Shown here piece after piece: positions 1 to 64,000 of a stretch of DNA of 64,000 bases (positions within the stretch are counted from its first letter, which is position 1; every line of letters starts with the position of its first letter). A program made the translations under genes and the position numbers. The notes beneath the pieces were generated by a model. The model was not told the origin of the DNA, ran no database searches, and saw only the letters and a list, made by a program, of their open reading frames with translations. The stretch is from an uncultured Bradyrhizobium sp. GTDB lineage: Bacteria; Pseudomonadota; Alphaproteobacteria; Rhizobiales; Xanthobacteraceae. The stretch spans positions 15,528-79,527 of the forward strand of contig NZ_CAXUNQ010000018.1 of assembly GCF_964252615.1 (NCBI RefSeq), in the 5' to 3' direction.

Positions 1-1
1 C

Positions 2-517
2 TCGATCGCCTTCGGCTCGGTCGGCATCGGCAGCGCGGTACATATCAGCGCCGAGAAATTCCGCCTCGCCGCCGGAATCGAGGCCACCCACGTGCCCTAT
101 CGCGGCGGCGCGGAGGTCATCACCGATATCCTGGGCGGGCGGATCGATTTCTATTTTTGTCCGCTTGCAACCGCGCTGCCCCTGATCCAGGAGGGACAGG
201 TGCGCGCGCTGCTGGTATCCACGCCGAAGCGCGTCGCCGATCTTCCGGAGGTGCCGACGCCCGGTGAGGCCGGCTTGAAAAACGCCGACAGCGCGATCTG
301 GTTCGGCGTGTTCGTACCGTCGAAAACGCCGCGCGACATCGTCGGCAGGCTTCATGCCGCGGGCACCAGGGTGCTGGCGGATCCGGCGATGCAGGCGAGC
401 CTGAAGAAAGTCGGTATTGAAGCCGCAGCCATGACGCCTGCGGAAATGGACGCGCTGGTGGTGCGCGATACCGCGGCAAACGCCGAGGTGATCAGGGCCG
501 CCGGGATCAAACCGTAA
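2..517 (+). CDS. Bug-family (TctC-like) tripartite tricarboxylate transporter substrate-binding protein, C-terminal fragment (5' end outside window)
   Basis: Frame is open from the window edge. Translation ..SAVHISAEKFRLAAGIEATHVPYRGGAEVITDILGGRIDFYF..WFGVFVPSKTP.. fits the Bug/TctC periplasmic receptor pattern. Stop at 515-517. Confidence 0.8.
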   Translation, partial: SIAFGSVGIGSAVHISAEKFRLAAGIEATHVPYRGGAEVITDILGGRIDFYFCPLATALPLIQEGQVRALLVSTPKRVADLPEVPTPGEAGLKNADSAIWFGVFVPSKTPRDIVGRLHAAGTRVLADPAMQASLKKVGIEAAAMTPAEMDALVVRDTAANAEVIRAAGIKP

Positions 518-523
518 AGTCCC

Positions 524-618
524 GTTCCGGGATGCGCCTCCGCGCAGGCCCGCAATCCATCCGCACGATGGCGGCATGGATCCGCGCGCCCCGCGGCTTC
601 GCGTCGCCCCGGATGACG
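524..618. repeat. REP/MITE-like element, family A (TTCCGGGATGCGCC ... ATGGATCC ... CCCCGGATGACG)
   Basis: Same architecture and terminal arms as 9064-9165 and 55371-55463. Starts 6 nt after the upstream stop codon. Confidence 0.6.
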
Positions 619-704
619 GCTATGTTTGGCGTGAGCTTCGCAAGCGACCATCCATGCTCTATTGCAATTCCACCCACCTTCTGTTCTGACCGGAAATCTC
701 CACC

Positions 705-1817
705 ATGAGCGCCTTGTTTTCCCCGATCACGCTGCGCGGCCTGACGCTTCCCAACCGCATCATGGTGGCGCCGATGTGCCAGTATTCCGCCGGCAATGGC
801 GAAGCCAATGACTGGCACTTCACGCACATCAACAGCCTGGCGCTGTCGGGAGCTGCGATGTTCTGCATCGAAGCGACGGCGGTCGAAGCCATCGGCCGGA
901 TCACGCCGGGCTGTCTCGGGCTGTGGAACGACGCCACCGAAGCGGCGCTGAAGCCTGTCCTGGCCTCTCTGCGCAGGCATTCGAACACCGCGGTGGCGAT
1001 GCAGCTCGCCCATGCCGGCCGCAAGGCGTCGAGCCATACGCCATGGGACGGCGGCCAGCAAATCCCGATCGCCGAAGGCGGCTGGCAGGCCGAAGGCCCG
1101 TCCGCGCTGCCCCACAAGGAAAATGAAGCCGCGCCGTTGGCGCTGGATAGCGCGGGATTGAAGCGCGTCCGCGACGCCTTCGTGGCGGCGGCACGACGCG
1201 CCGAACGGCTGGGCATCGACGCGCTGGAAGTGCATTGCGCGCACGGGTACCTGCTGCATCAGTTCCTGTCGCCGATCTCCAACAGACGCACCGACGCGTA
1301 TGGCGGCAGCCTGCAGAACCGCCTGCGCTTTCCGCTCGACGTGTTCGACGCCGTGCGCGCCGCCTTTCCGCACCACAAGCCGGTCGGCATCAAGGTGTCG
1401 TGCACCGACTGGGTCGACGGCGGCTGGGACATCGCACAGACCATCGAGCTTGCGAAGGAGTTGAAACAGCGCGGCGTGGACTGGATCGACGCGTCGTCCG
1501 GCGGCGTGTCGCCGCTGCAGAAAATTCCGCTCGAGCCCGGCTATCAGGTGCCGTTCGCGCAGGCCATCAAGCAGGCCGCCGGTGTCAACGTCATGGCGGT
1601 AGGACTGATCACCGAAGCGACGCAGGCCGACGACATCGTCACATCCGGCAAGGCCGACATGGTGGCGCTGGCGCGCGGCATGCTCTACGACCCGCGCTGG
1701 GGCTGGCATGCCGCGGCGCAACTGGGCGGCCAGGTGGCAGCGCCGCCGGCCTATTGGCGGGCGCCGCCGCACCAACACAAGGATCTGTTCGGCGCGACCA
1801 CGTTCGGCGCGCGGTGA
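705..1817 (+). CDS. NADH:flavin oxidoreductase, Old Yellow Enzyme (NamA) family
   Basis: 370 aa. Motifs: ITLRGLTLPNRIMVAPMCQYS, HAGRKAS, CAHGYLLHQFLSPISNRRTDAYGGS, and a C-terminal ADMVALARGMLYDPRW typical of the OYE TIM barrel. Confidence 0.9.
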   Translation: MSALFSPITLRGLTLPNRIMVAPMCQYSAGNGEANDWHFTHINSLALSGAAMFCIEATAVEAIGRITPGCLGLWNDATEAALKPVLASLRRHSNTAVAMQLAHAGRKASSHTPWDGGQQIPIAEGGWQAEGPSALPHKENEAAPLALDSAGLKRVRDAFVAAARRAERLGIDALEVHCAHGYLLHQFLSPISNRRTDAYGGSLQNRLRFPLDVFDAVRAAFPHHKPVGIKVSCTDWVDGGWDIAQTIELAKELKQRGVDWIDASSGGVSPLQKIPLEPGYQVPFAQAIKQAAGVNVMAVGLITEATQADDIVTSGKADMVALARGMLYDPRWGWHAAAQLGGQVAAPPAYWRAPPHQHKDLFGATTFGAR

Positions 1818-1830
1818 GGAAAGGACGCCG

Positions 1831-2778
1831 TCATCCCGGCAGGCTCGCCGCCCTCCCGGGCAATCCGGCGCGCGACAGGGCGCCGTAAAGCGTCTCCTCC
1901 GGCATCTCGTCGCGCAGGATCGAACGCACTGCGACCAGTTTCTCGATGTCGATGCCGGTCGCAAAACCCTTGCTCTCGCACAGGAACACCACGTCCTCGA
2001 ACACGACATTGCCGGTGGCGCCGGGGGCGAACGGACAGCCGCCGAGGCCGCCGAGCGAGCCATCGAGAACCCGCGCGCCGGAATCCAGCGCGGCGGATGC
2101 GTTCGCGATACCCATGCCGCGTGTGTCGTGCAGATGCACGCATACCGGCCGCGATTCGGCGATCCTGACCACCGCGGCGGTCAGTTCGCCGACCGCTTTC
2201 GGTCCGGCATATCCAACGGTGTCGGCGACCGCGACCATGTCCGCGCCGGCGTCGTAGCATTGCCCGGCAAGCCGGATCACTTCGTTCGGATCCACGGGGC
2301 CCGCGATCGAACATCCCAGCGCCATGGAAATGGCGGCCGACACGATCGGCCTGTGGTCGCTCCCGTCGCGCAGTTCGCACAGCCGGCGGATATTGGCGAT
2401 GGCCTCATTGCGCGAGCGGTTGGCGTTGGCCTGGCTGTGCTCTTCGGTGGCCGAAACCACCGAGCCGATTTCGGCGACACCCGACGCCAGCGCCGCGTTG
2501 ACGCCGCGCTCGTTGAGCGCCAGCGCCACGCCATGCGCGCCGGGCAGCGCTGCGACGCCGCCGACCACCTCGAGCACATCGGCGAATTGCGGAAACGTCC
2601 TGGCCGGCAGGAACGAGCCGACCTCGAAATGCCGCACGCCGCAGTCGTATTCCCGCTCGATCCATTTCCGCTTCGCCGCGGTGGAAGGAAAACGTTTTAC
2701 AAGCTGCAGGCCATCGCGCAGCCCGACTTCGCGCAGGATGATCCGTCCGGCGGGATAAATCTCGTGGACATTGCTCAT
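1831..2778 (-). CDS. hydroxymethylglutaryl-CoA lyase-like (HMGL/DRE-TIM) acyl-CoA lyase
   Basis: 315 aa. Motifs: EVGLRDGLQ, VHLHDTRGMGIANA, GGLGGCPFAPGATGNV. Confidence 0.85.
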   Translation of the reverse strand: MSNVHEIYPAGRIILREVGLRDGLQLVKRFPSTAAKRKWIEREYDCGVRHFEVGSFLPARTFPQFADVLEVVGGVAALPGAHGVALALNERGVNAALASGVAEIGSVVSATEEHSQANANRSRNEAIANIRRLCELRDGSDHRPIVSAAISMALGCSIAGPVDPNEVIRLAGQCYDAGADMVAVADTVGYAGPKAVGELTAAVVRIAESRPVCVHLHDTRGMGIANASAALDSGARVLDGSLGGLGGCPFAPGATGNVVFEDVVFLCESKGFATGIDIEKLVAVRSILRDEMPEETLYGALSRAGLPGRAASLPG

Positions 2779-2788
2779 GGCGCCCTCG

Positions 2789-3955
2789 CTATGCGTTGCC
2801 GGCGGCGCGTCCGCCGCCGGGTCCCAGTTCCAGAAGTACGGAAGCGGTATCGGCGCCGAGGGTCGGCACCTTCAGTCCGTCACCGATGCTCTCGCCGTTC
2901 CACTCGACAGGAAGCGCCGGCACGCGGAAGCCCGCGCCGTCGGCATTGGTGGCATTGACGAGGCCGCCCGGGCGCAGCACGTGGGAATCGCCGAACAGAT
3001 CCTCAGGCCGGTTGATCGGCGAGAAGCAGATGTTGAGCCGGTCCAGCGTCGCGGACAGTTCGGCCGGGTTCCATTGTCTGATCACGTCGGCGACGCGCGG
3101 AATGATCCGCGCCCGCGCCAGAATCCGGTCGGTGGTGGTGCGCAGGGCGGGATCGCCGGAAAACTCCGCGAGGCCGAATTCCCGGCAGAAGCTCTGCCAG
3201 TGACCTTCGGTGACGACGCCGATGAAGATGCGTTCGCCATTCGCCGTCTCGAAAATATCATAGATAGGCCACGCATGCTCGCGTTCCGGCATTGAGCGCG
3301 GCTTGTTGCCGGTCATCTCGTATTCGACCATATGCTGGGCTACCATGAACAGGCAGTTTTCGAACAGCCCGATGCGGATGCCGGCTCCGTCAGCACCGCC
3401 GCCGCGCTTCTGGTACAGCGCCGCTATGATCGCGATGGCGCCGAACATGCCGCCCATGATGTCATTGGCCGAGGAGCCGACGCGCTGCGGTTTCGCTTTG
3501 GTCCCGGTCATCACGGCGAGGCCCGACATCATCTGCACCACCTCGTCGAGCGCCGGGCGATGCTCGTAGGGGCCGGACAGGAATCCCTTGTGGCCCGCGA
3601 CGATCAGATGCGGATGCCGTCGCTTCAATTCGTCGGCGCCAAGCCCCTGCCGGTCGAGCAGGCCGTCGCGAAAATTCTCCAGGAACACGTCGGCGCTCGC
3701 GAGCAGCCGGTGCATGGTTTCCTGCTCGGCGGGTTTTGCAAGGTCGAGCACGACGCTGCGCTTGCCGCGGTTGAACAGCGGGAAAAACGAGGTGCCCATG
3801 CCGCCGAGGCTGCGGGTCTTGTCGCCTGACGGCGGTTCGACCTTGATCACCTCCGCGCCGAGTTGCGCCAGGATCATTCCGCAGGCCGGACCCATCACCA
3901 TGTGCGTCATCTCGACGACGCGCACGCCGGTCAGCGGCAGGTTGGGCATGGTCAT
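2789..3955 (-). CDS. family III CoA-transferase (CaiB/BaiF/Frc type)
   Basis: 388 aa. N-terminus is LTGVRVVEMTHMVMGPACGMILAQLGAEVIKVEPPSGDKTR. Lies 10 nt upstream of the lyase gene on the same strand. Confidence 0.85.
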   Translation of the reverse strand: MTMPNLPLTGVRVVEMTHMVMGPACGMILAQLGAEVIKVEPPSGDKTRSLGGMGTSFFPLFNRGKRSVVLDLAKPAEQETMHRLLASADVFLENFRDGLLDRQGLGADELKRRHPHLIVAGHKGFLSGPYEHRPALDEVVQMMSGLAVMTGTKAKPQRVGSSANDIMGGMFGAIAIIAALYQKRGGGADGAGIRIGLFENCLFMVAQHMVEYEMTGNKPRSMPEREHAWPIYDIFETANGERIFIGVVTEGHWQSFCREFGLAEFSGDPALRTTTDRILARARIIPRVADVIRQWNPAELSATLDRLNICFSPINRPEDLFGDSHVLRPGGLVNATNADGAGFRVPALPVEWNGESIGDGLKVPTLGADTASVLLELGPGGGRAAGNA

Positions 3956-4031
3956 CGGCGTCTCCCTTGCATCCGGGCGCTGGCGGTCAACGTCAAGCAG
4001 GACAAATGACGGCTGCAGGTATCGGCTCGGC

Positions 4032-5651
4032 TCACCGCGCGTCCTCCAGAATCATCCGCGACGCCTTTTCGGCGATCATGATGATGGCGGCGTTGGTGTT
4101 GCCCGAAACCAGGTCGGGCATCACCGATCCATCGACCACGCGCAGGCCGGAGGTGCCGCGCACCCGCAGCCGTTGATCGACCACCGCGAGCGGATCGCTG
4201 CCCATCCGGCAGGTCGAGGTCGGATGATAGACCGTGCTGCCGCGCTGCCGGCAGAACGCCAGCAAATCCGCATCTGTCGATACGTCAGGGCCGGGATCGA
4301 CCTCCTCGGTCACGTAAGGCCGCAGCGCCGGCGCCGCCAGGATCCTGCGCAGGATCTTCAGGCCTTCGACAATGGCGGTGCGGTCGGTTTCGGTGGCGAG
4401 ATAGTTGACGCGTATTTCCGGCGCCACCGCCGGATCGGCGCTCTTGATCCGCAGGCTGCCGCGGCTCTCCGGCCGCAACTGGCACACCGAAGCCGAAAAT
4501 CCGGAATAGGCATGCAGTGCCTCGCCCATCCTGTCGGTCGAGAACGGCAGGAAGTGAATCTGCACGTCCGGCGTTGCCAGCCGCGGATCGGTTTTCAGGA
4601 ACGCGCCCGACGTGCCGGCCGCGATCGTCAGCGGCCCGGTGCGGAAGGCGGCATATTGCATCCCCATCCTCATCCTGCGCCACGGACTGCCGACGATATC
4701 GTTGAGGGTGACGCGCTGCGTGCAGCGCGTCACAATCCGCACCTGCATGTGATCCTGCAGGTCGCGGCCGACGCCGGGCGCATCGAGCACGACATCGATC
4801 CCGTGGCCGCCGAGCAGCCCGGCGGGACCGACGCCGGAGAGCTGCAGCAGTTGCGGCGAATTGTAGGCGCCGCCGGAGATCAGGATCTCTTGTCGCGCCC
4901 GCGCCGTTCGCAGCGTCCCGGCCTGCTTGTATTCGATCGCCGCCGCGCGGCGGCCCTCGAACACAATGCGCTGCGCCAGCGCCGAGGTTTCGACGCGCAG
5001 ATTGCGGTTGCGCCGGGCGGGTCGAAGGTACGACCGCGCCGTGCTGGCGCGCCGTCCGTGCCGGGTCGTGGTCTGAAACCACCCGGCGCCTTCCTGGGTT
5101 GCGCCGTTGAAGTCGGGATTTTTCGGAATGCCGGTTTCGGCGGCGGCCTCGATGAAGGCCTGCGACAGCGGATCCGGATGCCGCGAATCCGACACCGGCA
5201 ACGGCCCGCCGCTGCCGTGAAAGGCGTCGGCGCCGCGCTGCTGATCCTCCGCCGCCTTGAAATAGGGCAGCACGTCGTCAAAACCCCACCCCTGATTGCC
5301 GAGTTGCCGCCAGCGGTCGTAATCCTCGTGCTGCCCGCGCACATAGAGCAGCCCATTGATCGAACTCGACCCGCCCAGCACCTTTCCGCGCGGCTGAAAC
5401 ACCTTGCGTCCGTTCAGGCCCGGCTCCGGCTCGGTGTGGTACATCCAGTTGACCGTGGTGTTCTTAAACAGCTTTCCGTAGCCGAGCGGCACATGGATCC
5501 AGATGTTGCGATCGCGGGGACCGGCCTCGAGCAGCAGCACGGCGTGCTTGCCGGAGGCGGAGAGCCGGTTGGCGAGTACGCAGCCGGCGGAGCCGGCTCC
5601 GACGATGATGTAGTCGTAGGTGGGAGTATCGATCGCGAGCGAGGTGTTCAT
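4032..5651 (-). CDS. GMC-family FAD oxidoreductase (choline/alcohol dehydrogenase-like)
   Basis: ORF 4032..5831 trimmed to ATG 5651, which places YDYIIVGAGSAGCVLANRLS near the N-terminus. Also has GGSSSINGLLYVRG and a C-terminal HPTSTCRMG. Confidence 0.9.
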   Translation of the reverse strand: MNTSLAIDTPTYDYIIVGAGSAGCVLANRLSASGKHAVLLLEAGPRDRNIWIHVPLGYGKLFKNTTVNWMYHTEPEPGLNGRKVFQPRGKVLGGSSSINGLLYVRGQHEDYDRWRQLGNQGWGFDDVLPYFKAAEDQQRGADAFHGSGGPLPVSDSRHPDPLSQAFIEAAAETGIPKNPDFNGATQEGAGWFQTTTRHGRRASTARSYLRPARRNRNLRVETSALAQRIVFEGRRAAAIEYKQAGTLRTARARQEILISGGAYNSPQLLQLSGVGPAGLLGGHGIDVVLDAPGVGRDLQDHMQVRIVTRCTQRVTLNDIVGSPWRRMRMGMQYAAFRTGPLTIAAGTSGAFLKTDPRLATPDVQIHFLPFSTDRMGEALHAYSGFSASVCQLRPESRGSLRIKSADPAVAPEIRVNYLATETDRTAIVEGLKILRRILAAPALRPYVTEEVDPGPDVSTDADLLAFCRQRGSTVYHPTSTCRMGSDPLAVVDQRLRVRGTSGLRVVDGSVMPDLVSGNTNAAIIMIAEKASRMILEDAR

Positions 5652-5933
5652 GGGGGTCTCGTCCCTGGCGGCGAAGTGCAATCGATAGCAAGTTGCAGGA
5701 CTGCAGGCAAAAGAGCCATGGCGTCGCAGGACGGCCGCGCTGCAAAATTCTCCTCCCTCATCCTTGCGCAACGGCTGCGCCGTTGTCGCTAGGAGGGGCC
5801 CGCCGCGCCGCGCTTCGAGGATCGGCGACAATTCCGTTACCCGCAGGGCGCCATCCTTCGAAGGCCAGCTTCGCCGGCGCCTGCGGCGGGCGGCGGGGTC
5901 TTGCCGCGTCCCGGCACGCCGCCATGCCGATGT

Positions 5934-6902
5934 TCAGGTGTCGGCGGAGCCGCTCAGCCGCGGCCGGTGCGCTTCGCGGTAGGCGCTCGGGTCGGCCGCG
6001 AAGGCGCTGCGGAAGGCGCGTGAAAAATAGCTGCGGCTGGAATAGCCGACGCTGACGGCAATGGCCTTGACCGGAAGGCTGGTTGTCTTGAGCAGGTGCG
6101 CTGCGAATTTCAGCCGGAATTCCTGGATGAACTCGGTCGGGCTTTGCGCGAATACCTCGCGGAATCTGTCGGCAAACACGGTTCGGCTCATGCCGGCTGC
6201 GGCGGCAAGGCTTTCCAGCGTATGCGGCTGCTCCGGCCGTTCCAGCACATCGATCATCGCGCGCGCCAATCGCGGATCGCTCATCATCACAAACACCGAC
6301 GACGATGCATGACCGTGCCGCAAGTGTCGCCGCAACATCAGGACCAGAAAGGCCTTCATCAGCGTTTCCGCGATCGCATGGGAGCCCATCGCGGGCTGGG
6401 CAAGTTCGGCGATCATCAGTTCGAAAATCTGCCGCGCCGCATCATTGTCGAAAAAGCGCTCGACAACCGGCTGCCGCAGATGATCGAAAAAACCGGCGAT
6501 ACCGCCGGTCGTGACCTGTATCTCGCTGCGCACGATTGAAACCGCTTCGTCGGACTGCCCTCGCGTCACCAGCTGCGCCAGTTTGTCGTCCACCGACGTG
6601 CAGCGTTCCCGCCCATGGGTGTCGTCGCCTGCGTCCCGATGGCTCGCCCAGAACTGCAACGTTTTGGCCGGAGCGATAACGATGCTCTCAGGGCCCAATG
6701 GCAACGCCGCCGCGTTGCCGAGTTGAAAGAAACCGGTTCCTGCCACGACGTAATGCACGGTGACGGCGTCGATCGGCTCAAACCGCGCGCGCGCATTGTT
6801 CGGAATGCTGCAAACCACGCATCGCTGCACGTCGACCGACAGCGCATTCAGCAGGCGATCAAGCGCGGCATTATCCTCGGTTGCAGTATCCGGATCGTGC
6901 AT
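5934..6902 (-). CDS. AraC-family transcriptional regulator (cupin-like N-domain + HTH)
   Basis: 322 aa. C-terminal ..LESLAAAAGMSRTVFADRFREVF..AIAVSVGYSSRSYFSRAFRSAF.. is a typical AraC double HTH. Heads the GMC/CoA-transferase/lyase gene string. Confidence 0.85.
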   Translation of the reverse strand: MHDPDTATEDNAALDRLLNALSVDVQRCVVCSIPNNARARFEPIDAVTVHYVVAGTGFFQLGNAAALPLGPESIVIAPAKTLQFWASHRDAGDDTHGRERCTSVDDKLAQLVTRGQSDEAVSIVRSEIQVTTGGIAGFFDHLRQPVVERFFDNDAARQIFELMIAELAQPAMGSHAIAETLMKAFLVLMLRRHLRHGHASSSVFVMMSDPRLARAMIDVLERPEQPHTLESLAAAAGMSRTVFADRFREVFAQSPTEFIQEFRLKFAAHLLKTTSLPVKAIAVSVGYSSRSYFSRAFRSAFAADPSAYREAHRPRLSGSADT

Positions 6903-7422
6903 GATGAAGGTACAAAGCTCCGCTAGGCGGCTTCCATTGCGGATCCGCTGAGTTCTAAACCTGGACTTGCAACCGCAAGCATTGAGGGCATTCGAAAAGA
7001 CGCCGGATGAGGCCCCGTCAGGGCACCCAATTCGGACGATAGAGCACCGGCCATTTCGCCGCTCGGATTGTTATTGATCCGGTCGCCGAATGTCGGACGC
7101 GTAATGTCGCATTGCCCAAACATCAGCAGATACGCTTTTTCATCGCGTGACGTTTCGCTGGGCGACGCCGCCGAACGCATTAAGCGGATTAATTTATCGT
7201 CATGTTCGTCGCCCCGACGCGGACAGCGGTTCCGGAACATCCGGTTCCGACATCCGACAACGAGATCTCATGGGCGTGCCTTCTGCAGGGGTTGCGGAAG
7301 ACGCGCACCGTCGCAACCGATTCATCGGCGCCGCCTGGTCGGCGTGGTGAGTGCGAGGTGGCGGAACCATGCCACTTCGTCCCAGCATCTGAAACCAGTA
7401 TTCACACCTTGAGGAGAATGAA

Positions 7423-7722
7423 ATGAATAAAACGATGTTAGCAGCCGCTTGCGCGCTGTTGTTGTCCGGATCGCTTGCACTGGCCCAGCCGAGCCAGGGT
7501 CAGGCCGGCGCCAATACGGGCCCGACAAGTAATTCGGCAACCAGCGAGAGAGCTCCGATGAACAGCGGGGCGATGCAGGACGGCAGCACCAGCGGAGCCA
7601 GCTCCGGCAGCGGATCGGGCATGACCACGTCCGGCGGCGCCAACGGAAATCCGGGCGGGATGCCGAAGACCACGACGGGTCCGACCGGCGCAGCATCAAA
7701 GGATGAATCGCCGGCGAAGTAG
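7423..7722 (+). CDS. small secreted Ser/Gly/Thr-rich low-complexity protein (hypothetical)
   Basis: 99 aa. SD GAGGAG lies upstream of the ATG. Signal peptide MNKTMLAAACALLLSGSLALA|Q. The mature part is disordered-looking with scattered Met. Confidence 0.6.
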   Translation: MNKTMLAAACALLLSGSLALAQPSQGQAGANTGPTSNSATSERAPMNSGAMQDGSTSGASSGSGSGMTTSGGANGNPGGMPKTTTGPTGAASKDESPAK

Positions 7723-7822
7723 AACACGCGGTTAGCCGACCAGATCAACGAAGACTTGTTCTTGCCGATCGCGATCCGGCGGGACGAGACAAATCCCGAT
7801 CGCTTTCAAACGGAGACGATAA

Positions 7823-8050
7823 ATGAAGAAGATTCTTGTTGCGGCGTGCTGCGCCGCGCTCATAGGCGGCATCTCGATTGCGTCCGCGCAGACCACCGGC
7901 CCGCAAGGCCAGCAGACCATGAAATCCAATGACGGCATGGATGCCAATGCGCGGATGATGAAGAAAAAGAAGATGAAGAAGGGAATGATGAAGTCCGGCG
8001 ACGGCATGTCGAAGGGCGGCATGATGGACAAGGGCGGGATGTCCAAGTAA
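7823..8050 (+). CDS. small secreted Met/Lys/Gly-rich repeat protein (reminiscent of pentapeptide MXKDX-repeat proteins)
   Basis: 75 aa. SD GGAGA lies upstream. Signal peptide MKKILVAACCAALIGGISIASA|Q. The 53-aa mature part has 11 Met, 11 Lys and 10 Gly, with repeats GMMKSG / GMSKGG / GMMDKG / GMSK. Confidence 0.65.
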   Translation: MKKILVAACCAALIGGISIASAQTTGPQGQQTMKSNDGMDANARMMKKKKMKKGMMKSGDGMSKGGMMDKGGMSK

Positions 8051-8111
8051 TCCCCGTCCGCGCAAGGGCCGCGCCGCCTCCGGGCGGCGCGGCCTTGCCG
8101 AGGTTTGAGCG

Positions 8112-8321
8112 ATGTCAAACCGAGACATATTCATGTGGCTGATGGCAAGCCTGATCGCGGTCGGTGTGATGATCTGGATCGCGATCTTTATGATCGATCA
8201 CTATCTGTTCGCTGAAGACCGTTCCGCGCCAGCCGGGGCCGCCGTCATTTCGGTGCCGCCCGCTGTGTCGCTCGGGGCCTTGCTCCAGGCCTGGCGTGGC
8301 GGCTGGACCGGTCAGGCATAA
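8112..8321 (+). CDS. small membrane protein (hypothetical)
   Basis: 69 aa with one clear TM helix (FMWLMASLIAVGVMIWIAIFMI). No family recognised. Confidence 0.4.
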   Translation: MSNRDIFMWLMASLIAVGVMIWIAIFMIDHYLFAEDRSAPAGAAVISVPPAVSLGALLQAWRGGWTGQA

Positions 8322-8356
8322 GCCCTGATAAGACGCGGCGAGTGCAGTCGCAGCCG

Positions 8357-8388
8357 GCAAAAAGCCGGGTCGTTTGACCCGGGCTTTG
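8357..8388 (-). terminator. rho-independent terminator downstream of rpmB (possibly bidirectional)
   Basis: On the minus strand: AAAGCCCGGGTC-AAAC-GACCCGGCTTT followed by TTTTG. Sits between the convergent genes 8112..8321 and rpmB. Confidence 0.6.
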
Positions 8389-8412
8389 AAAATTTCAAGC
8401 CGCCTGGAAGCT

Positions 8413-8718
8413 TCAGCTCGCCTTCGCCGCGGGCTCCCCCGCCTTCTTCTTCTCGATCGCCCGCTTCAAGTCCAGCGCGCGCGGCGACAATTCCGGCCCC
8501 TTGGCCTTGAGCAGAAATGCATCCAGCCCGCCGCGGTGGTCGACGCTCTTGAGCGCATGGGTGGAGACGCGCAGGCGGACATTGCGGCCAAGCGCTTCGG
8601 ACATGAAGGTGACGTTGCAGAGGTTGGGCAGGAACCTGCGCTTGGTCTTGATGTTGGAATGGCTCACCTTGTGGCCGACCAGGGGACCCTTGGCCGTCAA
8701 TTCGCAGCGCCGCGACAT
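8413..8718 (-). CDS. rpmB: 50S ribosomal protein L28
   Basis: 101 aa. [37 protein letters not shown].. is the canonical L28 N-terminus. Confidence 0.95.
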
Positions 8719-9063
8719 CGCGAAAATCCTCTTGTCGCCCGCATCTCGCGGCCCTTCGAAGGCGCGGCGGGGGTTGAAAATCTGATCCTTTCAGGAACCG
8801 CGGACGTATAGGCAATGCGCCTTGCTGCGTCAAGATATCGGGGCCCGCAGCAGGGCGACGCGCCGAAGCTCGGTGAGAAGCGGATTTTGCAGGCGGACCA
8901 ACCATATAAACGGCGTATTCGCTGCCGACACCATGCGGTTCCAACGACTTCAGCCAGCCGCGCCCGAATTCCACCAAACCGGGCACTATCGCGTTGTTTG
9001 CCGGATGTTTTTGCTTAAATGACAGATCGCATGTCGCAACCGGCAAATTCAAACCATCAGCAT

Positions 9064-9165
9064 CGTCATTCCGGGGCGCGACGAAGTCGCAGGCCCGGAA
9101 TCCATAACCACGGGCGGGGGTTACGGATTCCGGACCCGCGCCAGGAGGCGCGTCCCGGAATGACG
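9064..9165. repeat. REP/MITE-like element, family A (nested inverted repeats)
   Basis: Outer arms are CGTCATTCCGGGGCGCG ... CGCGTCCCGGAATGACG. Inner arms are CCCGGAATCCATAACC ... GGTTACGGATTCCGG. Confidence 0.7.
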
Positions 9166-10017
9166 ATTGGTGGGCACGGCGCAACGGCGCCTTTGTCCGC
9201 CCTACGGTTCGCCGCGCTTGCGGTCCTCGCGCTGCTCGCGGCTGCGCCGCCCGCCGCGGCGCAGGGAAAGCTCGACGCGCGCTATGAGGTGACGCTTGCC
9301 GGCATACCCGTCGGCAAGGGCACCTGGGTAATCGACATTTCCGACGATGCGTATTCGGCGTCGGCTTCCGGCGGCACGTCCGGATTGCTGCAGGCATTCG
9401 CTTCCGGCTCCGGCACCGGCGGCTCGCAGGGCCGCATCGTGGGCGGCGCGCTGCTGCCGCAAAACTATTCCGCCACCGTGCGTTCGTCGAAAAAATCCGA
9501 AACCATCCGGATGTCGCTTGCCGCCGGCAATATCAAGGAATTCGCCATCGAGCCGGAGCCGCCGGTCGATCCTGACCGCATCGTCGTCACCGAGGCGCAT
9601 CGCCGCGGCGTGCTTGATCCGATGACCGGTTCGCTGCTGCGCGTGCCCGGCTCCGCCGATCCGCTCAGCCCCGAAGCGTGCCGGGCGGGAGGCGCGATCT
9701 TCGACGGCCGCATGCGCTATGAACTCAGGCTCGATTACAAGCGGATGGAAACGGTGCGGGCCGAACGGGGCTATTCCGGTCCGGCCGTGGTGTGCGCGGT
9801 GTATTTTACGCCGATCGCGGGCTACATCCCCGACCGCGCCGCGATCAAATGGCTCGCCGCGCAGCGCAACATCGAGGCCTGGTTCGCGCCGATCGCCGGC
9901 ACCCGCATCCTGGTGCCGTTCCGGATGATGATTCCGACCCCGCTCGGCATGGGCATGCTCGAAGCCACTCAGTTCCTGACCCAGGCCTCGCCGCCCCGCG
10001 TCGCCAAAACCCAGTGA
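9160..10017 (+). CDS. DUF3108-like periplasmic protein (hypothetical)
   Basis: ORF 9019..10017 trimmed to ATG 9160, giving a signal peptide ..LSALRFAALAVLALLAAAPPAAA|QGK. The DUF3108 assignment is from memory of the family pattern only. The start is uncertain because the ATG lies inside the repeat arm; TTG near 9193 is an alternative. Confidence 0.55.
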   Translation: MTIGGHGATAPLSALRFAALAVLALLAAAPPAAAQGKLDARYEVTLAGIPVGKGTWVIDISDDAYSASASGGTSGLLQAFASGSGTGGSQGRIVGGALLPQNYSATVRSSKKSETIRMSLAAGNIKEFAIEPEPPVDPDRIVVTEAHRRGVLDPMTGSLLRVPGSADPLSPEACRAGGAIFDGRMRYELRLDYKRMETVRAERGYSGPAVVCAVYFTPIAGYIPDRAAIKWLAAQRNIEAWFAPIAGTRILVPFRMMIPTPLGMGMLEATQFLTQASPPRVAKTQ

Positions 10018-10021
10018 GCCC

Positions 10022-10126
10022 GATGATCCATCCGTTGTCGTTGCCGGGTTCGACCCGGCAATCCATCCCCTTCGAAACGGCTCTTCCGAAGATGGATGGA
10101 TACGCGGGCCAAGCCCGCGTATGACC
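10022..10126. repeat. REP-like element, family B, inverted pair (core GGATGGATACGCGGGYCAAGCCCGCRTATGAC)
   Basis: The right half, 10068-10126, differs at only 4 of 59 nt from 62784-62842. The left half is the reverse-complement type (..GCCGGGTTCGACCCGGCAATCCATC). Confidence 0.75.
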
Positions 10127-10422
10127 AGTCGAGGCAGGATTCCGGCTTGACTCCGGTCGGCTTCTGATTCGACTCCCAATCGCATCCAGCTTTAAGGATT
10201 TGACCGAAAAACCACCGCTTGTTCGACGCCGACAAACTTGATCTAGTGTTGCCTGTCGCGCGCCAACGCGAGATGTTGCGGCGGCCGGGCCTGCAATCTT
10301 CCGAGTCAGCGATTCGGGCGTGTTTCGTTCCTTACCCGTTCCGAAGCTTAAGCCGCGACCTGGCAGGCGTCGCATTGTGAAACATATACCAACGCCGGCG
10401 ACGCAGGAATTCCCTTAAACAT

Positions 10423-13400
10423 ATGGCCTTTTCTTCTCCCACGCCGATGTCCGGAAACGGCAGGGCTCCCGGCGCCGGCGTCACCGCGGTGCTCGGTCCC
10501 ACCAATACCGGCAAGACCCATCTTGCGATCGAGCGCATGCTTGCGCATTCCTCCGGCGTGATCGGGCTGCCGCTGCGGCTGCTCGCGCGCGAGGTCTACA
10601 ACAAGATCGTCGATCGCGCCGGCGTCGATTCGGTCGCGCTGATCACCGGTGAAGAGAAGATCAAACCGCCGAAAGCGCGATTCTGGGTCTCCACCGTGGA
10701 AGCGATGCCGCGCGACCTGGAGGTGTCGTTCCTCGCCGTCGATGAAATACAGATCAGTGCCGATCTCGAGCGCGGCCACGTCTTCACCGATCGCATCCTG
10801 CATCGCCGCGGCCGCGACGAAACGCTGCTGCTGGGCGCGGCCACCATGCGTCCGATCATCGAGCGGCTGCTGCCGGGCGCCAGTATCGTCACCCGGCCGC
10901 GACTGTCGCAGCTCGAATTTGCCGGCGACCGCAAGATCACCCGGCAGCCGCGGCGCACCGCGATCGTCGCGTTTTCCGCCGATGAAGTTTACGCCATCGC
11001 CGAACTGATCAAGCGCCAGCATGGCGGCGCGGCGGTGGTGCTGGGATCGCTCAGCCCCCGCACCCGCAACGCGCAGGTGGCGATGTTCCAGTCCGGCGAC
11101 GTCGATTACCTGGTGGCGACCGACGCCGTCGGCATGGGGCTCAACCTCGACGTCGACCACGTCGCCTTTGCCTCCGACCGCAAATATGACGGCTATCAAT
11201 TCCGCCGCCTCAATCCATCGGAATTCGCGCAGATCGCCGGCCGCGCCGGCCGCGCTACCCGCGACGGCACGTTCGGGACCACCGGGCGCTGCGCGCCGTT
11301 CGAGCCGGAATTGGTCAACGCGCTGCAGAACCACACTTTCGACAGCGTCAAAGTGCTGCAATGGCGCAATTCGAAGCTGGATTTTTCCTCGCTCGGCGCC
11401 CTGCAGGTATCGCTGGCGCTTAACCCGTCGCACGAGGCGCTGACCCGTGCGCCGGTCGCGGAGGACCTGCGCGTGCTCGATCACGCCGCCCGCGATGGCG
11501 ACGTTCGCGACATGGCGCAGGGCGCCGCCGCCGTCGAGCGGCTGTGGGATGCCTGCCAGATCCCGGATTATCGCAAGCTGTCGCCGGCCGCGCACGCCGA
11601 ACTGGTGACCACGCTGTTCGGCTTTCTGATGCGCAAGGGCAGGATCCCGGATGCCTGGTTTGCGGCGCAGATCGACCAGGCCGACCGCACCGACGGCGAC
11701 ATCGACACCCTGTCGCACCGGATCGCGCAGATCCGCACCTGGACCTTCGTGGCGAACCGGCCGGACTGGCTGGCCGATCCCGAACATTGGCAGGGCATTT
11801 CGCGCGACGTCGAAAATAAATTGTCCGATGCACTGCACGAACGGCTCACGGAGCGTTTCGTTGATCGCCGGACCAGTGTATTGATGCGCCGCCTGCGGGA
11901 AAACACGATGTTGAATACGGAAATCGGCAAGACCGGCGAAGTGATCGTAGAGGGCCATGTGATCGGCCGCCTCGACGGATTCACCTTTGCGCCTGATGCG
12001 GCCGAGGCCGGTTCCGACGCCAAGGCCTTGCAGGCGACGGCGCAGAAAGCGCTGGCCGGCGAGATCGACGCCCGCGCCGAGAAGCTGTCGGCGGCGAAAG
12101 ACGATGCGTTCGTGCTGGCATCGGACGGCACCATCCGCTGGACCGGCGACGCCGTCGCCAGGCTGGTTGCGACCGACAACGTGCTGCATCCGCGCATCCG
12201 CATCATTTCCGACGATCGGCTGACCGGCGCGCCGCGCGAAGCGGTGCAGGCGCGGCTCGACCTCTGGCTCAAGACCCACATCGAGAAACTGCTGGGCCCG
12301 CTGTTCGACCTCAACAAGGCCGAGGATATCACCGGCATCGCCCGCGGCATCGCGTTCCAGCTGATCGAAGCGCTGGGCGTGCTGGAGCGCGCCAGGATCG
12401 CGGCCGAGATGAAGGACCTCGACCAGCCGTCGCGCGCGTCTTTACGCAAATACGGCGTGCGGTTCGGCGCCTATCACATCTATGTTCCGGCGCTGCTCAA
12501 GCCTGCGGCGCGCGCGCTGGCCTCGCTGCTGTGGTCGGAGAAGCAGGACGGTGTCGACACTTCTGCGCTGTCCGGCGCGCAGCATCTGGCCGGCAGCGGC
12601 CGCACCTCGTTTCCGGTCGACAAGCAGCTCGATCGCGATGCCTATCGTATCCTGGGCTACAAGCAATGCGGCGAACGCGCGGTGCGCGTCGATATCCTGG
12701 AGCGTCTGGCCGACCTCATTCGTCCGGCGCTGTCGTGGCGGCCGGGCGCGCTCGGCGAAAAGCCCGCCGGAGCGTTCGACGGCCGCGGTTTTGTGATCAC
12801 GCAGGCGATGACGTCGCTGACCGGTTCGGCCGGCGAGGATTTCGCATCGATCCTGCGCGCGCTGGGTTACCGGATGGAGAAGCGGCCGCCGCTGCCGCCG
12901 GCGCCGGCCGCGGTGAAAGCCGCACCTGCGCAGGCTGCGGCAGTCGAAGCTGCACCTGCCGAAGCTGCACTTGGCGAAACTGGACTTGCCGAAACTGCAC
13001 TTGCCGAAGCTGCGGCCGTGGAAGCCGTCGCGGCGGAAGCCGGCGCGGAAACGGCGCTCGCCGACCCGGCTGTGGAAGCAGGCGCCGCGCTGCAAGTACT
13101 CGACGAGTCCGGCGCGACCGCTGAAGCCGTGGCCGCGGACCCGCCGGCTGCGACCGGGAGCGCGGAGACGTCGGCAGCGCCCGGCGAGGCGCCCCAGATC
13201 CTGGATGAATCGGGGGCCGCGTTGCCGGAAGCCGAATTGCCGACGGCGCCTGATGCAAGCGGGTCGGCGTCCGGCGCGGCCGAACCGGCAACCGCAGCGG
13301 CCGGCGCCGCTGCAGATGTGCCGGCGGAAGCGGCCTCTGGAATCGATGCCGCGCCTGCGGTTGTTGCGGTTCCCGAACTGGTCGAGGTATGGCGCCCCGG

Positions 13401-13896
13401 CGGCCGATCGGAAGAACGCCGGCCGCGTCACGATCGCAACCGCCCTCGCCGGCCCGATCGCCCGCAAGCCCCGGCGCAGGAGGCTGCCCAGCCGGCCGGG
13501 GCCGAGCCGGGTGCCCAGCGCGAACGGCATGGACGCGCAAATAAAGGATCGCGGCGCGAGCGCAACAGCGAGTTCCGTAAATCCCGCACCGATGCGGTCG
13601 AATCCGGCGCGCCGGCGGTCGTCGCCGAAGGCGCGCAGGCTCGTGAGCCGCCCGAGAACAAAGGCCGCCCGCCGCCGCGCGAGCGCTTCCAGGGCAAGGG
13701 CAGGGAAAGGGACAAGAGCAGCAAGTTCGGCAAGCCGAAAGGCGATCGTGAAGGCCGTTCCGGCGGCGGACCGTCGCACCGGCAGTATGCGAGCAGCGCG
13801 CCGCCGCGCGAACGCGAACGGCCGGCCGACCCCAATTCGCCTTTCGCCAAGCTGGCGGCGCTCAAGGAGCAGCTCACCGCCGGCCGCAAGGATTAG
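10423..13896 (+). CDS. Suv3-like ATP-dependent helicase with long low-complexity C-terminal tail
   Basis: 1157 aa. Walker A is GPTNTGKTHLAIERM, followed by FLAVDEIQ and helicase C motifs (..VATDAVGMGLNLDVDHV..QIAGRAGR). Residues from about 820 onward are Ala/Glu/Pro-rich, then Arg/Lys/Gly-rich. Confidence 0.85.
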   Translation: MAFSSPTPMSGNGRAPGAGVTAVLGPTNTGKTHLAIERMLAHSSGVIGLPLRLLAREVYNKIVDRAGVDSVALITGEEKIKPPKARFWVSTVEAMPRDLEVSFLAVDEIQISADLERGHVFTDRILHRRGRDETLLLGAATMRPIIERLLPGASIVTRPRLSQLEFAGDRKITRQPRRTAIVAFSADEVYAIAELIKRQHGGAAVVLGSLSPRTRNAQVAMFQSGDVDYLVATDAVGMGLNLDVDHVAFASDRKYDGYQFRRLNPSEFAQIAGRAGRATRDGTFGTTGRCAPFEPELVNALQNHTFDSVKVLQWRNSKLDFSSLGALQVSLALNPSHEALTRAPVAEDLRVLDHAARDGDVRDMAQGAAAVERLWDACQIPDYRKLSPAAHAELVTTLFGFLMRKGRIPDAWFAAQIDQADRTDGDIDTLSHRIAQIRTWTFVANRPDWLADPEHWQGISRDVENKLSDALHERLTERFVDRRTSVLMRRLRENTMLNTEIGKTGEVIVEGHVIGRLDGFTFAPDAAEAGSDAKALQATAQKALAGEIDARAEKLSAAKDDAFVLASDGTIRWTGDAVARLVATDNVLHPRIRIISDDRLTGAPREAVQARLDLWLKTHIEKLLGPLFDLNKAEDITGIARGIAFQLIEALGVLERARIAAEMKDLDQPSRASLRKYGVRFGAYHIYVPALLKPAARALASLLWSEKQDGVDTSALSGAQHLAGSGRTSFPVDKQLDRDAYRILGYKQCGERAVRVDILERLADLIRPALSWRPGALGEKPAGAFDGRGFVITQAMTSLTGSAGEDFASILRALGYRMEKRPPLPPAPAAVKAAPAQAAAVEAAPAEAALGETGLAETALAEAAAVEAVAAEAGAETALADPAVEAGAALQVLDESGATAEAVAADPPAATGSAETSAAPGEAPQILDESGAALPEAELPTAPDASGSASGAAEPATAAAGAAADVPAEAASGIDAAPAVVAVPELVEVWRPGGRSEERRPRHDRNRPRRPDRPQAPAQEAAQPAGAEPGAQRERHGRANKGSRRERNSEFRKSRTDAVESGAPAVVAEGAQAREPPENKGRPPPRERFQGKGRERDKSSKFGKPKGDREGRSGGGPSHRQYASSAPPRERERPADPNSPFAKLAALKEQLTAGRKD
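12946..13050 (+). repeat. in-frame imperfect 15-nt tandem repeat (about 7 units, GAAGCTGCACYTGCC; pentapeptide EAAxA)
   Basis: Read directly from the sequence, inside the helicase tail. Confidence 0.7.
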
Positions 13897-13928
13897 CGAT
13901 GGCGCCGGGCGGAACAGGCGGCGCGTTC

Positions 13929-13955
13929 TCACCTCTCCCCTGCGGGAAGAGGTGA
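13929..13955 (+). terminator. GC-rich hairpin after helicase gene (TCACCTCT-CCCCTGCGGGA-AGAGGTGA), putative terminator/REP
   Basis: 8-bp outer stem. A related hairpin occurs at 17943-17971. There is no clear T-tract. Confidence 0.3.
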
Positions 13956-13983
13956 CGAGGGTCCGGGTTCGAGGAGCGTCTGC

Positions 13984-14253
13984 TTGGAGCGCCAGCGCCT
14001 CGACAAATGGTTGTGGCATGCGCGGGTGGTCAAAGCCCGCAGCAGCGCGGCGGCGCTGGTCGAGGCCGGCCGTGTCCGTGTCAACGGGTCGCGCGAGACC
14101 TCGCCTGGCCATGCCGTGAAGGCCGGCGACGTCCTCACTATCGGCCTCGATCGCACGGTGCGCATTCTCAAGGTGGTCGGATTTGCCGAGCGGCGCGGCG
14201 ACGCCGCCGCGGCGCGGGTGCTGTATGCCGATTTGCAGGCGCGGCCGGAATGA
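13984..14253 (+). CDS. RNA-binding S4-domain protein (Hsp15-like)
   Basis: 89 aa. RLDKWLWHARVVKARSSAAALVEAGRVRVNG is the S4/Hsp15 signature. The start codon is TTG, so the start is uncertain. Confidence 0.8.
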   Translation: MERQRLDKWLWHARVVKARSSAAALVEAGRVRVNGSRETSPGHAVKAGDVLTIGLDRTVRILKVVGFAERRGDAAAARVLYADLQARPE

Positions 14254-14375
14254 CTACCTGAATTGAGCGTTCCGGCGAAGGTCTGGTTCGCTTAACGCTT
14301 GTGCGTGTGCCGTGCTTGCGGCAACGCAGTTCCTGCGCTACGCAACCCTTCGAATTGACCGTTTCGGAGCCCTGG

Positions 14376-14714
14376 ATGACTTACGTCGTCACTGAAGCCT
14401 GCATCAAGTGCAAATACACCGATTGCGTCGAGGTCTGCCCCGTGGACTGCTTTTACGAGGGCGACAACATGCTGGTCATCCATCCGGACGAATGCATCGA
14501 CTGCGGCGTGTGCGAACCCGAATGCCCGGCCGATGCGATCAAGCCCGATACCGAGCCGGGACTGGAGAAATGGCTCGAGGTGAACACGGAATATGCCAAG
14601 AGCTGGCCCAACATCACGCAAAAAAAGGAATCCCCGCCCGACGCCAAGGATTTCGAGGGCATGGAGGGAAAGTTCGAGAAATATTTTTCTCCCGCTCCGG
14701 GCACCGGAGACTGA
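14376..14714 (+). CDS. fdxA: 7Fe ferredoxin (FdxA type)
   Basis: ORF 14301.. trimmed to ATG 14376. [41 protein letters not shown] is the classical [3Fe-4S][4Fe-4S] pattern. Confidence 0.92.
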
Positions 14715-14817
14715 CCGCCGCGGTATCTGCCGCCCGTGGATCGACCGCACGACTTAACCCTAATCGCTGTTTTGCCCGGTTATCGGCCCTGCCGGGGCCG
14801 GAATCGGCCATGAATCT

Positions 14818-14845
14818 TTGATTTTTGCGGCAAATGTGCTATTAT
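14818..14845 (+). promoter_or_regulatory. candidate sigma70-type promoter of carD
   Basis: TTGATT, a 16-nt spacer, then TATTAT, about 40 nt upstream of the carD ORF start. Confidence 0.4.
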
Positions 14846-14883
14846 GAGCACATAAGGTTAGCTCGGATCCTGTTGCCCGTTAT

Positions 14884-15978
14884 TTGGCCCCAAGGGTTCC
14901 CGTGAAACATCGAACAGGGGCGCGGCGTTTCCGCGCGCAGGCCGTGTCACAGAAAACGCGTAAAAAAAGTTCCAGGGGTACCAAAAAAGCCGCTGCGGCC
15001 AGCCGCGGTGCAACCAAAGTCCGTGCCCGGGCTTCTCTTAAGAACACCCGGACAGCCACCAAGGCCACGGCTGCCAAGTCCTCAAAAAACAAAAGAAGCG
15101 CAATGCCCAGCAAGACTGCAACGACTTCCGTGAAAGCGGCCGGTTCGAAGGCCACTGCTTCCAAGCCCGCTCCCAGGACCCCTCTTAAGAGCGCCTCTCC
15201 CAAGACCGCCGCACTCAAGACCGCCGCACTCAAGACCGCCGCACTCAAGACCGCCGCACTCAAGACTGCCGCACCGAAGGCTGCGGCCAGACCAGCGGCA
15301 GGCAAAGTTGCCGCCGCCAGGCCGGCGGTCAAGCCGGTGGCTGTCGCGGCCAGGGTCGAGGAACCGAAGAAGGTGCTGACCCAGCGCCAGGGCTTCAAGA
15401 CCAACGAATTCGTGGTCTATCCCGCCCATGGCGTCGGCCAGATCCTGGCCATCGAGGAGCAGGAGATCGCGGGCGCCAAGCTCGAGCTGTTCGTGATCAA
15501 TTTCATGAAAGACAAGATGACGCTGCGGGTGCCGACCGCCAAGGTCGCCAATGTCGGCATGCGCAAGCTGTCGGAGCCGGCGCTGGTCAAGCGCGCGCTG
15601 GAAACCCTGAAAGGCCGCGCCCGCATCAAGCGCACGATGTGGTCGCGCCGCGCCCAGGAATACGAAGCCAAGATCAATTCCGGCGACATCGTCGCCATCG
15701 CCGAAGTGGTGCGCGACCTCTATCGAAGCGACTCGCAGCCCGAACAGTCCTACAGCGAACGCCAGCTCTATGAAGCGGCGCTGGACCGGTTGTCGCGCGA
15801 GATCGCGGTGGTGCAGCACGTCACCGAAACCGAGGCGGTCAAGGAGATCGAAGGCCAGCTCGCCAAGAGCCCGCGGCGCGGGGCGAAGAGCGAGACCGAG
15901 GCCGGCGCGGAAGGCGAGGGCGATACGGAAGCCGACGCCGAGGGTGATGATGCGGTGGCGGCGGACGAGGCGGCGTAA
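14884..15978 (+). CDS. carD: CarD-family transcriptional regulator with Lys/Ala-rich N-terminal extension
   Basis: The CarD/CdnL core runs from about residue 171 (FKTNEFVVYPAHGVGQILAIEE..RVPT..RKL..RTMWSRRAQEYEAKINSGD). The start is uncertain: TTG 14884, or in-frame ATG 15103. Confidence 0.85.
   Translation: MAPRVPVKHRTGARRFRAQAVSQKTRKKSSRGTKKAAAASRGATKVRARASLKNTRTATKATAAKSSKNKRSAMPSKTATTSVKAAGSKATASKPAPRTPLKSASPKTAALKTAALKTAALKTAALKTAAPKAAARPAAGKVAAARPAVKPVAVAARVEEPKKVLTQRQGFKTNEFVVYPAHGVGQILAIEEQEIAGAKLELFVINFMKDKMTLRVPTAKVANVGMRKLSEPALVKRALETLKGRARIKRTMWSRRAQEYEAKINSGDIVAIAEVVRDLYRSDSQPEQSYSERQLYEAALDRLSREIAVVQHVTETEAVKEIEGQLAKSPRRGAKSETEAGAEGEGDTEADAEGDDAVAADEAA
15202..15276 (+). repeat. 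in-frame 15-nt tandem repeat, 4 perfect + 1 variant unit (AAGACCGCCGCACTC = KTAAL)
   Basis: Read directly from the sequence, inside the carD N-terminal extension. Confidence 0.9.
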
Positions 15979-16004
15979 CGGCGCTCACGGAACGCGAGAC
16001 GACC

Positions 16005-16035
16005 AAAGCCCGGCCCGAAAGGCCGGGCTTTTGTT
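16005..16035 (+). terminator. rho-independent terminator after carD (bidirectional with gntR-family gene)
   Basis: AAAGCCCGGCC-CGAAA-GGCCGGGCTTT (11-bp stem) followed by TGTT. Confidence 0.7.
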
Positions 16036-16044
16036 CGTCTTGCC

Positions 16045-16710
16045 CTACCTCAGCCTTCCCACCCCCGTCGCATGCGCCACGCACCCGTCGATGTGCTCGG
16101 TCAAAATCTCCTTTGCCCCCTCCGCATCCCGCTTCAGCGCGCACTCCTTGAGCGCGCGGTGCTGTTCCACCGTGGCGCTGCCGCGATATTGCAAGGCGTA
16201 GCGGAAGTATTTGTCGAACACGACCGCATGGGTCTGCATCAGCTCGCGCGAGCCGCAGTTCGAGATCAGGGCCTGATGGAATTCGCCGTCGTAGCGCTTG
16301 CGCAGTTCGGGGTCGTCGCCGGCGGTGAGGATGGCACGCTCGGTGGCGGCGAGCTTGTGGTGGGCCGACACCACGCGTCCTTCCCATTCGACGTCGCCGG
16401 CGCGGAAGGACTCGGTCATGGCGTGATGTTCGAGCAGGATTCGAAGCTGCGCGAGTTCGCGCAGGTTCTGGATCGAAACCGGGGCGACCTCGAAACCGCG
16501 CTGGCCTTCGGCGACGACAAAGCCCTCCGAGGCCAGGCGATTGAGGATCTCGCGCAACGTCGAGACGCTCAGCCCGTAGTCTTCCTTCATCGATTCCAGC
16601 CTGAGGCGCCCGGAGGGGGTCAGCACGCCGAAGATGATGTCGGAGCGGATGCGCTGGTAGCCGCTGTCGCCGGCGGACAGGGACGGCTGCGATGGGTCGA
16701 GAAATGTCAA
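16045..16710 (-). CDS. GntR-family transcriptional regulator (FadR/FCD subfamily)
   Basis: 221 aa. Has a winged HTH (YQRIRSDIIFGVLTPSGRLRLESMKEDYGLSVSTLREILNRLASEGFVV) and a C-terminal all-helical FCD-like domain. Confidence 0.85.
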   Translation of the reverse strand: MTFLDPSQPSLSAGDSGYQRIRSDIIFGVLTPSGRLRLESMKEDYGLSVSTLREILNRLASEGFVVAEGQRGFEVAPVSIQNLRELAQLRILLEHHAMTESFRAGDVEWEGRVVSAHHKLAATERAILTAGDDPELRKRYDGEFHQALISNCGSRELMQTHAVVFDKYFRYALQYRGSATVEQHRALKECALKRDAEGAKEILTEHIDGCVAHATGVGRLR

Positions 16711-16823
16711 AGTCCTGGTCCAGGTTGGATGGTTGTCCGGCGATCAGATGCCGACAGCGCGGCAAACGCCGCGCCTGCGGCACGCCGGCGCGGCATCAGG
16801 CAGATACGAATATATCATATATT

Positions 16824-16847
16824 TCATTGATTATCATATGACAATGA
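16824..16847. promoter_or_regulatory. candidate operator in the gntR/dctP divergent region
   Basis: Inverted arms TCATTG-N12-CAATGA enclose the palindrome TCATATGA, within a conspicuously A/T-rich stretch. Confidence 0.3.
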
Positions 16848-16928
16848 TTTCATAATATGGTTTTCAGCAAAAAAGATCGCAAGCGGCGACCAGCCGCCGA
16901 CGGCACCGGTTGTTTCGGGGAGGACGTG

Positions 16929-17938
16929 ATGAGGCTGTCCAGAATTCTGTCCGCCGCGCTGCTCGCCGGGGCGCTGTCTGGTTCCCCCGCCTCGGCGCAG
17001 GAGGAGCGCACGATCCGGTGGGGGCATCTCAACAACACCGATCATCCGGTCTCCTTCGGCGTGCAGAAATTCGCGGAGATCCTCTCGCCAAGAGCGGCGG
17101 CAAGCTGAAGGTTCGCGAGTTCGCCTCCTCGCAGCTCGGCAACGAATTGCAGCAGCAGTCGGCGCTGCGCGGCGGCACCCAGGAGATGCTGTCGGCCTCC
17201 ACTACCTCGCTGGCGACCGTGATGCCGGAATTCGGCCTGCTGGATTTTCCGTTCATCGTCGGCACCACCGATCAGGCCCAGGCGCTCGCCCGTGGCGCCT
17301 TCGGCAGGACCATGATCGATGCCCTGCCGCAGCGCGGCTTGATCGGGCTCGGCTATTGGGGGCTCGGCTTTCGCAACGTCACCAACAGCAGGCATCCGAT
17401 TGCGAAACTCGAGGATTTCAGCGGCCTCAAGCTGCGCGTGATTCCGAACCCGGTCTATCTGGAGTCCTTTGGCGCCTTCAAGGCCAATCCGGTGCCGATG
17501 GCGTTCGGCGAACTGTATTCGGCGCTGGAGACGCGCACGGTCGACGGCCAGGAAAATCCCTACACAGTGATCCTGTCCAACAAGTTCTATGAAGTGCAGA
17601 AATACGTCTCGGCCACCAACCACACCTACACGCAGAACATCATCCTGGTCAGCAAGATCTTCTGGGACAGGCTTGCGCCGGCCGAGCAGAAGATGATGCG
17701 GGAAGCCTATGACGAGAGCCGCGACTATCAGAGCGAGCAGACCCGGCTGCAGACCGAAAAGGCGCTTTCCGAACTGCAGGCCAAAGGAATGCAGTACAAC
17801 GCGGTCGCGCCGGAAGAACTCGAGCGCATGCGCAAGGCGGCGCAGCCGGTGGTCGACAGGATTTCCGCGAGCCTGCGTCCGGAGACCGTGAAGATCTTCA
17901 ACGCCGAGCTCGAGCGCATCCGCAAGGACGTGAAGTGA
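16929..17938 (+). pseudogene. dctP: TRAP transporter substrate-binding protein DctP, interrupted by a -1 frameshift near 17087
   Basis: The signal peptide and first conserved block (..TIRWGHLNNTDHPVSFGVQKFAEILS) are in the frame of ATG 16929, which stops at 17106-17108. The remainder (AKSGGKLKVREFASSQLGNE.. to 17938) is in another frame. Confidence 0.65.
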
Positions 17939-17942
17939 GGCG

Positions 17943-17971
17943 TCACCCTTCCCGCTTGCGGGGAGAAGTGA
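17943..17971. repeat. GC-rich hairpin related to 13929-13955 (TCACCCTT-CCCGCTTGCGGGG-AGAAGTGA)
   Basis: Lies between dctP and dctQ. Confidence 0.35.
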
Positions 17972-17996
17972 GCAACCACGAACCTCCGGCCCGCCC

Positions 17997-18509
17997 ATGG
18001 AACGCATCTTCGACCTGTACTGCGCCTTCCTTAAAGCCGTGATCGCGCTGTGCCTTGCCGTGATGGTGGTGCTGGTGTTCGGCAATGTCGTGCTGCGTTA
18101 CGGCTTCAATTCCGGCATCACGATTTCGGAGGAGCTGTCGCGCTGGCTCCTGGTGTGGCTGACCTTTCTCGGCGCCGTCGTCGCGGTGCGCGAGCACACG
18201 CATCTCGGCGTCGACACGCTGGTGCGGATGCTGCCGGCCGGCGGCAAGCGGATCTGTTTCATCATCAATTATGGCCTGATGCTGTGGGCGGACTGGCTGC
18301 TGCTGACCGGGAGCTGGCGCCAGACCCTCATCAACATCGACGACCGCGCGCCGGCGACCGGCCTGTCGCTGGGCATCTTCTATTTCGCCGGCGTCGTGTT
18401 CGGCGTCTCGGCCGGCATCCTGCTGCTCTACGACCTGTTCCGCGTCGTCTCCGGGCAGGCCAGCGAGGCCGACATGGTCGCGGTCCGCGAATCCGAGGAG
18501 CACGGATGA
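17997..18509 (+). CDS. dctQ: TRAP transporter small permease
   Basis: 170 aa with four hydrophobic helices. The stop overlaps the dctM start (ATGA). Confidence 0.85.
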   Translation: MERIFDLYCAFLKAVIALCLAVMVVLVFGNVVLRYGFNSGITISEELSRWLLVWLTFLGAVVAVREHTHLGVDTLVRMLPAGGKRICFIINYGLMLWADWLLLTGSWRQTLINIDDRAPATGLSLGIFYFAGVVFGVSAGILLLYDLFRVVSGQASEADMVAVRESEEHG

Positions 18510-19786
18510 CGATCGCGGTGTTCACCTTCTCGCTGCTCGGCGCCATGGCGCTGGGCATGCCGATCGCGTTCGCGCTGATCATCTGCGGCGTGGCGCTGAT
18601 GGGCGCCATCGGAATGTTCGATGCCCAGATCGTGGCGCAGAACGTCATCAACGGCGCCGACAGTTTTCCGCTGATGGCGATCCCGTTCTTCATGCTGGCC
18701 GGCGAGCTGATGAACAAGGGCGGCCTGGCGAAACGCATCGTCAACGTCGCCCTGGTCGCCGTCGGTCATCTTCGCGGCGGGCTCGGCTACGTCACCATCC
18801 TGGCGTCCTGCATCCTGGCCTCGCTGTCCGGCTCGGCCGCCGCCGATGCCGCCGCGCTGGCGGCGCTGCTGGTGCCGATGATGGTGGCCGCCGGCCACGA
18901 CAAATCCCATGCGGCGGGCCTCGTCGCCGCCGGCGGCATCATCGCGCCGGTGATCCCGCCCAGCATCGGTTTTGTCATCTTCGGCGTGGCCGCGGGGGTC
19001 TCGATCTCGAAACTGTTCCTCGCCGGCATCGTTCCGGGCCTGATGCTCGGCGCCGGCCTGTGCGTGTCCTGGTGGTGGGTGGTGCGCAAGGAAAACCTGG
19101 TGCCGCCGCCGCGGGCGTCCTTGGCCGAAATGGCCAGGGCGGTGATCGACGGGTTCTGGGCGCTGATGCTGCCGGTCATCATCGTCGCAGGCCTGCGCTT
19201 CGGCATCTTCACGCCGACCGAAGCCGCGGTGGTGGTCGCGGTCTATTCGCTGTTGGTGGCGACCTGCGTCTATCGCGAACTGAAGTTCTCGCAGCTATAT
19301 GAGGTTTTCGTCTCCGCCGCGCTGACCACCAGCATCGTGATGTTCCTGGTGGCGGCGGCGCTGGTGTCGTCCTGGCTGATCACGGTATCCGAGATATCGG
19401 CCCAGATCGTCACCTTGCTGAAACCGTTCATGGGCAGCAGCACGCTGCTGATGGTCGCGATCATGATCATCGTCGTCATCGTCGGCACCGCGCTCGACAT
19501 GACGCCGACGATCCTGATCCTGACCCCGATCCTGATGCCGATCGTCAAGACCGCGGGCATCGATCCGGTGTATTTCGGCGTGCTGTTCATCATCAACAAC
19601 GCGATCGGCCTGATCACGCCGCCGGTGGGGGTGGTGCTCAACGTCGTCTGCGGGGTCACCGGCATCAGCATGGAGCAGATCATCAAGGGCGTCTGGCCGT
19701 TCATGATCGCGCAACTGGTCGTGCTGTTCCTGATGGTGATTTTTCCCGGGCTGGTGACGGTTCCGGCGAAGTGGTTCGGGGGCTAG
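18506..19786 (+). CDS. dctM: TRAP transporter large permease
   Basis: Starts at in-frame ATG 18506 of ORF 18050..19786. MTIAVFTFSLLGAMALGMPIAFAL..PFFMLAGELMN.. is typical DctM. Confidence 0.9.
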   Translation: MTIAVFTFSLLGAMALGMPIAFALIICGVALMGAIGMFDAQIVAQNVINGADSFPLMAIPFFMLAGELMNKGGLAKRIVNVALVAVGHLRGGLGYVTILASCILASLSGSAAADAAALAALLVPMMVAAGHDKSHAAGLVAAGGIIAPVIPPSIGFVIFGVAAGVSISKLFLAGIVPGLMLGAGLCVSWWWVVRKENLVPPPRASLAEMARAVIDGFWALMLPVIIVAGLRFGIFTPTEAAVVVAVYSLLVATCVYRELKFSQLYEVFVSAALTTSIVMFLVAAALVSSWLITVSEISAQIVTLLKPFMGSSTLLMVAIMIIVVIVGTALDMTPTILILTPILMPIVKTAGIDPVYFGVLFIINNAIGLITPPVGVVLNVVCGVTGISMEQIIKGVWPFMIAQLVVLFLMVIFPGLVTVPAKWFGG

Positions 19787-19895
19787 CGCGTGACGAGTTC
19801 AAGCCAACCGCGCGCGCACGGCGAAAACAATCCGTCGTCGCCGCGAAGACGGGGACGGCGTTTGTGGAGCTGCATCGCTATAAGAGGGAGCCAGC

Positions 19896-20390
19896 ATGGC
19901 CGCCAGCATCATGATCCTGAACGGGCCGAACCTGAATTTCCTCGGCATCCGCGAACCGCATATCTACGGCTCGACCACGCTTGCACAAATCGAGGCGAGC
20001 TGCCGGGCGGCGGCCAGGCTGCTCGGCGTCTCGATGTCCTTCCACCAGTCCAACCTGGAAGGCGAACTGGTCAACCTGATCCAGTCGGCGCACGGCACGG
20101 CCGACGCCATCATCATGAACCCCGCGGCCTATTCGTTCACGTCGATCGCGCTGATCGACGCGCTGAAGATCTTCGAAGGGCCGAAGATCGAGGTCCATAT
20201 TTCCAACATCCACGCGCGCGACGACCTGCACCGGCATTCGATCACCTCGAGCGCTTCCACCGCCGTGATCTGCGGCCTCGGACCTTACGGATACATCGCC
20301 GCCATGCTGGCGGCCGTGCAGCGGCTGGGCAGGCTGCCGGATCAGGTTCCGGCGGCGCTGCACGGCCTGCGGCCTGGCGGCAAGGCCTGA
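19896..20390 (+). CDS. aroQ: type II 3-dehydroquinate dehydratase
   Basis: 164 aa. Motifs: ILNGPNLNFLGIREPHIYG, FHQSNLEGELV, IIMNPAAYSFTSIALIDAL, EVHISNIHAR. Confidence 0.92.
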   Translation: MAASIMILNGPNLNFLGIREPHIYGSTTLAQIEASCRAAARLLGVSMSFHQSNLEGELVNLIQSAHGTADAIIMNPAAYSFTSIALIDALKIFEGPKIEVHISNIHARDDLHRHSITSSASTAVICGLGPYGYIAAMLAAVQRLGRLPDQVPAALHGLRPGGKA

Positions 20391-20428
20391 GCCGATTCAT
20401 GGAGGCCGCAACCACCGCCATCAGGTTG

Positions 20429-20718
20429 GTCATGCCCGGCACGCGTTCCCCGGACGCAGCGCAGCGCGTAGCCCTTGCGGAGCGGTGCGCTGCAGAGCCG
20501 GGGTCCCGGTTCTGCGAAGCGGCATGAAGAATGCCGCATCGCGCCCGGGACACGGGGAGGTCGTCATGGCCGGGCTTGACCCTACTGGATCATACGCGGG
20601 TCAAGCCCGCGTATGACGAGATGCGTGAATGCAGCAGGGCCTGTCCCGGATCCACGTCTTCAAGGCGCGGAAGCAGGATAAAGACGTGGATGGCCGGGAT
20701 GACGCCCGGCCATGACGG
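20429..20718. repeat. composite REP cluster (family D about 120-nt element + three family B cores)
   Basis: 20441-20582 is the reverse complement of 51556-51770, apart from an internal expansion in the latter. Family B cores lie at 20560-20582, 20587-20620 and 20686-20718. Confidence 0.75.
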
Positions 20719-20742
20719 AAATGTTTGCAGAGGAGAAGCGAG

Positions 20743-21486
20743 ATGCGCGGCGCGGGTTTCCTGGCGATCTGGAGCGACGTCGAACCGGCGGCGCTGACCG
20801 ACTACCGGCACTGGCTGACGCGCGAGCACACCACCGAACGCGTGACCACCAGGGGCTTCCTCGCCGTCCGTGTGTTCGGCGCCGCGCGCGCCGGCACCAA
20901 TCGCTTCTTCATCCTCTACGAGCTGGAATCCCCCGAGGTGCTCGACGGCGAAGCCTACCTGGCGCGCCTCAACGCGCCGACGCCCTGGTCGCAGCGCATC
21001 ATGCCGCAGCTCGGCAACTTCATCCGCGGCGGCGGTGTCATGGCCGCCCGCGCCGGCCGCGGCGAGGCCGCCACCATCGCAGCGTTGCGGCTCGAACAGC
21101 TCCCCGACGCGCCGCAAGCGCTGGCCGACGCCTTGGTCGCGCTGGACGGGATTGCCGCGGTGCAGGTCGGGGTCACCGACGCGGCGCGGACCCAGGTGCC
21201 GACGGTGGAAAAGGGCATGCGGCAGCAGGAGGGGTTCTTTACCGGGCTCCTGATCATCGAGGCGCTGGACGAGACCTCGCTGCACGGCGCGCTGCGCGCG
21301 GCGGCGGAAATCGCGCCGCAAGCCGTGCCGGGAGGCGAGGCGGAGGTCTACCGTGGGGTGTTTGGGCTGGATGGGCGGATGGTGGATTCACCGACGTCGC
21401 TCCAACGGGGCCGGATGAGCTCTTCGGTGACGAACTGGCCACGCGTCTCTTCTCGACAATCGAATCGATCAACACCAGCGCGGTAG
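20743..21486 (+). CDS. hypothetical protein, tandem dimeric alpha/beta-barrel (DUF4286/EthD-like) fold suspected
   Basis: Starts at ATG 20743 in ORF 20725... FLAIWSDVEPAALTDYRHWLTREHTTERVTTRGFLAVRVF..FFILYELESPEVL resembles ferredoxin-like Dabb (dimeric alpha/beta-barrel) domains. The last about 35 residues look non-native. Confidence 0.5.
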   Translation: MRGAGFLAIWSDVEPAALTDYRHWLTREHTTERVTTRGFLAVRVFGAARAGTNRFFILYELESPEVLDGEAYLARLNAPTPWSQRIMPQLGNFIRGGGVMAARAGRGEAATIAALRLEQLPDAPQALADALVALDGIAAVQVGVTDAARTQVPTVEKGMRQQEGFFTGLLIIEALDETSLHGALRAAAEIAPQAVPGGEAEVYRGVFGLDGRMVDSPTSLQRGRMSSSVTNWPRVSSRQSNRSTPAR

Positions 21487-21602
21487 GCTAAATGCCTATT
21501 TCCTTCGGCGACAGACTTTTCGGCCGCATGACAACTCCGCGGCCCATCCATGGCAGTCGTGTTTTTCGCCGCCCCCACGCCCTGCCACACCTTCGCCACG
21601 AC

Positions 21603-22016
21603 TTTGCCGCAAGAAATTTGCGCGATCGGCTTTGCCGCCAGTTTGCCGCAAGACTCGTCGGCGCAGGTCATGGTCGACTTGGCGAAATTATGGCGGCGCG
21701 GGCTTAAGCTATTGATGTCGTGTTCGATTTGACGCCGCCGGTGCGGCGCTGGGCGCCCTGCGCCGCGGCGAATGCCGCATAAGTGCTTGTCGGGGCACAG
21801 GATTTTGTGCGCGACGTGAGGCGGGGTCGCCATGCGGCTCAAGCGCTTGAGGTCATGCGCTTTTTTGCCTTGGCCGCGTGCGGGGCGGCGCGGCTGCCTT
21901 CAGTTCGCCGCAACGTGCCTGAAGTTTGCCGCAAGACTCGGCATTTTGCGCTAAGTGCTGCCGCCACATTTCGGAGTGCAAAGATTAAACCGTTGATTTA
22001 AATTCAGATTTGCCGC
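21603..22016. repeat. cluster of TTTGCCGC(AAGACTCG) motifs in an ORF-poor convergent intergenic region
   Basis: An exact 17-mer GTTTGCCGCAAGACTCG occurs at 21641-21657 and 21924-21940. Shorter copies lie at 21603, 21631 and 22009, with a variant (GTTCGCCGCAA) at 21903. Confidence 0.6.
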
Positions 22017-22050
22017 GCTAAACGGGCCAAGTCCGAGACGTAATTTCGGT

Positions 22051-23550
22051 TCAGTCCACCACGATCTTGACCCGGTCTCGCGCCTTCACTTGCCCGTGCG
22101 CGTCCAGCCCGTTGAGCACCCGGAACCGTTCGGCCGGCCGGTCGATGCCCATCATCCGGTGCGACAGCGACTCCACGGTGTCGCCGGGCTGCACGGTGAT
22201 CACCTTGATGCGCAGCGGGCGGGCGGCCTGGATTTCCTCCAGCGTCAGGCGGCGGAACGAGGCGATGGTTTCGCGGGCGTTGCGGTCGCTCTCGGTGGTC
22301 TTCTGCTTGGCCGCGAAGATGAAACGGTAGACGTCGCTGCCGAAGCGCAGCGCGTAGACGCGGAATTGCCACTGGTCGCCGCGCGCCACCGCGGTCGCGG
22401 CCGGAAAGCCGTTGACGGTGATGTCCTCGGTCGAGGCCTTGTCGACATTCTCCATCCAGCCCGAATTGAGATAGTCGCCCAGCGTCTGCTCGGCCGGCAC
22501 CCGGACCACGTCGAAGCGCATCGCCTGGCTGCCGCCGTCGCGCACGCCGATCACCGCCTGCGCGGTGTTGTCCAGCGTGAAGGCCTCCGGGGCCTGGAAG
22601 GTGAAGCCGAGCTTCGGATGCAGGAAGCGGCGGCCGCGCACGAAGCCCTCGCTGGGGTCTTCGCCGTAGACGATGTTGTCGATCGCATTCAGGTAGGTTT
22701 CGCGGTCCTGCTCGCCGCTCTGCGGCGCGCTGTATTGCCGCGCATTGGCCTGCGCGTTCTGCACCCGCTCCGGCGTTGCCGGATGCGATGACAGAAAGTC
22801 CTGCGAGCGTGGATCAAGTGAGGTCTTGCCGGCCTTCATCGCGGCGTTGCGTTCCATCGCGGTCAGGAAGCGCGAGGCGCCGTAGGGATCGAAACGCGCG
22901 CGGGCCGAAATGCCGACGCCGATGCCGTCGGCTTCGAATTCCTGGGCGCGCGAAAAGCTCGCCATAGTCAGCTTGGATTTTGCCAGCGCCAGCGCGGTGA
23001 GATCGGGATCGTTGCCCATATCCGTGACGACGCGCGTGACGATGGCGGCCTGCCGCGCCTGGTCCTCGCGGATCGAGGCGTGTTTTGCGAGCACATGCGC
23101 CATCTCGTGGCTCAGCACCGAGGACAATTCCGAGGTATCGCTCGCCAGCGCCACCAGCCCCCGCGTCACATAAAGCTGCCCGGTCGGAAGCGCGAATGCG
23201 TTCACCGCGCCTGAATTGAGGATCGTCACCCTGTAGGCGAGGTCGGGACGGTCGGACGCCGCCACCAGCCGGTCGACGGTCTTGGTGATCAGCGCTTCCA
23301 GCCTGGGGTCGTCATACGCGCCGCCGTAAGAGGACAGGATCCGCTCATGCTCGCGCTCGGCGGCGGGCGTCTGCGCCACCGTCCGCGCCGGCTTGGCCGC
23401 AGGAGGCGCGGCCGGAGACGACGTCTGGAACCGGTTGATATCGCCGCAGCCGGCAAGCGTCGCGGTTGCGCACAGCACGACCGACACAGCCAAACCACGG
23501 CGGCTGATCCAGGTCTGGCGCCGTCGCAAACACCGTTTTGCGGTCGTCAT
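22051..23550 (-). CDS. M48-family zinc metalloprotease lipoprotein with C-terminal LysM domain
   Basis: Trimmed to ATG 23550, giving the lipobox ..ATATLAGC. HEMAHV zinc motif. The C-terminal IKVITVQPGDTVESLSHRM..RVLNGL..VKARDRVKIV is LysM. Confidence 0.85.
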   Translation of the reverse strand: MTTAKRCLRRRQTWISRRGLAVSVVLCATATLAGCGDINRFQTSSPAAPPAAKPARTVAQTPAAEREHERILSSYGGAYDDPRLEALITKTVDRLVAASDRPDLAYRVTILNSGAVNAFALPTGQLYVTRGLVALASDTSELSSVLSHEMAHVLAKHASIREDQARQAAIVTRVVTDMGNDPDLTALALAKSKLTMASFSRAQEFEADGIGVGISARARFDPYGASRFLTAMERNAAMKAGKTSLDPRSQDFLSSHPATPERVQNAQANARQYSAPQSGEQDRETYLNAIDNIVYGEDPSEGFVRGRRFLHPKLGFTFQAPEAFTLDNTAQAVIGVRDGGSQAMRFDVVRVPAEQTLGDYLNSGWMENVDKASTEDITVNGFPAATAVARGDQWQFRVYALRFGSDVYRFIFAAKQKTTESDRNARETIASFRRLTLEEIQAARPLRIKVITVQPGDTVESLSHRMMGIDRPAERFRVLNGLDAHGQVKARDRVKIVVD

Positions 23551-23569
23551 CTGCCTCTGCCCAGCCGCC

Positions 23570-24364
23570 CTAATTCTCGCCGGCCAATTCAATTTGCCCC
23601 GGCGTGCGCGCATCAATCCGCGGCCCGCCACGCGACTCGACCCAGCCGCGAACACGAATTCTTTTGTTTTCCAAGGCTTTAAGACTTATTCCCACAGCCT
23701 CGAAGGTCGGCATCACGCGCCTTGAAATAGTTACAGCAAAGTCCTGTGTCCAGCGCCTGCCAAAATTGATGTAGGACGTCGCCCCGGCCTGCCTCACCGA
23801 CAGAACCTTGCCTTCGACCACGGTAAACCGCCCGATCCTGGTCAGGATATCGCCGGGGCTTTCTGCGTTTTTTATGACCTCCGTGTCGGCCCAAACGCCG
23901 CGTTTAGCCCGCCGCGCGGCGGTTTCGGCCGCGGCCAGTTCCGCGGCGCACGCCATGTCGGCGACGGTGCCCGACACCAGCGCCTCGCCCTGCGCCAGCA
24001 GCAGGCCCTGCACCGATGCGCCGCCGGCATCGGCAAACACGAAAGCGGGCTGCCGGCCGTAGCGGTCCGGAGCATCGGTCTCGCCGCGCAACACCACGCC
24101 GCGACCGGCAACCAGCGCCGACAGCGCCGGGGTGCCGTCGGCTTTGCCCGCGGCGTCTGCGGTTTCGATGCCGGCCAGATGCACCTCGCGGCCATCCTCC
24201 ATGCGAAAGCTGCGGGCATCGATGACCGCCGCGACACGGCCTTCGCCTTGCGCCTCGAAGTTGCAGGCTGACGCGAATGCAAGGTTCGCGTTTGCGGCGG
24301 CGAATGCGATCACGCAAAGCAAAACGGTCGCGGCCCGGCCATCGATGTTCTTCGATTCCGCCAT
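23570..24364 (-). CDS. thermonuclease (staphylococcal nuclease-like) family protein
   Basis: Trimmed to ATG 24364, which has a signal peptide. ..VHLAGIE..DRYGRQPAFVF..GLLLAQGEALV..AETAARRAKRGVW matches the SNase-like pattern, followed by a C-terminal OB-like extension. Confidence 0.7.
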   Translation of the reverse strand: MAESKNIDGRAATVLLCVIAFAAANANLAFASACNFEAQGEGRVAAVIDARSFRMEDGREVHLAGIETADAAGKADGTPALSALVAGRGVVLRGETDAPDRYGRQPAFVFADAGGASVQGLLLAQGEALVSGTVADMACAAELAAAETAARRAKRGVWADTEVIKNAESPGDILTRIGRFTVVEGKVLSVRQAGATSYINFGRRWTQDFAVTISRRVMPTFEAVGISLKALENKRIRVRGWVESRGGPRIDARTPGQIELAGEN

Positions 24365-24570
24365 TCCGGAATGCGCCCTCTTGGATGCCTTGAATCCAGC
24401 ACCGTGACTTGCCCTGGATTCCGGCGCATGACTATGACGCAATCGTAGCCCTGCGCATTCCGTTTTGCGGAAATAACCGTCGGCTTGCCGCTGGATGGCG
24501 GTTGCGGCATGATCGCCGTCACATAAGAAAACGCCGCGCGACAACGATGCGGCATGGACGGGAGGGTGCG

Positions 24571-25776
24571 ATGAAGCGAATTGCGTCTGGATTACTGGCG
24601 TCGGTGATGGTCGTCGCGGCCACGGCGGCAATGGCGCAAACCAAACCTGCATTAAAACTCGGCGCCATTCTCGACATGTCCGGACTGTACGCCGACATTA
24701 CCGGACCGGGCAGCGAGACCGCGGCGAAGATGGCGGCGGAGGATTTCGGCGGCGAGGTGCTGGGCCGCAAAATCGAGATCATCGCGGCGGACCATCTCAA
24801 CAAGGCCGATCTTTCCGCCAATATCGCCCGCGACATGCTCGACAATCAGGGCGTCGAGGCCATTGTCGACGTCGCGGCCTCCGCCACCGCGCTGGCCGCC
24901 GGCGAGATCGCCAAAGCGCGCAACAAGATCATCATGTTCAGCGGCCCGGGATCGATCCGCCTCACCAACGAGGCCTGCGGACCCTACACCGTGCATTATG
25001 TGTTCGACACGTTCGCGCAGGCGAATACGACCGGTTACGCGGCGGTCAAGGCCGGGCTCGACACCTGGTTCTTCCTGACCGCCGACTATGCGTTCGGACA
25101 GGACCTGGAAAAGGACACCACCAACGTCGTGCTGAAGGCCGGCGGCAAGGTGCTGGGCAGCGTCAAGCATCCATTGAACACGTCCGATTTTTCGTCCTTC
25201 CTGCTGCAGGCGCAAGGCTCTAAAGCCAAAGTGGTCGGTCTCGCCAATGCCGGCGGTGACACCATCAACGCCATCAAGCAGGCGTCCGAATTCGGACTGA
25301 CCAAAAGCGGCCAGAAACTGTCGCCGCTATTGGCGTTCGTGACCGATATCGACAGCGTCGGGCTTGAGACCGCGCAGGGCCTGCTGCTGGCCGAGGCGTT
25401 CTACTGGGATCTCAATGACGACACCCGCGCCTTCTCCAAGCGCTTCATGGAGCGGGTCAAGCGCGTGCCGACGTCGGCGCAGGCCGGGGTCTACTCGTCC
25501 GTCACGCATTACCTCAGGGCCGTGAAAGCCGCCGGCACCACCGATTCCGCCGCCGTGATGAAGATCATGAAGGACACGCCGATCAACGATTTCTTCGCCA
25601 ACAACGGCAGGATTCGCGAGGACGGCCGCATGGTGCACGACATGTATCTGTTCGAGGTCAAGAAGCCCTCGGAATCCAAGGCGCGCTGGGACGATTACAG
25701 GCTGGTTGCCACCGTGCCCGGCAACGAAGCCTTCCAGTCGCTGGAACTGTCGCGCTGCCCGCTGGTGAAGAAGTGA
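24571..25776 (+). CDS. ABC transporter substrate-binding protein, LivJ/branched-chain amino acid-binding type (orphan)
   Basis: Starts at ATG 24571 after GGAGGG. Has a signal peptide, then LKLGAILDMSGLYADITGPGSETAAKMAAEDFGG.. There is no cognate permease or ATPase nearby. Confidence 0.85.
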   Translation: MKRIASGLLASVMVVAATAAMAQTKPALKLGAILDMSGLYADITGPGSETAAKMAAEDFGGEVLGRKIEIIAADHLNKADLSANIARDMLDNQGVEAIVDVAASATALAAGEIAKARNKIIMFSGPGSIRLTNEACGPYTVHYVFDTFAQANTTGYAAVKAGLDTWFFLTADYAFGQDLEKDTTNVVLKAGGKVLGSVKHPLNTSDFSSFLLQAQGSKAKVVGLANAGGDTINAIKQASEFGLTKSGQKLSPLLAFVTDIDSVGLETAQGLLLAEAFYWDLNDDTRAFSKRFMERVKRVPTSAQAGVYSSVTHYLRAVKAAGTTDSAAVMKIMKDTPINDFFANNGRIREDGRMVHDMYLFEVKKPSESKARWDDYRLVATVPGNEAFQSLELSRCPLVKK

Positions 25777-25845
25777 CGCTTCGTCGCAAAGGTTCCCTGC
25801 AATGACGGCTTCGGCAAAACGACGAAAACAAAAGGCAACATCCCG

Positions 25846-26634
25846 ATGAACGACATGGTCCTGCAATCCCTCGACAACGGCCTGCTTACCATCACCATGA
25901 ACCGACCGGATCGGCGCAACGCACTCAATCCGGAGATGACACGCGGTCTGGTCGAAGCGGCACGGCGCGCGGCGGAGGATCATGAGGTGCGCGCGGTTCT
26001 GCTCAAGGGCGCCGGCGGCACGTTCTGCGTCGGCGGCGACGTGAAATCGATGGCGGAGGGACGCGCGCCGCTGCCGTTCGAGGCCAAGAAAGCGAACCTG
26101 CGGCGCGGCATGGAAGTCTCCCGCATCCTGCACGAGATGCCGAAGCCGGTGGTGGCACAGGTCGACGGCGCCGCGGCGGGCGCGGGCCTTTCGATCGCGC
26201 TGGCCTGCGACCTCCGCGTTGCCAGCGCGTCCGCCAAGATCACCACCGCGTTCGCAAAAGTCGGACTGTCCGGCGACTACGGCGGCACCTATTTTCTGAC
26301 CCATCTGCTCGGCAGCGCCAAGGCGCGCGAGCTCTATCTGATGTCGCCGGTGCTGACCGCGCAGGAAGCGCTGGCGCTCGGAATCGTCACCAAAGTGGTT
26401 CCCGATGCGGAAGTCGAGGCGGCGGCGCAGGAACTTGCGATGTCGCTGGCGCGGGGTCCGACGGTAACGCTGGGCTATATCAAGACCAACATCAACAACG
26501 CCGAACGCCTGTCGCTGGAAGCGTGCTTCGATGCGGAAGCGATGCATCACTCGCGCTCCGGCGACACTGCCGATCACAAGGAAGCTGCAAAGGCCTTTGT
26601 GGAGAAGCGCAAGCCTGCCTTCGTGGGTCATTGA
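25846..26634 (+). CDS. enoyl-CoA hydratase/isomerase family protein
   Basis: 262 aa. Motifs: ITMNRPDRRNAL, FCVGGDVK, AQVDGAAAGAGLSIALACDLRVA. Confidence 0.9.
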   Translation: MNDMVLQSLDNGLLTITMNRPDRRNALNPEMTRGLVEAARRAAEDHEVRAVLLKGAGGTFCVGGDVKSMAEGRAPLPFEAKKANLRRGMEVSRILHEMPKPVVAQVDGAAAGAGLSIALACDLRVASASAKITTAFAKVGLSGDYGGTYFLTHLLGSAKARELYLMSPVLTAQEALALGIVTKVVPDAEVEAAAQELAMSLARGPTVTLGYIKTNINNAERLSLEACFDAEAMHHSRSGDTADHKEAAKAFVEKRKPAFVGH

Positions 26635-26635
26635 G

Positions 26636-27400
26636 GTGGCGCCCTATCTACGGCTGCGGCAAATCTGCCTGGTGGCGCCGCAGCTTGCGCCGGTAATCTC
26701 GGACATTAGCTCAATCATGGGCCTCAACGTCTGCTATCGCGACGGCAATGTGGCTAAGTACGGGCTGGAGAACGCACTGCTGCCGGTCGACACGATCCTG
26801 CTGGAAGTGGTGGCACCGTTGCAGCCCGGCACCGCGGCGGGACGCTTCATGGACAAGACCCTGGGGCGCGGCGGCTACATGGCGATTTTCTGCTGCGACG
26901 ATCCGGATGAACGCGGGCGCGCCGCCAATGCGATGGGCGTGCGCACCGCCAACGTGATCGACCATCCCCCGTATCACGGCGTGCAGTTGCATCCGCGCGA
27001 TTGCCGCGCCGCCTTTATCGAGTTCAATCACACCGGCGGCAGCGACGATATGCTTGGACCCTACCCGCCGGCGGGCCCGGACTGGCAAAAGTCGATCCGC
27101 AAGGATGTGACGCAGGCGCTGGTCAGCGTGGAGATGGAAAGCCCCGAGCCGGAGGAGCTTGCCGCGCATTGGGGGCAAATCATCGGAATTCCCGCAGTCA
27201 AAGGCAGCAGCGGCGAAACCCAGATCGTACTGCCCAATTGCACGTTCAGCTTTGTCAAAGGCTTCCGCGAGATCATGGGCGCTCTGACGTTTCGGGTCGG
27301 CGACGTCGCCAAGGTGGGCGATGCCGCCAGGGCCAAGGGCCATACGGTCGCCGGCGACTCGTTTTTCCTCGGCGGCGTCACCTTCCTGCTCACGTCGTGA
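26636..27400 (+). CDS. VOC (glyoxalase/dioxygenase-fold) family protein
   Basis: GTG 26636 lies 1 nt after the upstream stop, and the N-terminus LRQICLVAPQLAPVISDI looks like a VOC beta-strand. The family call is moderate and the start is uncertain. Confidence 0.55.
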   Translation: MAPYLRLRQICLVAPQLAPVISDISSIMGLNVCYRDGNVAKYGLENALLPVDTILLEVVAPLQPGTAAGRFMDKTLGRGGYMAIFCCDDPDERGRAANAMGVRTANVIDHPPYHGVQLHPRDCRAAFIEFNHTGGSDDMLGPYPPAGPDWQKSIRKDVTQALVSVEMESPEPEELAAHWGQIIGIPAVKGSSGETQIVLPNCTFSFVKGFREIMGALTFRVGDVAKVGDAARAKGHTVAGDSFFLGGVTFLLTS

Positions 27401-27460
27401 ATGTTGACCGCGCGCCGCGCGGGCGTTCGAACCAATAACGATAAACCAGGACCGCTCTGA

Positions 27461-29599
27461 ATGTCCGCCGCAACCAGGCCTGCCACGCATCCGCTCGATT
27501 CGTTCTTCTCGCCCTCCAGCATTGCCCTGATCGGCGCCTCGCGCGACCTCGAGAAGATTCCCGGCCGGCTGCTGTCGATGCTGCGCAAGAACCGGTATCC
27601 CGGCCGGATTTATCCGATCAATCCGAACTACGGCGAACTCGATGGGCTGAAATGCTATCCCTCGATATCGGATGTCGGAGCGCCGATCGACCTTGCCATC
27701 GTCATCATCCCGGCGCGCGCGGTATTAGGCGCGCTCGAGCAATGCGCCGCCGTCGGCGTCAAGAACGCGGTGATCATTTCGTCGGGATTTGCCGAGGAGG
27801 GCGGCGACAGCACGGCGATGCAGGACGCCATCGTGGCGCTGGCCAAAAAAAGCGGCATGCGGATTTCCGGCCCTAATGCGGAGGGCTTCTACAGCGAAGC
27901 CCAGCACGTCGCGGCGACCTTCAGCCCCACCGTGGACGTCAAGCCGGGTGCGGTGGACCTCGTCGCGACTAAGCGGCGGGCCGCCATCGTCGCCCAGAGC
28001 GGCGGCATCGGCTTTGCGATCAAGCACCGCGCCAAGGCGCTGGGTGTCGCGATCAGCTACTGCGTCAGCGCCGGCAATGAGGCCGATCTCGGCGCCGGGG
28101 AATTTCTCGACTACATGGTGCAGGATTCTTCCACCGACGTGATCCTGTTGTTCATCGAGGGCATCCGCGACGTCGACAAGTTTCTCGCTGCCGCCCGGCG
28201 CGCGGCGGATCTTGGCAAGCCCGTGATCGTCACCAAGGTCGGCCGCTCCGGCGCCGGCGAGCGCGCCGCCGCCTCGCACACCGCCAGCATGGCCGGCTGG
28301 TCCGCGGCCTACGACGCGGTGTTCGCCAAATACGGTTTTATCGTCTCCAACGATCTGGACGAGGCGGTGACCATCGCGGCGGTGTTGGTCACATCGCCAT
28401 TGCCGAAAGGCGACCGGGTGGGCGTCGTCACTGTTTCCGGCGGCGCCGGCATCTGGGGGGCGGACACCGTGTCGATGCAAGGCCTGCAAGTGCCGGAACT
28501 GCCGGCGCCGATGCAGGCGGAAATCCGCAAGCTGCTGCCGTCCTATGGCGCGGCGCGCAACCCGATCGACGTCACTGCGCAGGGCGTGCACAGCGGCGGC
28601 CTGCAGAAGAGCATCGATCTGCTCGATGCGTCCGACGAGATCGACGCCATCCTGGTGGTGCTGTCGCTGTCAAGCGATATGCGGCTGCTGTTCAAGCGTG
28701 ACGAACTGAAGCCGGTGATCGACGCGCAGCGCAAGCCGATCGTGTTCTACTCCTACACGCTGCCTTCAAATTTCGCACGTACCGCGCTGGCGGAGTCCGG
28801 CGTCGTCGTGCTGTCGGGCCTGACGCATGTCGGTGTTGCGATGCGCAAGATCACTGACTATGCGAGATTCAAGCTGGCGCCGCCGGTGAGCGAGACGGCA
28901 TCCAGGCCGTTCGATCTGGCAGCGCGGCTGACGTCGAAAACCCTGTCGGAGCACGACAGCAAGTCGCTGCTGCGCGATGCAGGCATCGCGCTGCCCGATG
29001 AAATGCTGGTAACGGAGAAGGCCGCGCTCGACGAGGCGATCACGCGAACGGAATTTCCGCTGGTGATGAAAATCCAGTCCCGCGACATCCCGCACAAAAG
29101 CGAGGTCGGCGGCGTTCGCATCAATATCACCAGCAAGGGCGAGGCGTGGGCCGCTTACACGGCGTTGCTGGATAGCGCGCGGCGGCATCGGCCGGACGCG
29201 GTCATTCAAGGTGTGCTGGTTGGTCCGATGGCGAAGAAGGGCGTCGAGATCATAATCGGCACCATGCTGGATGCCACGTTCGGTTCGATGATCATGGTCG
29301 GCCTCGGCGGTGTCACCACCGAATTGTTCAAGGACGTGGTCTATCGCCCGGCGCCGGTCAGTCCCGCGGAAGCCGCGGCCATGCTTGGCGAACTCAAGGC
29401 GGCGCCGCTGCTCAATGGATTTCGGGGCGCGCTGAAAGCGGATATCGCGGCCCTATCGCAGTTGATTTCGCAAATTTCGCAGCTTGCCGCACGCTTCAAA
29501 GCCGGGATTTCAGAGATCGAACTGAATCCGGTGCTGGTCCATTGCGAAGGCCAGGGCGTCACTATCGTCGACGCACTGGTGGTGCCGAAAACGCGGTAG
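27461..29599 (+). CDS. acetate--CoA ligase family protein (ADP-forming acyl-CoA synthetase: CoA-binding + ligase-CoA + ATP-grasp domains)
   Basis: 712 aa. Motifs: SIALIGASRD..GRIYPINPNY, ISSGFAEEG, and a C-terminal ATP-grasp (..PLVMKIQSRDIPHKSEVGGVRINI..). Confidence 0.88.
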   Translation: MSAATRPATHPLDSFFSPSSIALIGASRDLEKIPGRLLSMLRKNRYPGRIYPINPNYGELDGLKCYPSISDVGAPIDLAIVIIPARAVLGALEQCAAVGVKNAVIISSGFAEEGGDSTAMQDAIVALAKKSGMRISGPNAEGFYSEAQHVAATFSPTVDVKPGAVDLVATKRRAAIVAQSGGIGFAIKHRAKALGVAISYCVSAGNEADLGAGEFLDYMVQDSSTDVILLFIEGIRDVDKFLAAARRAADLGKPVIVTKVGRSGAGERAAASHTASMAGWSAAYDAVFAKYGFIVSNDLDEAVTIAAVLVTSPLPKGDRVGVVTVSGGAGIWGADTVSMQGLQVPELPAPMQAEIRKLLPSYGAARNPIDVTAQGVHSGGLQKSIDLLDASDEIDAILVVLSLSSDMRLLFKRDELKPVIDAQRKPIVFYSYTLPSNFARTALAESGVVVLSGLTHVGVAMRKITDYARFKLAPPVSETASRPFDLAARLTSKTLSEHDSKSLLRDAGIALPDEMLVTEKAALDEAITRTEFPLVMKIQSRDIPHKSEVGGVRINITSKGEAWAAYTALLDSARRHRPDAVIQGVLVGPMAKKGVEIIIGTMLDATFGSMIMVGLGGVTTELFKDVVYRPAPVSPAEAAAMLGELKAAPLLNGFRGALKADIAALSQLISQISQLAARFKAGISEIELNPVLVHCEGQGVTIVDALVVPKTR

Positions 29600-29634
29600 T
29601 TGTCGCGCATTCCGACGCCGTCCCCGCCTTGCAA

Positions 29635-29672
29635 AGATGGATGGTACGCGGGTCAAGCCCGCATATGACGAG
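29635..29672. repeat. REP-like element, family B core
   Basis: AGATGGATGGTACGCGGGTCAAGCCCGCATATGACGAG. Confidence 0.7.
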
Positions 29673-29726
29673 ATAGGTGCATGCGCCGGCGCCTGCGGGG
29701 AAGACGTGTCGAAGCGATGGCGGATT

Positions 29727-30530
29727 TCACCGTCCCTTGAAATTCGCCACCCGCCGTTCTTCGGTCGCCTTGATGCCTTCCTTGAAATCTTCCGTCGCGC
29801 GCAGCCGTGTCTGTTCGGCGAGTTCGTAGTTGGTGGCTGCCATCACGCGGTCGGCAAGACCGGCGCGCATGGTGGCGCGGGTCGAGAGCAGCCCCAGCGG
29901 CGAGCATTCGGCGATTTCGCCCGCGAGCTTCATTGCCTCGACGCGCACCTGATCCTGCGGCACGCAGACATTGGCAAGGCCCATTCGGGTGGCCTCCTCG
30001 CCACCGACGCGGCGACTGGTGTAGAAAATCAATTCGGCGTTGTTCTTTCCGACCAATTCGGGAAGCGTCGCGGTCAATCCAAAGCCGGGATGAAATCCGA
30101 GCTTGGTAAAATTGGCCGCGAAGCGCGCCTCGGGACAGGTGACGCGAAAGTCCGCTGAAACCGCCAAGCCCAGTCCGCCGCCGATGGCGGCGCCATGAAC
30201 CGCGGCGACGATCGGTTTCCTGTTGCGGAAGATGCGCACTGCCTGGAGGTAGAGATGATTGATCTGGCCGAGGCTCGACGCCGGATCGGATTTTTCGCGC
30301 GCCTCGGCTTCCTGGCGGGCCGGGTCGTTGAAATTGGCGCCGGCGCAAAACGCCTTGCCTTGGGCCGCGAGCACGGATGCACGAATTTCGATGTCGCGGT
30401 CAAAGTCTTCCAGTGCATCCGCGATCTGGTTGATCAGCGAGATGTCGAAGAAATTAAGCGGCGGCCGCTGGATTTCGATGATCCCGACATGCCCATGGGT
30501 CTCGACGCCGATGTCCTTGTACTTGCTCAT
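29727..30530 (-). CDS. enoyl-CoA hydratase/isomerase family protein
   Basis: 267 aa. Motifs: GIIEIQRPPLNFF, FCAGANF, AAVHGAAIGGGLGLAVSADFRV. Confidence 0.9.
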   Translation of the reverse strand: MSKYKDIGVETHGHVGIIEIQRPPLNFFDISLINQIADALEDFDRDIEIRASVLAAQGKAFCAGANFNDPARQEAEAREKSDPASSLGQINHLYLQAVRIFRNRKPIVAAVHGAAIGGGLGLAVSADFRVTCPEARFAANFTKLGFHPGFGLTATLPELVGKNNAELIFYTSRRVGGEEATRMGLANVCVPQDQVRVEAMKLAGEIAECSPLGLLSTRATMRAGLADRVMAATNYELAEQTRLRATEDFKEGIKATEERRVANFKGR

Positions 30531-30563
30531 GATGGTCCTCCGGGTGCCTCCGAATCTCTACTC

Positions 30564-30648
30564 CGTCATGACCGGGCTTGTCTCCCGGTCATCCACGTCT
30601 TTCGGCGCCCAGGACGTGGATGGCCGGGACAGGCGCGGCCATGACGCG
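30564..30648. repeat. REP-like element, family B inverted pair
   Basis: CGTCATGACCGGGCTTGTCTCCCGGTCATCCACGTC ... GACGTGGATGGCCGGGACAGGCGCGGCCATGACGCG. Confidence 0.7.
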
Positions 30649-30676
30649 GCGAGACGTGGAACGTCCCGCCTTCAAA

Positions 30677-31837
30677 TCAGCGCAGTCCAAGCCCGCGTGC
30701 AATGATGCCGCGCAGCACTTCGGTGGTGCCGCCCTGGATCGTCAGTTTTGGCGCGGTCTTGGTGGCGAAGGCCAGTTGCTCGTCGAGTGTCGCGTGGTTT
30801 GAAACGTTGTCATCAACGAACGCGGCGAGTTCGCGGACCCGATGCGGCAATCGCTGCTCCCAGATCGTGCCGATGTCCTTGACGATGGCGGCTTCCACCA
30901 CCGGCTCCTTGCCGGCCTGCAGCATGCCGGCGACCGAAACCGACATCCGCCGCATGGTATGGAGCTGCGCCACCAGCTTGCCGATCCCCTCCGCGGCGCG
31001 CGCATCCGGCTTCGGACCGATCGCGCGAACCAGTTCCGTCAGCACGTAATAGGTTTCCAGGAATCGTTCCGGCCCCGATCGTTCATAGGCGAGTTCGCTG
31101 GTGGCCTGCTTCCAGGCGCCGTCGATTTCGCCCAATACGTGATCGTCGGGCATGAAAGCGTCGGTGAATACCACCTCGTTGAATTCGAATTGGCCGGTGA
31201 TCTGGCCAATCGGATTGACTTTAATGCCGCGGGTTTTCATATCGACCAGAAACTGCGTCAGGCCGTGGCGGCGGTTTTCCTTGGTCGATGGCGAGGTACG
31301 GAAAATCGCGATCATGTAATCGGCGATGTGTGCCGACGAAGTCCAGATCTTGGTGCCGTTGATCAGCCAGCCGCCATCGGTCCTGGTCGCCTTGGTCTTG
31401 GCCGCGAACAGATCGGAGCCGGAATTCGGTTCGCTCATGCCGATCGAGAAACAGACCTCGCCGCGGCAGATCCGCGGCAGGATATCCAGCTTGATATGCT
31501 CGGGTGCGTATTTGAGAAGCACCGGCCCGCTCTGCCGGTCGGCGACGAAGAAGCGCCGCGTCGGCGCGTTGGCCACGCGCATTTCCTCGGTGACCACATA
31601 GCGCTCCAGAAAGCTGCGCTCGTGGCCGCCGTATTTCTTCGGCCAGGTCATGCCGAGCCAGCCGCGCTCGCCGACGCGTCGGGAAAATTCCGGCGCGTCG
31701 GTGTCTTCCCGGTTGGGCTTGTGCGGATCGAAGGTGCCCGCGGCGATCTCGTCGGCGAGGAAGGCGCGTACTTCCTGGCGCAGCACTTCGCATTCAGGCG
31801 GCAGGCGGATTGGATCGAAACGAAGGGCTGCGGTCAT
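30677..31837 (-). CDS. acyl-CoA dehydrogenase
   Basis: 386 aa. Motifs: GWLGMTWPKKYGG, SEPNSGSDL, KIWTSSAH, and a C-terminal GGTTEVLRGIIAR. Confidence 0.9.
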   Translation of the reverse strand: MTAALRFDPIRLPPECEVLRQEVRAFLADEIAAGTFDPHKPNREDTDAPEFSRRVGERGWLGMTWPKKYGGHERSFLERYVVTEEMRVANAPTRRFFVADRQSGPVLLKYAPEHIKLDILPRICRGEVCFSIGMSEPNSGSDLFAAKTKATRTDGGWLINGTKIWTSSAHIADYMIAIFRTSPSTKENRRHGLTQFLVDMKTRGIKVNPIGQITGQFEFNEVVFTDAFMPDDHVLGEIDGAWKQATSELAYERSGPERFLETYYVLTELVRAIGPKPDARAAEGIGKLVAQLHTMRRMSVSVAGMLQAGKEPVVEAAIVKDIGTIWEQRLPHRVRELAAFVDDNVSNHATLDEQLAFATKTAPKLTIQGGTTEVLRGIIARGLGLR

Positions 31838-31876
31838 TTGAAATCTCGATTTCCAGGTGGGCTAATCTCGTTCATC

Positions 31877-32938
31877 TCAGCGCGACGCCACCAGCGGCCA
31901 TAACTCGTCGGCGCCGCGCGCGGCAACCATCTTTCCGAGTTCCACCGCCCACCAGCTTTCATGGCCGAAATCGTCGCGCCATGCCAGCGCGCGCAGGGTA
32001 TAGCGATGCAAAATATGCTCGATGGTGAAACCGATCGCGCCATGCACCTGGTGCGCGATCGCGGCGCCGTTTTCGGCGGCCTCCGAGCAGCGGATTTTAG
32101 CCGCGGAGGCCTCCAGAAACACCGCGTCGTCGAACGCCGTGCTGTTGGCGATGGTGTCCGCAGCGGAGCTTGCGGCTGCGAGGGCCGCAGCGGCTTCGCC
32201 CGCGAGTTTCGCCAGGTTGTGCTGCACGGCCTGGAATTTCGAGATTTTCTTCTCAAAGGCGACGCGTTCGTTGGAGTAGCGCACGCTGACGTCGAGCATG
32301 GATTCCAGCGCACCCGCGATCTGCAGGCTGCGCGCGACCGCGCCCATCAGCATCAGCGATGTCTGGTCGAAACCGTTCGGCGCCGGCTTGACGGCGATCG
32401 GCTCCACCTTGTTGAAGGTCACGACGTCGCTGGCGTCGCTGGCAAGGTTCAGGCCCTGCTCGATCCGGCATGCGGCGGCTTCAACCAGCGCGATCGAAAC
32501 ACCGCGCGTGCCGGTCGCAAGAACGGCGATATGTTTGGCGGCCTTGGCAAATGGAATGCCGCGCGCGCGCCCCGACAATGTGCCGTCCAGATCGAACGTG
32601 ATGCGATCTTTCGGGCTTGCCGGCGCAACCGTCATCGCGCCTTCCGGCGATGCAATGCTCGCCCGCGCCAGCAGCCACCCCGCCAGCATGGTTTCGGCGA
32701 GCGGTACGGCTATCGCGAAACGTCCCGCCGAACTGAGGACGCTGAAGCCCTCCGCGAGACCGGCACCCGAGCCGCCAAGTTCCTCGGGCACCCATGACAG
32801 CGGCAATCCGGCTTCGGTCAGCGCCTGCCACAGCGGTGTTTTCCAGCGGCCGTCCTTGGCGTTGTTGATGGTTTGGGCGTCGGCGAGATCGGCGAGAATT
32901 CGCTCCGCGGTCTCGGCAACAATGTTCTCACTCTCCAC
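31877..32938 (-). CDS. acyl-CoA dehydrogenase family protein (shorter, divergent partner)
   Basis: 353 aa with the ACAD C-terminal helical-domain pattern (..RYSNERVAFEKKISKFQAVQHNLAKLA..HQVHGAIGFT.EH.LHRYT). Lies 39 nt upstream of the other ACAD. Confidence 0.8.
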   Translation of the reverse strand: MESENIVAETAERILADLADAQTINNAKDGRWKTPLWQALTEAGLPLSWVPEELGGSGAGLAEGFSVLSSAGRFAIAVPLAETMLAGWLLARASIASPEGAMTVAPASPKDRITFDLDGTLSGRARGIPFAKAAKHIAVLATGTRGVSIALVEAAACRIEQGLNLASDASDVVTFNKVEPIAVKPAPNGFDQTSLMLMGAVARSLQIAGALESMLDVSVRYSNERVAFEKKISKFQAVQHNLAKLAGEAAAALAAASSAADTIANSTAFDDAVFLEASAAKIRCSEAAENGAAIAHQVHGAIGFTIEHILHRYTLRALAWRDDFGHESWWAVELGKMVAARGADELWPLVASR

Positions 32939-33159
32939 AGCGTTCCCCTTTTCTTAAGCGCCATGATGGGGAAAAGCGCTGGCGATGACAAGCGCCGATG
33001 TCCGCTTGCAGGGCACCCGGTCATACGGGATGCGTGCCAACGGTCCGCGCAAAGCGTGGCGCGATTTCGCGTAACCGAGAAACGCACCTTGTTCCCAATT
33101 CACCGGGCGATGTGGTAGATCGCGGTATGCCAGACGCATAATCAAGAAAAGGACTGCAG

Positions 33160-33942
33160 ATGTTCAAGGACGGTATGTGTGTTGCGATTACGGGGTCGGC
33201 ATCGGGCCTAGGTGCGGCGACGGCGGTGAGCCTTGCCAAGGGCGGCGCGCGCATCGTCATCAATTATGCGTCGAGCCAGAAGGAGGCGGAGCAGACCGCC
33301 GACCTCTGCCGTACCGCCGGCGCCGAGGTTGCCCTCGTCCAGGGCGACGTATCTCGTGACGAGGACTGCAAGAAGATCGTCGCGGCGGCAGCCCCGTGGG
33401 GACGCCTGGACGCATTGATCAACAATGCCGGCACCACCAAGCATATGGCGCACGGCAATCTGGACGGACTGTCGGCCGAAGACTTTCAGCGGTTGTTCGG
33501 GGTCAACACCATCGGACCGTTCCAGATGGTCCGGGCGGCGCGATCGTTGCTCGAAGCCGGCGCCAATGCATCCGGCCGGCCGTCGGCGGTGGTAAACGTC
33601 TCCTCTGTAGCAGGCATCAGCGGCGTCGGTTCATCGGTTGCCTATGCCGCGAGCAAGGGCGCGCTGAATACCATGACGTTGTCGCTGGCGCGGGCATTGG
33701 CGCCGTTGATCCGCGTCAACACGGTGTGTCCCGGCTATATCGATACGCCGTGGTTCACCAAGGGCCGTGGCGAGGCGGGGGCCAAGCAGGTGCGCGATAT
33801 GGTTGTCGGCAAAGTACCACTCAAGGTCGCATCGACAGCGGAAGACGTTGCAGCGGTGGTATGCTTCCTCGCTACTTTCGCCTCAAGCAACATGACCGGC
33901 GAACTGGTCCGCATTGATGCCGGCCTGCATCTAGTGAATTGA
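33160..33942 (+). CDS. SDR-family oxidoreductase
   Basis: 260 aa. Motifs: ITGSASGLGAATAVSLAKGGARIV, NNAG, and S..YAASK. Confidence 0.9.
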   Translation: MFKDGMCVAITGSASGLGAATAVSLAKGGARIVINYASSQKEAEQTADLCRTAGAEVALVQGDVSRDEDCKKIVAAAAPWGRLDALINNAGTTKHMAHGNLDGLSAEDFQRLFGVNTIGPFQMVRAARSLLEAGANASGRPSAVVNVSSVAGISGVGSSVAYAASKGALNTMTLSLARALAPLIRVNTVCPGYIDTPWFTKGRGEAGAKQVRDMVVGKVPLKVASTAEDVAAVVCFLATFASSNMTGELVRIDAGLHLVN

Positions 33943-33952
33943 AGAGTTGTAA

Positions 33953-34044
33953 GGCGGGTTAACGCCAAAGGCGCGTAACCCGCCAGCCCAATCCATGGCG
34001 AGTCTGAGCGCGGGTTACGGCGCTTCGCGCCTAACCCACCCTAC
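33953..34044. repeat. REP-like elements, family C (GCGGGTTACGGCGC / GCGCCTAACCCNCC type)
   Basis: Inverted arms GGCGGGTTAACGCC-AAA-GGCGCGTAACCCGCC plus a second copy, GCGCGGGTTACGGCGCTTCGCGCCTAACCCACCCTAC. Lies between convergent genes. Confidence 0.6.
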
Positions 34045-34054
34045 GCATTTACGT

Positions 34055-34339
34055 CTACCGCCCGCCCGGATCCGAAATCACACCGTGGTGCACCAACCGG
34101 TTCCAGATAAACAGCACCACCAGCGCGCCGATCGTCGCCATGATGAATCCCGCGCCCTGATCGGGGCCGTAATGCCCGATCGCCTGGCCGATCCATGTCG
34201 CCACAAAGGCGCCGACGATGCCGAGCACGGTGGTCAGGATAAATCCGCTGGGATTGTTCGGACCTGGCGAGAGCATTCGCGCGATAATGCCGGCGACGAA
34301 GCCGACAAGGATGATCCAGAGAATTCCGCCCATGGCCAT
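34055..34339 (-). CDS. GlsB/YeaQ/YmgE-family stress-response membrane protein
   Basis: 94 aa. GILWIILVGFVAGIIARMLSPG....GFILTTVLGIVGAFVATWIG is the family signature. Confidence 0.85.
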   Translation of the reverse strand: MAMGGILWIILVGFVAGIIARMLSPGPNNPSGFILTTVLGIVGAFVATWIGQAIGHYGPDQGAGFIMATIGALVVLFIWNRLVHHGVISDPGGR

Positions 34340-34363
34340 GGTCCTTTTTTTAAAATGCAGAGT

Positions 34364-34963
34364 CTAGATCGACACTTCGTTCTCGTGCGGCAGCCGCCCG
34401 TGCGGGGTCAGTTGGTTGATCACGTCGGGCAGATGCTGGCTGAGGCCGGCAAGCAGTTCATCGCGCGAAAGTCCGGTTTGCGACGACAGCGTATTGATCT
34501 GGTCGGCGCCGAGCGCGCGCCCGAGATCGTTCGGTGAAATCTCCTTGTTCGGGCCGGGGCTCACCCATGAATTGGCGGTGTCGCCATGGCCGCTGTCCTG
34601 GAACTGCTTGAGCAGGTCGCCGAGGCCGCCGCTGATCACGCTTCCCGCGGCGCCGCCTGCCAGCAGGCCGCCAAGCCCGCCCTTGAGCAGATTGCCCAGT
34701 CCGCCACCGAGTCCTCCACCGCCAAATGCGCCGCCCAGTCCGCCGGGCAAACCGGCGTTCACCGTGTTAGGCGACGGAGCCGGCGTCGGTGCCGGATTGC
34801 CGCCCGATGGGCCGCCGCCGATATGCTTTACCGCCTTGTAGGCAAGCAATGCAAGGATCGCCATGGTCATCGGCGACATGCCGCCCTGGCCGGCGGAATC
34901 GCCTGGAACGCTTTGACCTCGCGGGCCGTTCTGCATGCCGTTGAGGATATCGAGCAAACCCAT
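34364..34963 (-). CDS. YidB-family (DUF937) protein
   Basis: Only the last 199 codons of ORF 34364..35524 are kept. ATG 34963 is preceded by AGGAGA. Has a Gly-rich linker and a C-terminal ..SWVSPGPNKEISPNDLGRALG..LSSQTGLSRDELLAGLSQHLPDVINQLTP. Confidence 0.8.
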   Translation of the reverse strand: MGLLDILNGMQNGPRGQSVPGDSAGQGGMSPMTMAILALLAYKAVKHIGGGPSGGNPAPTPAPSPNTVNAGLPGGLGGAFGGGGLGGGLGNLLKGGLGGLLAGGAAGSVISGGLGDLLKQFQDSGHGDTANSWVSPGPNKEISPNDLGRALGADQINTLSSQTGLSRDELLAGLSQHLPDVINQLTPHGRLPHENEVSI

Positions 34964-35114
34964 GGTTCTCTCCTGTCGCGCTCCGCCCACAACGCGAACA
35001 TAACGTTGCGGCATGACGGTTACAAGGCGCGCGCCCGGCGAACGCGCAACCAGATAGGCACACGACGCGCGCTCTGCTACCGATCTGAACAGCGCCCTGA
35101 CCTCGGATGCCAGC

Positions 35115-36128
35115 ATGATCGCGACCACGCCCATCTGTATGGCCGGCGCCGGCAGCATCGGCTGCTTTGTCGGAGGCGTTCTTGCCGATGCCGGCCGCCG
35201 CGTTTCGCTGCTGGCGCGCCCGCGCATGATCGAAGAAATTAAAGGCAACGGCCTGAAGGTAACGAGCTTCGAGGGCTTTGACCGCCGGGTCGCCGCGAAC
35301 CAACTCTCGCTCTCGGAGGACCCCTCGATCTTGCAGGACGCCGGTGCCGTGCTGGTGACCGTGAAAAGCACGGATACCGCCGAGATAGCCGATCTGATTG
35401 CACGGCACGCGCGACCGGACGCGGTCATTGTCAGCCTGCAAAACGGCGTCGGCAATGTTGCGGTGCTGCGCGAACGCCTCGTCGGCCGGCGCGTGCTGGG
35501 CGGAATGGTGCCGTTCAATGTCATTGCGCTGGGGCAGGGGCGGTTTCATCGGGCGACCTCCGGCGATATCGTCATCGAGCGGGACGAGGTCGGCACCGCG
35601 GCGCAACTTTCGGTCCCGAGCCTGGCGATGCAGCCGACCGATGACATCGTCGGCGTGCAATGGGGCAAGCTGCTGCTCAATCTCAACAATGCGCTGAATG
35701 CCTTATCCGGCCTGCCGTTGCGAGAGCAGCTTTCGCGGCGGTCGTGGCGCGTGCTGTTCGCAAACCAGATGGCGGAAGGGCTGGCCGCCATGAAGGCCGA
35801 AGGCATCAAGCCGGTCGCGTCGACGCCGGTCCCGCCGGCCTTGACGCCGCATCTGCTGCGGTTGCCGGATATCGCATTTCAATTGCTGCTGGGCCGGACG
35901 ATGAAGATCGATCCGGAGGCGCGGTCATCGATGTGGGAGGATTTGCAACGCCGCAGGCGTACCGAGATCGATTATCTGCAGGGCGTCATCGTGGCGATTG
36001 CGCAACGGCATGGGCTGCAAGCGCCGCTGTCCCGGCGCATCGTGGAATTGATTAAGCATGCGGAGGCCGATGGCAAGGGCTCGCCGGGACTGACGCCGGA
36101 GCAGATACGTTTCGGGCCGTCAGAATAA
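35115..36128 (+). CDS. 2-dehydropantoate 2-reductase (PanE/ApbA) family oxidoreductase
   Basis: 337 aa. ICMAGAGSIGCFVGGVL Rossmann motif, and a C-terminal SSMWEDLQRRRRTEIDYLQG. Confidence 0.85.
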   Translation: MIATTPICMAGAGSIGCFVGGVLADAGRRVSLLARPRMIEEIKGNGLKVTSFEGFDRRVAANQLSLSEDPSILQDAGAVLVTVKSTDTAEIADLIARHARPDAVIVSLQNGVGNVAVLRERLVGRRVLGGMVPFNVIALGQGRFHRATSGDIVIERDEVGTAAQLSVPSLAMQPTDDIVGVQWGKLLLNLNNALNALSGLPLREQLSRRSWRVLFANQMAEGLAAMKAEGIKPVASTPVPPALTPHLLRLPDIAFQLLLGRTMKIDPEARSSMWEDLQRRRRTEIDYLQGVIVAIAQRHGLQAPLSRRIVELIKHAEADGKGSPGLTPEQIRFGPSE

Positions 36129-36135
36129 CCGGGCA

Positions 36136-36760
36136 CTAGCTGCTGATGCGGGCGTCGGCGACGGCTTTCTGAAACAGCGCATTCATCGCCTGTGAAATCG
36201 CCTGAGTCGGGCTGACTTCGAAATAGAGTCCGGAGGACGCGCAGCTTTTCATATTGTTGGCGATCTCGCTGTTCGGCGAGGGGCCATAGGGGCCGATATT
36301 AAAGGGCGCGATCCACGTGTTGTACCAGGCGTTGGTCGGCAACGCGAGATAGGTCGTGTACAACACCGCGACCTTGATGCCGCGATTCTTGAGCGTGGTG
36401 CATAAAGCGGGATTGATCGGCGACTGGCAGCGCCCGCCGGTGGCCGGCTTGCTGCACGATCCGCCATTGTTTTCGTCAGCGACGCCATCCGACACGAAGA
36501 ACAGATACTTTTTGCGGCGCCTCCGATGTCCCTGCGCCGGGCGAACTGATCGCGTTGTTGATCGAGGGAAAAATGTTGGTGTAGCCGGTGTCCTGATCGT
36601 TGTTGTCGTTCTGGCCGTTGACGGTCATCAGGTCGATATTGCCGGCCGCCGTCTTGGCGCTGGTCAGGCTGGAGGACAGGGAAAACAGGCTCCTTAGCCC
36701 GGCCGTCTGCGCGGGGCCGCCGAAATCGACATGTTGCCCTTGAATAATTTCTTCGCGTCG
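36136..36760 (-). pseudogene. remnant of a TadG-like / vWA-domain pilus-assembly protein (5'-truncated, frameshifted)
   Basis: The C-terminal part (36136..36495 frame) is ..FFVSDGVADENNGG..CTTLKNRGIKVAVLYTTY..CASSGLYFEV... The upstream part (..NIDLMTVNGQNDNNDQDTGYTNIFPSINN..GTSEAPQK) is in another frame. The shift lies at an A5 run (plus-strand T5, 36509-36513). The 5' limit is approximate. Confidence 0.55.
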
Positions 36761-37017
36761 CTCACGCCCGCCGGTACTGGTCCGTCGGAGGTCACCGAAC
36801 CGGAAGGTTCGTGATGATGCGAGCGGCAGCCGCGGTGATCGGCAGCGTTCTCGGCGAAGCCGCGATGGCCGCACGGCCAACGGTCGTGCCGTCGCCCGGC
36901 TATGATGCCTGATTGCAGGAGCAGCGCGCGGCTTCACGCCGAAGCCGGTCGACGACCCGGCGCCGCGCCGAAGGCCCAAGCCGCATCACGGCGCGCCGCG
37001 TTGACAGGCCTGCTCGT

Positions 37018-37677
37018 TCACCGAGCCGACGTCGCAAGCTCGGTCGGTGGCCGGCCGCGTCGCGTCCTGTCCGGCGAAGCGCCGAACAGCTTCTTCAAGT
37101 CGTTGATGCCCTCGGAAAGCCGGGGCCAGTTGCACGAAAACGAATCCCTGGCGCAGGCTGCATTCGCCGGCCGAGCACCGGGGCTGCCGGCGGTGACCAC
37201 CCGCGGCTTGTTCGTTACCGCAGGCGCTGCCGGCTTGCTTTGGCTCTGCAGCGCTTCATGCTGTAGCTGCTTCTGGAGCTGCTGCTGCTTCTGAGCGAAT
37301 GCCGCGGCGATGGCGCTGCGCCGCTCGCGGCCGAGATAGGCGGCATATTGCTCGTTGATATACTTCTGCTCTTCCGCGGTCGGGTTCGGGCCGGCGATGT
37401 CGAAATGCCGGTTCTGCATGAAGTCGAAATAGCTGTAGCCGCCGCCGGCCTTGCGCCGCGCGGCGAATTTCACGCCGCACTCAGCAAGCTGCGCCGCCTT
37501 GGCATCCGCGGCCTTGCCGGCAATCTCCGCGCATTCCTCATAGTCGGCCGGGCTGCGCACTCCCCACCATTGCGCCTGCGCGCGCGCCGAAAGGAGGGCG
37601 ACGCAGCAGACGATTGCGGCAAGCAACAGCACGGATTGACGGGACGCATTCACAGGCGATCTTCTCAGAGTATGCAA
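37018..37677 (-). CDS. secreted hypothetical protein
   Basis: 219 aa. Signal peptide ..LLLAAIVCCVALLSARAQA|Q, then a Gln-rich coiled segment. No family recognised. Confidence 0.55.
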   Translation of the reverse strand: MHTLRRSPVNASRQSVLLLAAIVCCVALLSARAQAQWWGVRSPADYEECAEIAGKAADAKAAQLAECGVKFAARRKAGGGYSYFDFMQNRHFDIAGPNPTAEEQKYINEQYAAYLGRERRSAIAAAFAQKQQQLQKQLQHEALQSQSKPAAPAVTNKPRVVTAGSPGARPANAACARDSFSCNWPRLSEGINDLKKLFGASPDRTRRGRPPTELATSAR

Positions 37678-37817
37678 CCGGTAATTTACCGTATTCAGGA
37701 CCCGGTTGTCAGCCGGGAAATGGCTTTCCTGTTTCTATTTCCGCAACGGGTTCCGGGTGGCGATGCCGCCGCCGCTCTGATATGAGCTTGCCAAGACCGC
37801 GCTTGTCGGAGGTCTTC

Positions 37818-37894
<77 letters not shown>

Positions 37895-38250
37895 CGCTGC
37901 CGCAGACGCGGGCTCGCTTAGCCGCAGTGGCGGCGCGCGAGTGGTGCATTTCTATTTGAATGCAAATCATGCGGCATCAGTAGAGGCGCCTTGATTAGAC
38001 GGTCCGCTTCCGGGCCGGGCTGCAATCAGCGCTGCTGTTTTGCGAGCAGCCGGCGCTCGACGCTGGTGAGCCGCCGTCCTGCGAGCTAACGACCGCACCT
38101 TGAATTATCGCTCTCGAAAAAGCGTCCGTCCGAAGACGTCAACTATATACATCTCTAGGTCGAGCCCGAGGGGTTTGCGGTTATATGGAGAAACATACGA
38201 CATGACGATTGCATTTCTGCAACGCGGCCAGGCTGCAAGGAAGTCCCATC

Positions 38251-39228
38251 ATGAACCGTCGCCGGTTTCTTCGGCTGCTGCCCGTGTCGGTTCTGATCGC
38301 GAGCGCCGCACGTAGCGCTTACGCGGCCTCCGAATGGCCAGTGCGCCCGATTCGGATCGTCGTTCCGTTTCCACCCGGCGGCAGCGTCGATACGCTTGCC
38401 CGGGTGATCGGTCCGGCGCTCTCGGACCGTTTCGGCCAAGCGATCGTCATCGACAACAGGTCGGGAGCCGGCGGCGCGATCGGGACCGCCGAAGCCGCAC
38501 GTTCGCCCGCCGACGGCTATACGCTGCTGATGGTGTACGACACCCATGCGGTCAATCATCACCTCCATAGGCGATTACCCTACGACACCTTCACGGCGTT
38601 CCGGCCGATCAGTTTGCTCGCAACATCGCCGATGGTCTTGATAACGCCCACCCGTCTGGAGGTGAGAACGGTGGAGGATCTGATTGCGTTGGCGCGATCG
38701 CGCCCCGAAGGGCTCAGTGTCGGCCACGCCGGAGCAGGCAGCTCGAACCAGCTGCTAGCGTTGCAATTTTCTTCGCAGGCCAACATCACGATCAACCAGA
38801 TACCCTATCGCGGCGCCGCCCCGATGTTGAACGACGTCGTCGGCGGTCATTTGGATTTCGTGATCTCGGCGCTTCCGGCGGTGCTGCCGCAGGTGAAAGC
38901 CGGGACCGTGCGCGCGCTTGCGGTGACGACCGCGAAGGCCGCCCCGCAGCTTCCCGACGTCCCGCCCCTCGCAACTGCCGTGCCGGGCTTCGAAGGACGT
39001 TCCTGGGTCGGCCTGCTGGTGCCGGCGGCGGTGCCCGACCCGGCGGCCGAACAGTTGGAACAGGCCGTCAGGACCATTCTCAACGACCGGGCCATTCGCG
39101 CGCGGCTGGAGGAGACGGGCTATCACGTGGAGGGCAGCGACGCCGGTACCTTCCTGTCGTTCCTGCACGCCGAATCCGACCGTTGGGGCGCCGTCATCAA
39201 GCGGTATGGAATCTCGTCTTCGGAATGA
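38251..39228 (+). CDS. Bug-family (TctC-like) tripartite tricarboxylate transporter substrate-binding protein
   Basis: Starts at ATG 38251. Tat-like MNRRRFLRLL signal, then PIRIVVPFPPGGSVDTLARVIGP.. and ..IPYRGAAPMLNDVVGGHLDF. Confidence 0.88.
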   Translation: MNRRRFLRLLPVSVLIASAARSAYAASEWPVRPIRIVVPFPPGGSVDTLARVIGPALSDRFGQAIVIDNRSGAGGAIGTAEAARSPADGYTLLMVYDTHAVNHHLHRRLPYDTFTAFRPISLLATSPMVLITPTRLEVRTVEDLIALARSRPEGLSVGHAGAGSSNQLLALQFSSQANITINQIPYRGAAPMLNDVVGGHLDFVISALPAVLPQVKAGTVRALAVTTAKAAPQLPDVPPLATAVPGFEGRSWVGLLVPAAVPDPAAEQLEQAVRTILNDRAIRARLEETGYHVEGSDAGTFLSFLHAESDRWGAVIKRYGISSSE

Positions 39229-39413
39229 GGCGGCCGTTCAGGGCGTCATTTAGCGGACGACGCCCGCCAATTCCGCAGGTCGAGAGCCGATGAGCATGTT
39301 TGCACCGTGCAAATCATGCGATATTGTTTTTTATCTATAACGTCCGCCGGACACTCGCAGCATCGGGCAATCGCCGCGTTTGCAGCCGATGCTGCCGTCA
39401 TTTGGAGAACCAT

Positions 39414-40574
39414 GTGCGCATCTCCGTAATGGGCGGAGGCCCCGGCGGTCTCTATTTCGCCACGCTGTGGAAGCAGCGCCACCCGGATGCGCAGATCGAT
39501 CTGTTCGAACAGAATCCCGCCGGCGCCACATGGGGGTTTGGCGTGGTGTTTTCCGAACAGGCGCTTGAATTCCTGCGTGCTGACGATCCCGACACGGTCG
39601 ACGCCATCGCGCCGCGGATGCAGCGTTGGAACAACATCACCCTGAATTTGCGCGGCGAAAGCATCGAGATCGACGGCGTCGGCTTCTCCTCGATCGGCCG
39701 GCTCGACCTGCTCGCCATCCTGCAGCAGCGCGTTCATGCGGTCGGGGTCACGCCGCGTTACCAGACGCCGGTCCAATCGATCGACGAACTGAAAGGCTAC
39801 GACCTGATCGTCGCGGCGGACGGTCTCAACTCACTGGTGCGGCGCGCCTTCGAGGGCGATTTCGGCACCTCGGTGTCGTATTCCGTGAACAAATTCGCGT
39901 GGTATGGCACACCTAAACGGTTCGAGACGCTGTCGCAGACCTTTGTCGAAACCGGACTCGGCGCTTTCAACGCGCATCACTACAGGTACGCGCCCGACAT
40001 GAGTACATTCCTGGTCGAATGTGATCGCGAGACGTGGCGGCGCTATGGTTTTGCCGACAAGACGGTCGAGGAGTCCAAGGCTGTTTGCGAAACGGTGTTC
40101 GCAAGCACGCTCGACGGAGAGCCGCTGGTTTCGAACAAATCGGTATGGCGCAATTTTCCATGGATATGGAACGAACACTGGTCGTTCAAGAACATGGTGC
40201 TGATCGGCGATGCGCTGCATTCCGCGCATTTCTCGATCGGGTCCGGCACCCGCCTTGCGATGGAAGACGGCATCGCGCTGGTCAAGGCGCTGGAAACGGA
40301 GCGCGACATCCCCGCAGCGCTCGCGCGTTATGAAGCCGGGCGCAAGCCGATCGTGAAGAAGCTGGTCGCTGCCGCGCGCGCCAGCGCGGCCTGGTACGAA
40401 CAATTTCCCGAACACATGAAGCTCGGCCTGATGGATTTTGCCCTCAGCTACATCACCCGATCGGGACGGATCGATGACGCGCGGCTGCGCGCCATGTCGC
40501 CGCTGTTCATGGCACGCTATGAAGCCTCGCAACATGCGGCGCGTGCATCGCGCGGCGGCGGGAACAGGAAATGA
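39414..40574 (+). CDS. FAD-dependent monooxygenase resembling the N-terminal hydroxylase module of salicylyl-CoA 5-hydroxylase / 2-aminobenzoyl-CoA monooxygenase-reductase
   Basis: GTG 39414 follows GGAGA. Motifs: RISVMGGGPGGLYFATLWKQRHPDAQIDLFEQN..WGFGVVFS, DLIVAADGLNS, GDALHSAHFSIGSGTRLAMEDG. The stop overlaps the next ATG (ATGA). Confidence 0.75.
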   Translation: MRISVMGGGPGGLYFATLWKQRHPDAQIDLFEQNPAGATWGFGVVFSEQALEFLRADDPDTVDAIAPRMQRWNNITLNLRGESIEIDGVGFSSIGRLDLLAILQQRVHAVGVTPRYQTPVQSIDELKGYDLIVAADGLNSLVRRAFEGDFGTSVSYSVNKFAWYGTPKRFETLSQTFVETGLGAFNAHHYRYAPDMSTFLVECDRETWRRYGFADKTVEESKAVCETVFASTLDGEPLVSNKSVWRNFPWIWNEHWSFKNMVLIGDALHSAHFSIGSGTRLAMEDGIALVKALETERDIPAALARYEAGRKPIVKKLVAAARASAAWYEQFPEHMKLGLMDFALSYITRSGRIDDARLRAMSPLFMARYEASQHAARASRGGGNRK

Positions 40575-42205
40575 GCGCCCCGGATTCTGACAAAGCCCGC
40601 GGGATCGCCGACAAGGTGCCTTATGACAGTCCCGGCGCCTTGGAGATCGGTTTTTCGATTCCGCAAGCCTATAACGCCAGCCGTATCCTGTTCGACAATC
40701 TTTCTGCCGGCCGCGGCGACAGGCTCGCGCTCACCGGGCCCGGCGGAACGCGCACATATTCGGAGCTCTGCGCGGACGCCTCGCGATGGGGGCATGGCTT
40801 TACGTCGTTGGGCCTGCGGCGCGGCGATCGCATCCTGATGTTTTGTGACGATACGCCGGCTTATCCGGCGGCTTTGTTCGGCGCGGTGCGCGCCGGCTTC
40901 GTCCCGCTGCTGATCAACACATTGACGCCGCCGGATCTGCTGCAGTTTTATCTCGCGGATTCCGCCGCCTCGGTCGCGGTCGCCGATGCGGAGTTTTCTG
41001 CGCAGTTCGACGCCGTGGCCTGCAAGGATACCCAATTGCGGACCCTGATCGTCGTCGGCAGCCCGGCAGGCAGCGACGCGGTGCCGCACGCGGTAATGGC
41101 CGAGCAGTGGCTGCGGGATTTCCCCGCAGGGCTTGCAGAAGCCGGCACGCATCGCAACGAGATGGCATTCTGGATGTATTCGTCGGGCTCGACCGGGCGG
41201 CCCAAGGGCATCGTCCATCTGCAGCACGACATGGCTTACAGCGAAGCCGCGTTCGCACGCAACGTGTTGAAGCTCGAGCCGGACGACGTCTGCTTTTCGG
41301 TGCCGAAGATTTTTTTCGCCTATGGTTTTGGCAATTCCATCACCTTCCCGTTTTCCGTCGGTGCGACGACATTGCTGCTCCCGGGCCAGCCGAAACCGGC
41401 GGCGATCTTTGCGGCGATCGAGCGTTTTCGTCCCACCGTATTCTTCGGATTGCCGACGCTCTATACCTCGCTCACCAAGGCGGATGGCGCATCCACAGTC
41501 GATTTCTCGTCGCTTCGAATGGCATTGTCCGCCGCCGAGGTGCTTTCGTCAGACGTATTCGACGCTTGGAAGCGACTCACCGGCGTCGAGATCGTGGAAG
41601 GACTGGGCTCTACTGAAGTCCTTCACATCTACCTGTCCAACCGCCTGGAGAAGAAAAAGCCGGGCGCCGCGGGTGCGCGCATTCCCGGCTATGAAATCCA
41701 GTTGAAGGACAAGGACGGCCGCGACGTCGGCGACAACGAGGAGGGCATCTTGTGGGTGCGCGGCGATTCCAGCACGCCATTGTACTGGAACCGGCCGGAC
41801 AAGACCGCCGAAACCATCCGCGAGGCGGGGTGGATTTACACCGGCGACCGCTTCGTTCGCGACTGCGACGGCTTTTATTTCTTTCGCGGTCGTGCCGACG
41901 ACCTGATCAAGATATCCGGCCAATGGGTTTATCCGCTCGAAGTCGAGCTTTGTCTCGCCGAGCATCCGGACGTGCGCGAATGCGCCGTGTTCGCCGTCGA
42001 GCTGCCGGACCGGCGCATGACGCTGAAGGCCGCGGTGGTGATGAATGGCGGCGCGTATGACCCGATCGCTAGCACGAAGACGCTGCAGGACTATGTCAAG
42101 GCAAAGCTGCTGCCTTACAAATATCCGCGCGAGATCAGGTTTCTCGACGAGCTGCCGAAGACAGGTACCGGCAAGATCGATCGTCAGGCGCTGCCGAAGC
42201 TGTAG
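40571..42205 (+). CDS. benzoate-CoA ligase family (aryl-carboxylate--CoA ligase), AMP-forming
   Basis: 544 aa. Motifs: YNASRILFDN, WMYSSGSTGRPKGIVH, YTGDRF, GRADDLIKISGQWV, PKTGTGKIDR. Confidence 0.88.
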   Translation: MSAPDSDKARGIADKVPYDSPGALEIGFSIPQAYNASRILFDNLSAGRGDRLALTGPGGTRTYSELCADASRWGHGFTSLGLRRGDRILMFCDDTPAYPAALFGAVRAGFVPLLINTLTPPDLLQFYLADSAASVAVADAEFSAQFDAVACKDTQLRTLIVVGSPAGSDAVPHAVMAEQWLRDFPAGLAEAGTHRNEMAFWMYSSGSTGRPKGIVHLQHDMAYSEAAFARNVLKLEPDDVCFSVPKIFFAYGFGNSITFPFSVGATTLLLPGQPKPAAIFAAIERFRPTVFFGLPTLYTSLTKADGASTVDFSSLRMALSAAEVLSSDVFDAWKRLTGVEIVEGLGSTEVLHIYLSNRLEKKKPGAAGARIPGYEIQLKDKDGRDVGDNEEGILWVRGDSSTPLYWNRPDKTAETIREAGWIYTGDRFVRDCDGFYFFRGRADDLIKISGQWVYPLEVELCLAEHPDVRECAVFAVELPDRRMTLKAAVVMNGGAYDPIASTKTLQDYVKAKLLPYKYPREIRFLDELPKTGTGKIDRQALPKL

Positions 42206-42325
42206 CCTCTACGCCTCGACACACTCGCCGTCGTCCTCGCGCAGGCGGGCACCCATAGCTACCGTGCTCGCGGCTCGCGCATGATGGTTGCAACGTCTCA
42301 TTCCAATCGAAAATTCCGGGCGTAT

Positions 42326-42490
42326 GGGTCCCCGCCTGCGCGGGGACGACGATGGAGGATATCGCGGTCCACAGGAACCCGCCCTTCAACGAGTCGTTCT
42401 CGCGAAGGCGGAGACCCATAACCCGTTCCAAGCCATACATTCGACCGTCATCCTGAGGAGCCGCGCTTGCGCGGCGTCTCGAAGGATGGC
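42326..42490. repeat. REP-like hairpin elements, family E
   Basis: GTCCCCGC-CTGC-GCGGGGAC at 42327-42346, and CGTCATCCTGAGGAGCCGCGCTTGCGCGGCGTCTCGAAGGATGGC at 42446-42490. Confidence 0.55.
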
Positions 42491-42551
42491 CACGAGCGCG
42501 GTCGAGGCCATCATGCATTGGCGACTGCGCGGAGCCCGGCGGCGGTTCCAG

Positions 42552-43745
42552 CTAGCCCGCCAATCCCGTCCCGCCGTAGAGCCAGGCGAGGTCGTCGTAG
42601 TAATCTTCCGACGCCTTTGCGCTCATGATGGCGTTGCGGATGCGGGCATGTTCGCCGGCGGGGTGGTAGATGTGTTCGCCGATGGCGCGGGACAGCAATT
42701 GCACCCGCGCGGTGCGGGGAAAACGCTGCTTGTTATAGTTCTCAAGCGCGGTGACGGTATCGCCCGGCGACGCGCCCAACAGATACGACAGGCAGACCGC
42801 GTCTTCCAGCGCCATGCAGGCGCCCTGCGCGAAATACTGCATCATCGGGTGCGCCGCATCGCCGAGCAGCGCGACGCGGCCGTCGATCCAACGCTCGACC
42901 GGGTCGCGGTCGCATAGCACCCACAGCTTCCAGTTGCTGCCGTGACGGATGATGCTTTGTGCCCGCGCGTGCACGTGGTGGAAACCCTGCATGACCTCGT
43001 CGTCGGACACCGGTTGGCCCGCCACCGGCTCCGGCGCGTCGTTGTGGCAGGTGACGACGAGGTTGAACACCTTCCAGCCCGACAGCGGGTAGTGCACGAT
43101 GTGGCATTTGGGACCGGCCCACAGCGTGGCGGCGTTCCAGCGCAGATCATCCGGCATCTCCCCGGTCGGAATTACCGACCGGTAGGTAGTGTGGCCGGAA
43201 ACCCGCGGCGCGCCGTCGCCGACAAGCTGTTTGCGGATGTTGGACCATAAGCCGTCCGCGCCGATCAGCAGCGCTCCGGTGATGCCCTCGCCGGAGGCGA
43301 GGCGGGCCGTCACCGTGGAGCCGTCCTGATCGTAGCCGGTAACCTCGCTGTTCACCCGCAATTCGATCAGGCTGTGGTTCCGGCAGGCGTTGAGTAACAC
43401 GCCATGCAGGTCGCCGCGATGAACCACCGCATAGGGATTGCCGAAGCGCGCGCGGAAGGCGTCGCGCAAGTCGACATGGGTGATTTCCTCGGCGCTGAGG
43501 GCGTCCATCAGGCGAAGCCGGTCGATGTAAACCGCCATGCCGCGCGCGGCCTCGCCGACGCCGAGATAGTCGAAGGCATGAAATGCGTTGGGCCCGAGCT
43601 GAATTCCCGCGCCGATCTCGCCGAGCGTTGTGGCTTTCTCAAGCAAGATGGAACGCAAGCCTTTTTGCGCGAGGCCGAGTGCCGCGGCGAGACCGCCGAT
43701 GCCTCCGCCCGCGATCAGGACAGGCCGTGCGCTCACCGCCGACAC
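42552..43745 (-). CDS. 3-hydroxybenzoate 6-monooxygenase-like FAD hydroxylase (salicylate-hydroxylase family)
   Basis: Motifs: VLIAGGGIGGLAAALGLAQKG, GADGLWSNIR, LLGDAAHPMMQYFAQGACMALEDA. Start is GTG 43745, with GTG 43736 or TTG 43751 as alternatives. The specific call rests on the gentisate-pathway context. Confidence 0.8.
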   Translation of the reverse strand: MSAVSARPVLIAGGGIGGLAAALGLAQKGLRSILLEKATTLGEIGAGIQLGPNAFHAFDYLGVGEAARGMAVYIDRLRLMDALSAEEITHVDLRDAFRARFGNPYAVVHRGDLHGVLLNACRNHSLIELRVNSEVTGYDQDGSTVTARLASGEGITGALLIGADGLWSNIRKQLVGDGAPRVSGHTTYRSVIPTGEMPDDLRWNAATLWAGPKCHIVHYPLSGWKVFNLVVTCHNDAPEPVAGQPVSDDEVMQGFHHVHARAQSIIRHGSNWKLWVLCDRDPVERWIDGRVALLGDAAHPMMQYFAQGACMALEDAVCLSYLLGASPGDTVTALENYNKQRFPRTARVQLLSRAIGEHIYHPAGEHARIRNAIMSAKASEDYYDDLAWLYGGTGLAG

Positions 43746-43747
43746 CG

Positions 43748-44257
43748 TCAACCCGATTTCTTGAAATGTTCGAGGGCGTCCTCGGCCCGCAGCGGTACCC
43801 GCGACGCCTCGTTGTTGAGATCGACCAGCTGCGTCATCAGCGCCAGCAGGGTCTCGCGATCCTTCGGCTTCAGCGGCTGCAACATGCGCGCCTGCGCGCG
43901 ATCGACCGAGGGCATGATCGTGCGCAGCATGGCTTCTCCGGCTTCGGTCAAGGTGAGCAGCTTGACCCGCTTGTCCTCGCGCGCCGGCTTGCGTTGCACA
44001 TAAGCCTTCGTCTCCAGCCGTTCGATGACGTTGCCCAGCGTCGAACGGTCGAAGGCGATCACCGCAGAGAGCCTGGTCGCGTCGATGCCGGGATGGGTTC
44101 GAATAGCGACCAGTGCCGCGTATTGCACCGGCGTCAGGCCGCAGGCCCGGCACTCTTCGACAAAAATCGCAACCGCGATCTGCTGCATCCGGCGAAACAG
44201 ATACCCCGGCTTGGTGTAGACGGCATCCATCGTGACATCAGCGGCTTTATTCGGCAT
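43748..44257 (-). CDS. MarR-family transcriptional regulator
   Basis: Winged HTH: ..LTPVQYAALVAIRTHPGIDATRLSAVIAFDRSTLGNVIERLETKAYVQR. The start is ambiguous (44287, 44257 or 44230). Confidence 0.85.
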   Translation of the reverse strand: MPNKAADVTMDAVYTKPGYLFRRMQQIAVAIFVEECRACGLTPVQYAALVAIRTHPGIDATRLSAVIAFDRSTLGNVIERLETKAYVQRKPAREDKRVKLLTLTEAGEAMLRTIMPSVDRAQARMLQPLKPKDRETLLALMTQLVDLNNEASRVPLRAEDALEHFKKSG

Positions 44258-44876
44258 CGGGCTGCCGGTCGGGTGCGGCGTCCGCAAACGCCTGGACGAT
44301 CATGGCCGCGGCTTCGGCCTTCAGCAGCCGCGGAAACGCTTCAAGTTCGACACCAAAGCGACGCGCATTCGCAAGCTGCGGCACCAGGCAGAGATCCGCG
44401 ACGGTTGGCGCCGCGCCGAAGCAGAACGGGCCGGCTTCATCTGCGATTAGCGTCTCGCATGCGGCAAGGCCTTGGCGGTTGGCCCATGCCGCCCACTCGA
44501 TCACCTGCTCCTCCGGCAGACCGAGATGTCTTAGGCGTGCCAGCACTTTGAGATTCTGCACCGGATGGGTATCGCAGGCGAGCACCATCGCGAACGCGCG
44601 CACTTTTGCGCGACGCAGCGCATCCTGCGGCAGCAGCGGCGGGTCGGGATGGGTCTCGTCGAGCCATTCGATAATGGCGAGCGATTGGGTCAGGACGACG
44701 CCGTCGTCGTCAAGCGTCGGCACCAGCCCCTGCGGATTGATCGCGAGATAAGCGGGGTCGCGTTGTTCGCCCTTGCGAAGATGGTGCGGCAGGTGGTCGG
44801 CGGTCATGCCCTTCAAATTCAGAGCAATCCTGACCCGATATGACGCGCTGCTGCGAAAATAGCCGTGCAGCTTCAT
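44247..44876 (-). CDS. maleylpyruvate/maleylacetoacetate isomerase (zeta-class GST)
   Basis: ATG 44876 follows GGGAGG. Motifs: MKLHGYFRSSASYRVRIALNLKG, INPQGLVPTL, LTQSLAIIEWLDE. Confidence 0.88.
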   Translation of the reverse strand: MKLHGYFRSSASYRVRIALNLKGMTADHLPHHLRKGEQRDPAYLAINPQGLVPTLDDDGVVLTQSLAIIEWLDETHPDPPLLPQDALRRAKVRAFAMVLACDTHPVQNLKVLARLRHLGLPEEQVIEWAAWANRQGLAACETLIADEAGPFCFGAAPTVADLCLVPQLANARRFGVELEAFPRLLKAEAAAMIVQAFADAAPDRQPDAE

Positions 44877-44982
44877 CGCAACCTCCCGTTTTTTTGTTGA
44901 TACGGCTTTCTGCATTGACGCTACCCAATTTGTAAGTATGCTGTCAATTAATCCGAACAACAAGGACAGCGGGAGGCCGGTT

Positions 44983-46026
44983 ATGGATCATGCCGTACAG
45001 AAGACCCCGGAACGCGAAGCGTTCTATCGCAGGATCGACGGCGAAAATCTCACCGCGCTGTGGACCGTGATGGGCGACCTGATCACGCCCGAGCCTAGGA
45101 GCGGCTGCCGGGCGCATCTGTGGCGCTTCGACGCCATCCGTAATTACATGATGGAAGCCGGCCGGCTCATCACCGCCAAGGAAGCCGAACGGCGGGTGCT
45201 GGTGCTGGAAAATCCGGGGCTGCGCGGCCAATCGAAAATCACCACGTCCCTCTATGCAGGCGTGCAACTGGTGATGCCCGGGGAAGTCGCCCCGGCGCAT
45301 CGCCATAGTCAATCCGCGTTGCGCTTCATCCTGGAGGGCAAGGGCGCCCATACCTCGGTCGACGGCGAGCGGACCTTGATGGAGCCCGGCGATTTCGTCA
45401 TCACGCCGTCGATGAAATGGCATGACCACGGCAACCAGACTTCCGAGCCGATGTTCTGGCTGGACGGACTGGATATTCCGCTGGTGCAGTTTTTCGATGC
45501 ATCGTTCGCGGAAGGGTCTGATGAAGACGAGCAGAAGGTGACGCGCCCGGAGGGCGACAGCTTTGCGCGCTACGGCCACAACCTGCTGCCGGTCGATCTC
45601 AAGCGCGCCTCGCAGGCTTCGCCGATCTTCAATTATCCGTATAGTTACACGCGCCAGGCGCTGGAGCAGGCGAAAAAGCGCGAGGAGTGGGACCCCTGCC
45701 ACGGGCTGAAGCTGAAGTTTTCCAATCCCGCCACCGGCGATTTCGCGATGCCTACCATCGGCACCTTTATTCAATTGCTGCCGAAGCAATTCAAGACCGC
45801 GCGCTACCGTTCGACCGACGCCACGGTGTTTGCGCCGATCGAAGGCCGCGGCCGCTCGCGGATCGGCGAGCAGACGTTCGCGTGGGGCCCGCGCGATCTG
45901 TTCGTGGTGCCAAGCTGGCAGTGGGTCACCCACGAGGCCGACGAGGATGCGGTGCTGTTCAGCTTCTCGGACCGCCCGGTGCAGCAGAAGCTCGATCTGT
46001 TCCGCGAGGATCGCGGCAACGCGTGA
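44983..46026 (+). CDS. gentisate 1,2-dioxygenase (bicupin)
   Basis: ATG 44983 follows GGGAGG. Motifs: ..LYAGVQLVMPGEVAPAHRHSQSALRFILEGKGAHTSVDGE..GDFVITPSMKWHDHGN.. Confidence 0.9.
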   Translation: MDHAVQKTPEREAFYRRIDGENLTALWTVMGDLITPEPRSGCRAHLWRFDAIRNYMMEAGRLITAKEAERRVLVLENPGLRGQSKITTSLYAGVQLVMPGEVAPAHRHSQSALRFILEGKGAHTSVDGERTLMEPGDFVITPSMKWHDHGNQTSEPMFWLDGLDIPLVQFFDASFAEGSDEDEQKVTRPEGDSFARYGHNLLPVDLKRASQASPIFNYPYSYTRQALEQAKKREEWDPCHGLKLKFSNPATGDFAMPTIGTFIQLLPKQFKTARYRSTDATVFAPIEGRGRSRIGEQTFAWGPRDLFVVPSWQWVTHEADEDAVLFSFSDRPVQQKLDLFREDRGNA

Positions 46027-46080
46027 CAATAACCCGTAGGGCGCGCCTTGGCCCACCCTACGGATTCTCGCAACGAACGA

Positions 46081-46917
46081 TCAGCGCCAATGCAGCAGAC
46101 GCGTCTCTAAGAGGTTGATCAGCTTCCCGACCGCGAGCCCGAACAGCGACAGAATGACGACGCCGGCGAGCAGTTGATCGGTCTGCATCAGGTTGCCGGC
46201 CTGCAGCACGAACGCGCCGATGCCGAATTCGGCGCCGATCATCTCCGCGCTCACCACCAGCAGCAGCGCAACCGACGCGGTGATGCGAAAGCCGGCGAGG
46301 ATCGAGGGCAGCGCGCCCGGCCAGATCACCCGGCGCACGATGGTGTGGAACGGCACGTTAAAGCTTTGCGCCATGCGGATCAGGTTGCGCGGCACCTGGT
46401 CGACGCCGCTATAGACTGAAATCGCGGTCGAAAAGAAAACCCCGAGCGCGATGGTGGCGATCTTCGGCTCCTCGCCGATGCCGAGCCAGAGGATCAGCAG
46501 CGGCAGGAGCGCGATCTTTGGTATCGGAAACAAAGCCGAGATGAAGGTGATGCCGATGCCGCGCGCAAGGCTCGAGAGCCCGATGCCGAAGCCGGCGATC
46601 ACGCCGGCGATCGTGCCGAGCATCCACCCGGAGCCGATTCGCACCACCGATACCGACACGTGGTGCCAGAGCGCGCCACTGACGGCGAGCTGGTAGATCG
46701 CTCGCGCGATAGCGAGAGGCGTCGGAAGAAACAACGCGTTGACCCAGCCGGCGTTGCCGGCGAGTTGCCAAAACGCGACCACGGCGACAAGGGCGGTCCA
46801 GCCCGCATAGCGGCCCGATTTCGGGGTAAAGCCTGCGCCACGAAACGCCACCGGGCGCGTTTCGGCCTTGTGATTCTGTTGCGGCGAACCTGAGGCGTTT
46901 TCGAGGCGCTCAAGCAT
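46081..46917 (-). CDS. ABC transporter permease (NitT/TauT/SsuC type)
   Basis: 278 aa, with 6 TM segments and the EAA-like loop ..VDQVPRNLIRMAQSFNVP... The start overlaps the ATPase stop. Confidence 0.88.
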   Translation of the reverse strand: MLERLENASGSPQQNHKAETRPVAFRGAGFTPKSGRYAGWTALVAVVAFWQLAGNAGWVNALFLPTPLAIARAIYQLAVSGALWHHVSVSVVRIGSGWMLGTIAGVIAGFGIGLSSLARGIGITFISALFPIPKIALLPLLILWLGIGEEPKIATIALGVFFSTAISVYSGVDQVPRNLIRMAQSFNVPFHTIVRRVIWPGALPSILAGFRITASVALLLVVSAEMIGAEFGIGAFVLQAGNLMQTDQLLAGVVILSLFGLAVGKLINLLETRLLHWR

Positions 46918-47683
46918 GCTGAAACTCGCGCTCGGCGTCGATCGCCTCCTCGCGAATCAGCGACCACAGCTCGCTCTGCAACGCCAGCAGCCGGCTGCGG
47001 GCATTGCTGTCCCCACGTTCGCCGCGGGTGAGGGGAATGGACACGACCTCGCGGACGCGTCCCGGCCGCCGCGACAGCACCACGATGCGGTCGGCGAGGC
47101 GGACCGCCTCCTCCAGATTGTGGGTCACGTAAGCAGCGCCCATAGCGCCGTCGGCGAGCAAACCGATAAAATCTTCCATCAGCAGTTCGCGGGTCTGCGA
47201 ATCCAGCGCCGACAGCGGTTCGTCCATCAGCAGGATCGCCGGCCGCACCGCGAGCGCGCGCGCGATGCCGACGCGCTGGCGCATGCCGCCTGAAAGCTGT
47301 TTCGGATAAGCGCCGCGAAAATCGGAGAGGCCGGTTCGGCGCAGCGCATCGCCGACCGTCGCGCCGCGCTCGGCGGCGGACAGTCCGGTGTGCAGCAGAA
47401 CGAAGTCGACATTCTCCCCGACCGTGCACCACGGCAACAACGCGAAATCCTGGAACACGAATGTCAGCGGATTGAGGCTGCCGGACGGCGGCGCGCCGCG
47501 CAGCACGGCTTGTCCGGAACCTGGCTGCAGCAGCCCGCCGAGAATCGACAGCAGCGTGCTCTTGCCGCATCCGGAGGGACCGACGATCCCCACCACTTCA
47601 CCGGAGCCGACCGTGAACGACACATCGTCAAGCACCTCGAGCGCGCCGAAGCGGTGACTGATATGGTCCGCGATCAGATCCAT
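46910..47683 (-). CDS. ABC transporter ATP-binding protein (NitT/TauT type)
   Basis: 257 aa. Walker A GPSGCGKST, signature LSGGMRQRV, Walker B LLMDEP. Confidence 0.92.
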   Translation of the reverse strand: MDLIADHISHRFGALEVLDDVSFTVGSGEVVGIVGPSGCGKSTLLSILGGLLQPGSGQAVLRGAPPSGSLNPLTFVFQDFALLPWCTVGENVDFVLLHTGLSAAERGATVGDALRRTGLSDFRGAYPKQLSGGMRQRVGIARALAVRPAILLMDEPLSALDSQTRELLMEDFIGLLADGAMGAAYVTHNLEEAVRLADRIVVLSRRPGRVREVVSIPLTRGERGDSNARSRLLALQSELWSLIREEAIDAEREFQHA

Positions 47684-47690
47684 GGATGGT

Positions 47691-48716
47691 TCAATCCGGC
47701 TTCACATATTCGGCCGCAATGATCGCGCCGGCATCAAATCCCTTGTCGACGAATCCCTGTTCCTGCAGCCAGGCGATCTGGTTGCCGACGTTGTTGACGT
47801 CGAGCTTGCCGTCGGGGTCGATATAGGCGCAGTTGCCGACCACCTGCTCCACCGGCAGGTTGGTGTATTTCGCGATGATTTCCAGCAGCGGCTTCGTGGC
47901 ATCGTTGATCGGCACCTTGCCGCCGGCGACCGCAGCCAGGATCACATCGTGATATTCGCGGTCGGCGCGCGCCAGCGCGCCCAGGAAGCTGGTGACCAGC
48001 GGCCTGTCCGCGAGCGTCTTCGGCGCCGCGAATACCGCGCCGAGTTGCCACGGCGTCTCGTCGCCGACCCAGCCCAGCAGCTTCGCGCCGTCATCGTCCA
48101 TCAGCGTGCGCGCGGTGGAAACCGGCAGCAGCGCCGCATCCACGGTCTCGCCCTTCAGCGCCGCCGCGGCGTTCGAGAGCGATTGCAGCGGCAGCACCTT
48201 CATGTCGCTCAGCTTGAACCCGTATTTGTCGGCGAGCAGGCCGAGCGAATAATGAAAACTCGAGCCGACCTGGGTGACTGCGATGCGCTTGCCGGCGAGA
48301 TCCTTCGGCGTCTTCAGCCCGGCGGCGTAAGCGGACCTGCTGGCGAAATAGCCGATCAGCGGATAGCCGGCCTTCTCGCGGCTCATGCCGCCGATGACTT
48401 TCAGCGTGCCTTTGCCCGCCAGATTGTAAAGTCCGGCGGTGAAGGCGGTGACGCCGAAATCGACATCGCCGGACGTGACTGCGACCGCGATCGGCTGCGC
48501 GGCGTCGAAGAATTTCAGCTCCACCTCGATGCCGGCCTGCTTGAAGTAGCCCTTGTCCTGCGCAATGAACACCGGTGCCGACGACGACAGCCGCAGCACC
48601 CCGACCTTTGCTTTCGCCGCGGTTTGAGCGCCGGCGTAATCCAGCGACACCGTCACCGCAACGCCCACCAGCATCGATGCGGCAAGGTTGCGAACGGTCT
48701 TGGCGATCGGCGTCAT
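47691..48716 (-). CDS. ABC transporter substrate-binding protein (NMT1/SsuA-like)
   Basis: ATG 48716 follows GGAGAGG. Has a signal peptide, then KVGVLRLSSSAPVFIAQDKGYFKQAGIEVELKFFDAAQP. Confidence 0.85.
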   Translation of the reverse strand: MTPIAKTVRNLAASMLVGVAVTVSLDYAGAQTAAKAKVGVLRLSSSAPVFIAQDKGYFKQAGIEVELKFFDAAQPIAVAVTSGDVDFGVTAFTAGLYNLAGKGTLKVIGGMSREKAGYPLIGYFASRSAYAAGLKTPKDLAGKRIAVTQVGSSFHYSLGLLADKYGFKLSDMKVLPLQSLSNAAAALKGETVDAALLPVSTARTLMDDDGAKLLGWVGDETPWQLGAVFAAPKTLADRPLVTSFLGALARADREYHDVILAAVAGGKVPINDATKPLLEIIAKYTNLPVEQVVGNCAYIDPDGKLDVNNVGNQIAWLQEQGFVDKGFDAGAIIAAEYVKPD

Positions 48717-48823
48717 GAATATTGGTCCTCTCCAGCGGGTGCGTTGTAACGCACTCCTGTCACAAAATCGCCCCGTCATTGCAGGATCGCGCGACGGCGC
48801 GCCCTGCAATGACCCAGGCAGGA

Positions 48824-50188
48824 TCACAGGCCTTCCGGAACTTGCTGATCCTGTCCGATAAAGGCTCCCTGTTGTTTCAACTGCGTTTGCAGTCTGTCAA
48901 CGGCGATATCGCGCGGAATCGTATTGCCGGACAGCGCCAGCGCCGCGGCGGTTCCGGCGGCTTCGCCCATCGCAAAGCACGCCCCGGACACCCGCGCCGC
49001 CGACTGGCCGTCATGGGTCATCGAGGCGCAGCGTCCGGCCACCAGCAGATTGTCGATACCCGCCGGCGTTAACATGCGATAGGGCAGCTCGTTGAAGCCG
49101 CGCGATTCCGGGATCGGCGGGAATTTGAAGATCACGTCGCCCGCGACATGTTGCTCCATCGGCCAGCCATTGACGCCGATCGAGTCCGCGAACGAGGCGC
49201 AGCCGAGCACGTCCTCGCCGCTGAGCATGATGCCGCCGGTCACCCGCCTTGTCTCGCGGATGCCGAGCTGCGGGGGCAGGTCGACGATGTAGGATTGTTC
49301 GAACCCCGGCACCGTGCGCAGGAAATTGAACGCATCGACCGCCTGGCGGCGGCCCTCGATCTCGCCGCGGGTGAGATCGTCCGGCTCCAGCCCGTTGATC
49401 GCGGTGCCGTCGCCGCGCGCAAGCTGGGTGAAGTTTACCCGCCACTCGATCCGGGCGCGCTGCGGCCGCACGATCGCCGCCTTGCGCGGAAAGCGATGGG
49501 TGCCGGCGGCCTCGGCCGCTTCCATCAGTTGAGGGATCGTCCGCCACGCCTCGCCGGCCTTGTCCGGATCGATGCCGTTGAGGCGAAACATCATCGACGG
49601 ATAGAGCATGCTTCCCTTGTTGTCGCCGACCTCGAAGTGCGCGCCGGCCCACGCGGCCAGATCGCCGTCGCCGGAGCAATCGATGAAGGTGGCGGCACGC
49701 ACCGCCTGCCGCCCGGCCTTGGTTTCGATCATCAGTGCGTCGATGCGGCGCTCGTCCCGCATCACCGCGCCGGCGCCGAGCGCGTGGAACAGGATGGCGA
49801 CCCCGTGAGTCCCAAGCAGATCGTCGGCGGCGATCTTGTAGGCCGCCGTATCGTAGGCCTGCGCCAGGATTTTACCGAGGATGAGATGCGGTGCATTGAG
49901 ACCGCCTAAGCCGTCGATGCGCGCCAGCAAGTCGGAAGCGATGCCCCGGACCACGCGGCGCATTTCGCCATACACATTGGCATGCAGCCCGCAGAAATTG
50001 GTCACGCCGGCCGCCGTGCCCATGCCGCCGAGAAAGCCGTACCGCTCGATCAGCAACGTGCGGCATCCGGCCCGCGCGGACGCTACCGCCGCGGCGATGC
50101 CCGCCGGCCCGCCGCCGAGCACGGCGACGTCGTATTCGCCGTAGAGCGGGATCTGGCGCGCGGGTTCGGAGACGGTGCGAGAGGACAA
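48824..50188 (-). CDS. FAD-dependent oxidoreductase (FAD_oxidored/PF12831-like)
   Basis: 454 aa. Motifs: YDVAVLGGGPAGIAAAVASARAGCRTLLIERYGFLGGMGT and ..AGRCASMTHDGQSAARVSGACFAMGEAAG. Confidence 0.8.
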   Translation of the reverse strand: MSSRTVSEPARQIPLYGEYDVAVLGGGPAGIAAAVASARAGCRTLLIERYGFLGGMGTAAGVTNFCGLHANVYGEMRRVVRGIASDLLARIDGLGGLNAPHLILGKILAQAYDTAAYKIAADDLLGTHGVAILFHALGAGAVMRDERRIDALMIETKAGRQAVRAATFIDCSGDGDLAAWAGAHFEVGDNKGSMLYPSMMFRLNGIDPDKAGEAWRTIPQLMEAAEAAGTHRFPRKAAIVRPQRARIEWRVNFTQLARGDGTAINGLEPDDLTRGEIEGRRQAVDAFNFLRTVPGFEQSYIVDLPPQLGIRETRRVTGGIMLSGEDVLGCASFADSIGVNGWPMEQHVAGDVIFKFPPIPESRGFNELPYRMLTPAGIDNLLVAGRCASMTHDGQSAARVSGACFAMGEAAGTAAALALSGNTIPRDIAVDRLQTQLKQQGAFIGQDQQVPEGL

Positions 50189-50338
50189 GCTGGGGTTCCT
50201 GCGGTAGGTGCGTGATCATGGCGCAAGCGCGAATTTTTAGCTATCTCGTCGGTACAGCCTGACGCGGTGCTCGGTATCGGCCCCGGCTCTGCAGCACACC
50301 GCGCCATAAGCGGCGCGCCGAGCCGGGGGCCCGTCACA

Positions 50339-50448
50339 GCGTCATGCGCGGGCTTGACCCGCGCATCCATCCATCTCCACAGGAATCTTTTTGCAGAGAC
50401 GGCCTTCTTGAAAGGATGGATACGCCGGTCAAGCCCGCGTATGACGTG
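50339..50448. repeat. REP-like element, family B inverted pair
   Basis: GCGTCATGCGCGGGCTTGACCCGCGCATCCATCC ... AGGATGGATACGCCGGTCAAGCCCGCGTATGACGTG. Confidence 0.75.
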
Positions 50449-50486
50449 GTGACACGCGGTCCCTATCGGGCCATCAGGATCACCCC

Positions 50487-51467
50487 ATGCGAATCTGCAT
50501 CTTCGGCGCGGGCGCGGTCGGCAGCCATCTTGCCGTCCGGCTCGCGCTGGCCGGACACGAGGTGTCCTGCGTGATGCGCGGGCCGCATCTTGCGGCGGTG
50601 AAGGCCGATGGCCTGACGCTGCGCGTCGGCGGGGAAGAATTTTCAGCGCGGGTTAACGCATCCGACGATCCCGCAACGTTAGGTTTGCAGGATTTTGTCG
50701 TCAGCACGCTGAAGGCGACCGGGCTGGGCAGCCTTGTCGCCGGCCTGCCGCCGTTGCTGCGCGACGACACGGCCATTGTATTTGCGCAGAACGGCATCCC
50801 GTGGTGGTACGATATCGGGCTGCCGTCCGATCATCCGCCGGCTCCCGACCTCGCGTTTCTCGATCCCGGCGGCCGGTTGCGGGCGGTGATCGCCAGGCAG
50901 CGCATCGTCGGCGGCGTGATCTTTTCGGCGAATGAGATCGCCGCGCCGGGAATTGTCGTCAATAACTCCACCGATCGAAACATGCTGCTGGTCGGCGAAT
51001 GCGATGACCGCGCCAGCGAGCGGATCGAGCGGCTTCGCGCGGCGCTCGTCGAGGCTTCGATTCTATCGCCGCCGGAACCGCGGATCCGGGACGCGATCTG
51101 GACCAAGCTGATCGGCAACATGTCGGTCTCGGTGTTGTGTCTGCTCACCGGGCAGACGGTCAAGGCGGCCGTTCAGGACCCGGCACTGCGCGATATCGTG
51201 CCGCGCCTGCTCGAAGAGGCGCAGGCGATCGGACGCAGTTGCTACCCCGACACCAGGCGCAACACCCGGGGCGGCGCGCCGGCCGATCACAAGCCGTCGC
51301 TGCTGCAGGACTACGAGCGCGGCCGGACGATGGAAATCGATGCGCTGGCGCGGGCGCCCGCCGCCTTTGCCAGGATGGCCGGACTGTCGACCCCGATGCT
51401 CGACCTGCTGACGGCCCTCGCGATCCGCCAGGCGCGCGACAAGGGGCTGTATCGGGAGCCGGCATAA
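50487..51467 (+). CDS. 2-dehydropantoate 2-reductase (PanE/ApbA) family oxidoreductase, second paralogue
   Basis: 326 aa. Motifs: MRICIFGAGAVGSHLAVRLALAGHEV and PSLLQDYERGRTMEIDAL. Confidence 0.85.
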   Translation: MRICIFGAGAVGSHLAVRLALAGHEVSCVMRGPHLAAVKADGLTLRVGGEEFSARVNASDDPATLGLQDFVVSTLKATGLGSLVAGLPPLLRDDTAIVFAQNGIPWWYDIGLPSDHPPAPDLAFLDPGGRLRAVIARQRIVGGVIFSANEIAAPGIVVNNSTDRNMLLVGECDDRASERIERLRAALVEASILSPPEPRIRDAIWTKLIGNMSVSVLCLLTGQTVKAAVQDPALRDIVPRLLEEAQAIGRSCYPDTRRNTRGGAPADHKPSLLQDYERGRTMEIDALARAPAAFARMAGLSTPMLDLLTALAIRQARDKGLYREPA

Positions 51468-51470
51468 GGG

Positions 51471-51880
51471 GTCATTGCCGGGCTCGTCAACCGCGGGCTT
51501 GACCCGCGTATCCATCGCTCTTCGCAAGAGTCGTTTCCAAGCATGATGGATTGCCGGGTCAAGCCCGGCCATGACGACCTCCCCGTGTCCCGGGCGCGAT
51601 GCGGCATTCTTCATGCCGCTTCGCGAAACCGGGACCCCGGTTTCTTGCAGCCGCAACAACCGGGACCCGGGTTTCCTGGCGTCGCAAGCAACCGGGACCC
51701 CGGCTCAGCAGCGCACCGCTCCGCAAGGCTGCGCGCTGCGCTGCGTCCGGGGAACGCACCTCCCGTGTCGGGCGGATATCGCAAGACGCCGCGTCAACCG
51801 CGGGCCTGATCCGGCAATCCATCATCTTGAAAAACTCTTCTGAAAGGGAATGGAGACAGGGGTCAGGCCCGCGCATGACG
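51471..51880. repeat. composite REP cluster (four family B cores flanking an expanded family D element)
   Basis: Family B cores lie near 51485-51515, 51543-51580, 51790-51830 and 51850-51880. 51556-51770 is the reverse complement of 20441-20582, with extra AACCGGGACCCGG units. Confidence 0.75.
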
Positions 51881-51894
51881 CAAAATCTGCGCTC

Positions 51895-52896
51895 CTACAC
51901 CTTCACCATCCGCTTGCCGCGGTTGTCTCCCGCCAGCAGTCCGATCAGCGCTTGCGGCGTATTCTCCAGTCCCTCGATGACGTCTTCCTGCACTTTCAGC
52001 TTGCCGGATTCGACCCAGGCCTGCAGCTCGGCAAGCGCGCGATCGCGCTGGTCCATGAAGTCCATCACGATGAAGCCTTGCATGATCAGCCGTTTCACCA
52101 CGATCAGGCCGGGCACGCCGCGCGGTCCGGTCGCGGAGGGCGCGCCGTCATACTGCGAAATCGCGCCGCAGCAGGCGATGCGGCCGCGGTTATTCATTTG
52201 CGCGAGGCAGGCTTCCAGGATGTCGCCGCCGACATTGTCGAAATAAACGTCAATGCCTTTCGGCGCCGCGGCCTTCAGCGCCTTGAACGTCGCGCCATCC
52301 TTGTAGTCGACCGCGGCATCGAAGCCGAGTTCGGATGTCAGCCAGTGGCACTTGTCCTTGCCGCCGGCGATGCCGACCACGCGGCAGCCCTTGATTTTAG
52401 CGATCTGGCCGACGATCGATCCGACCGAGCCGGCCGCCGCGGAGACCACGACGGTCTCGCCGGCCTTTGGCTTGCCGACATCGAGCAGCCCGAAATAGGC
52501 GGTGAGCCCGGCGATGCCATACACGCTGAGCAGATGCGTCATCGGCTCGATGCGCGGCATCCTGCTCAACTGCTTTGCCGGTACCGCGGCATAGTCCTGC
52601 CAGCCGGTGTCGCCGAACACGATGTCGCCCGCGGTCAAACCCGGCGCTTTCGACGACACCACCTCGGCGATACCGCCGCCCGCCATCACCGTGTTGGCCT
52701 CGACCGCCGCGCGGTAGGTGGCGCCATGCATCCAGGCGCGGTTGGCGGCGTCCAGCGAAATATAGCGCACCCGGAGCAGCGCTTCGCCATCCCTCGGTTC
52801 GGGGATATTGCCGTCCGACATCCTGAAATGTTCGGGGCCGAGTTTTCCCGTGGGCTTCTCGACCAGCAGGATCTGGCGGTTGACGCTGTCGTTCAT
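51895..52896 (-). CDS. NADP-dependent oxidoreductase (MDR superfamily, YncB/alkenal-reductase-like)
   Basis: ATG 52896 follows GGGAGGG. Motifs: ..LLRVRYISLDAANR.. and VVSAAAGSVGSIVGQIAKIKGCRVVGIAG. Confidence 0.85.
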   Translation of the reverse strand: MNDSVNRQILLVEKPTGKLGPEHFRMSDGNIPEPRDGEALLRVRYISLDAANRAWMHGATYRAAVEANTVMAGGGIAEVVSSKAPGLTAGDIVFGDTGWQDYAAVPAKQLSRMPRIEPMTHLLSVYGIAGLTAYFGLLDVGKPKAGETVVVSAAAGSVGSIVGQIAKIKGCRVVGIAGGKDKCHWLTSELGFDAAVDYKDGATFKALKAAAPKGIDVYFDNVGGDILEACLAQMNNRGRIACCGAISQYDGAPSATGPRGVPGLIVVKRLIMQGFIVMDFMDQRDRALAELQAWVESGKLKVQEDVIEGLENTPQALIGLLAGDNRGKRMVKV

Positions 52897-53156
52897 GGCG
52901 TGCCCTCCCTTATTGTGGTGCGACGCTAGTCCGTGGGGGTTCACCGCACAACGGGAACATTGCTTGCCGCTGCATCCTTCACCGCCGTCATCCTTCGTTC
53001 AAGATGCCGCGCAAGGCGCGGCTTCACAGGATGACGATCGTGCACGGGACTGGCATGCCAGTGAACAGGAACGCGTTTGACGATGCCATGAAGCTTGTTG
53101 CGCCTGCGTCAAAATGTGCCACACTCCTAATGCCGGAAACATGGGGGTTCGAAAAT

Positions 53157-54428
53157 ATGTCCAACAGGTTTACGCAATACATCCTGATCGCAATGGCCCT
53201 CGGCATTGTGATGGGGACGCTGGTCTTCAACTATCTTCCCGACCAGCGGGTGGAAATCGCGGCTGACGTAAACCTGGTCGCCATGCTGTTCCTGCGCCTG
53301 ATCAAGATGATCATCGCGCCTCTGGTGTTCGCAACCCTGGTCGGCGGCATCGCCCATATGGGCAGCGGCGCCAAGCTCGGGCGAATTTTCGCAAAAACCA
53401 TGGGATGGTTCGTCAGCGCGTCGTTCATTTCGCTGCTGCTCGGCCTGATCATGGTCAACCTGCTGCAGCCCGGTGCAAATTTTCCCGGCACGCTGCCCGC
53501 GGCGGGCCAGTCGACCGGCCTGCCGGTATCGGCGTTCTCAATCGAAAAATTCCTGACCCATTTGATTCCGACCTCGATCGCGGACGCGATGGCGCAGAAC
53601 GAAATCCTGCAGATCGTGATCTTCGCGGTGTTCTTTTCGGTCGCCATGGGCGCGATGCCGGAGCGCTCCAAGCCGATGCTGTCGCTGATCGACGACCTCG
53701 GCCATATCATGCTGAAAGTCACCGGTTACGTGATGCTGTTCGCGCCGCTCGCGGTATGGGCGGCGATCATGGCGACGGTGTCGAAGAACGGCCTTGGCGT
53801 GCTGTGGAAGCTGATCCAGTTCATGGGCGGTTTCTATTTGTCGCTGATGATTCTGTGGGCGATCCTGGTCGTCGTCGGCTTCATCGTCATCGGGCCCCGA
53901 TATAGTCATCTGCTGCGGCTGATCCGCGAACCGCTGATGATCGCGTTCTCGACCGCAAGCTCGGAAGCGGCGTATCCCAAGACGCTGGAGGGCTTGAACC
54001 GGTTCGGCGCGTCGTCGCGGATTTCCAGTTTCGTGCTGCCGCTGGGTTATTCGTTCAATCTTGACGGCACCATGATGTATTGTACGTTCGCGAGCATCTT
54101 CATCGCGCAGACCTATCAGATACCGATGTCGCTCGGCACCCAACTGGCGATGCTGGCGACCCTGATGATCACCTCCAAGGGCGTCGCTGGCGTACCCCGC
54201 GCATCCCTGGTGGTGATCGCCTCGACGCTGAGCCAGTTCGGCATTCCCGAGGCCGGGCTGTTGATGATCATGGGCATCGATACCTTCCTCGACATGGGGC
54301 GCAGCGCCACCAACGTGATCGGCAACTCGCTCGCCACCGCGGTGGTGGCGAAATGGGAAGGCGAACTTGCGCCCGTAGATGCGTCCGGACCTGACGAGGA
54401 ACTGGTCCCTGCGAGCGTTCCGGCTTAG
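53157..54428 (+). CDS. dicarboxylate/amino acid:cation symporter (DAACS family, DctA/GltP-like)
   Basis: Starts at ATG 53157. Motifs: ..FLRLIKMIIAPLVFATLVGGIA.., SSEAAYP, ..ITSKGVAGVPRASLVVIA... Confidence 0.9.
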   Translation: MSNRFTQYILIAMALGIVMGTLVFNYLPDQRVEIAADVNLVAMLFLRLIKMIIAPLVFATLVGGIAHMGSGAKLGRIFAKTMGWFVSASFISLLLGLIMVNLLQPGANFPGTLPAAGQSTGLPVSAFSIEKFLTHLIPTSIADAMAQNEILQIVIFAVFFSVAMGAMPERSKPMLSLIDDLGHIMLKVTGYVMLFAPLAVWAAIMATVSKNGLGVLWKLIQFMGGFYLSLMILWAILVVVGFIVIGPRYSHLLRLIREPLMIAFSTASSEAAYPKTLEGLNRFGASSRISSFVLPLGYSFNLDGTMMYCTFASIFIAQTYQIPMSLGTQLAMLATLMITSKGVAGVPRASLVVIASTLSQFGIPEAGLLMIMGIDTFLDMGRSATNVIGNSLATAVVAKWEGELAPVDASGPDEELVPASVPA

Positions 54429-54440
54429 GAGGCGAGAGCC

Positions 54441-55364
54441 ATGCGCCACCCTCTGAAGGGATGCACGCAGGCGGCAGGCCTGCTGCTCGCGGGGCTTGTG
54501 CTGACGGCGGCGGCGTCGGCCCAGACCGGTGAAGGGCTGAGCCCGACGCTCGCCGCCATCAAGCAGAGTCACGTGGTGCGGCTCGGCTACCGCGAAAGCT
54601 CGCCGCCGTTTTCGTTCATGGACCCGTCGAGCCGGCCGATCGGTTACAGCCTCGAATTGTGCGAGGCCATTGTCGACGAGATCGGCATCGAAGTCGACGA
54701 TGCCAGTTTGCGGATCGACTATGTCAAGGTCACCTCCGATGACCGCATTCAGGCGGTGCTGCAGAACAAGATCGATCTCGAATGCGGATCGACCACGGCG
54801 AACGCGGAGCGGGCCAGGCAGGTGGCGTTCTCGCCGCTGATGTTCGTGGCCGGCACCAAGCTGATGGTGCCGAAAGCGTCCGCCATCTCGGCGCCGAAAG
54901 ATCTGCAAGGCAAGACCGTGGTGGTCACCAAGGGCACCACCAACGAGCAGGCGATGCATGGCGTCGACAAGAAGTTTTCGTTGTCGCTCAACGTCGTCGC
55001 GTCGCCCGACCACGAGCAGTCCTACCAGATGCTGGTGGACGGCAAGGCCGATGCATTCGCCACCGACGACATCCTGCTCTATGGCCTGATCGCGCGCCAC
55101 AAGGCGCAGGACAAGTATAAGGTCGTCGGCGATTATCTGTCCTACGATCCCTACGGGATCATGTTCCGCAAGGGCGAACCGCAACTGAGCGCGGTGGTGG
55201 AGCGGGCGTTCCGCAAGCTCGGCTCCAACCGCGATTTGATTCCGCTCTATAACAAATGGTTCGTCGCACGGCTGCCGACCGGCGAGAAGCTCAACGTCGC
55301 AATCTCGCCGCAGCTCGAGGAAGCCTTCAAGGTGCTGGACGATTCGCCCGGCGCGAATAATTAG
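54441..55364 (+). CDS. glutamate/aspartate-type periplasmic binding protein (GltI-like, ABC-type SBP; orphan)
   Basis: 307 aa with a signal peptide. Motifs: VRLGYRESSPPFSF, IDLECGSTTANAERARQVAFSP, VVVTKGTTNE, AFATDDILLYG and YNKWF parallel E. coli GltI. Lies 12 nt after the symporter gene. Confidence 0.85.
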   Translation: MRHPLKGCTQAAGLLLAGLVLTAAASAQTGEGLSPTLAAIKQSHVVRLGYRESSPPFSFMDPSSRPIGYSLELCEAIVDEIGIEVDDASLRIDYVKVTSDDRIQAVLQNKIDLECGSTTANAERARQVAFSPLMFVAGTKLMVPKASAISAPKDLQGKTVVVTKGTTNEQAMHGVDKKFSLSLNVVASPDHEQSYQMLVDGKADAFATDDILLYGLIARHKAQDKYKVVGDYLSYDPYGIMFRKGEPQLSAVVERAFRKLGSNRDLIPLYNKWFVARLPTGEKLNVAISPQLEEAFKVLDDSPGANN

Positions 55365-55370
55365 CCGTCC

Positions 55371-55463
55371 TTCCGGGATGCGCCGCTTGGCGAAGGCTGG
55401 AATCCATAATTGCGATGCGTTGTCATGGATTCCGGGTTCGCGCTTTCCGCCCCCGGAATGACG
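55371..55463. repeat. REP/MITE-like element, family A
   Basis: TTCCGGGATGCGCC..GGAATCCAT..ATGGATTCC..CCCCGGAATGACG. Ends 2 nt before the stop of the FolC-like gene. Confidence 0.7.
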
Positions 55464-55465
55464 AC

Positions 55466-56782
55466 CTAGAAAAACCTCAGTTCTTGCGCGCGCCCGCCGC
55501 CGACCGCGACCGCGTATTCGATCGCCAGAAACAATCCGCCGGCGACGAAGATTTTTCGGTCCGATGATTGGGCCAGCGCCGTGCTGACCTGCACCGCATC
55601 CTCGATCGTCGCCGCGATGCGAATCGTCGCGCTCGGATTCGCCCTCCGCGCCGCGGCAGCGATTGTCTCCGCGCCCGCGCCTTTGTGATATGCGCGGGTG
55701 CAGACGATGGTGTCGAACGCCGGCGCCAGCAGCGCTGCGATCTCGCCGGCCTTCTTGTCGTGCGAGGCGCCGGCGACCAGGATCCACCGCTCGGCGCCAT
55801 GGATCGCCTTCAGACTCGCAAGCGATTGGCGGATGCCATCGGGCGTATGGCCGACGTCGATGAGGGTGAGCGGCTCTTGCCGGATGATTTCGAGCCGGCC
55901 CGGCCAGCGCGTGCCGGCGAGGCCCGATCTTGCGGCGGCCTCCAGCGCCGCGGCATCTGCTCCCGGTTGCGTCCGTTCCCGCCAAAGCAAAAACAGCGCA
56001 ATCGCGATGGCGGCATTATTGAATTGAAAGCGGCCTGCCAGCCCGATGCCGAGCGAGCGGAAATCATGCGCGCCGAACCGGAAATCGAACCGCTGTTCGG
56101 CTGCCGACATGATTTCATTGCGGATTCCGATTCGGTCACGGACGAACAGGTTCGTTACATCGCGGTTGCGATTATATTCGGCCAGGTGCGGCGCCAGGCC
56201 ACGGCAGTTCTCGCCGTAGACGATGGTGCCGCCTGCCGCGCAGGCGTCGCTCTTGTCGGCGCAGATCAATTCCAGCGAATTGCCGAGCAGTTCGGTGTGC
56301 TCGAGATCAACCGATGTCACGCCGGTGTGGCGCGCGCCGGCCAGCCGCACCGGATCGTAACGGCCCCCGATGCCGGCTTCGAACACCGCGAAATCGCAAT
56401 CGGTTTCCTGGAAATACAGGCACGCCAGCGCGAACAGGGCTTCAAACGCGCCGAATTGCTGGCCGTGTCGCCGCGATATTGCGGCGATTGCGGTTCCGAT
56501 CCGCGCTGCCAGTCGCGCCAGTGCGCCGTCGCCGATCGGGATGCCGTCGACCTGAAACCGCTCGTTGAAGCGAAGCAGATGCGGCGAGGTGAACAGTCCC
56601 GTCCGCAGTCCAAAGGCGCGGCCGATGCCGGCACAGAACGCCGCCGTGCTGCCCTTGCCGTTCGACCCGGTGACGACGACCGAGATGCGCTGCAGCCTTG
56701 CGCGGTCGATCGCCAGCGCCTGGAGCAGGTCCGCCAGCCGCGCCAGGCAGACGCCGTCGCCGTATTTCGGCAGGTCGAACAC
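55466..56782 (-). CDS. FolC-type Mur-ligase family protein (folylpolyglutamate synthase/dihydrofolate synthase paralogue), function unknown
   Basis: Motifs parallel FolC throughout: VVVTGSNGKGST (P-loop), TSPHLLRFNERFQVDG, FEAGIGGRYDPV, VTSVDLEHTELLG, RWPGRLEII, LIDVGHTPDG and VAGASHDKK. The candidate GTG start at 56782 overlaps the TAG of the upstream gene by 1 nt. The longer ORF to 57067 is rejected. Confidence 0.8.
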   Translation of the reverse strand: MFDLPKYGDGVCLARLADLLQALAIDRARLQRISVVVTGSNGKGSTAAFCAGIGRAFGLRTGLFTSPHLLRFNERFQVDGIPIGDGALARLAARIGTAIAAISRRHGQQFGAFEALFALACLYFQETDCDFAVFEAGIGGRYDPVRLAGARHTGVTSVDLEHTELLGNSLELICADKSDACAAGGTIVYGENCRGLAPHLAEYNRNRDVTNLFVRDRIGIRNEIMSAAEQRFDFRFGAHDFRSLGIGLAGRFQFNNAAIAIALFLLWRERTQPGADAAALEAAARSGLAGTRWPGRLEIIRQEPLTLIDVGHTPDGIRQSLASLKAIHGAERWILVAGASHDKKAGEIAALLAPAFDTIVCTRAYHKGAGAETIAAAARRANPSATIRIAATIEDAVQVSTALAQSSDRKIFVAGGLFLAIEYAVAVGGGRAQELRFF

Positions 56783-57783
56783 TACAGAAGTCCCATCGCG
56801 GAAAAGGTGTGGCGCCAGATTTTCAGGATCAGGTCGCCCCGCCCGCAGTCCTCCAGCAGCCGGATCGACGGGTTGGAGTTGACTTCGATGACCCGTACCG
56901 GCTCCGGATCGCCTTCGATACCGGCGAACAGATCCACTGCGGCGACGCGCAGGCCCAGGGCGCCAGCTGCGCGTTTTGCCTGCGCGACCACGGCGCTTTC
57001 GGTGCGCGGCGATTCGAGAACCATGGTGCCGCCGGCGCTCCGGTTCATGCGTCCGGGAATTTCCCATTGCTCTCCGTCGGCCAATACGCGGTCGAACTCG
57101 GCGGCATCTGCCGGAGGCGCCGCCGCCGAAAGTCCGAGCGATTGCAGCTCAGAATTGTGTTTGGAGAGCAGTTCGCGGACTGTGCTGGCGCCGTTGCCGG
57201 CAAGCGCGGGCGGCGATTTCCGCACGGCATAGACGGCCTCGCCGTCGAGCAGAAAAATCCGGGTTTCAGTTCCCGAAACGACCGGTTGGATCAGAACCGA
57301 ATCGTAATATCGGGAGACGTCATCGAGATATTCGAGAAAACGCGCCTCGCCGTGAACGGCCCGCGCGAAATCGCCGCGCGATCCCGTCAGCGGCTTGGCA
57401 AAGGCCGAACCGCCCAATTCCCTGAAATAGTCCGACGCATTGCCCCGCTCATGACCGGGCGGACGATGCGCGCGATGCCGGTCATGCAGGAAGAAGTACC
57501 GGCCTCCGAGCGTCGGGACGCCGGCGCGTCCGAGAATGGCGTTGGTGAAGTATTTGTCGGTAGCCAGCGATGCCGCGGTCGCGTTGTTTTGCGGATACCA
57601 CGCACATCGTCCAGCCCCGAACGGGACCCGCTTGCCGCGTGAAACGATATTGAAGACAAGTCCGGTTCCGCCGTCGATGTCCTGAAAGGACAGTCCGAAT
57701 TCGGCGCAGGCATATTCGGCATAGATCGACTGGTCCGGGTAACAGGCCGGCTTTCCGGAACGAACATCCTGCAAGCATGGCAT
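56782..57783 (-). CDS. ATP-grasp ligase (RimK/GshB/cyanophycin-synthetase G-domain type), function unknown
   Basis: The last 333 codons of ORF 56782..58779, starting at ATG 57783. ..ASLATDKYFTNAILGRAGVP.., FAKPLTGSRG, RIFLLDGEAVYAVRKSPPALAGNGASTVRELL, GRMNRSAGGTMV and VIEVNSNPSI align by eye with CphA G-domain and RimK-type motifs. Confidence 0.75.
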   Translation of the reverse strand: MPCLQDVRSGKPACYPDQSIYAEYACAEFGLSFQDIDGGTGLVFNIVSRGKRVPFGAGRCAWYPQNNATAASLATDKYFTNAILGRAGVPTLGGRYFFLHDRHRAHRPPGHERGNASDYFRELGGSAFAKPLTGSRGDFARAVHGEARFLEYLDDVSRYYDSVLIQPVVSGTETRIFLLDGEAVYAVRKSPPALAGNGASTVRELLSKHNSELQSLGLSAAAPPADAAEFDRVLADGEQWEIPGRMNRSAGGTMVLESPRTESAVVAQAKRAAGALGLRVAAVDLFAGIEGDPEPVRVIEVNSNPSIRLLEDCGRGDLILKIWRHTFSAMGLL

Positions 57784-58050
57784 GGCGCACCCGGCCTTGA
57801 CGTTTGGATTCGAAAATCGATCCTTTCGAAACCGCAACCGGCATCGTAGCCGATGCCTGCCGGCCGATCCAGATTGCAAGCGGCTCGCATCGCTGATCCC
57901 GTCCGTGCAAACGTTTGACAAAGGCGCTGGACCTGACGCTGCGATTATTTTCATGTTAGCGTCCGGCCGGTTGCGAATCGGGATCGGCGGGTCCTGTTGG
58001 CCGCATCCCCGCCCGACCTGTCTTCGTCTGCTGCGCACCGGATTGGCTCG

Positions 58051-58683
58051 ATGCAATTTCAGAGAGCTCATGTCAGCATCGTCAGGTCGATCCGGCATGT
58101 CAGCCTGGTGCGGGACTGGCATCGCGCGCGTGGGACACGCCAACTGCCCGAGTTCACAAAGTTTGTTCCCAATGAGCGGGCCGGCGATGCCGCCGATCTG
58201 TCGATCAGCGATGTGGTGCGCGAGGATGGCAAGCTGTTTTATATCTGTCGGCAGGCCGGCAACCGCGTCGAGCAGATGTACGATGCGAGGATGCCGTCGC
58301 GGCATTTGAGCGATTGTCTCGATCCGGGCATGGCGGCGGCTGCAAAGCCGATCTGGGATGCCTGCGTCCTCAACCAGTTGCCGGTCTATGCGATCATTCC
58401 GCTGTCCGATCGGGACGGATGCCCGGTGACCGTCGAGCAGCTTTTTCTGCCCTACGCCGGTCACGGCAGCGCCGCCGAGGTGATGGTGGCGGCACTTTAC
58501 GCCTGCAGCACCGAAGGCCGGTTTGCCCATCACGGGCTGCTCCGCAGGCTTGCCAAGGTGCCGTTGCACTGGGCCGTCATCATCGATCCGGCAATCGCAG
58601 CCGCGCCGCGGCCGGCCCGTGACCCGGTCACGGAAATCGATGACGTCCTGCTCAACGACGGGGTTTCGTCCACGGCGCGGTAA
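58051..58683 (+). CDS. PAS_5 (DUF1457)-like PAS-fold protein
   Basis: Starts at ATG 58051. ..LVRDWHRARGTRQLPEFTKFVP..LFYICRQAGNRVEQMYDARM..PVTVEQLFLPY fits the small alphaproteobacterial PAS_5 family pattern. The call is from memory. Confidence 0.55.
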   Translation: MQFQRAHVSIVRSIRHVSLVRDWHRARGTRQLPEFTKFVPNERAGDAADLSISDVVREDGKLFYICRQAGNRVEQMYDARMPSRHLSDCLDPGMAAAAKPIWDACVLNQLPVYAIIPLSDRDGCPVTVEQLFLPYAGHGSAAEVMVAALYACSTEGRFAHHGLLRRLAKVPLHWAVIIDPAIAAAPRPARDPVTEIDDVLLNDGVSSTAR

Positions 58684-58836
58684 GCTGCGCGTTCTCAGCC
58701 CTGACCGACGGCGCAATGAACGTCCCGCGGTGCGCCGCCGGCTGCGGCGCCCGCTGCATTGCGATATGGCGCGTAACAATCATCATCGTTTTGGCGTAGG
58801 GTTGGAACCGATAGTGTAAACTGCGGCCAGAACGAA

Positions 58837-60495
58837 ATGCTGGCAACCGGACGGCCGGGGGATTCCATGGAAACGCTGATGACTCCTTTTTCGCCGCGTT
58901 TCATCGTGCTGACGATCTGTTGCGTCGTGACGGTGCTGCTGACCGGAATAGCGGTCGTGGACCACAAGGTGATCAACCTCGTCGTCATCCCGATCCTCAT
59001 TTTCGGCAGTCTGTCGGCGCTCGGTTTCCGCGATCTGCTGCAGCAAAATCACGCGGTGCTGCGAAACTATCCGATCTCGGCGCATATCCGCTTTCTGCTC
59101 GAAGAGATCCGGCCCGAGATGCGGCAGTATTTCTTCGAAAGCGAGAAGGACGGCATGCCGTTCAGCCGCGACACCCGCGCGGTGGTCTATCAGCGCGCCA
59201 AGATGGTGCTCGACAAACGGCCGTTCGGCACCCAGGAGAACATCTATGCCGAGGGTTACGAATGGATGCATCATTCGATGGCGCCGCGGCCGCATGCATC
59301 GGAAAAATTCCGCATCACCATCGGCGGGCCCGACTGCGCGAAACCCTATTCGGCGTCGGTGTTCAACATCTCGGCGATGAGCTTCGGGGCGCTCAGCCCG
59401 AATGCGGTGCGCGCCTTGAATGCGGGGGCCAAGAAGGGCGGTTTCGCTCACGATACCGGCGAAGGCGGCGTCAGCCCCTATCACCGCGAGAACGGCGGCG
59501 ACATCATCTGGGAGGTGGGCTCGGGCTATTTCGGCTGCCGCAACCGCGCCGACGGCACGTTCGATCCGCAGGAGTTCGCCCGCGTCGCATCCGACGACCA
59601 GATCAAGATGGTCGAACTCAAGGTCAGCCAGGGCGCCAAGCCCGGACATGGCGGCGTGCTGCCGGCGGCGAAAGTATCGGAAGAGATTTCAAGAATCCGC
59701 GGCGTCGGCATGGGCGAGGACTGCATCTCGCCGCCGTACCACAAGGCGTTCTCGACACCGCTGGAAATGATGGCCTTCATCGGCGAGATGCGGCGGCTGT
59801 CCGGCGGCAAGCCGGCCGGATTCAAGCTCTGCGTCGGGCACAAATGGGAATTCCTGGCGATCTGCAAGGCGATGATCGAGACCGGCATCTATCCCGATTT
59901 CATCGTGGTCGATGGCAATGAAGGCGGCACCGGCGCCGCCCCGCTGGAGTTCATGGACCATCTGGGCATGCCGATGCGGGAGGGCGTCAATTTCGTCCAT
60001 AACGCGCTGGTGGGCATCAATGTCCGCGACCGCATCAAGATCGGCGCATCGGGCAAGGTCGCCACCGCCTTCGACATCGCGCGCGCGATGGCGCTCGGCG
60101 CGGACTGGTGCAACTCCGCGCGCGGCTTCATGTTCGCGCTGGGCTGCATCCAGTCGCTGAGCTGCCATACCGATCGCTGCCCGACCGGCGTGACCACGCA
60201 GGACCCCTCGCGCAACCGCGCGCTGGTGGTTCCGCACAAGGCCGAACGCGTCTACAATTATCATCATGCCACGCTGCACGCGCTCGCCGAACTGATCGCG
60301 GCCGCCGGCCTCGATCATCCGCAGGACATCCGGCCGATCCATTTCACCCAGCGCGTCTCGGGCACTGAGGTCATGTCATTCGCGCGGCTTTATCCGTCGC
60401 TGCGGCCGGGCGAACTGCTGGACGGCACGCAGGATGCCCGCTTCAAGGACGCCTGGGCGCTGGCGCAGGCGGCATCGTTTTCGCCGGCATCATAA
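58837..60495 (+). CDS. FMN-binding glutamate synthase family protein (GltB FMN-domain homologue) with N-terminal TM helices
   Basis: Motifs: ..ISAMSFGALS..KGGFAHDTGEGG..VELKVSQGAKPGHGGVLP..IVVDGNEGGTGAAP..ASGKV..ALGADWCNSARGFMFALGC... The start could be 58837, 58867 or 58879. Confidence 0.88.
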   Translation: MLATGRPGDSMETLMTPFSPRFIVLTICCVVTVLLTGIAVVDHKVINLVVIPILIFGSLSALGFRDLLQQNHAVLRNYPISAHIRFLLEEIRPEMRQYFFESEKDGMPFSRDTRAVVYQRAKMVLDKRPFGTQENIYAEGYEWMHHSMAPRPHASEKFRITIGGPDCAKPYSASVFNISAMSFGALSPNAVRALNAGAKKGGFAHDTGEGGVSPYHRENGGDIIWEVGSGYFGCRNRADGTFDPQEFARVASDDQIKMVELKVSQGAKPGHGGVLPAAKVSEEISRIRGVGMGEDCISPPYHKAFSTPLEMMAFIGEMRRLSGGKPAGFKLCVGHKWEFLAICKAMIETGIYPDFIVVDGNEGGTGAAPLEFMDHLGMPMREGVNFVHNALVGINVRDRIKIGASGKVATAFDIARAMALGADWCNSARGFMFALGCIQSLSCHTDRCPTGVTTQDPSRNRALVVPHKAERVYNYHHATLHALAELIAAAGLDHPQDIRPIHFTQRVSGTEVMSFARLYPSLRPGELLDGTQDARFKDAWALAQAASFSPAS

Positions 60496-60498
60496 CTC

Positions 60499-60538
60499 GT
60501 CATTCCGGGCTCGCGTCTTCGACGCGCCCGGGAATGAC
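60499..60538. terminator. REP-type hairpin between convergent genes (GTCATTCCGGGCTCGCG-TCTTCGA-CGCGCCCGGGAATGAC)
   Basis: A short family A arm pair that exactly fills the 47-nt gap between two stop codons. Probably a bidirectional terminator or mRNA stabiliser. Confidence 0.45.
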
Positions 60539-60542
60539 GACA

Positions 60543-62507
60543 TCAGAACTCCCCGTGCAACCTTCCCGAGAAAACCGACACCGGTCCGCGGTCCGCATTG
60601 TAGGCCGGGTTGGTGATGAGCTGGTAATCGGCGGTCAGCGTGATCTGCCTGTTGAGCGCATAGGCGTAATAGGTTTCAAAGACCCGTTCGCGCCGGTAAT
60701 TGAGCGCGCCGTCGCCGATCAGCACGCCGAGCCCGCCGGCGGCGATGAAGTCGCGATGATCTTTCGAGAGCGCGTTGACCGCGCCGCCGATCCCGATGAC
60801 ATCGTCGGGCCGCCCCCAGCGATTGCCCTTGATCGAGACGCCGGTGGAGAGACTGGCGTCGATATCGGTGAACGCCATGATCTCGGTCTTGCCGTCGTTC
60901 CAGCTCCAGCGGCCGAACAGCCCGATGTCGTCGGTCAGCGCCTGCTCGAGGTTGAGGACGTAGCCGTATTTGATGCGGCCCTCGCGGGTCTGCGCAATGT
61001 CCAGATTGAAGGCGGGGTTGTTCAGCGTCTCCCGGTAGCTCCCGGAATAGGCGCTGTTCAGCCATGCGATGGTGCGCAGCTTGCCGGGTTGCGAGAACAG
61101 CGAATAGCGCGTCTCGAGCTCCAGCACGTATTCGCCGCGCTGAAATACCCGCATGTCGAAATTGTTCGAATTCGACGTGCCTTCGATCAGGAAATAGCCG
61201 GCGCGCAACGCCCATTGCTTCTGATTGAGTTCGGCGGTCGCGCCATAGGTCAGGCCGACCTTGTCGGCGGAGTAGTCGAACGCCCCGGGCGCCCACAGCG
61301 ACCAGTTCATGAAGTCCCTGCGGGTGTCCTTGGCGTAGGCGTTGCCGTCGAAAATATCTACCACGGCGAACTTGCCGGCCTGTAGCGTCAGGCGCGAAAT
61401 GTCGACCTTGCCCGTCAACTGGCCCGGCGCGCTGGCGAGCTCTTCCTGTTCGCCGCCAAACCCGAAGGTCTGCCGCACAAACAGCCGCGACGTGTTGTAA
61501 TGCGGGTAGGGGAAGTTGGATTTCTGCGCTTCCCCGTTCGGAAAACCCGCCGCACCGACGGTATCGTTCAGTCCGAATCCCTGCAGCAGTTCGGGGTTGT
61601 AATAGAGTTCGCCGCCTTCCCACAGCCGCATATTCAGGAACAGGCTGTTGCTCCAGGTCGCCTTCGCCTGCGGCGCCGGGGTCAGGCTGTTGGCGCCGCT
61701 GTAGGGCGCGCGGAAGCCGGGATAGCCCTGCGGCAGATAGGTGGTCTGGCCGTGAATCTCCCAGCGTTCGGATTGCGGATCGACCAACGATGCCAGCGGT
61801 GGCGCATTGGGATCGCCCGGCCAGTCGATCTTGCGATTGAGGCCGACGCGAAGCATCTGAAAGTTCAGCGTGGATGCCGTGCTCGCGCCGGAGTCGAACC
61901 GGACGCCGCCGTTCTGGAACCGGCTATAGAGATATTCGAGCCGCAGGCTCCAATGCGGCGCGAACGCGTATTCCGCGCCGGCGCCGGCAGCCCAGCCGAG
62001 CCGCATATCCAGCTTCTTTTCATCATTGCCGTCAGCCGGGGTGTTGAGAAAGCGCTCGCCGGTAAACGCCAGGCCGCCCGTGGCATAGAACAGCCAGGCT
62101 CCGGCCGCATAGCCAAGCCGGCCACGCACGGTGCCGACGAAATCCATTTTTTCGGTGACCCAGGACCTGGCCGTCGCCAATGTCGAAATCACGGAATTGC
62201 CGTCGATGTAATTGGGAAACGAAACGTCGGCTTCGAATCCGATTACGATCCGGGACGGCATCTGTACATTGTAGCCGATCTGCAACCCGCCGATCGGGCC
62301 GCCGAAGAAACTGCCTGCGGCAGCGGCGGCCGGATCGGTCAGCGTGGCGTTCGAAAATCCGCGGCCGAATCCGGCATGAGCGCCAAGATACAGCCCGTTC
62401 CAGTCGGTGGCGGGCTCAAAACGCGGCGCCTTGAGCGGAATGTCGGCCGCGGCCGCGCCGTCCAGCGACAGCACGCCGAGCGCCAGCCCCGCGAGGACCC
62501 GCTTCAT
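60543..62507 (-). CDS. outer-membrane porin: N-terminal Omp25/31-like beta-barrel fused to OprB-family carbohydrate porin
   Basis: 654 aa with a signal peptide. The N-terminal about 210 aa (..WNGLYLGAHAGFG..GGLQIGYN..LGWAAGAGAEYAF..WSLRLEYLYSRF) looks like a small 8-10-strand OMP. The rest (..WEIHGQTTYLPQGYPGFRAPYSGANSL.. to a C-terminal F) is OprB-like. Confidence 0.8.
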   Translation of the reverse strand: MKRVLAGLALGVLSLDGAAAADIPLKAPRFEPATDWNGLYLGAHAGFGRGFSNATLTDPAAAAAGSFFGGPIGGLQIGYNVQMPSRIVIGFEADVSFPNYIDGNSVISTLATARSWVTEKMDFVGTVRGRLGYAAGAWLFYATGGLAFTGERFLNTPADGNDEKKLDMRLGWAAGAGAEYAFAPHWSLRLEYLYSRFQNGGVRFDSGASTASTLNFQMLRVGLNRKIDWPGDPNAPPLASLVDPQSERWEIHGQTTYLPQGYPGFRAPYSGANSLTPAPQAKATWSNSLFLNMRLWEGGELYYNPELLQGFGLNDTVGAAGFPNGEAQKSNFPYPHYNTSRLFVRQTFGFGGEQEELASAPGQLTGKVDISRLTLQAGKFAVVDIFDGNAYAKDTRRDFMNWSLWAPGAFDYSADKVGLTYGATAELNQKQWALRAGYFLIEGTSNSNNFDMRVFQRGEYVLELETRYSLFSQPGKLRTIAWLNSAYSGSYRETLNNPAFNLDIAQTREGRIKYGYVLNLEQALTDDIGLFGRWSWNDGKTEIMAFTDIDASLSTGVSIKGNRWGRPDDVIGIGGAVNALSKDHRDFIAAGGLGVLIGDGALNYRRERVFETYYAYALNRQITLTADYQLITNPAYNADRGPVSVFSGRLHGEF

Positions 62508-62672
62508 GGCCGTTCTTGCGATTCGCGGTCGCGTCCCATCCCGTAAGGCCCCCCGCCCCGATCCGCTGCGTCGGGCTGCATGAGCGCTGCGGTTACCGAA
62601 TTAACCCTTGGAAATCTCTGAAACAACCGATTCGGCGCGTGCGCTCGCACAACCGGACCGAAGGCGTCCCAT

Positions 62673-62708
62673 TTGCAACTATAATTGCAACTCATTCGCA
62701 ATTGCAAG
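62673..62708. promoter_or_regulatory. three TTGCAA hexamers in the A/T-rich porin upstream region (candidate promoter/operator)
   Basis: TTGCAACT at 62673 and 62685, and TTGCAAG at 62702. Confidence 0.25.
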
Positions 62709-62783
62709 AATGTTGTAAGAAGTGCGACAGCAGCGACATCGTTGCATGGCATCGGGCTGATGACCGGCGACGCGGCAATCTGT

Positions 62784-62844
62784 CCCTTCGAAACGACTCT
62801 TCCGAAGATGGATGGATACGCGGGTCAAGCCCGCATATGACGAG
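62784..62844. repeat. REP-like element, family B core with conserved left flank
   Basis: Near-identical to 10068-10126. Confidence 0.75.
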
Positions 62845-62863
62845 ATGCGGGGATCCAGTAGGG

Positions 62864-63679
62864 CTAACCGGGGCCTTTGCGGAGCCTCACCACGTCGAAC
62901 ATGTCGACGTCCGCAAGCAATTCGCAGAATGCCCGTGCGCCATGATCGATCAGACGCCGGCCTTTCTCGGCAGAGGCTTGCGTGGCGTCGCCGGCGGCGC
63001 CGCTGGGATGAAGATCCTGTGCCTGCCACGCAAACGGCGCGGGGCGATGCGTCGAGAGCCAGCGATATTGCTTTTCCATTGCGATACTCGACGGCACAAA
63101 ATTCGCGAGGGCTTCCTTGCGGACCTGATCCGGACAGCGCGCCAGCATGATCGAGGTTTCGACCGCGCCGCCGTGAATGCCGTGGCGCAACTCCTCCGCG
63201 GTAAACAATCCTTCCGGCACGCCGAAACGCGACCACGCCGTCGTCACCGCCAGAATGCCGAGCCGGGCGCGCAGATCCTGCGCAACGACGGTCATCGCCG
63301 CGCTGTTGCCGCCATGGCTGGTGACCATAACAAGCTTCCTGATGCCCGCGCGCGCGGCGGTCTCGCCGATCGCCGCCCATTCCTTCAGCGCGCCATCCGC
63401 GGAGCGCGTCAGCGTGCCGGGATAGTCGGTGTGTTCGGTCGAAATGCCGATCTCCTCCACCGGCAGAAACGTCGCGGGAATGTGGTCCGGCAACAGTTCG
63501 CGCACCCGTCCCAGATAGGCCTCCGCGATCAGGACATCGGTGCGCAGCGGCAGATGCGGGCCGTGCTGTTCGGTCGCCGCCAGCGGCAACACCGCGATCC
63601 ATCGCGCCGCTTCATCGCCGGCGATGTCGGGCCAGTGGATCGCGGTCCAGTCGCGGGGAGGGGTCATCAAGCGCGGCAT
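62864..63679 (-). CDS. creatininase-family amidohydrolase
   Basis: Motifs: ..IAVLPLAATEQHGPHLPL.TD.. and ..LVMVTSHGGN... Start is ATG 63679 or 63667. Confidence 0.85.
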   Translation of the reverse strand: MPRLMTPPRDWTAIHWPDIAGDEAARWIAVLPLAATEQHGPHLPLRTDVLIAEAYLGRVRELLPDHIPATFLPVEEIGISTEHTDYPGTLTRSADGALKEWAAIGETAARAGIRKLVMVTSHGGNSAAMTVVAQDLRARLGILAVTTAWSRFGVPEGLFTAEELRHGIHGGAVETSIMLARCPDQVRKEALANFVPSSIAMEKQYRWLSTHRPAPFAWQAQDLHPSGAAGDATQASAEKGRRLIDHGARAFCELLADVDMFDVVRLRKGPG

Positions 63680-63753
63680 TTCTTTGCAACTGTTTGCAGG
63701 GTACAAGGCCCGCATCGCCCATCATGGGCCAGAACGATCGACGGAGTCCAATC

Positions 63754-64000
63754 ATGCGCGCAGGCCGTTTGCTGCGAAGCTTAATGACCTGCCTTGCGCT
63801 CGCGGCGGCGTCGCCCTCTGCAGCCCAGACGCTGGACAAGCTGTCGTTCGGAACCAACTGGGTCGCCGAGGCCGAGCATGGCGGATTTTTCCAGGCGGTG
63901 GCCGACGGCACCTACAAAGCTTACGGCCTCGACGTCACCATCGTGCCCGGCGGACCCAACGTCAACAATCGCGCGCTGCTGATCGCCGGCAAGCTCGATT
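63754..64000 (+). CDS. ABC transporter substrate-binding protein (NMT1/THI5-like), N-terminal fragment (3' end outside window)
   Basis: Not in the ORF track because no stop falls in the window. My own translation from ATG 63754 gives MRAGRLLRSLMTCLALAAASPSAAQTLDKLSFGTNWVAEAEHGGFFQAVADGTYKAYGLDVTIVPGGPNVNN.. This is a signal peptide plus the NMT1-like N-terminus. Confidence 0.75.
   Translation, partial: MRAGRLLRSLMTCLALAAASPSAAQTLDKLSFGTNWVAEAEHGGFFQAVADGTYKAYGLDVTIVPGGPNVNNRALLIAGKLD

Follow-up and report, generated by a model that had tools for sequence, protein, structure and literature searches.

A predicted translationally coupled pair of ATP-grasp and FolC-type Mur ligase genes in Bradyrhizobium

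The gene pair and its surroundings

The window, a 64-kb (64,000-nucleotide) stretch of DNA from an uncultured Bradyrhizobium sp., carries two adjacent ligase genes on its minus strand. The following features were assigned:

57784..57996, minus strand: intergenic region upstream of the pair, presumed from its position to be the promoter region
56782..57783, minus strand: ATP-grasp amide ligase gene, first of the pair, assigned from the open reading frame and its translation (ATG start, 333 aa)
56780..56784, minus strand: TAGTG stop/start overlap of 1 nt, read from the sequence as the putative site of translational coupling
55466..56782, minus strand: FolC/FPGS-family Mur-type ligase gene, second of the pair (GTG start, 438 aa, paralogue clade P)

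The G of the TAG stop codon of the ATP-grasp gene is also the first letter of the GTG that opens the FolC-like frame, and this GTG is the only ATG, GTG or TTG in that frame between an out-of-frame arginine-rich stretch and the P-loop. The coupling at TAGTG claimed in the original prediction was thus borne out by the coordinates, by the frames and by the sole canonical in-frame GTG. The motifs that it had quoted were all present as well, both in the ATP-grasp protein (DKYFTN, RIFLLDGEAVYAV, GNGASTVRELL, NRSAGG and VIEVNSNP) and in the FolC-like protein (GSNGKGST, TSPHLLRFNER, EAGIGGRYD and DVGHTP). More than 100 ATP-grasp homologues of 331–339 aa cover 100% of the window protein in the alignment, and nearly all of the close FolC-like homologues listed are 436–441 aa long, mostly exactly 438 aa. 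As judged from its sequence, the locus is a translationally coupled pair of an ATP-grasp gene and a FolC-type Mur ligase gene.

The neighbors of the pair are as previously described: an SDF symporter, an SBP_bac_3 binding protein, a Glu_synthase-domain FMN protein and an OprB porin, with no further FolC-family or related ATP-grasp gene within the 64 kb. Of 84 syntenic loci, 27 lack the symporter and binding-protein genes, and in 20 of these 27 an ADH gene comes directly after the FolC-like gene. The Glu/Asp uptake genes had been placed outside the operon of the pair, which agrees with this result, and a functional tie between them and the pair was rejected, since both genes are dispensable. 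Folate, pterin and cofactor genes were absent from the vicinity of the pair both in the window and in four other loci (L087, L088, L090 and L176), and no cyanophycinase or isoaspartyl dipeptidase gene was found in any locus context examined. In some loci peptidase genes lie near the pair: L088 has two of the M13 family and L170 has a Peptidase_C26.

An Rfam search of the upstream region (57784..57996) gave no match at E ≤ 1, and no riboswitch or known RNA was detected at the gathering score upstream of the pair in eight related loci. Nothing resembling a sigma-70 promoter consensus or an internal terminator at the pair rose above the shuffled background. An inverted repeat (GCAATTAAC...GTTAATTGC) is conserved upstream in most related loci and is missing from the window. 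The idea that this conserved element contains a sigma-54 promoter was dropped because the spacing was inconsistent.

Family assignment of the two proteins

A Pfam search with the window ATP-grasp protein returned zero family matches, RimK included. Its top NCBIfam match was the G region of cyanophycin synthetase, at 66 bits; the cut-off of this CphA1 model (TIGR02068) is 850, and the FolC-like protein reached 30 bits against it. N-acetylglutaminylglutamine (NAGGN) synthetase ranked third (40 bits, cut-off 569). Scores were likewise below the cut-offs for the RimK family model TIGR00768 (28.5 vs. 143.4 bits), MptN (25 vs. 350), GshAB (34.4 vs. 425) and the Ddl models (16–20 vs. ≈243–262). The best sequence match in the PDB was CphA1 (7lgn, 1.3e-8). 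An AF2 model of the protein had a pLDDT of 95, and a Foldseek search with this model was led by GshF (3ln6) and CphA1 (7wac/7wae), with RimK, LysX and ArgX also among the structural relatives. By sequence and predicted fold, the ATP-grasp protein is nearest to the CphA G domain and the GshF ATP-grasp module. The affinity to the CphA G domain proposed originally was upheld by the top NCBIfam and PDB matches. Assignment of the gene as gshB or ddl was rejected on NCBIfam scores of 20–34 bits against cut-offs of 243–425, in keeping with the original prediction.

The ATP-grasp protein keeps the ATP, Mg and acyl-phosphate residues K77, K130, R175, N247, D284, E300 and N302. We also compared it with the CphA G domain at TeCphA1 residues K220, K261, H267, R309, R323, N394, D431, E450 and R458. 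In the alignment, equivalents of R309, N394, D431 and E450 are conserved, while H267 of the P-loop is replaced by R136 and R323 by K189. The Asp-binding R458 corresponds to R308 in the Bradyrhizobium clade only and is not conserved in the family.

The FolC-like protein passes the FolC/FPGS subfamily model TIGR01499 (249 bits, cut-off 162.65), as do the partners from distant loci, at 233–269 bits, but it fails the housekeeping equivalog models NF008101 (124.7 vs. 360 bits) and NF047860 (164.2 vs. 700 bits). Lactobacillus casei FPGS (1fgs) matches it at 1.2e-42, and the P-loop, S73/P74, E143, K185, R300, D313 and H316 align with that structure. The AF2 model had a pLDDT of 89. In Foldseek, ranks 1–16 were all FPGS/FolC (E from 4e-27 to 3e-22, TM 0.66–0.78); MurE chains entered only at rank 17 (E about 1e-14), and no CphA chain was present among the best 50 matches. 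The PgsB/CapB model TIGR04012 was not among the matches of the window protein at E ≤ 0.01.

The FolC catalytic motifs (GxNGKGS, TSPx, the Mg-binding Glu, the conserved His, the carbamylation-site Lys and the C-domain Arg/Asp/His) are invariant across the paralogue clade. The protein also retains TSPH, the FolC-specific omega-loop motif, and an aromatic residue at the position of L. casei Tyr414; we take the TSPH omega loop and the Phe75 and Tyr414 positions of the L. casei enzyme to have a role in folate binding. Motifs adjacent to the acceptor site differ from those of housekeeping FolC, with DATN changed to DP(V/T)R and HKAGIxK to DKxD, and the clade has a conserved C-terminal extension (...P.E(L/M)xF(F/L), ...ELRFF). 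Clade P is separate from the accD-linked folC, with ≈25–30% identity between them: scores are 204–330 bits within the clade, compared to 82–103 bits against two alphaproteobacterial and 135–143 bits against two acidobacterial accD-linked FolC proteins. The two genes coexist in four loci (L083, L095, L114 and L170). Sequence comparison and the predicted fold thus identify the FolC-like protein as a true FolC/FPGS-family enzyme of a separate paralogue clade. That it is the housekeeping folC was rejected, since the equivalog scores are low, the clade stands apart and accD-linked folC genes occur alongside it; the original prediction, which depended on its not being an orthologue of that gene, withstood this comparison.

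Conservation and distribution of the pair

The scan of genome contigs yielded only Bradyrhizobium-type loci, and more distant contexts were obtained from a lookup of encoding contigs and from a metagenome scan. The FolC-like gene immediately follows the ATP-grasp gene in 80 of 80 Bradyrhizobium-type genome loci, and in the metagenome loci the ATP-grasp gene precedes it wherever upstream sequence is present. One strain with the pair is Bradyrhizobium lablabi CCBAU 23086. At 138 Bradyrhizobium-type junctions, the genes overlap by 1 nt in 60 cases and by 8 nt in 66 (126/138 overlapping), while 12 are spaced. Conserved adjacency, which had been proposed as a check, was thus confirmed, and the pairing of the two genes is far beyond chance. 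The dN/dS ratios of the two ligase genes are ≈0.21 and 0.24, compared to 0.12 for the flanking genes, and the FolC-like gene evolves about twice as fast as its flanking genes. Both ligase genes are under purifying selection, though it is more relaxed than for the flanking genes. The analysis shows two intact enzymes that are obligately paired and differ from the housekeeping ones.

The same pair is present in further Alphaproteobacteria, in an Achromatium-like locus and in other lineages, in gene contexts that are unrelated to each other, which argues for a self-contained module. No gene recurring beside the pair across lineages was found in the contexts compared; a conserved third gene was considered and rejected, since the genes downstream of the pair in L088 and in L176 share no homology. 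What looked like single-ORF fusions of the two ligases in L119 and L124 proved to be artefacts, in which the FolC frame is open upstream in high-GC DNA and the ATP-grasp lies in another frame. A 274-aa protein precedes the ATP-grasp in L087 and is fused to it in Achromatium sp. WMS3. The context of L176 resembles a defence island; PADLOC matched no family for either window protein or for the L176 pair, and a defence role was rejected.

The clade P gene is partnered with another ligase gene in most loci examined. In an acidobacterial variant, a third FolC-family ligase (clade Q) is coupled to the P-clade gene, in addition to the ATP-grasp. Close relatives of the ATP-grasp protein are also found without any Mur-type ligase. 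In two phyla (L083/L095 and L114/L170), the module abuts an accD-folC operon, and CphA-G-like ATP-grasp genes lie next to the housekeeping folC, directly downstream of it in L114 and, in L095, with a 2OG-Fe(II) oxygenase gene between the two.

Proposed function and comparison with known systems

Literature searches found no published characterization or product of the pair, in agreement with the original claim of no known product. As the best explanation, to which we assign a probability of about 0.45, we propose that the pair encodes dedicated accessory, co-translated ATP-dependent carboxylate–amine ligases that build an α/γ-linked acidic chain on an acceptor. The confident AF2 models, each matching its own family, support this explanation, and from what is known of these families we infer which substrates are used, in which order the enzymes act and what they make. 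The ATP-grasp enzyme, as one of CphA-G/GshF type, would phosphorylate a C-terminal α-carboxylate and add an amino acid. The FolC paralogue would phosphorylate either an aryl carboxylate or the γ-carboxylate of a terminal glutamate that is N-acylated, and then add L-glutamate or a close analogue. Working on both carboxylates of one acidic terminus, the enzymes would produce a short or long α/γ-linked, possibly branched, glutamate-type chain on the acceptor. The acidobacterial combination of a clade Q ligase, a P-clade gene and an ATP-grasp fits such stepwise chain building, while the ATP-grasp relatives that lack any Mur-type ligase speak against a two-ligase reading.

CofF is an ATP-grasp ligase that extends the glutamate tail of a cofactor. 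Further precedent is provided by MptN and MyfA/MyfB, which do the same (PMC8141765). Tentatively, the acceptor might be a small molecule, such as a folate-like cofactor or its polyglutamate tail, rather than a free storage polymer. The position of the module beside the accD-folC operon in two phyla, the CphA-G-like ATP-grasp genes near the housekeeping folC, and the retained TSPH motif and aromatic residue of the FolC-like protein speak for a folate link. However, this proximity involves two independent lineages only and may have been left behind by a local gene duplication; the ATP-grasp stands closer to CphA-G/GshF than to the RimK/CofF/MptN α-glutamate ligases; the motifs next to the acceptor site are altered relative to housekeeping FolC and accompanied by the conserved C-terminal extension; and the riboswitch searches of the window and of eight related loci detected none linked to folate.

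Several other readings were weighed against this proposal. The pair might be a split cyanophycin-like polymer synthetase, making an α-linked Asp/Glu backbone with each side-chain carboxylate decorated by the FolC-like enzyme, to give a free branched polyamide as a nitrogen or carbon store. In sequence and fold, the nearest relatives of the ATP-grasp are the CphA1/CphA2 G domains, with the equivalents of TeCphA1 R309, N394, D431 and E450 in place; the coupled 1:1 expression resembles the fusion of G and M in one chain; both proteins carry the label "cyanophycin synthetase" in source databases; and the M13 and C26 peptidases of L088 and L170 lie nearby. Nevertheless, we consider this reading unlikely, since the partner is FolC-type rather than MurE-like (with no CphA chain in its best 50 fold matches), the polymer-tethering N domain is absent, the CphA model gives 66 bits against a cut-off of 850, His267 is changed to Arg, Arg458 is not conserved in the family, and neither a cyanophycinase nor an isoaspartyl dipeptidase gene turned up in any context examined. 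The description "split cyanophycin-synthetase-like" therefore held for the combination of an ATP-grasp with a Mur-superfamily ligase, but not for a MurE-like M domain, an N domain or the CphA1 score. A related and rather improbable idea is a two-subunit synthetase of an undescribed branched glutamate polyamide, a cyanophycin analogue in which the CphA-G-like ATP-grasp would elongate an α-linked backbone and the FolC paralogue would acylate each γ-carboxylate. If true, such a synthetase would be spread over Alphaproteobacteria, Gammaproteobacteria, Cyanobacteria and Acidobacteriota, and the pair might be the unfused ancestral state of the ATP-grasp and Mur-ligase polymerases.

The product might instead be a small free peptide (di- to tetrapeptide), either an N-acetylglutaminylglutamine-amide-type osmolyte or a γ-glutamyl peptide, to which each ligase adds one residue. 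NAGGN synthetase is the third NCBIfam match of the ATP-grasp, tripeptides are made by GshF-type ATP-grasp modules, the varied contexts, which include exporters, racemases and peptidases, are in line with a stand-alone metabolite, and two or three ligases per cluster resemble a stepwise Mur pathway. On the other hand, the pair has no consistent link to any tailoring gene, such as a GNAT or an amidotransferase, the NAGGN synthetase model scores 40 bits against 569, and we know of no FolC-family enzyme that acts on a free small peptide, leaving this reading with a low probability. RimK-like protein glutamylation, with the ATP-grasp extending a protein C-terminus and the FolC-like enzyme adding branches, is very unlikely: RimK, LysX and ArgX are among the structural relatives, the FolC-like clade has its conserved C-terminal tail, and the 274-aa protein adjoins or is fused to the ATP-grasp in two cases, but no carrier or target protein is conserved beside the pair, the RimK model scores 28.5 bits against 143.4, and no Mur-type ligase acting on proteins is known to us. 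It is scarcely credible that these are ordinary housekeeping genes, the genome's folC beside a gshB, ddl or unrelated neighbor. The FolC-like protein does exceed the TIGR01499 cut-off, its homologues are labeled DHFS/FPGS at JGI, and the 64-kb window has no second folC; yet the equivalog models failed, the clade is separate from the accD-linked folC with which it coexists, the gene evolves about twice as fast as its neighbors, and the GshB/Ddl models remain far from their cut-offs.

FolC is regarded as a folate enzyme with a single function, and DHFS/FPGS or "cyanophycin synthetase" are the labels that its paralogues routinely receive. Our analysis sets apart a distinct FolC clade that is conserved in several phyla and that, in most loci examined, has as its partner a CphA-G-like ATP-grasp or, in Acidobacteriota, a further FolC-family ligase. 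Such pairing suggests that abundant soil bacteria have an uncharacterized ATP-dependent chemistry that yields peptides, polyamides or cofactor tails. With a folate-like acceptor, the two genes would be candidates for making non-canonical folate tails; to our knowledge, no gene has been assigned to the α-linked folylpolyglutamates of Escherichia coli. Were the product a free polymer, the pair would constitute a new biopolymer synthetase, of interest to biotechnology.

The FolC-like protein resembles FolC/FPGS (L. casei 1FGS/1JBW; E. coli 1W78) in its fold and shares their P-loop, TSPH omega loop, Mg-binding Glu, carbamylation-site Lys and DxxH. It differs in belonging to a paralogue clade with changed motifs near the acceptor site, a conserved C-terminal extension and a ligase-gene partner in most loci. 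CofF, MptN and MyfA/MyfB are ATP-grasp enzymes like the first member of the pair and add α-linked glutamates to cofactor side chains, but they are of the RimK type and none has a FolC-type ligase as its partner. Methylofuran carries a branched α/γ polyglutamate for which the branch-forming enzyme is still unidentified (PMC8141765); the window contains no H4MPT or methylofuran genes. The GshF module (3LN6), the top structural match of the ATP-grasp, belongs to an enzyme that extends the C-terminal carboxylate of a γ-glutamyl peptide, but the pair has no γ-glutamylcysteine ligase domain or gene, and the GshF model gave 34 bits against 425. CphA1 (N-G-M; PDB 7LG5, 7WAC) differs from the pair in being a single protein with an N domain and in its MurE-like M domain, which adds Arg to the Asp side chain; the pair consists of two separate proteins with a FolC/FPGS-like partner in place of that domain, has Arg for the P-loop His, does not conserve the Asp-binding Arg458, and falls far below the cut-off of the CphA1 model. 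Equivalents of the G-domain residues R309, N394, D431 and E450 are conserved in the window ATP-grasp, and both systems combine an ATP-grasp of the same sub-clade with a Mur-superfamily ligase in a 1:1 ratio. In CphA1, the two active sites work on the α and side-chain carboxylates of an acidic residue, and the pair may resemble it in this respect.

The gene pair and its surroundings

The ATP-grasp ligase gene and the FolC-like ligase gene are arranged in tandem on the minus strand, and both encode intact enzymes:

57783-56782, minus strand: ATP-grasp gene, 333 aa, ATG start
56782-55466, minus strand: FolC-like gene, 438 aa, GTG start

The ATP-grasp frame ends ...CTG TAG, and the G of this stop codon is the first base of the FolC-like GTG (TAGTG). 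The FolC-like frame is open upstream to 57067, where its translation is arginine-rich and out-of-frame, and the GTG at 56782 is the sole ATG, GTG or TTG between that stretch and the P-loop, which bears out the translational coupling originally proposed. All sequence motifs quoted with that proposal were found in the two translations. The ATP-grasp protein has more than 100 close homologues of 331-339 aa at 100% coverage, while nearly all FolC-like homologues among the matches listed have 436-441 aa, most of them exactly 438. FolC-like partners from distant phyla share the start motif M-F-(D/G)-L-P-K-(F/Y)-G.

The adjacency on which the original prediction was built is kept across related genomes. 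With each species represented by one genome, a scan gave 80 Bradyrhizobium-type loci (ATP-grasp identity 61-76%), and the FolC-like gene directly followed the ATP-grasp gene in all 80. A metagenome scan with the FolC-like clade as query added 73 Bradyrhizobium-type loci, with the ATP-grasp gene upstream wherever the sequence reaches that far. Among 138 complete junctions, 60 have a 1-nt overlap (TAGTG, TGATG or TAATG), 66 an 8-nt overlap (NTGTTTGA) and 12 a gap of 0-150 nt. The dN/dS ratios of the two genes (NG86; ≈0.21 and 0.24) indicate purifying selection at about twice the evolutionary rate of the flanking GltB-like and ADH genes (0.12), although all these ratios are only approximate, because dS is near saturation. 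Protein identities show the same trend (62-76% for the pair versus 83-93% for the flanks).

The neighboring genes in the window are outside the ligase module:

37818-37891, plus strand: tRNA gene (sole Rfam match at gathering score in the 64-kb window)
53004-55364, plus strand: SDF-family dicarboxylate/amino-acid symporter and SBP_bac_3 binding protein, an indel cassette
57997-58683, plus strand: PAS_5-domain ORF (Pfam E 4e-5), divergent, upstream of the pair
58837-60495, plus strand: GltB-like stand-alone Glu_synthase-domain FMN protein, 552 aa, upstream of the pair
60543-62507, minus strand: outer-membrane protein, 654 aa, with N-terminal OMP_b-brl and C-terminal OprB carbohydrate-porin domains

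The symporter and binding-protein genes are present in 57 of the 84 loci with enough downstream sequence, and 20 of the loci lacking them have the ADH gene immediately after the FolC-like gene. The GltB-like gene is upstream and divergent in 73/73 Bradyrhizobium-type loci, 1.1-3.7 kb away, with other genes inserted at variable distance in between; within one genus this constancy is uninformative, and may reflect functional linkage or genus-level synteny alone. Only 4 of the 73 syntenic loci have the PAS_5-like ORF, which is thus a lineage-specific insertion. An inverted repeat (GCAATTAACTTGC-N20-24-GCAGTTAATTGC(C)), ≈60-100 nt 5' of the ATP-grasp start, is kept in most Bradyrhizobium-type loci (L005-L043) and may be an operator or promoter; it is absent from window positions 57784-57996 and from L004, the closest relative of the window. 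Positions 39300-46026 have the appearance of an aromatic-acid (gentisate-type) catabolic cluster, with two FAD monooxygenases, an AMP-dependent ligase, a MarR regulator, a GST-like isomerase and a cupin dioxygenase, called by ORF translation and synteny with the Pfam-annotated locus L002.

Predicted activities of the two proteins

Pfam gave no match to the ATP-grasp protein at a threshold as loose as E≤10. Its best NCBIfam matches were to the G-domain (ATP-grasp) region of cyanophycin synthetase (66 and 57 bits), followed by N-acetylglutaminylglutamine synthetase (40 bits), GshAB (34 bits) and RimK, MptN, Ddl and LysX (16-28 bits), every score being far under its cut-off. The top PDB sequence match was cyanophycin synthetase CphA1 (7lgn, 1.3e-8). 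An AlphaFold model from a 68-sequence alignment was very confident (pLDDT 95.1, pTM 0.91); its nearest structures were the GshF ATP-grasp module (3ln6) and the CphA1/CphA2 G domains (E 1e-16 to 1e-11), followed by Ddl, PsnB, LysX/ArgX and RimK (≈1e-9). Residues were equated through a HMMER alignment with those described for Trichodesmium CphA1 (PMC9427784): K220, K261, R309, N394, D431, E450 and N452 correspond to K77, K130, R175, N247, D284, E300 and N302, which are invariant or nearly so in 68 family members. Three positions differ: P-loop H267 is replaced by R136 and R323 by K189, and R458, the ligand of the aspartate α-carboxylate, is an Arg in the Bradyrhizobium clade only. The CphA-G/GshF matches and the kept catalytic residues point to a predicted active ligase of the CphA-G/GshF sub-clade, which by its scores far below cut-off is not a cyanophycin synthetase.

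The FolC-like protein is a bona fide FolC-family member, and both proteins belong to known superfamilies. It passed the curated FolC subfamily model TIGR01499 (249 bits; cut-off 162.65) and fell below both bifunctional-FolC equivalog cut-offs (124.7 vs. 360 and 164.2 vs. 700). Its closest solved relative is L. casei FPGS (1.2e-42), compared with which it keeps the P-loop, the omega-loop Ser-Pro (TSPH), Mg-binding Glu143, the His of the DxEH motif, K185 (the Lys at the carbamylation site), R300, D313 and H316. Foldseek with the AF2 model (pLDDT 89.3) returned only FPGS/FolC structures at ranks 1-16 (E 4e-27 to 3e-22, TM 0.66-0.78), with MurE, MurF and MurC from rank 17 on (≈1e-14) and no CphA chain among the best 50. 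The partner is thus of FolC type, unlike the MurE-like M domain of CphA1.

FolC-family clades and distant relatives

A bit-score matrix separated three FolC-family clades, all passing TIGR01499: the housekeeping, accD-linked enzymes and two further clades, P and Q. The window protein belongs to P, which is the clade of the ATP-grasp partners. Several motifs set clade P apart from housekeeping FolC: an N-terminal LPK(F/Y)GDG, EAGIGGRYDP(V/T)R vs. E(V/T)GLGGRxDATN, DKxD vs. HKAGIxK, DVGH(T/S)P vs. DGGHN, and a C-terminal extension that is conserved and ends in ...E(L/M)xF(F/L). In Acidobacteriota, a Q gene lies upstream of, and translationally coupled to, a P gene with an ATP-grasp gene nearby, in clusters of up to three FolC-family genes (housekeeping, Q and P) plus the ATP-grasp gene:

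L114, 5593-10903: clusters with a Blastocatellia MAG protein
L170, 3042-8317: Candidatus Angelobacter
L150, 1353-5010: Terriglobia

A Peptidase_C26 gene (gamma-glutamyl hydrolase family) lies ≈5 kb from the L170 cluster.

In L083 and L095, which have typical alphaproteobacterial synteny (trpBA-accD-folC / addAB-trxA), the pair is flanked by trxA on one side and by a convergent canonical folC-accD-trpAB operon on the other, and the P/Q clusters of L114 and L170 adjoin accD-folC. In these four genomes, clade P thus occurs alongside the housekeeping enzyme rather than as the only folC. A CphA-G-like ATP-grasp gene (≈150 bits on cyanophycin synthetase models) is directly downstream of housekeeping folC in L114, and a similar one lies beyond it in L095, separated by a 2OG-Fe(II) oxygenase gene. 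These arrangements link FolC-family enzymes with CphA-G-like ATP-grasp enzymes in two phyla. The link hints at a role in a folate or cofactor tail, but local duplication would explain it just as well.

When cluster representatives were searched exhaustively, 1808 ATP-grasp relatives came up at E≤1e-3, many of them stand-alone proteins of ≈330 aa with identities down to 27%. The ATP-grasp gene preceded a FolC-like gene, overlapping or closely spaced, in L083, L087-L090, L094, L095, L119, L124 and L176. L087 is gammaproteobacterial, since its ABC transporter shares a 90%-identity cluster with an Achromatium sp. WMS3 protein; close relatives of its ATP-grasp protein come, by annotation, from Symploca and other Cyanobacteria. 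Within L087 2747-4566, the ATP-grasp gene is preceded at a 2-nt gap by a gene for a 274-aa protein without a Pfam match, which may be a lineage-specific third component; a protein of this type is fused to an ATP-grasp domain in Achromatium sp. WMS3 (P0490, KOR32407.1, 606 aa). L090 carries a match to the mmgR RNA family. No third gene recurred across the distant-lineage contexts, where neighbors vary with each lineage. Some close ATP-grasp relatives in the fetched contexts had no Mur-type ligase: a Bradyrhizobium paralogue (L085/L086 8001-8978, 325 aa, ≈40% identical) stands alone between an AMP-binding ligase gene and a PEP carboxylase gene, and those in L091-L093 follow ABC-F genes. The family member P0339 (1042 aa) has an N-terminal ATP-grasp, after which an amine-oxidase-like FAD region and a terpene-cyclase-like repeat region can be made out by eye.

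Possible chemistry and relation to known systems

ATP-grasp enzymes of the GshB, GshF and CphA-G types acyl-phosphorylate a C-terminal α-carboxylate and then add an amino acid. FolC/FPGS enzymes add L-Glu to a carboxylate that they first acyl-phosphorylate, either the benzoate carboxylate of dihydropteroate or the γ-carboxylate of a terminal, N-acylated glutamate. Since a terminal N-acyl-glutamate acceptor would offer both carboxylates, the coupled pair could build α/γ-linked, possibly branched, acidic chains. We give this two-ligase model a probability of roughly 0.45; that its acceptor is folate-like or a cofactor is a tentative and somewhat doubtful addition. What the sequences show is the integrity of the enzymes, their pairing, their clades and their distribution, whereas the substrates, the order in which the ligases act and what they make are inferred. 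A branched α/γ polyglutamate of this kind is present on methylofuran, for which no branching enzyme has yet been identified (PMC8141765).

Other products were weighed against such chains. The original prediction of a split, cyanophycin-synthetase-like pair holds as an analogy of architecture, the ATP-grasp half being nearest to CphA G domains and GshF, and fails for the partner, which by Foldseek is FolC-type and not MurE-like. A free cyanophycin-like polymer seems an unlikely product, and a small free peptide is about as unlikely. Protein glutamylation is very unlikely, the RimK model scoring far below its cut-off. A housekeeping role for the pair is scarcely credible: no second FolC-family gene was found within the 64 kb of the window, but elsewhere clade P stands beside a canonical folC.

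A full-text literature search found no published study of the pair, and source annotations of its proteins read 'DHFS/FPGS', 'cyanophycin synthetase', 'RimK-type ligase' or 'hypothetical'. By their family criteria, the pair does not qualify as CphA1, housekeeping FolC, RimK/CofF/MptN, GshB, Ddl or PgsB. We rate the pair as an unfused module of an ATP-grasp and a FolC-type ligase with no assigned product. Without claiming unprecedented chemistry, we note that it is widespread, compact and directly testable, and that the proposed pair would have its logic in common with CphA1, in which the G and M sites both act on aspartate.
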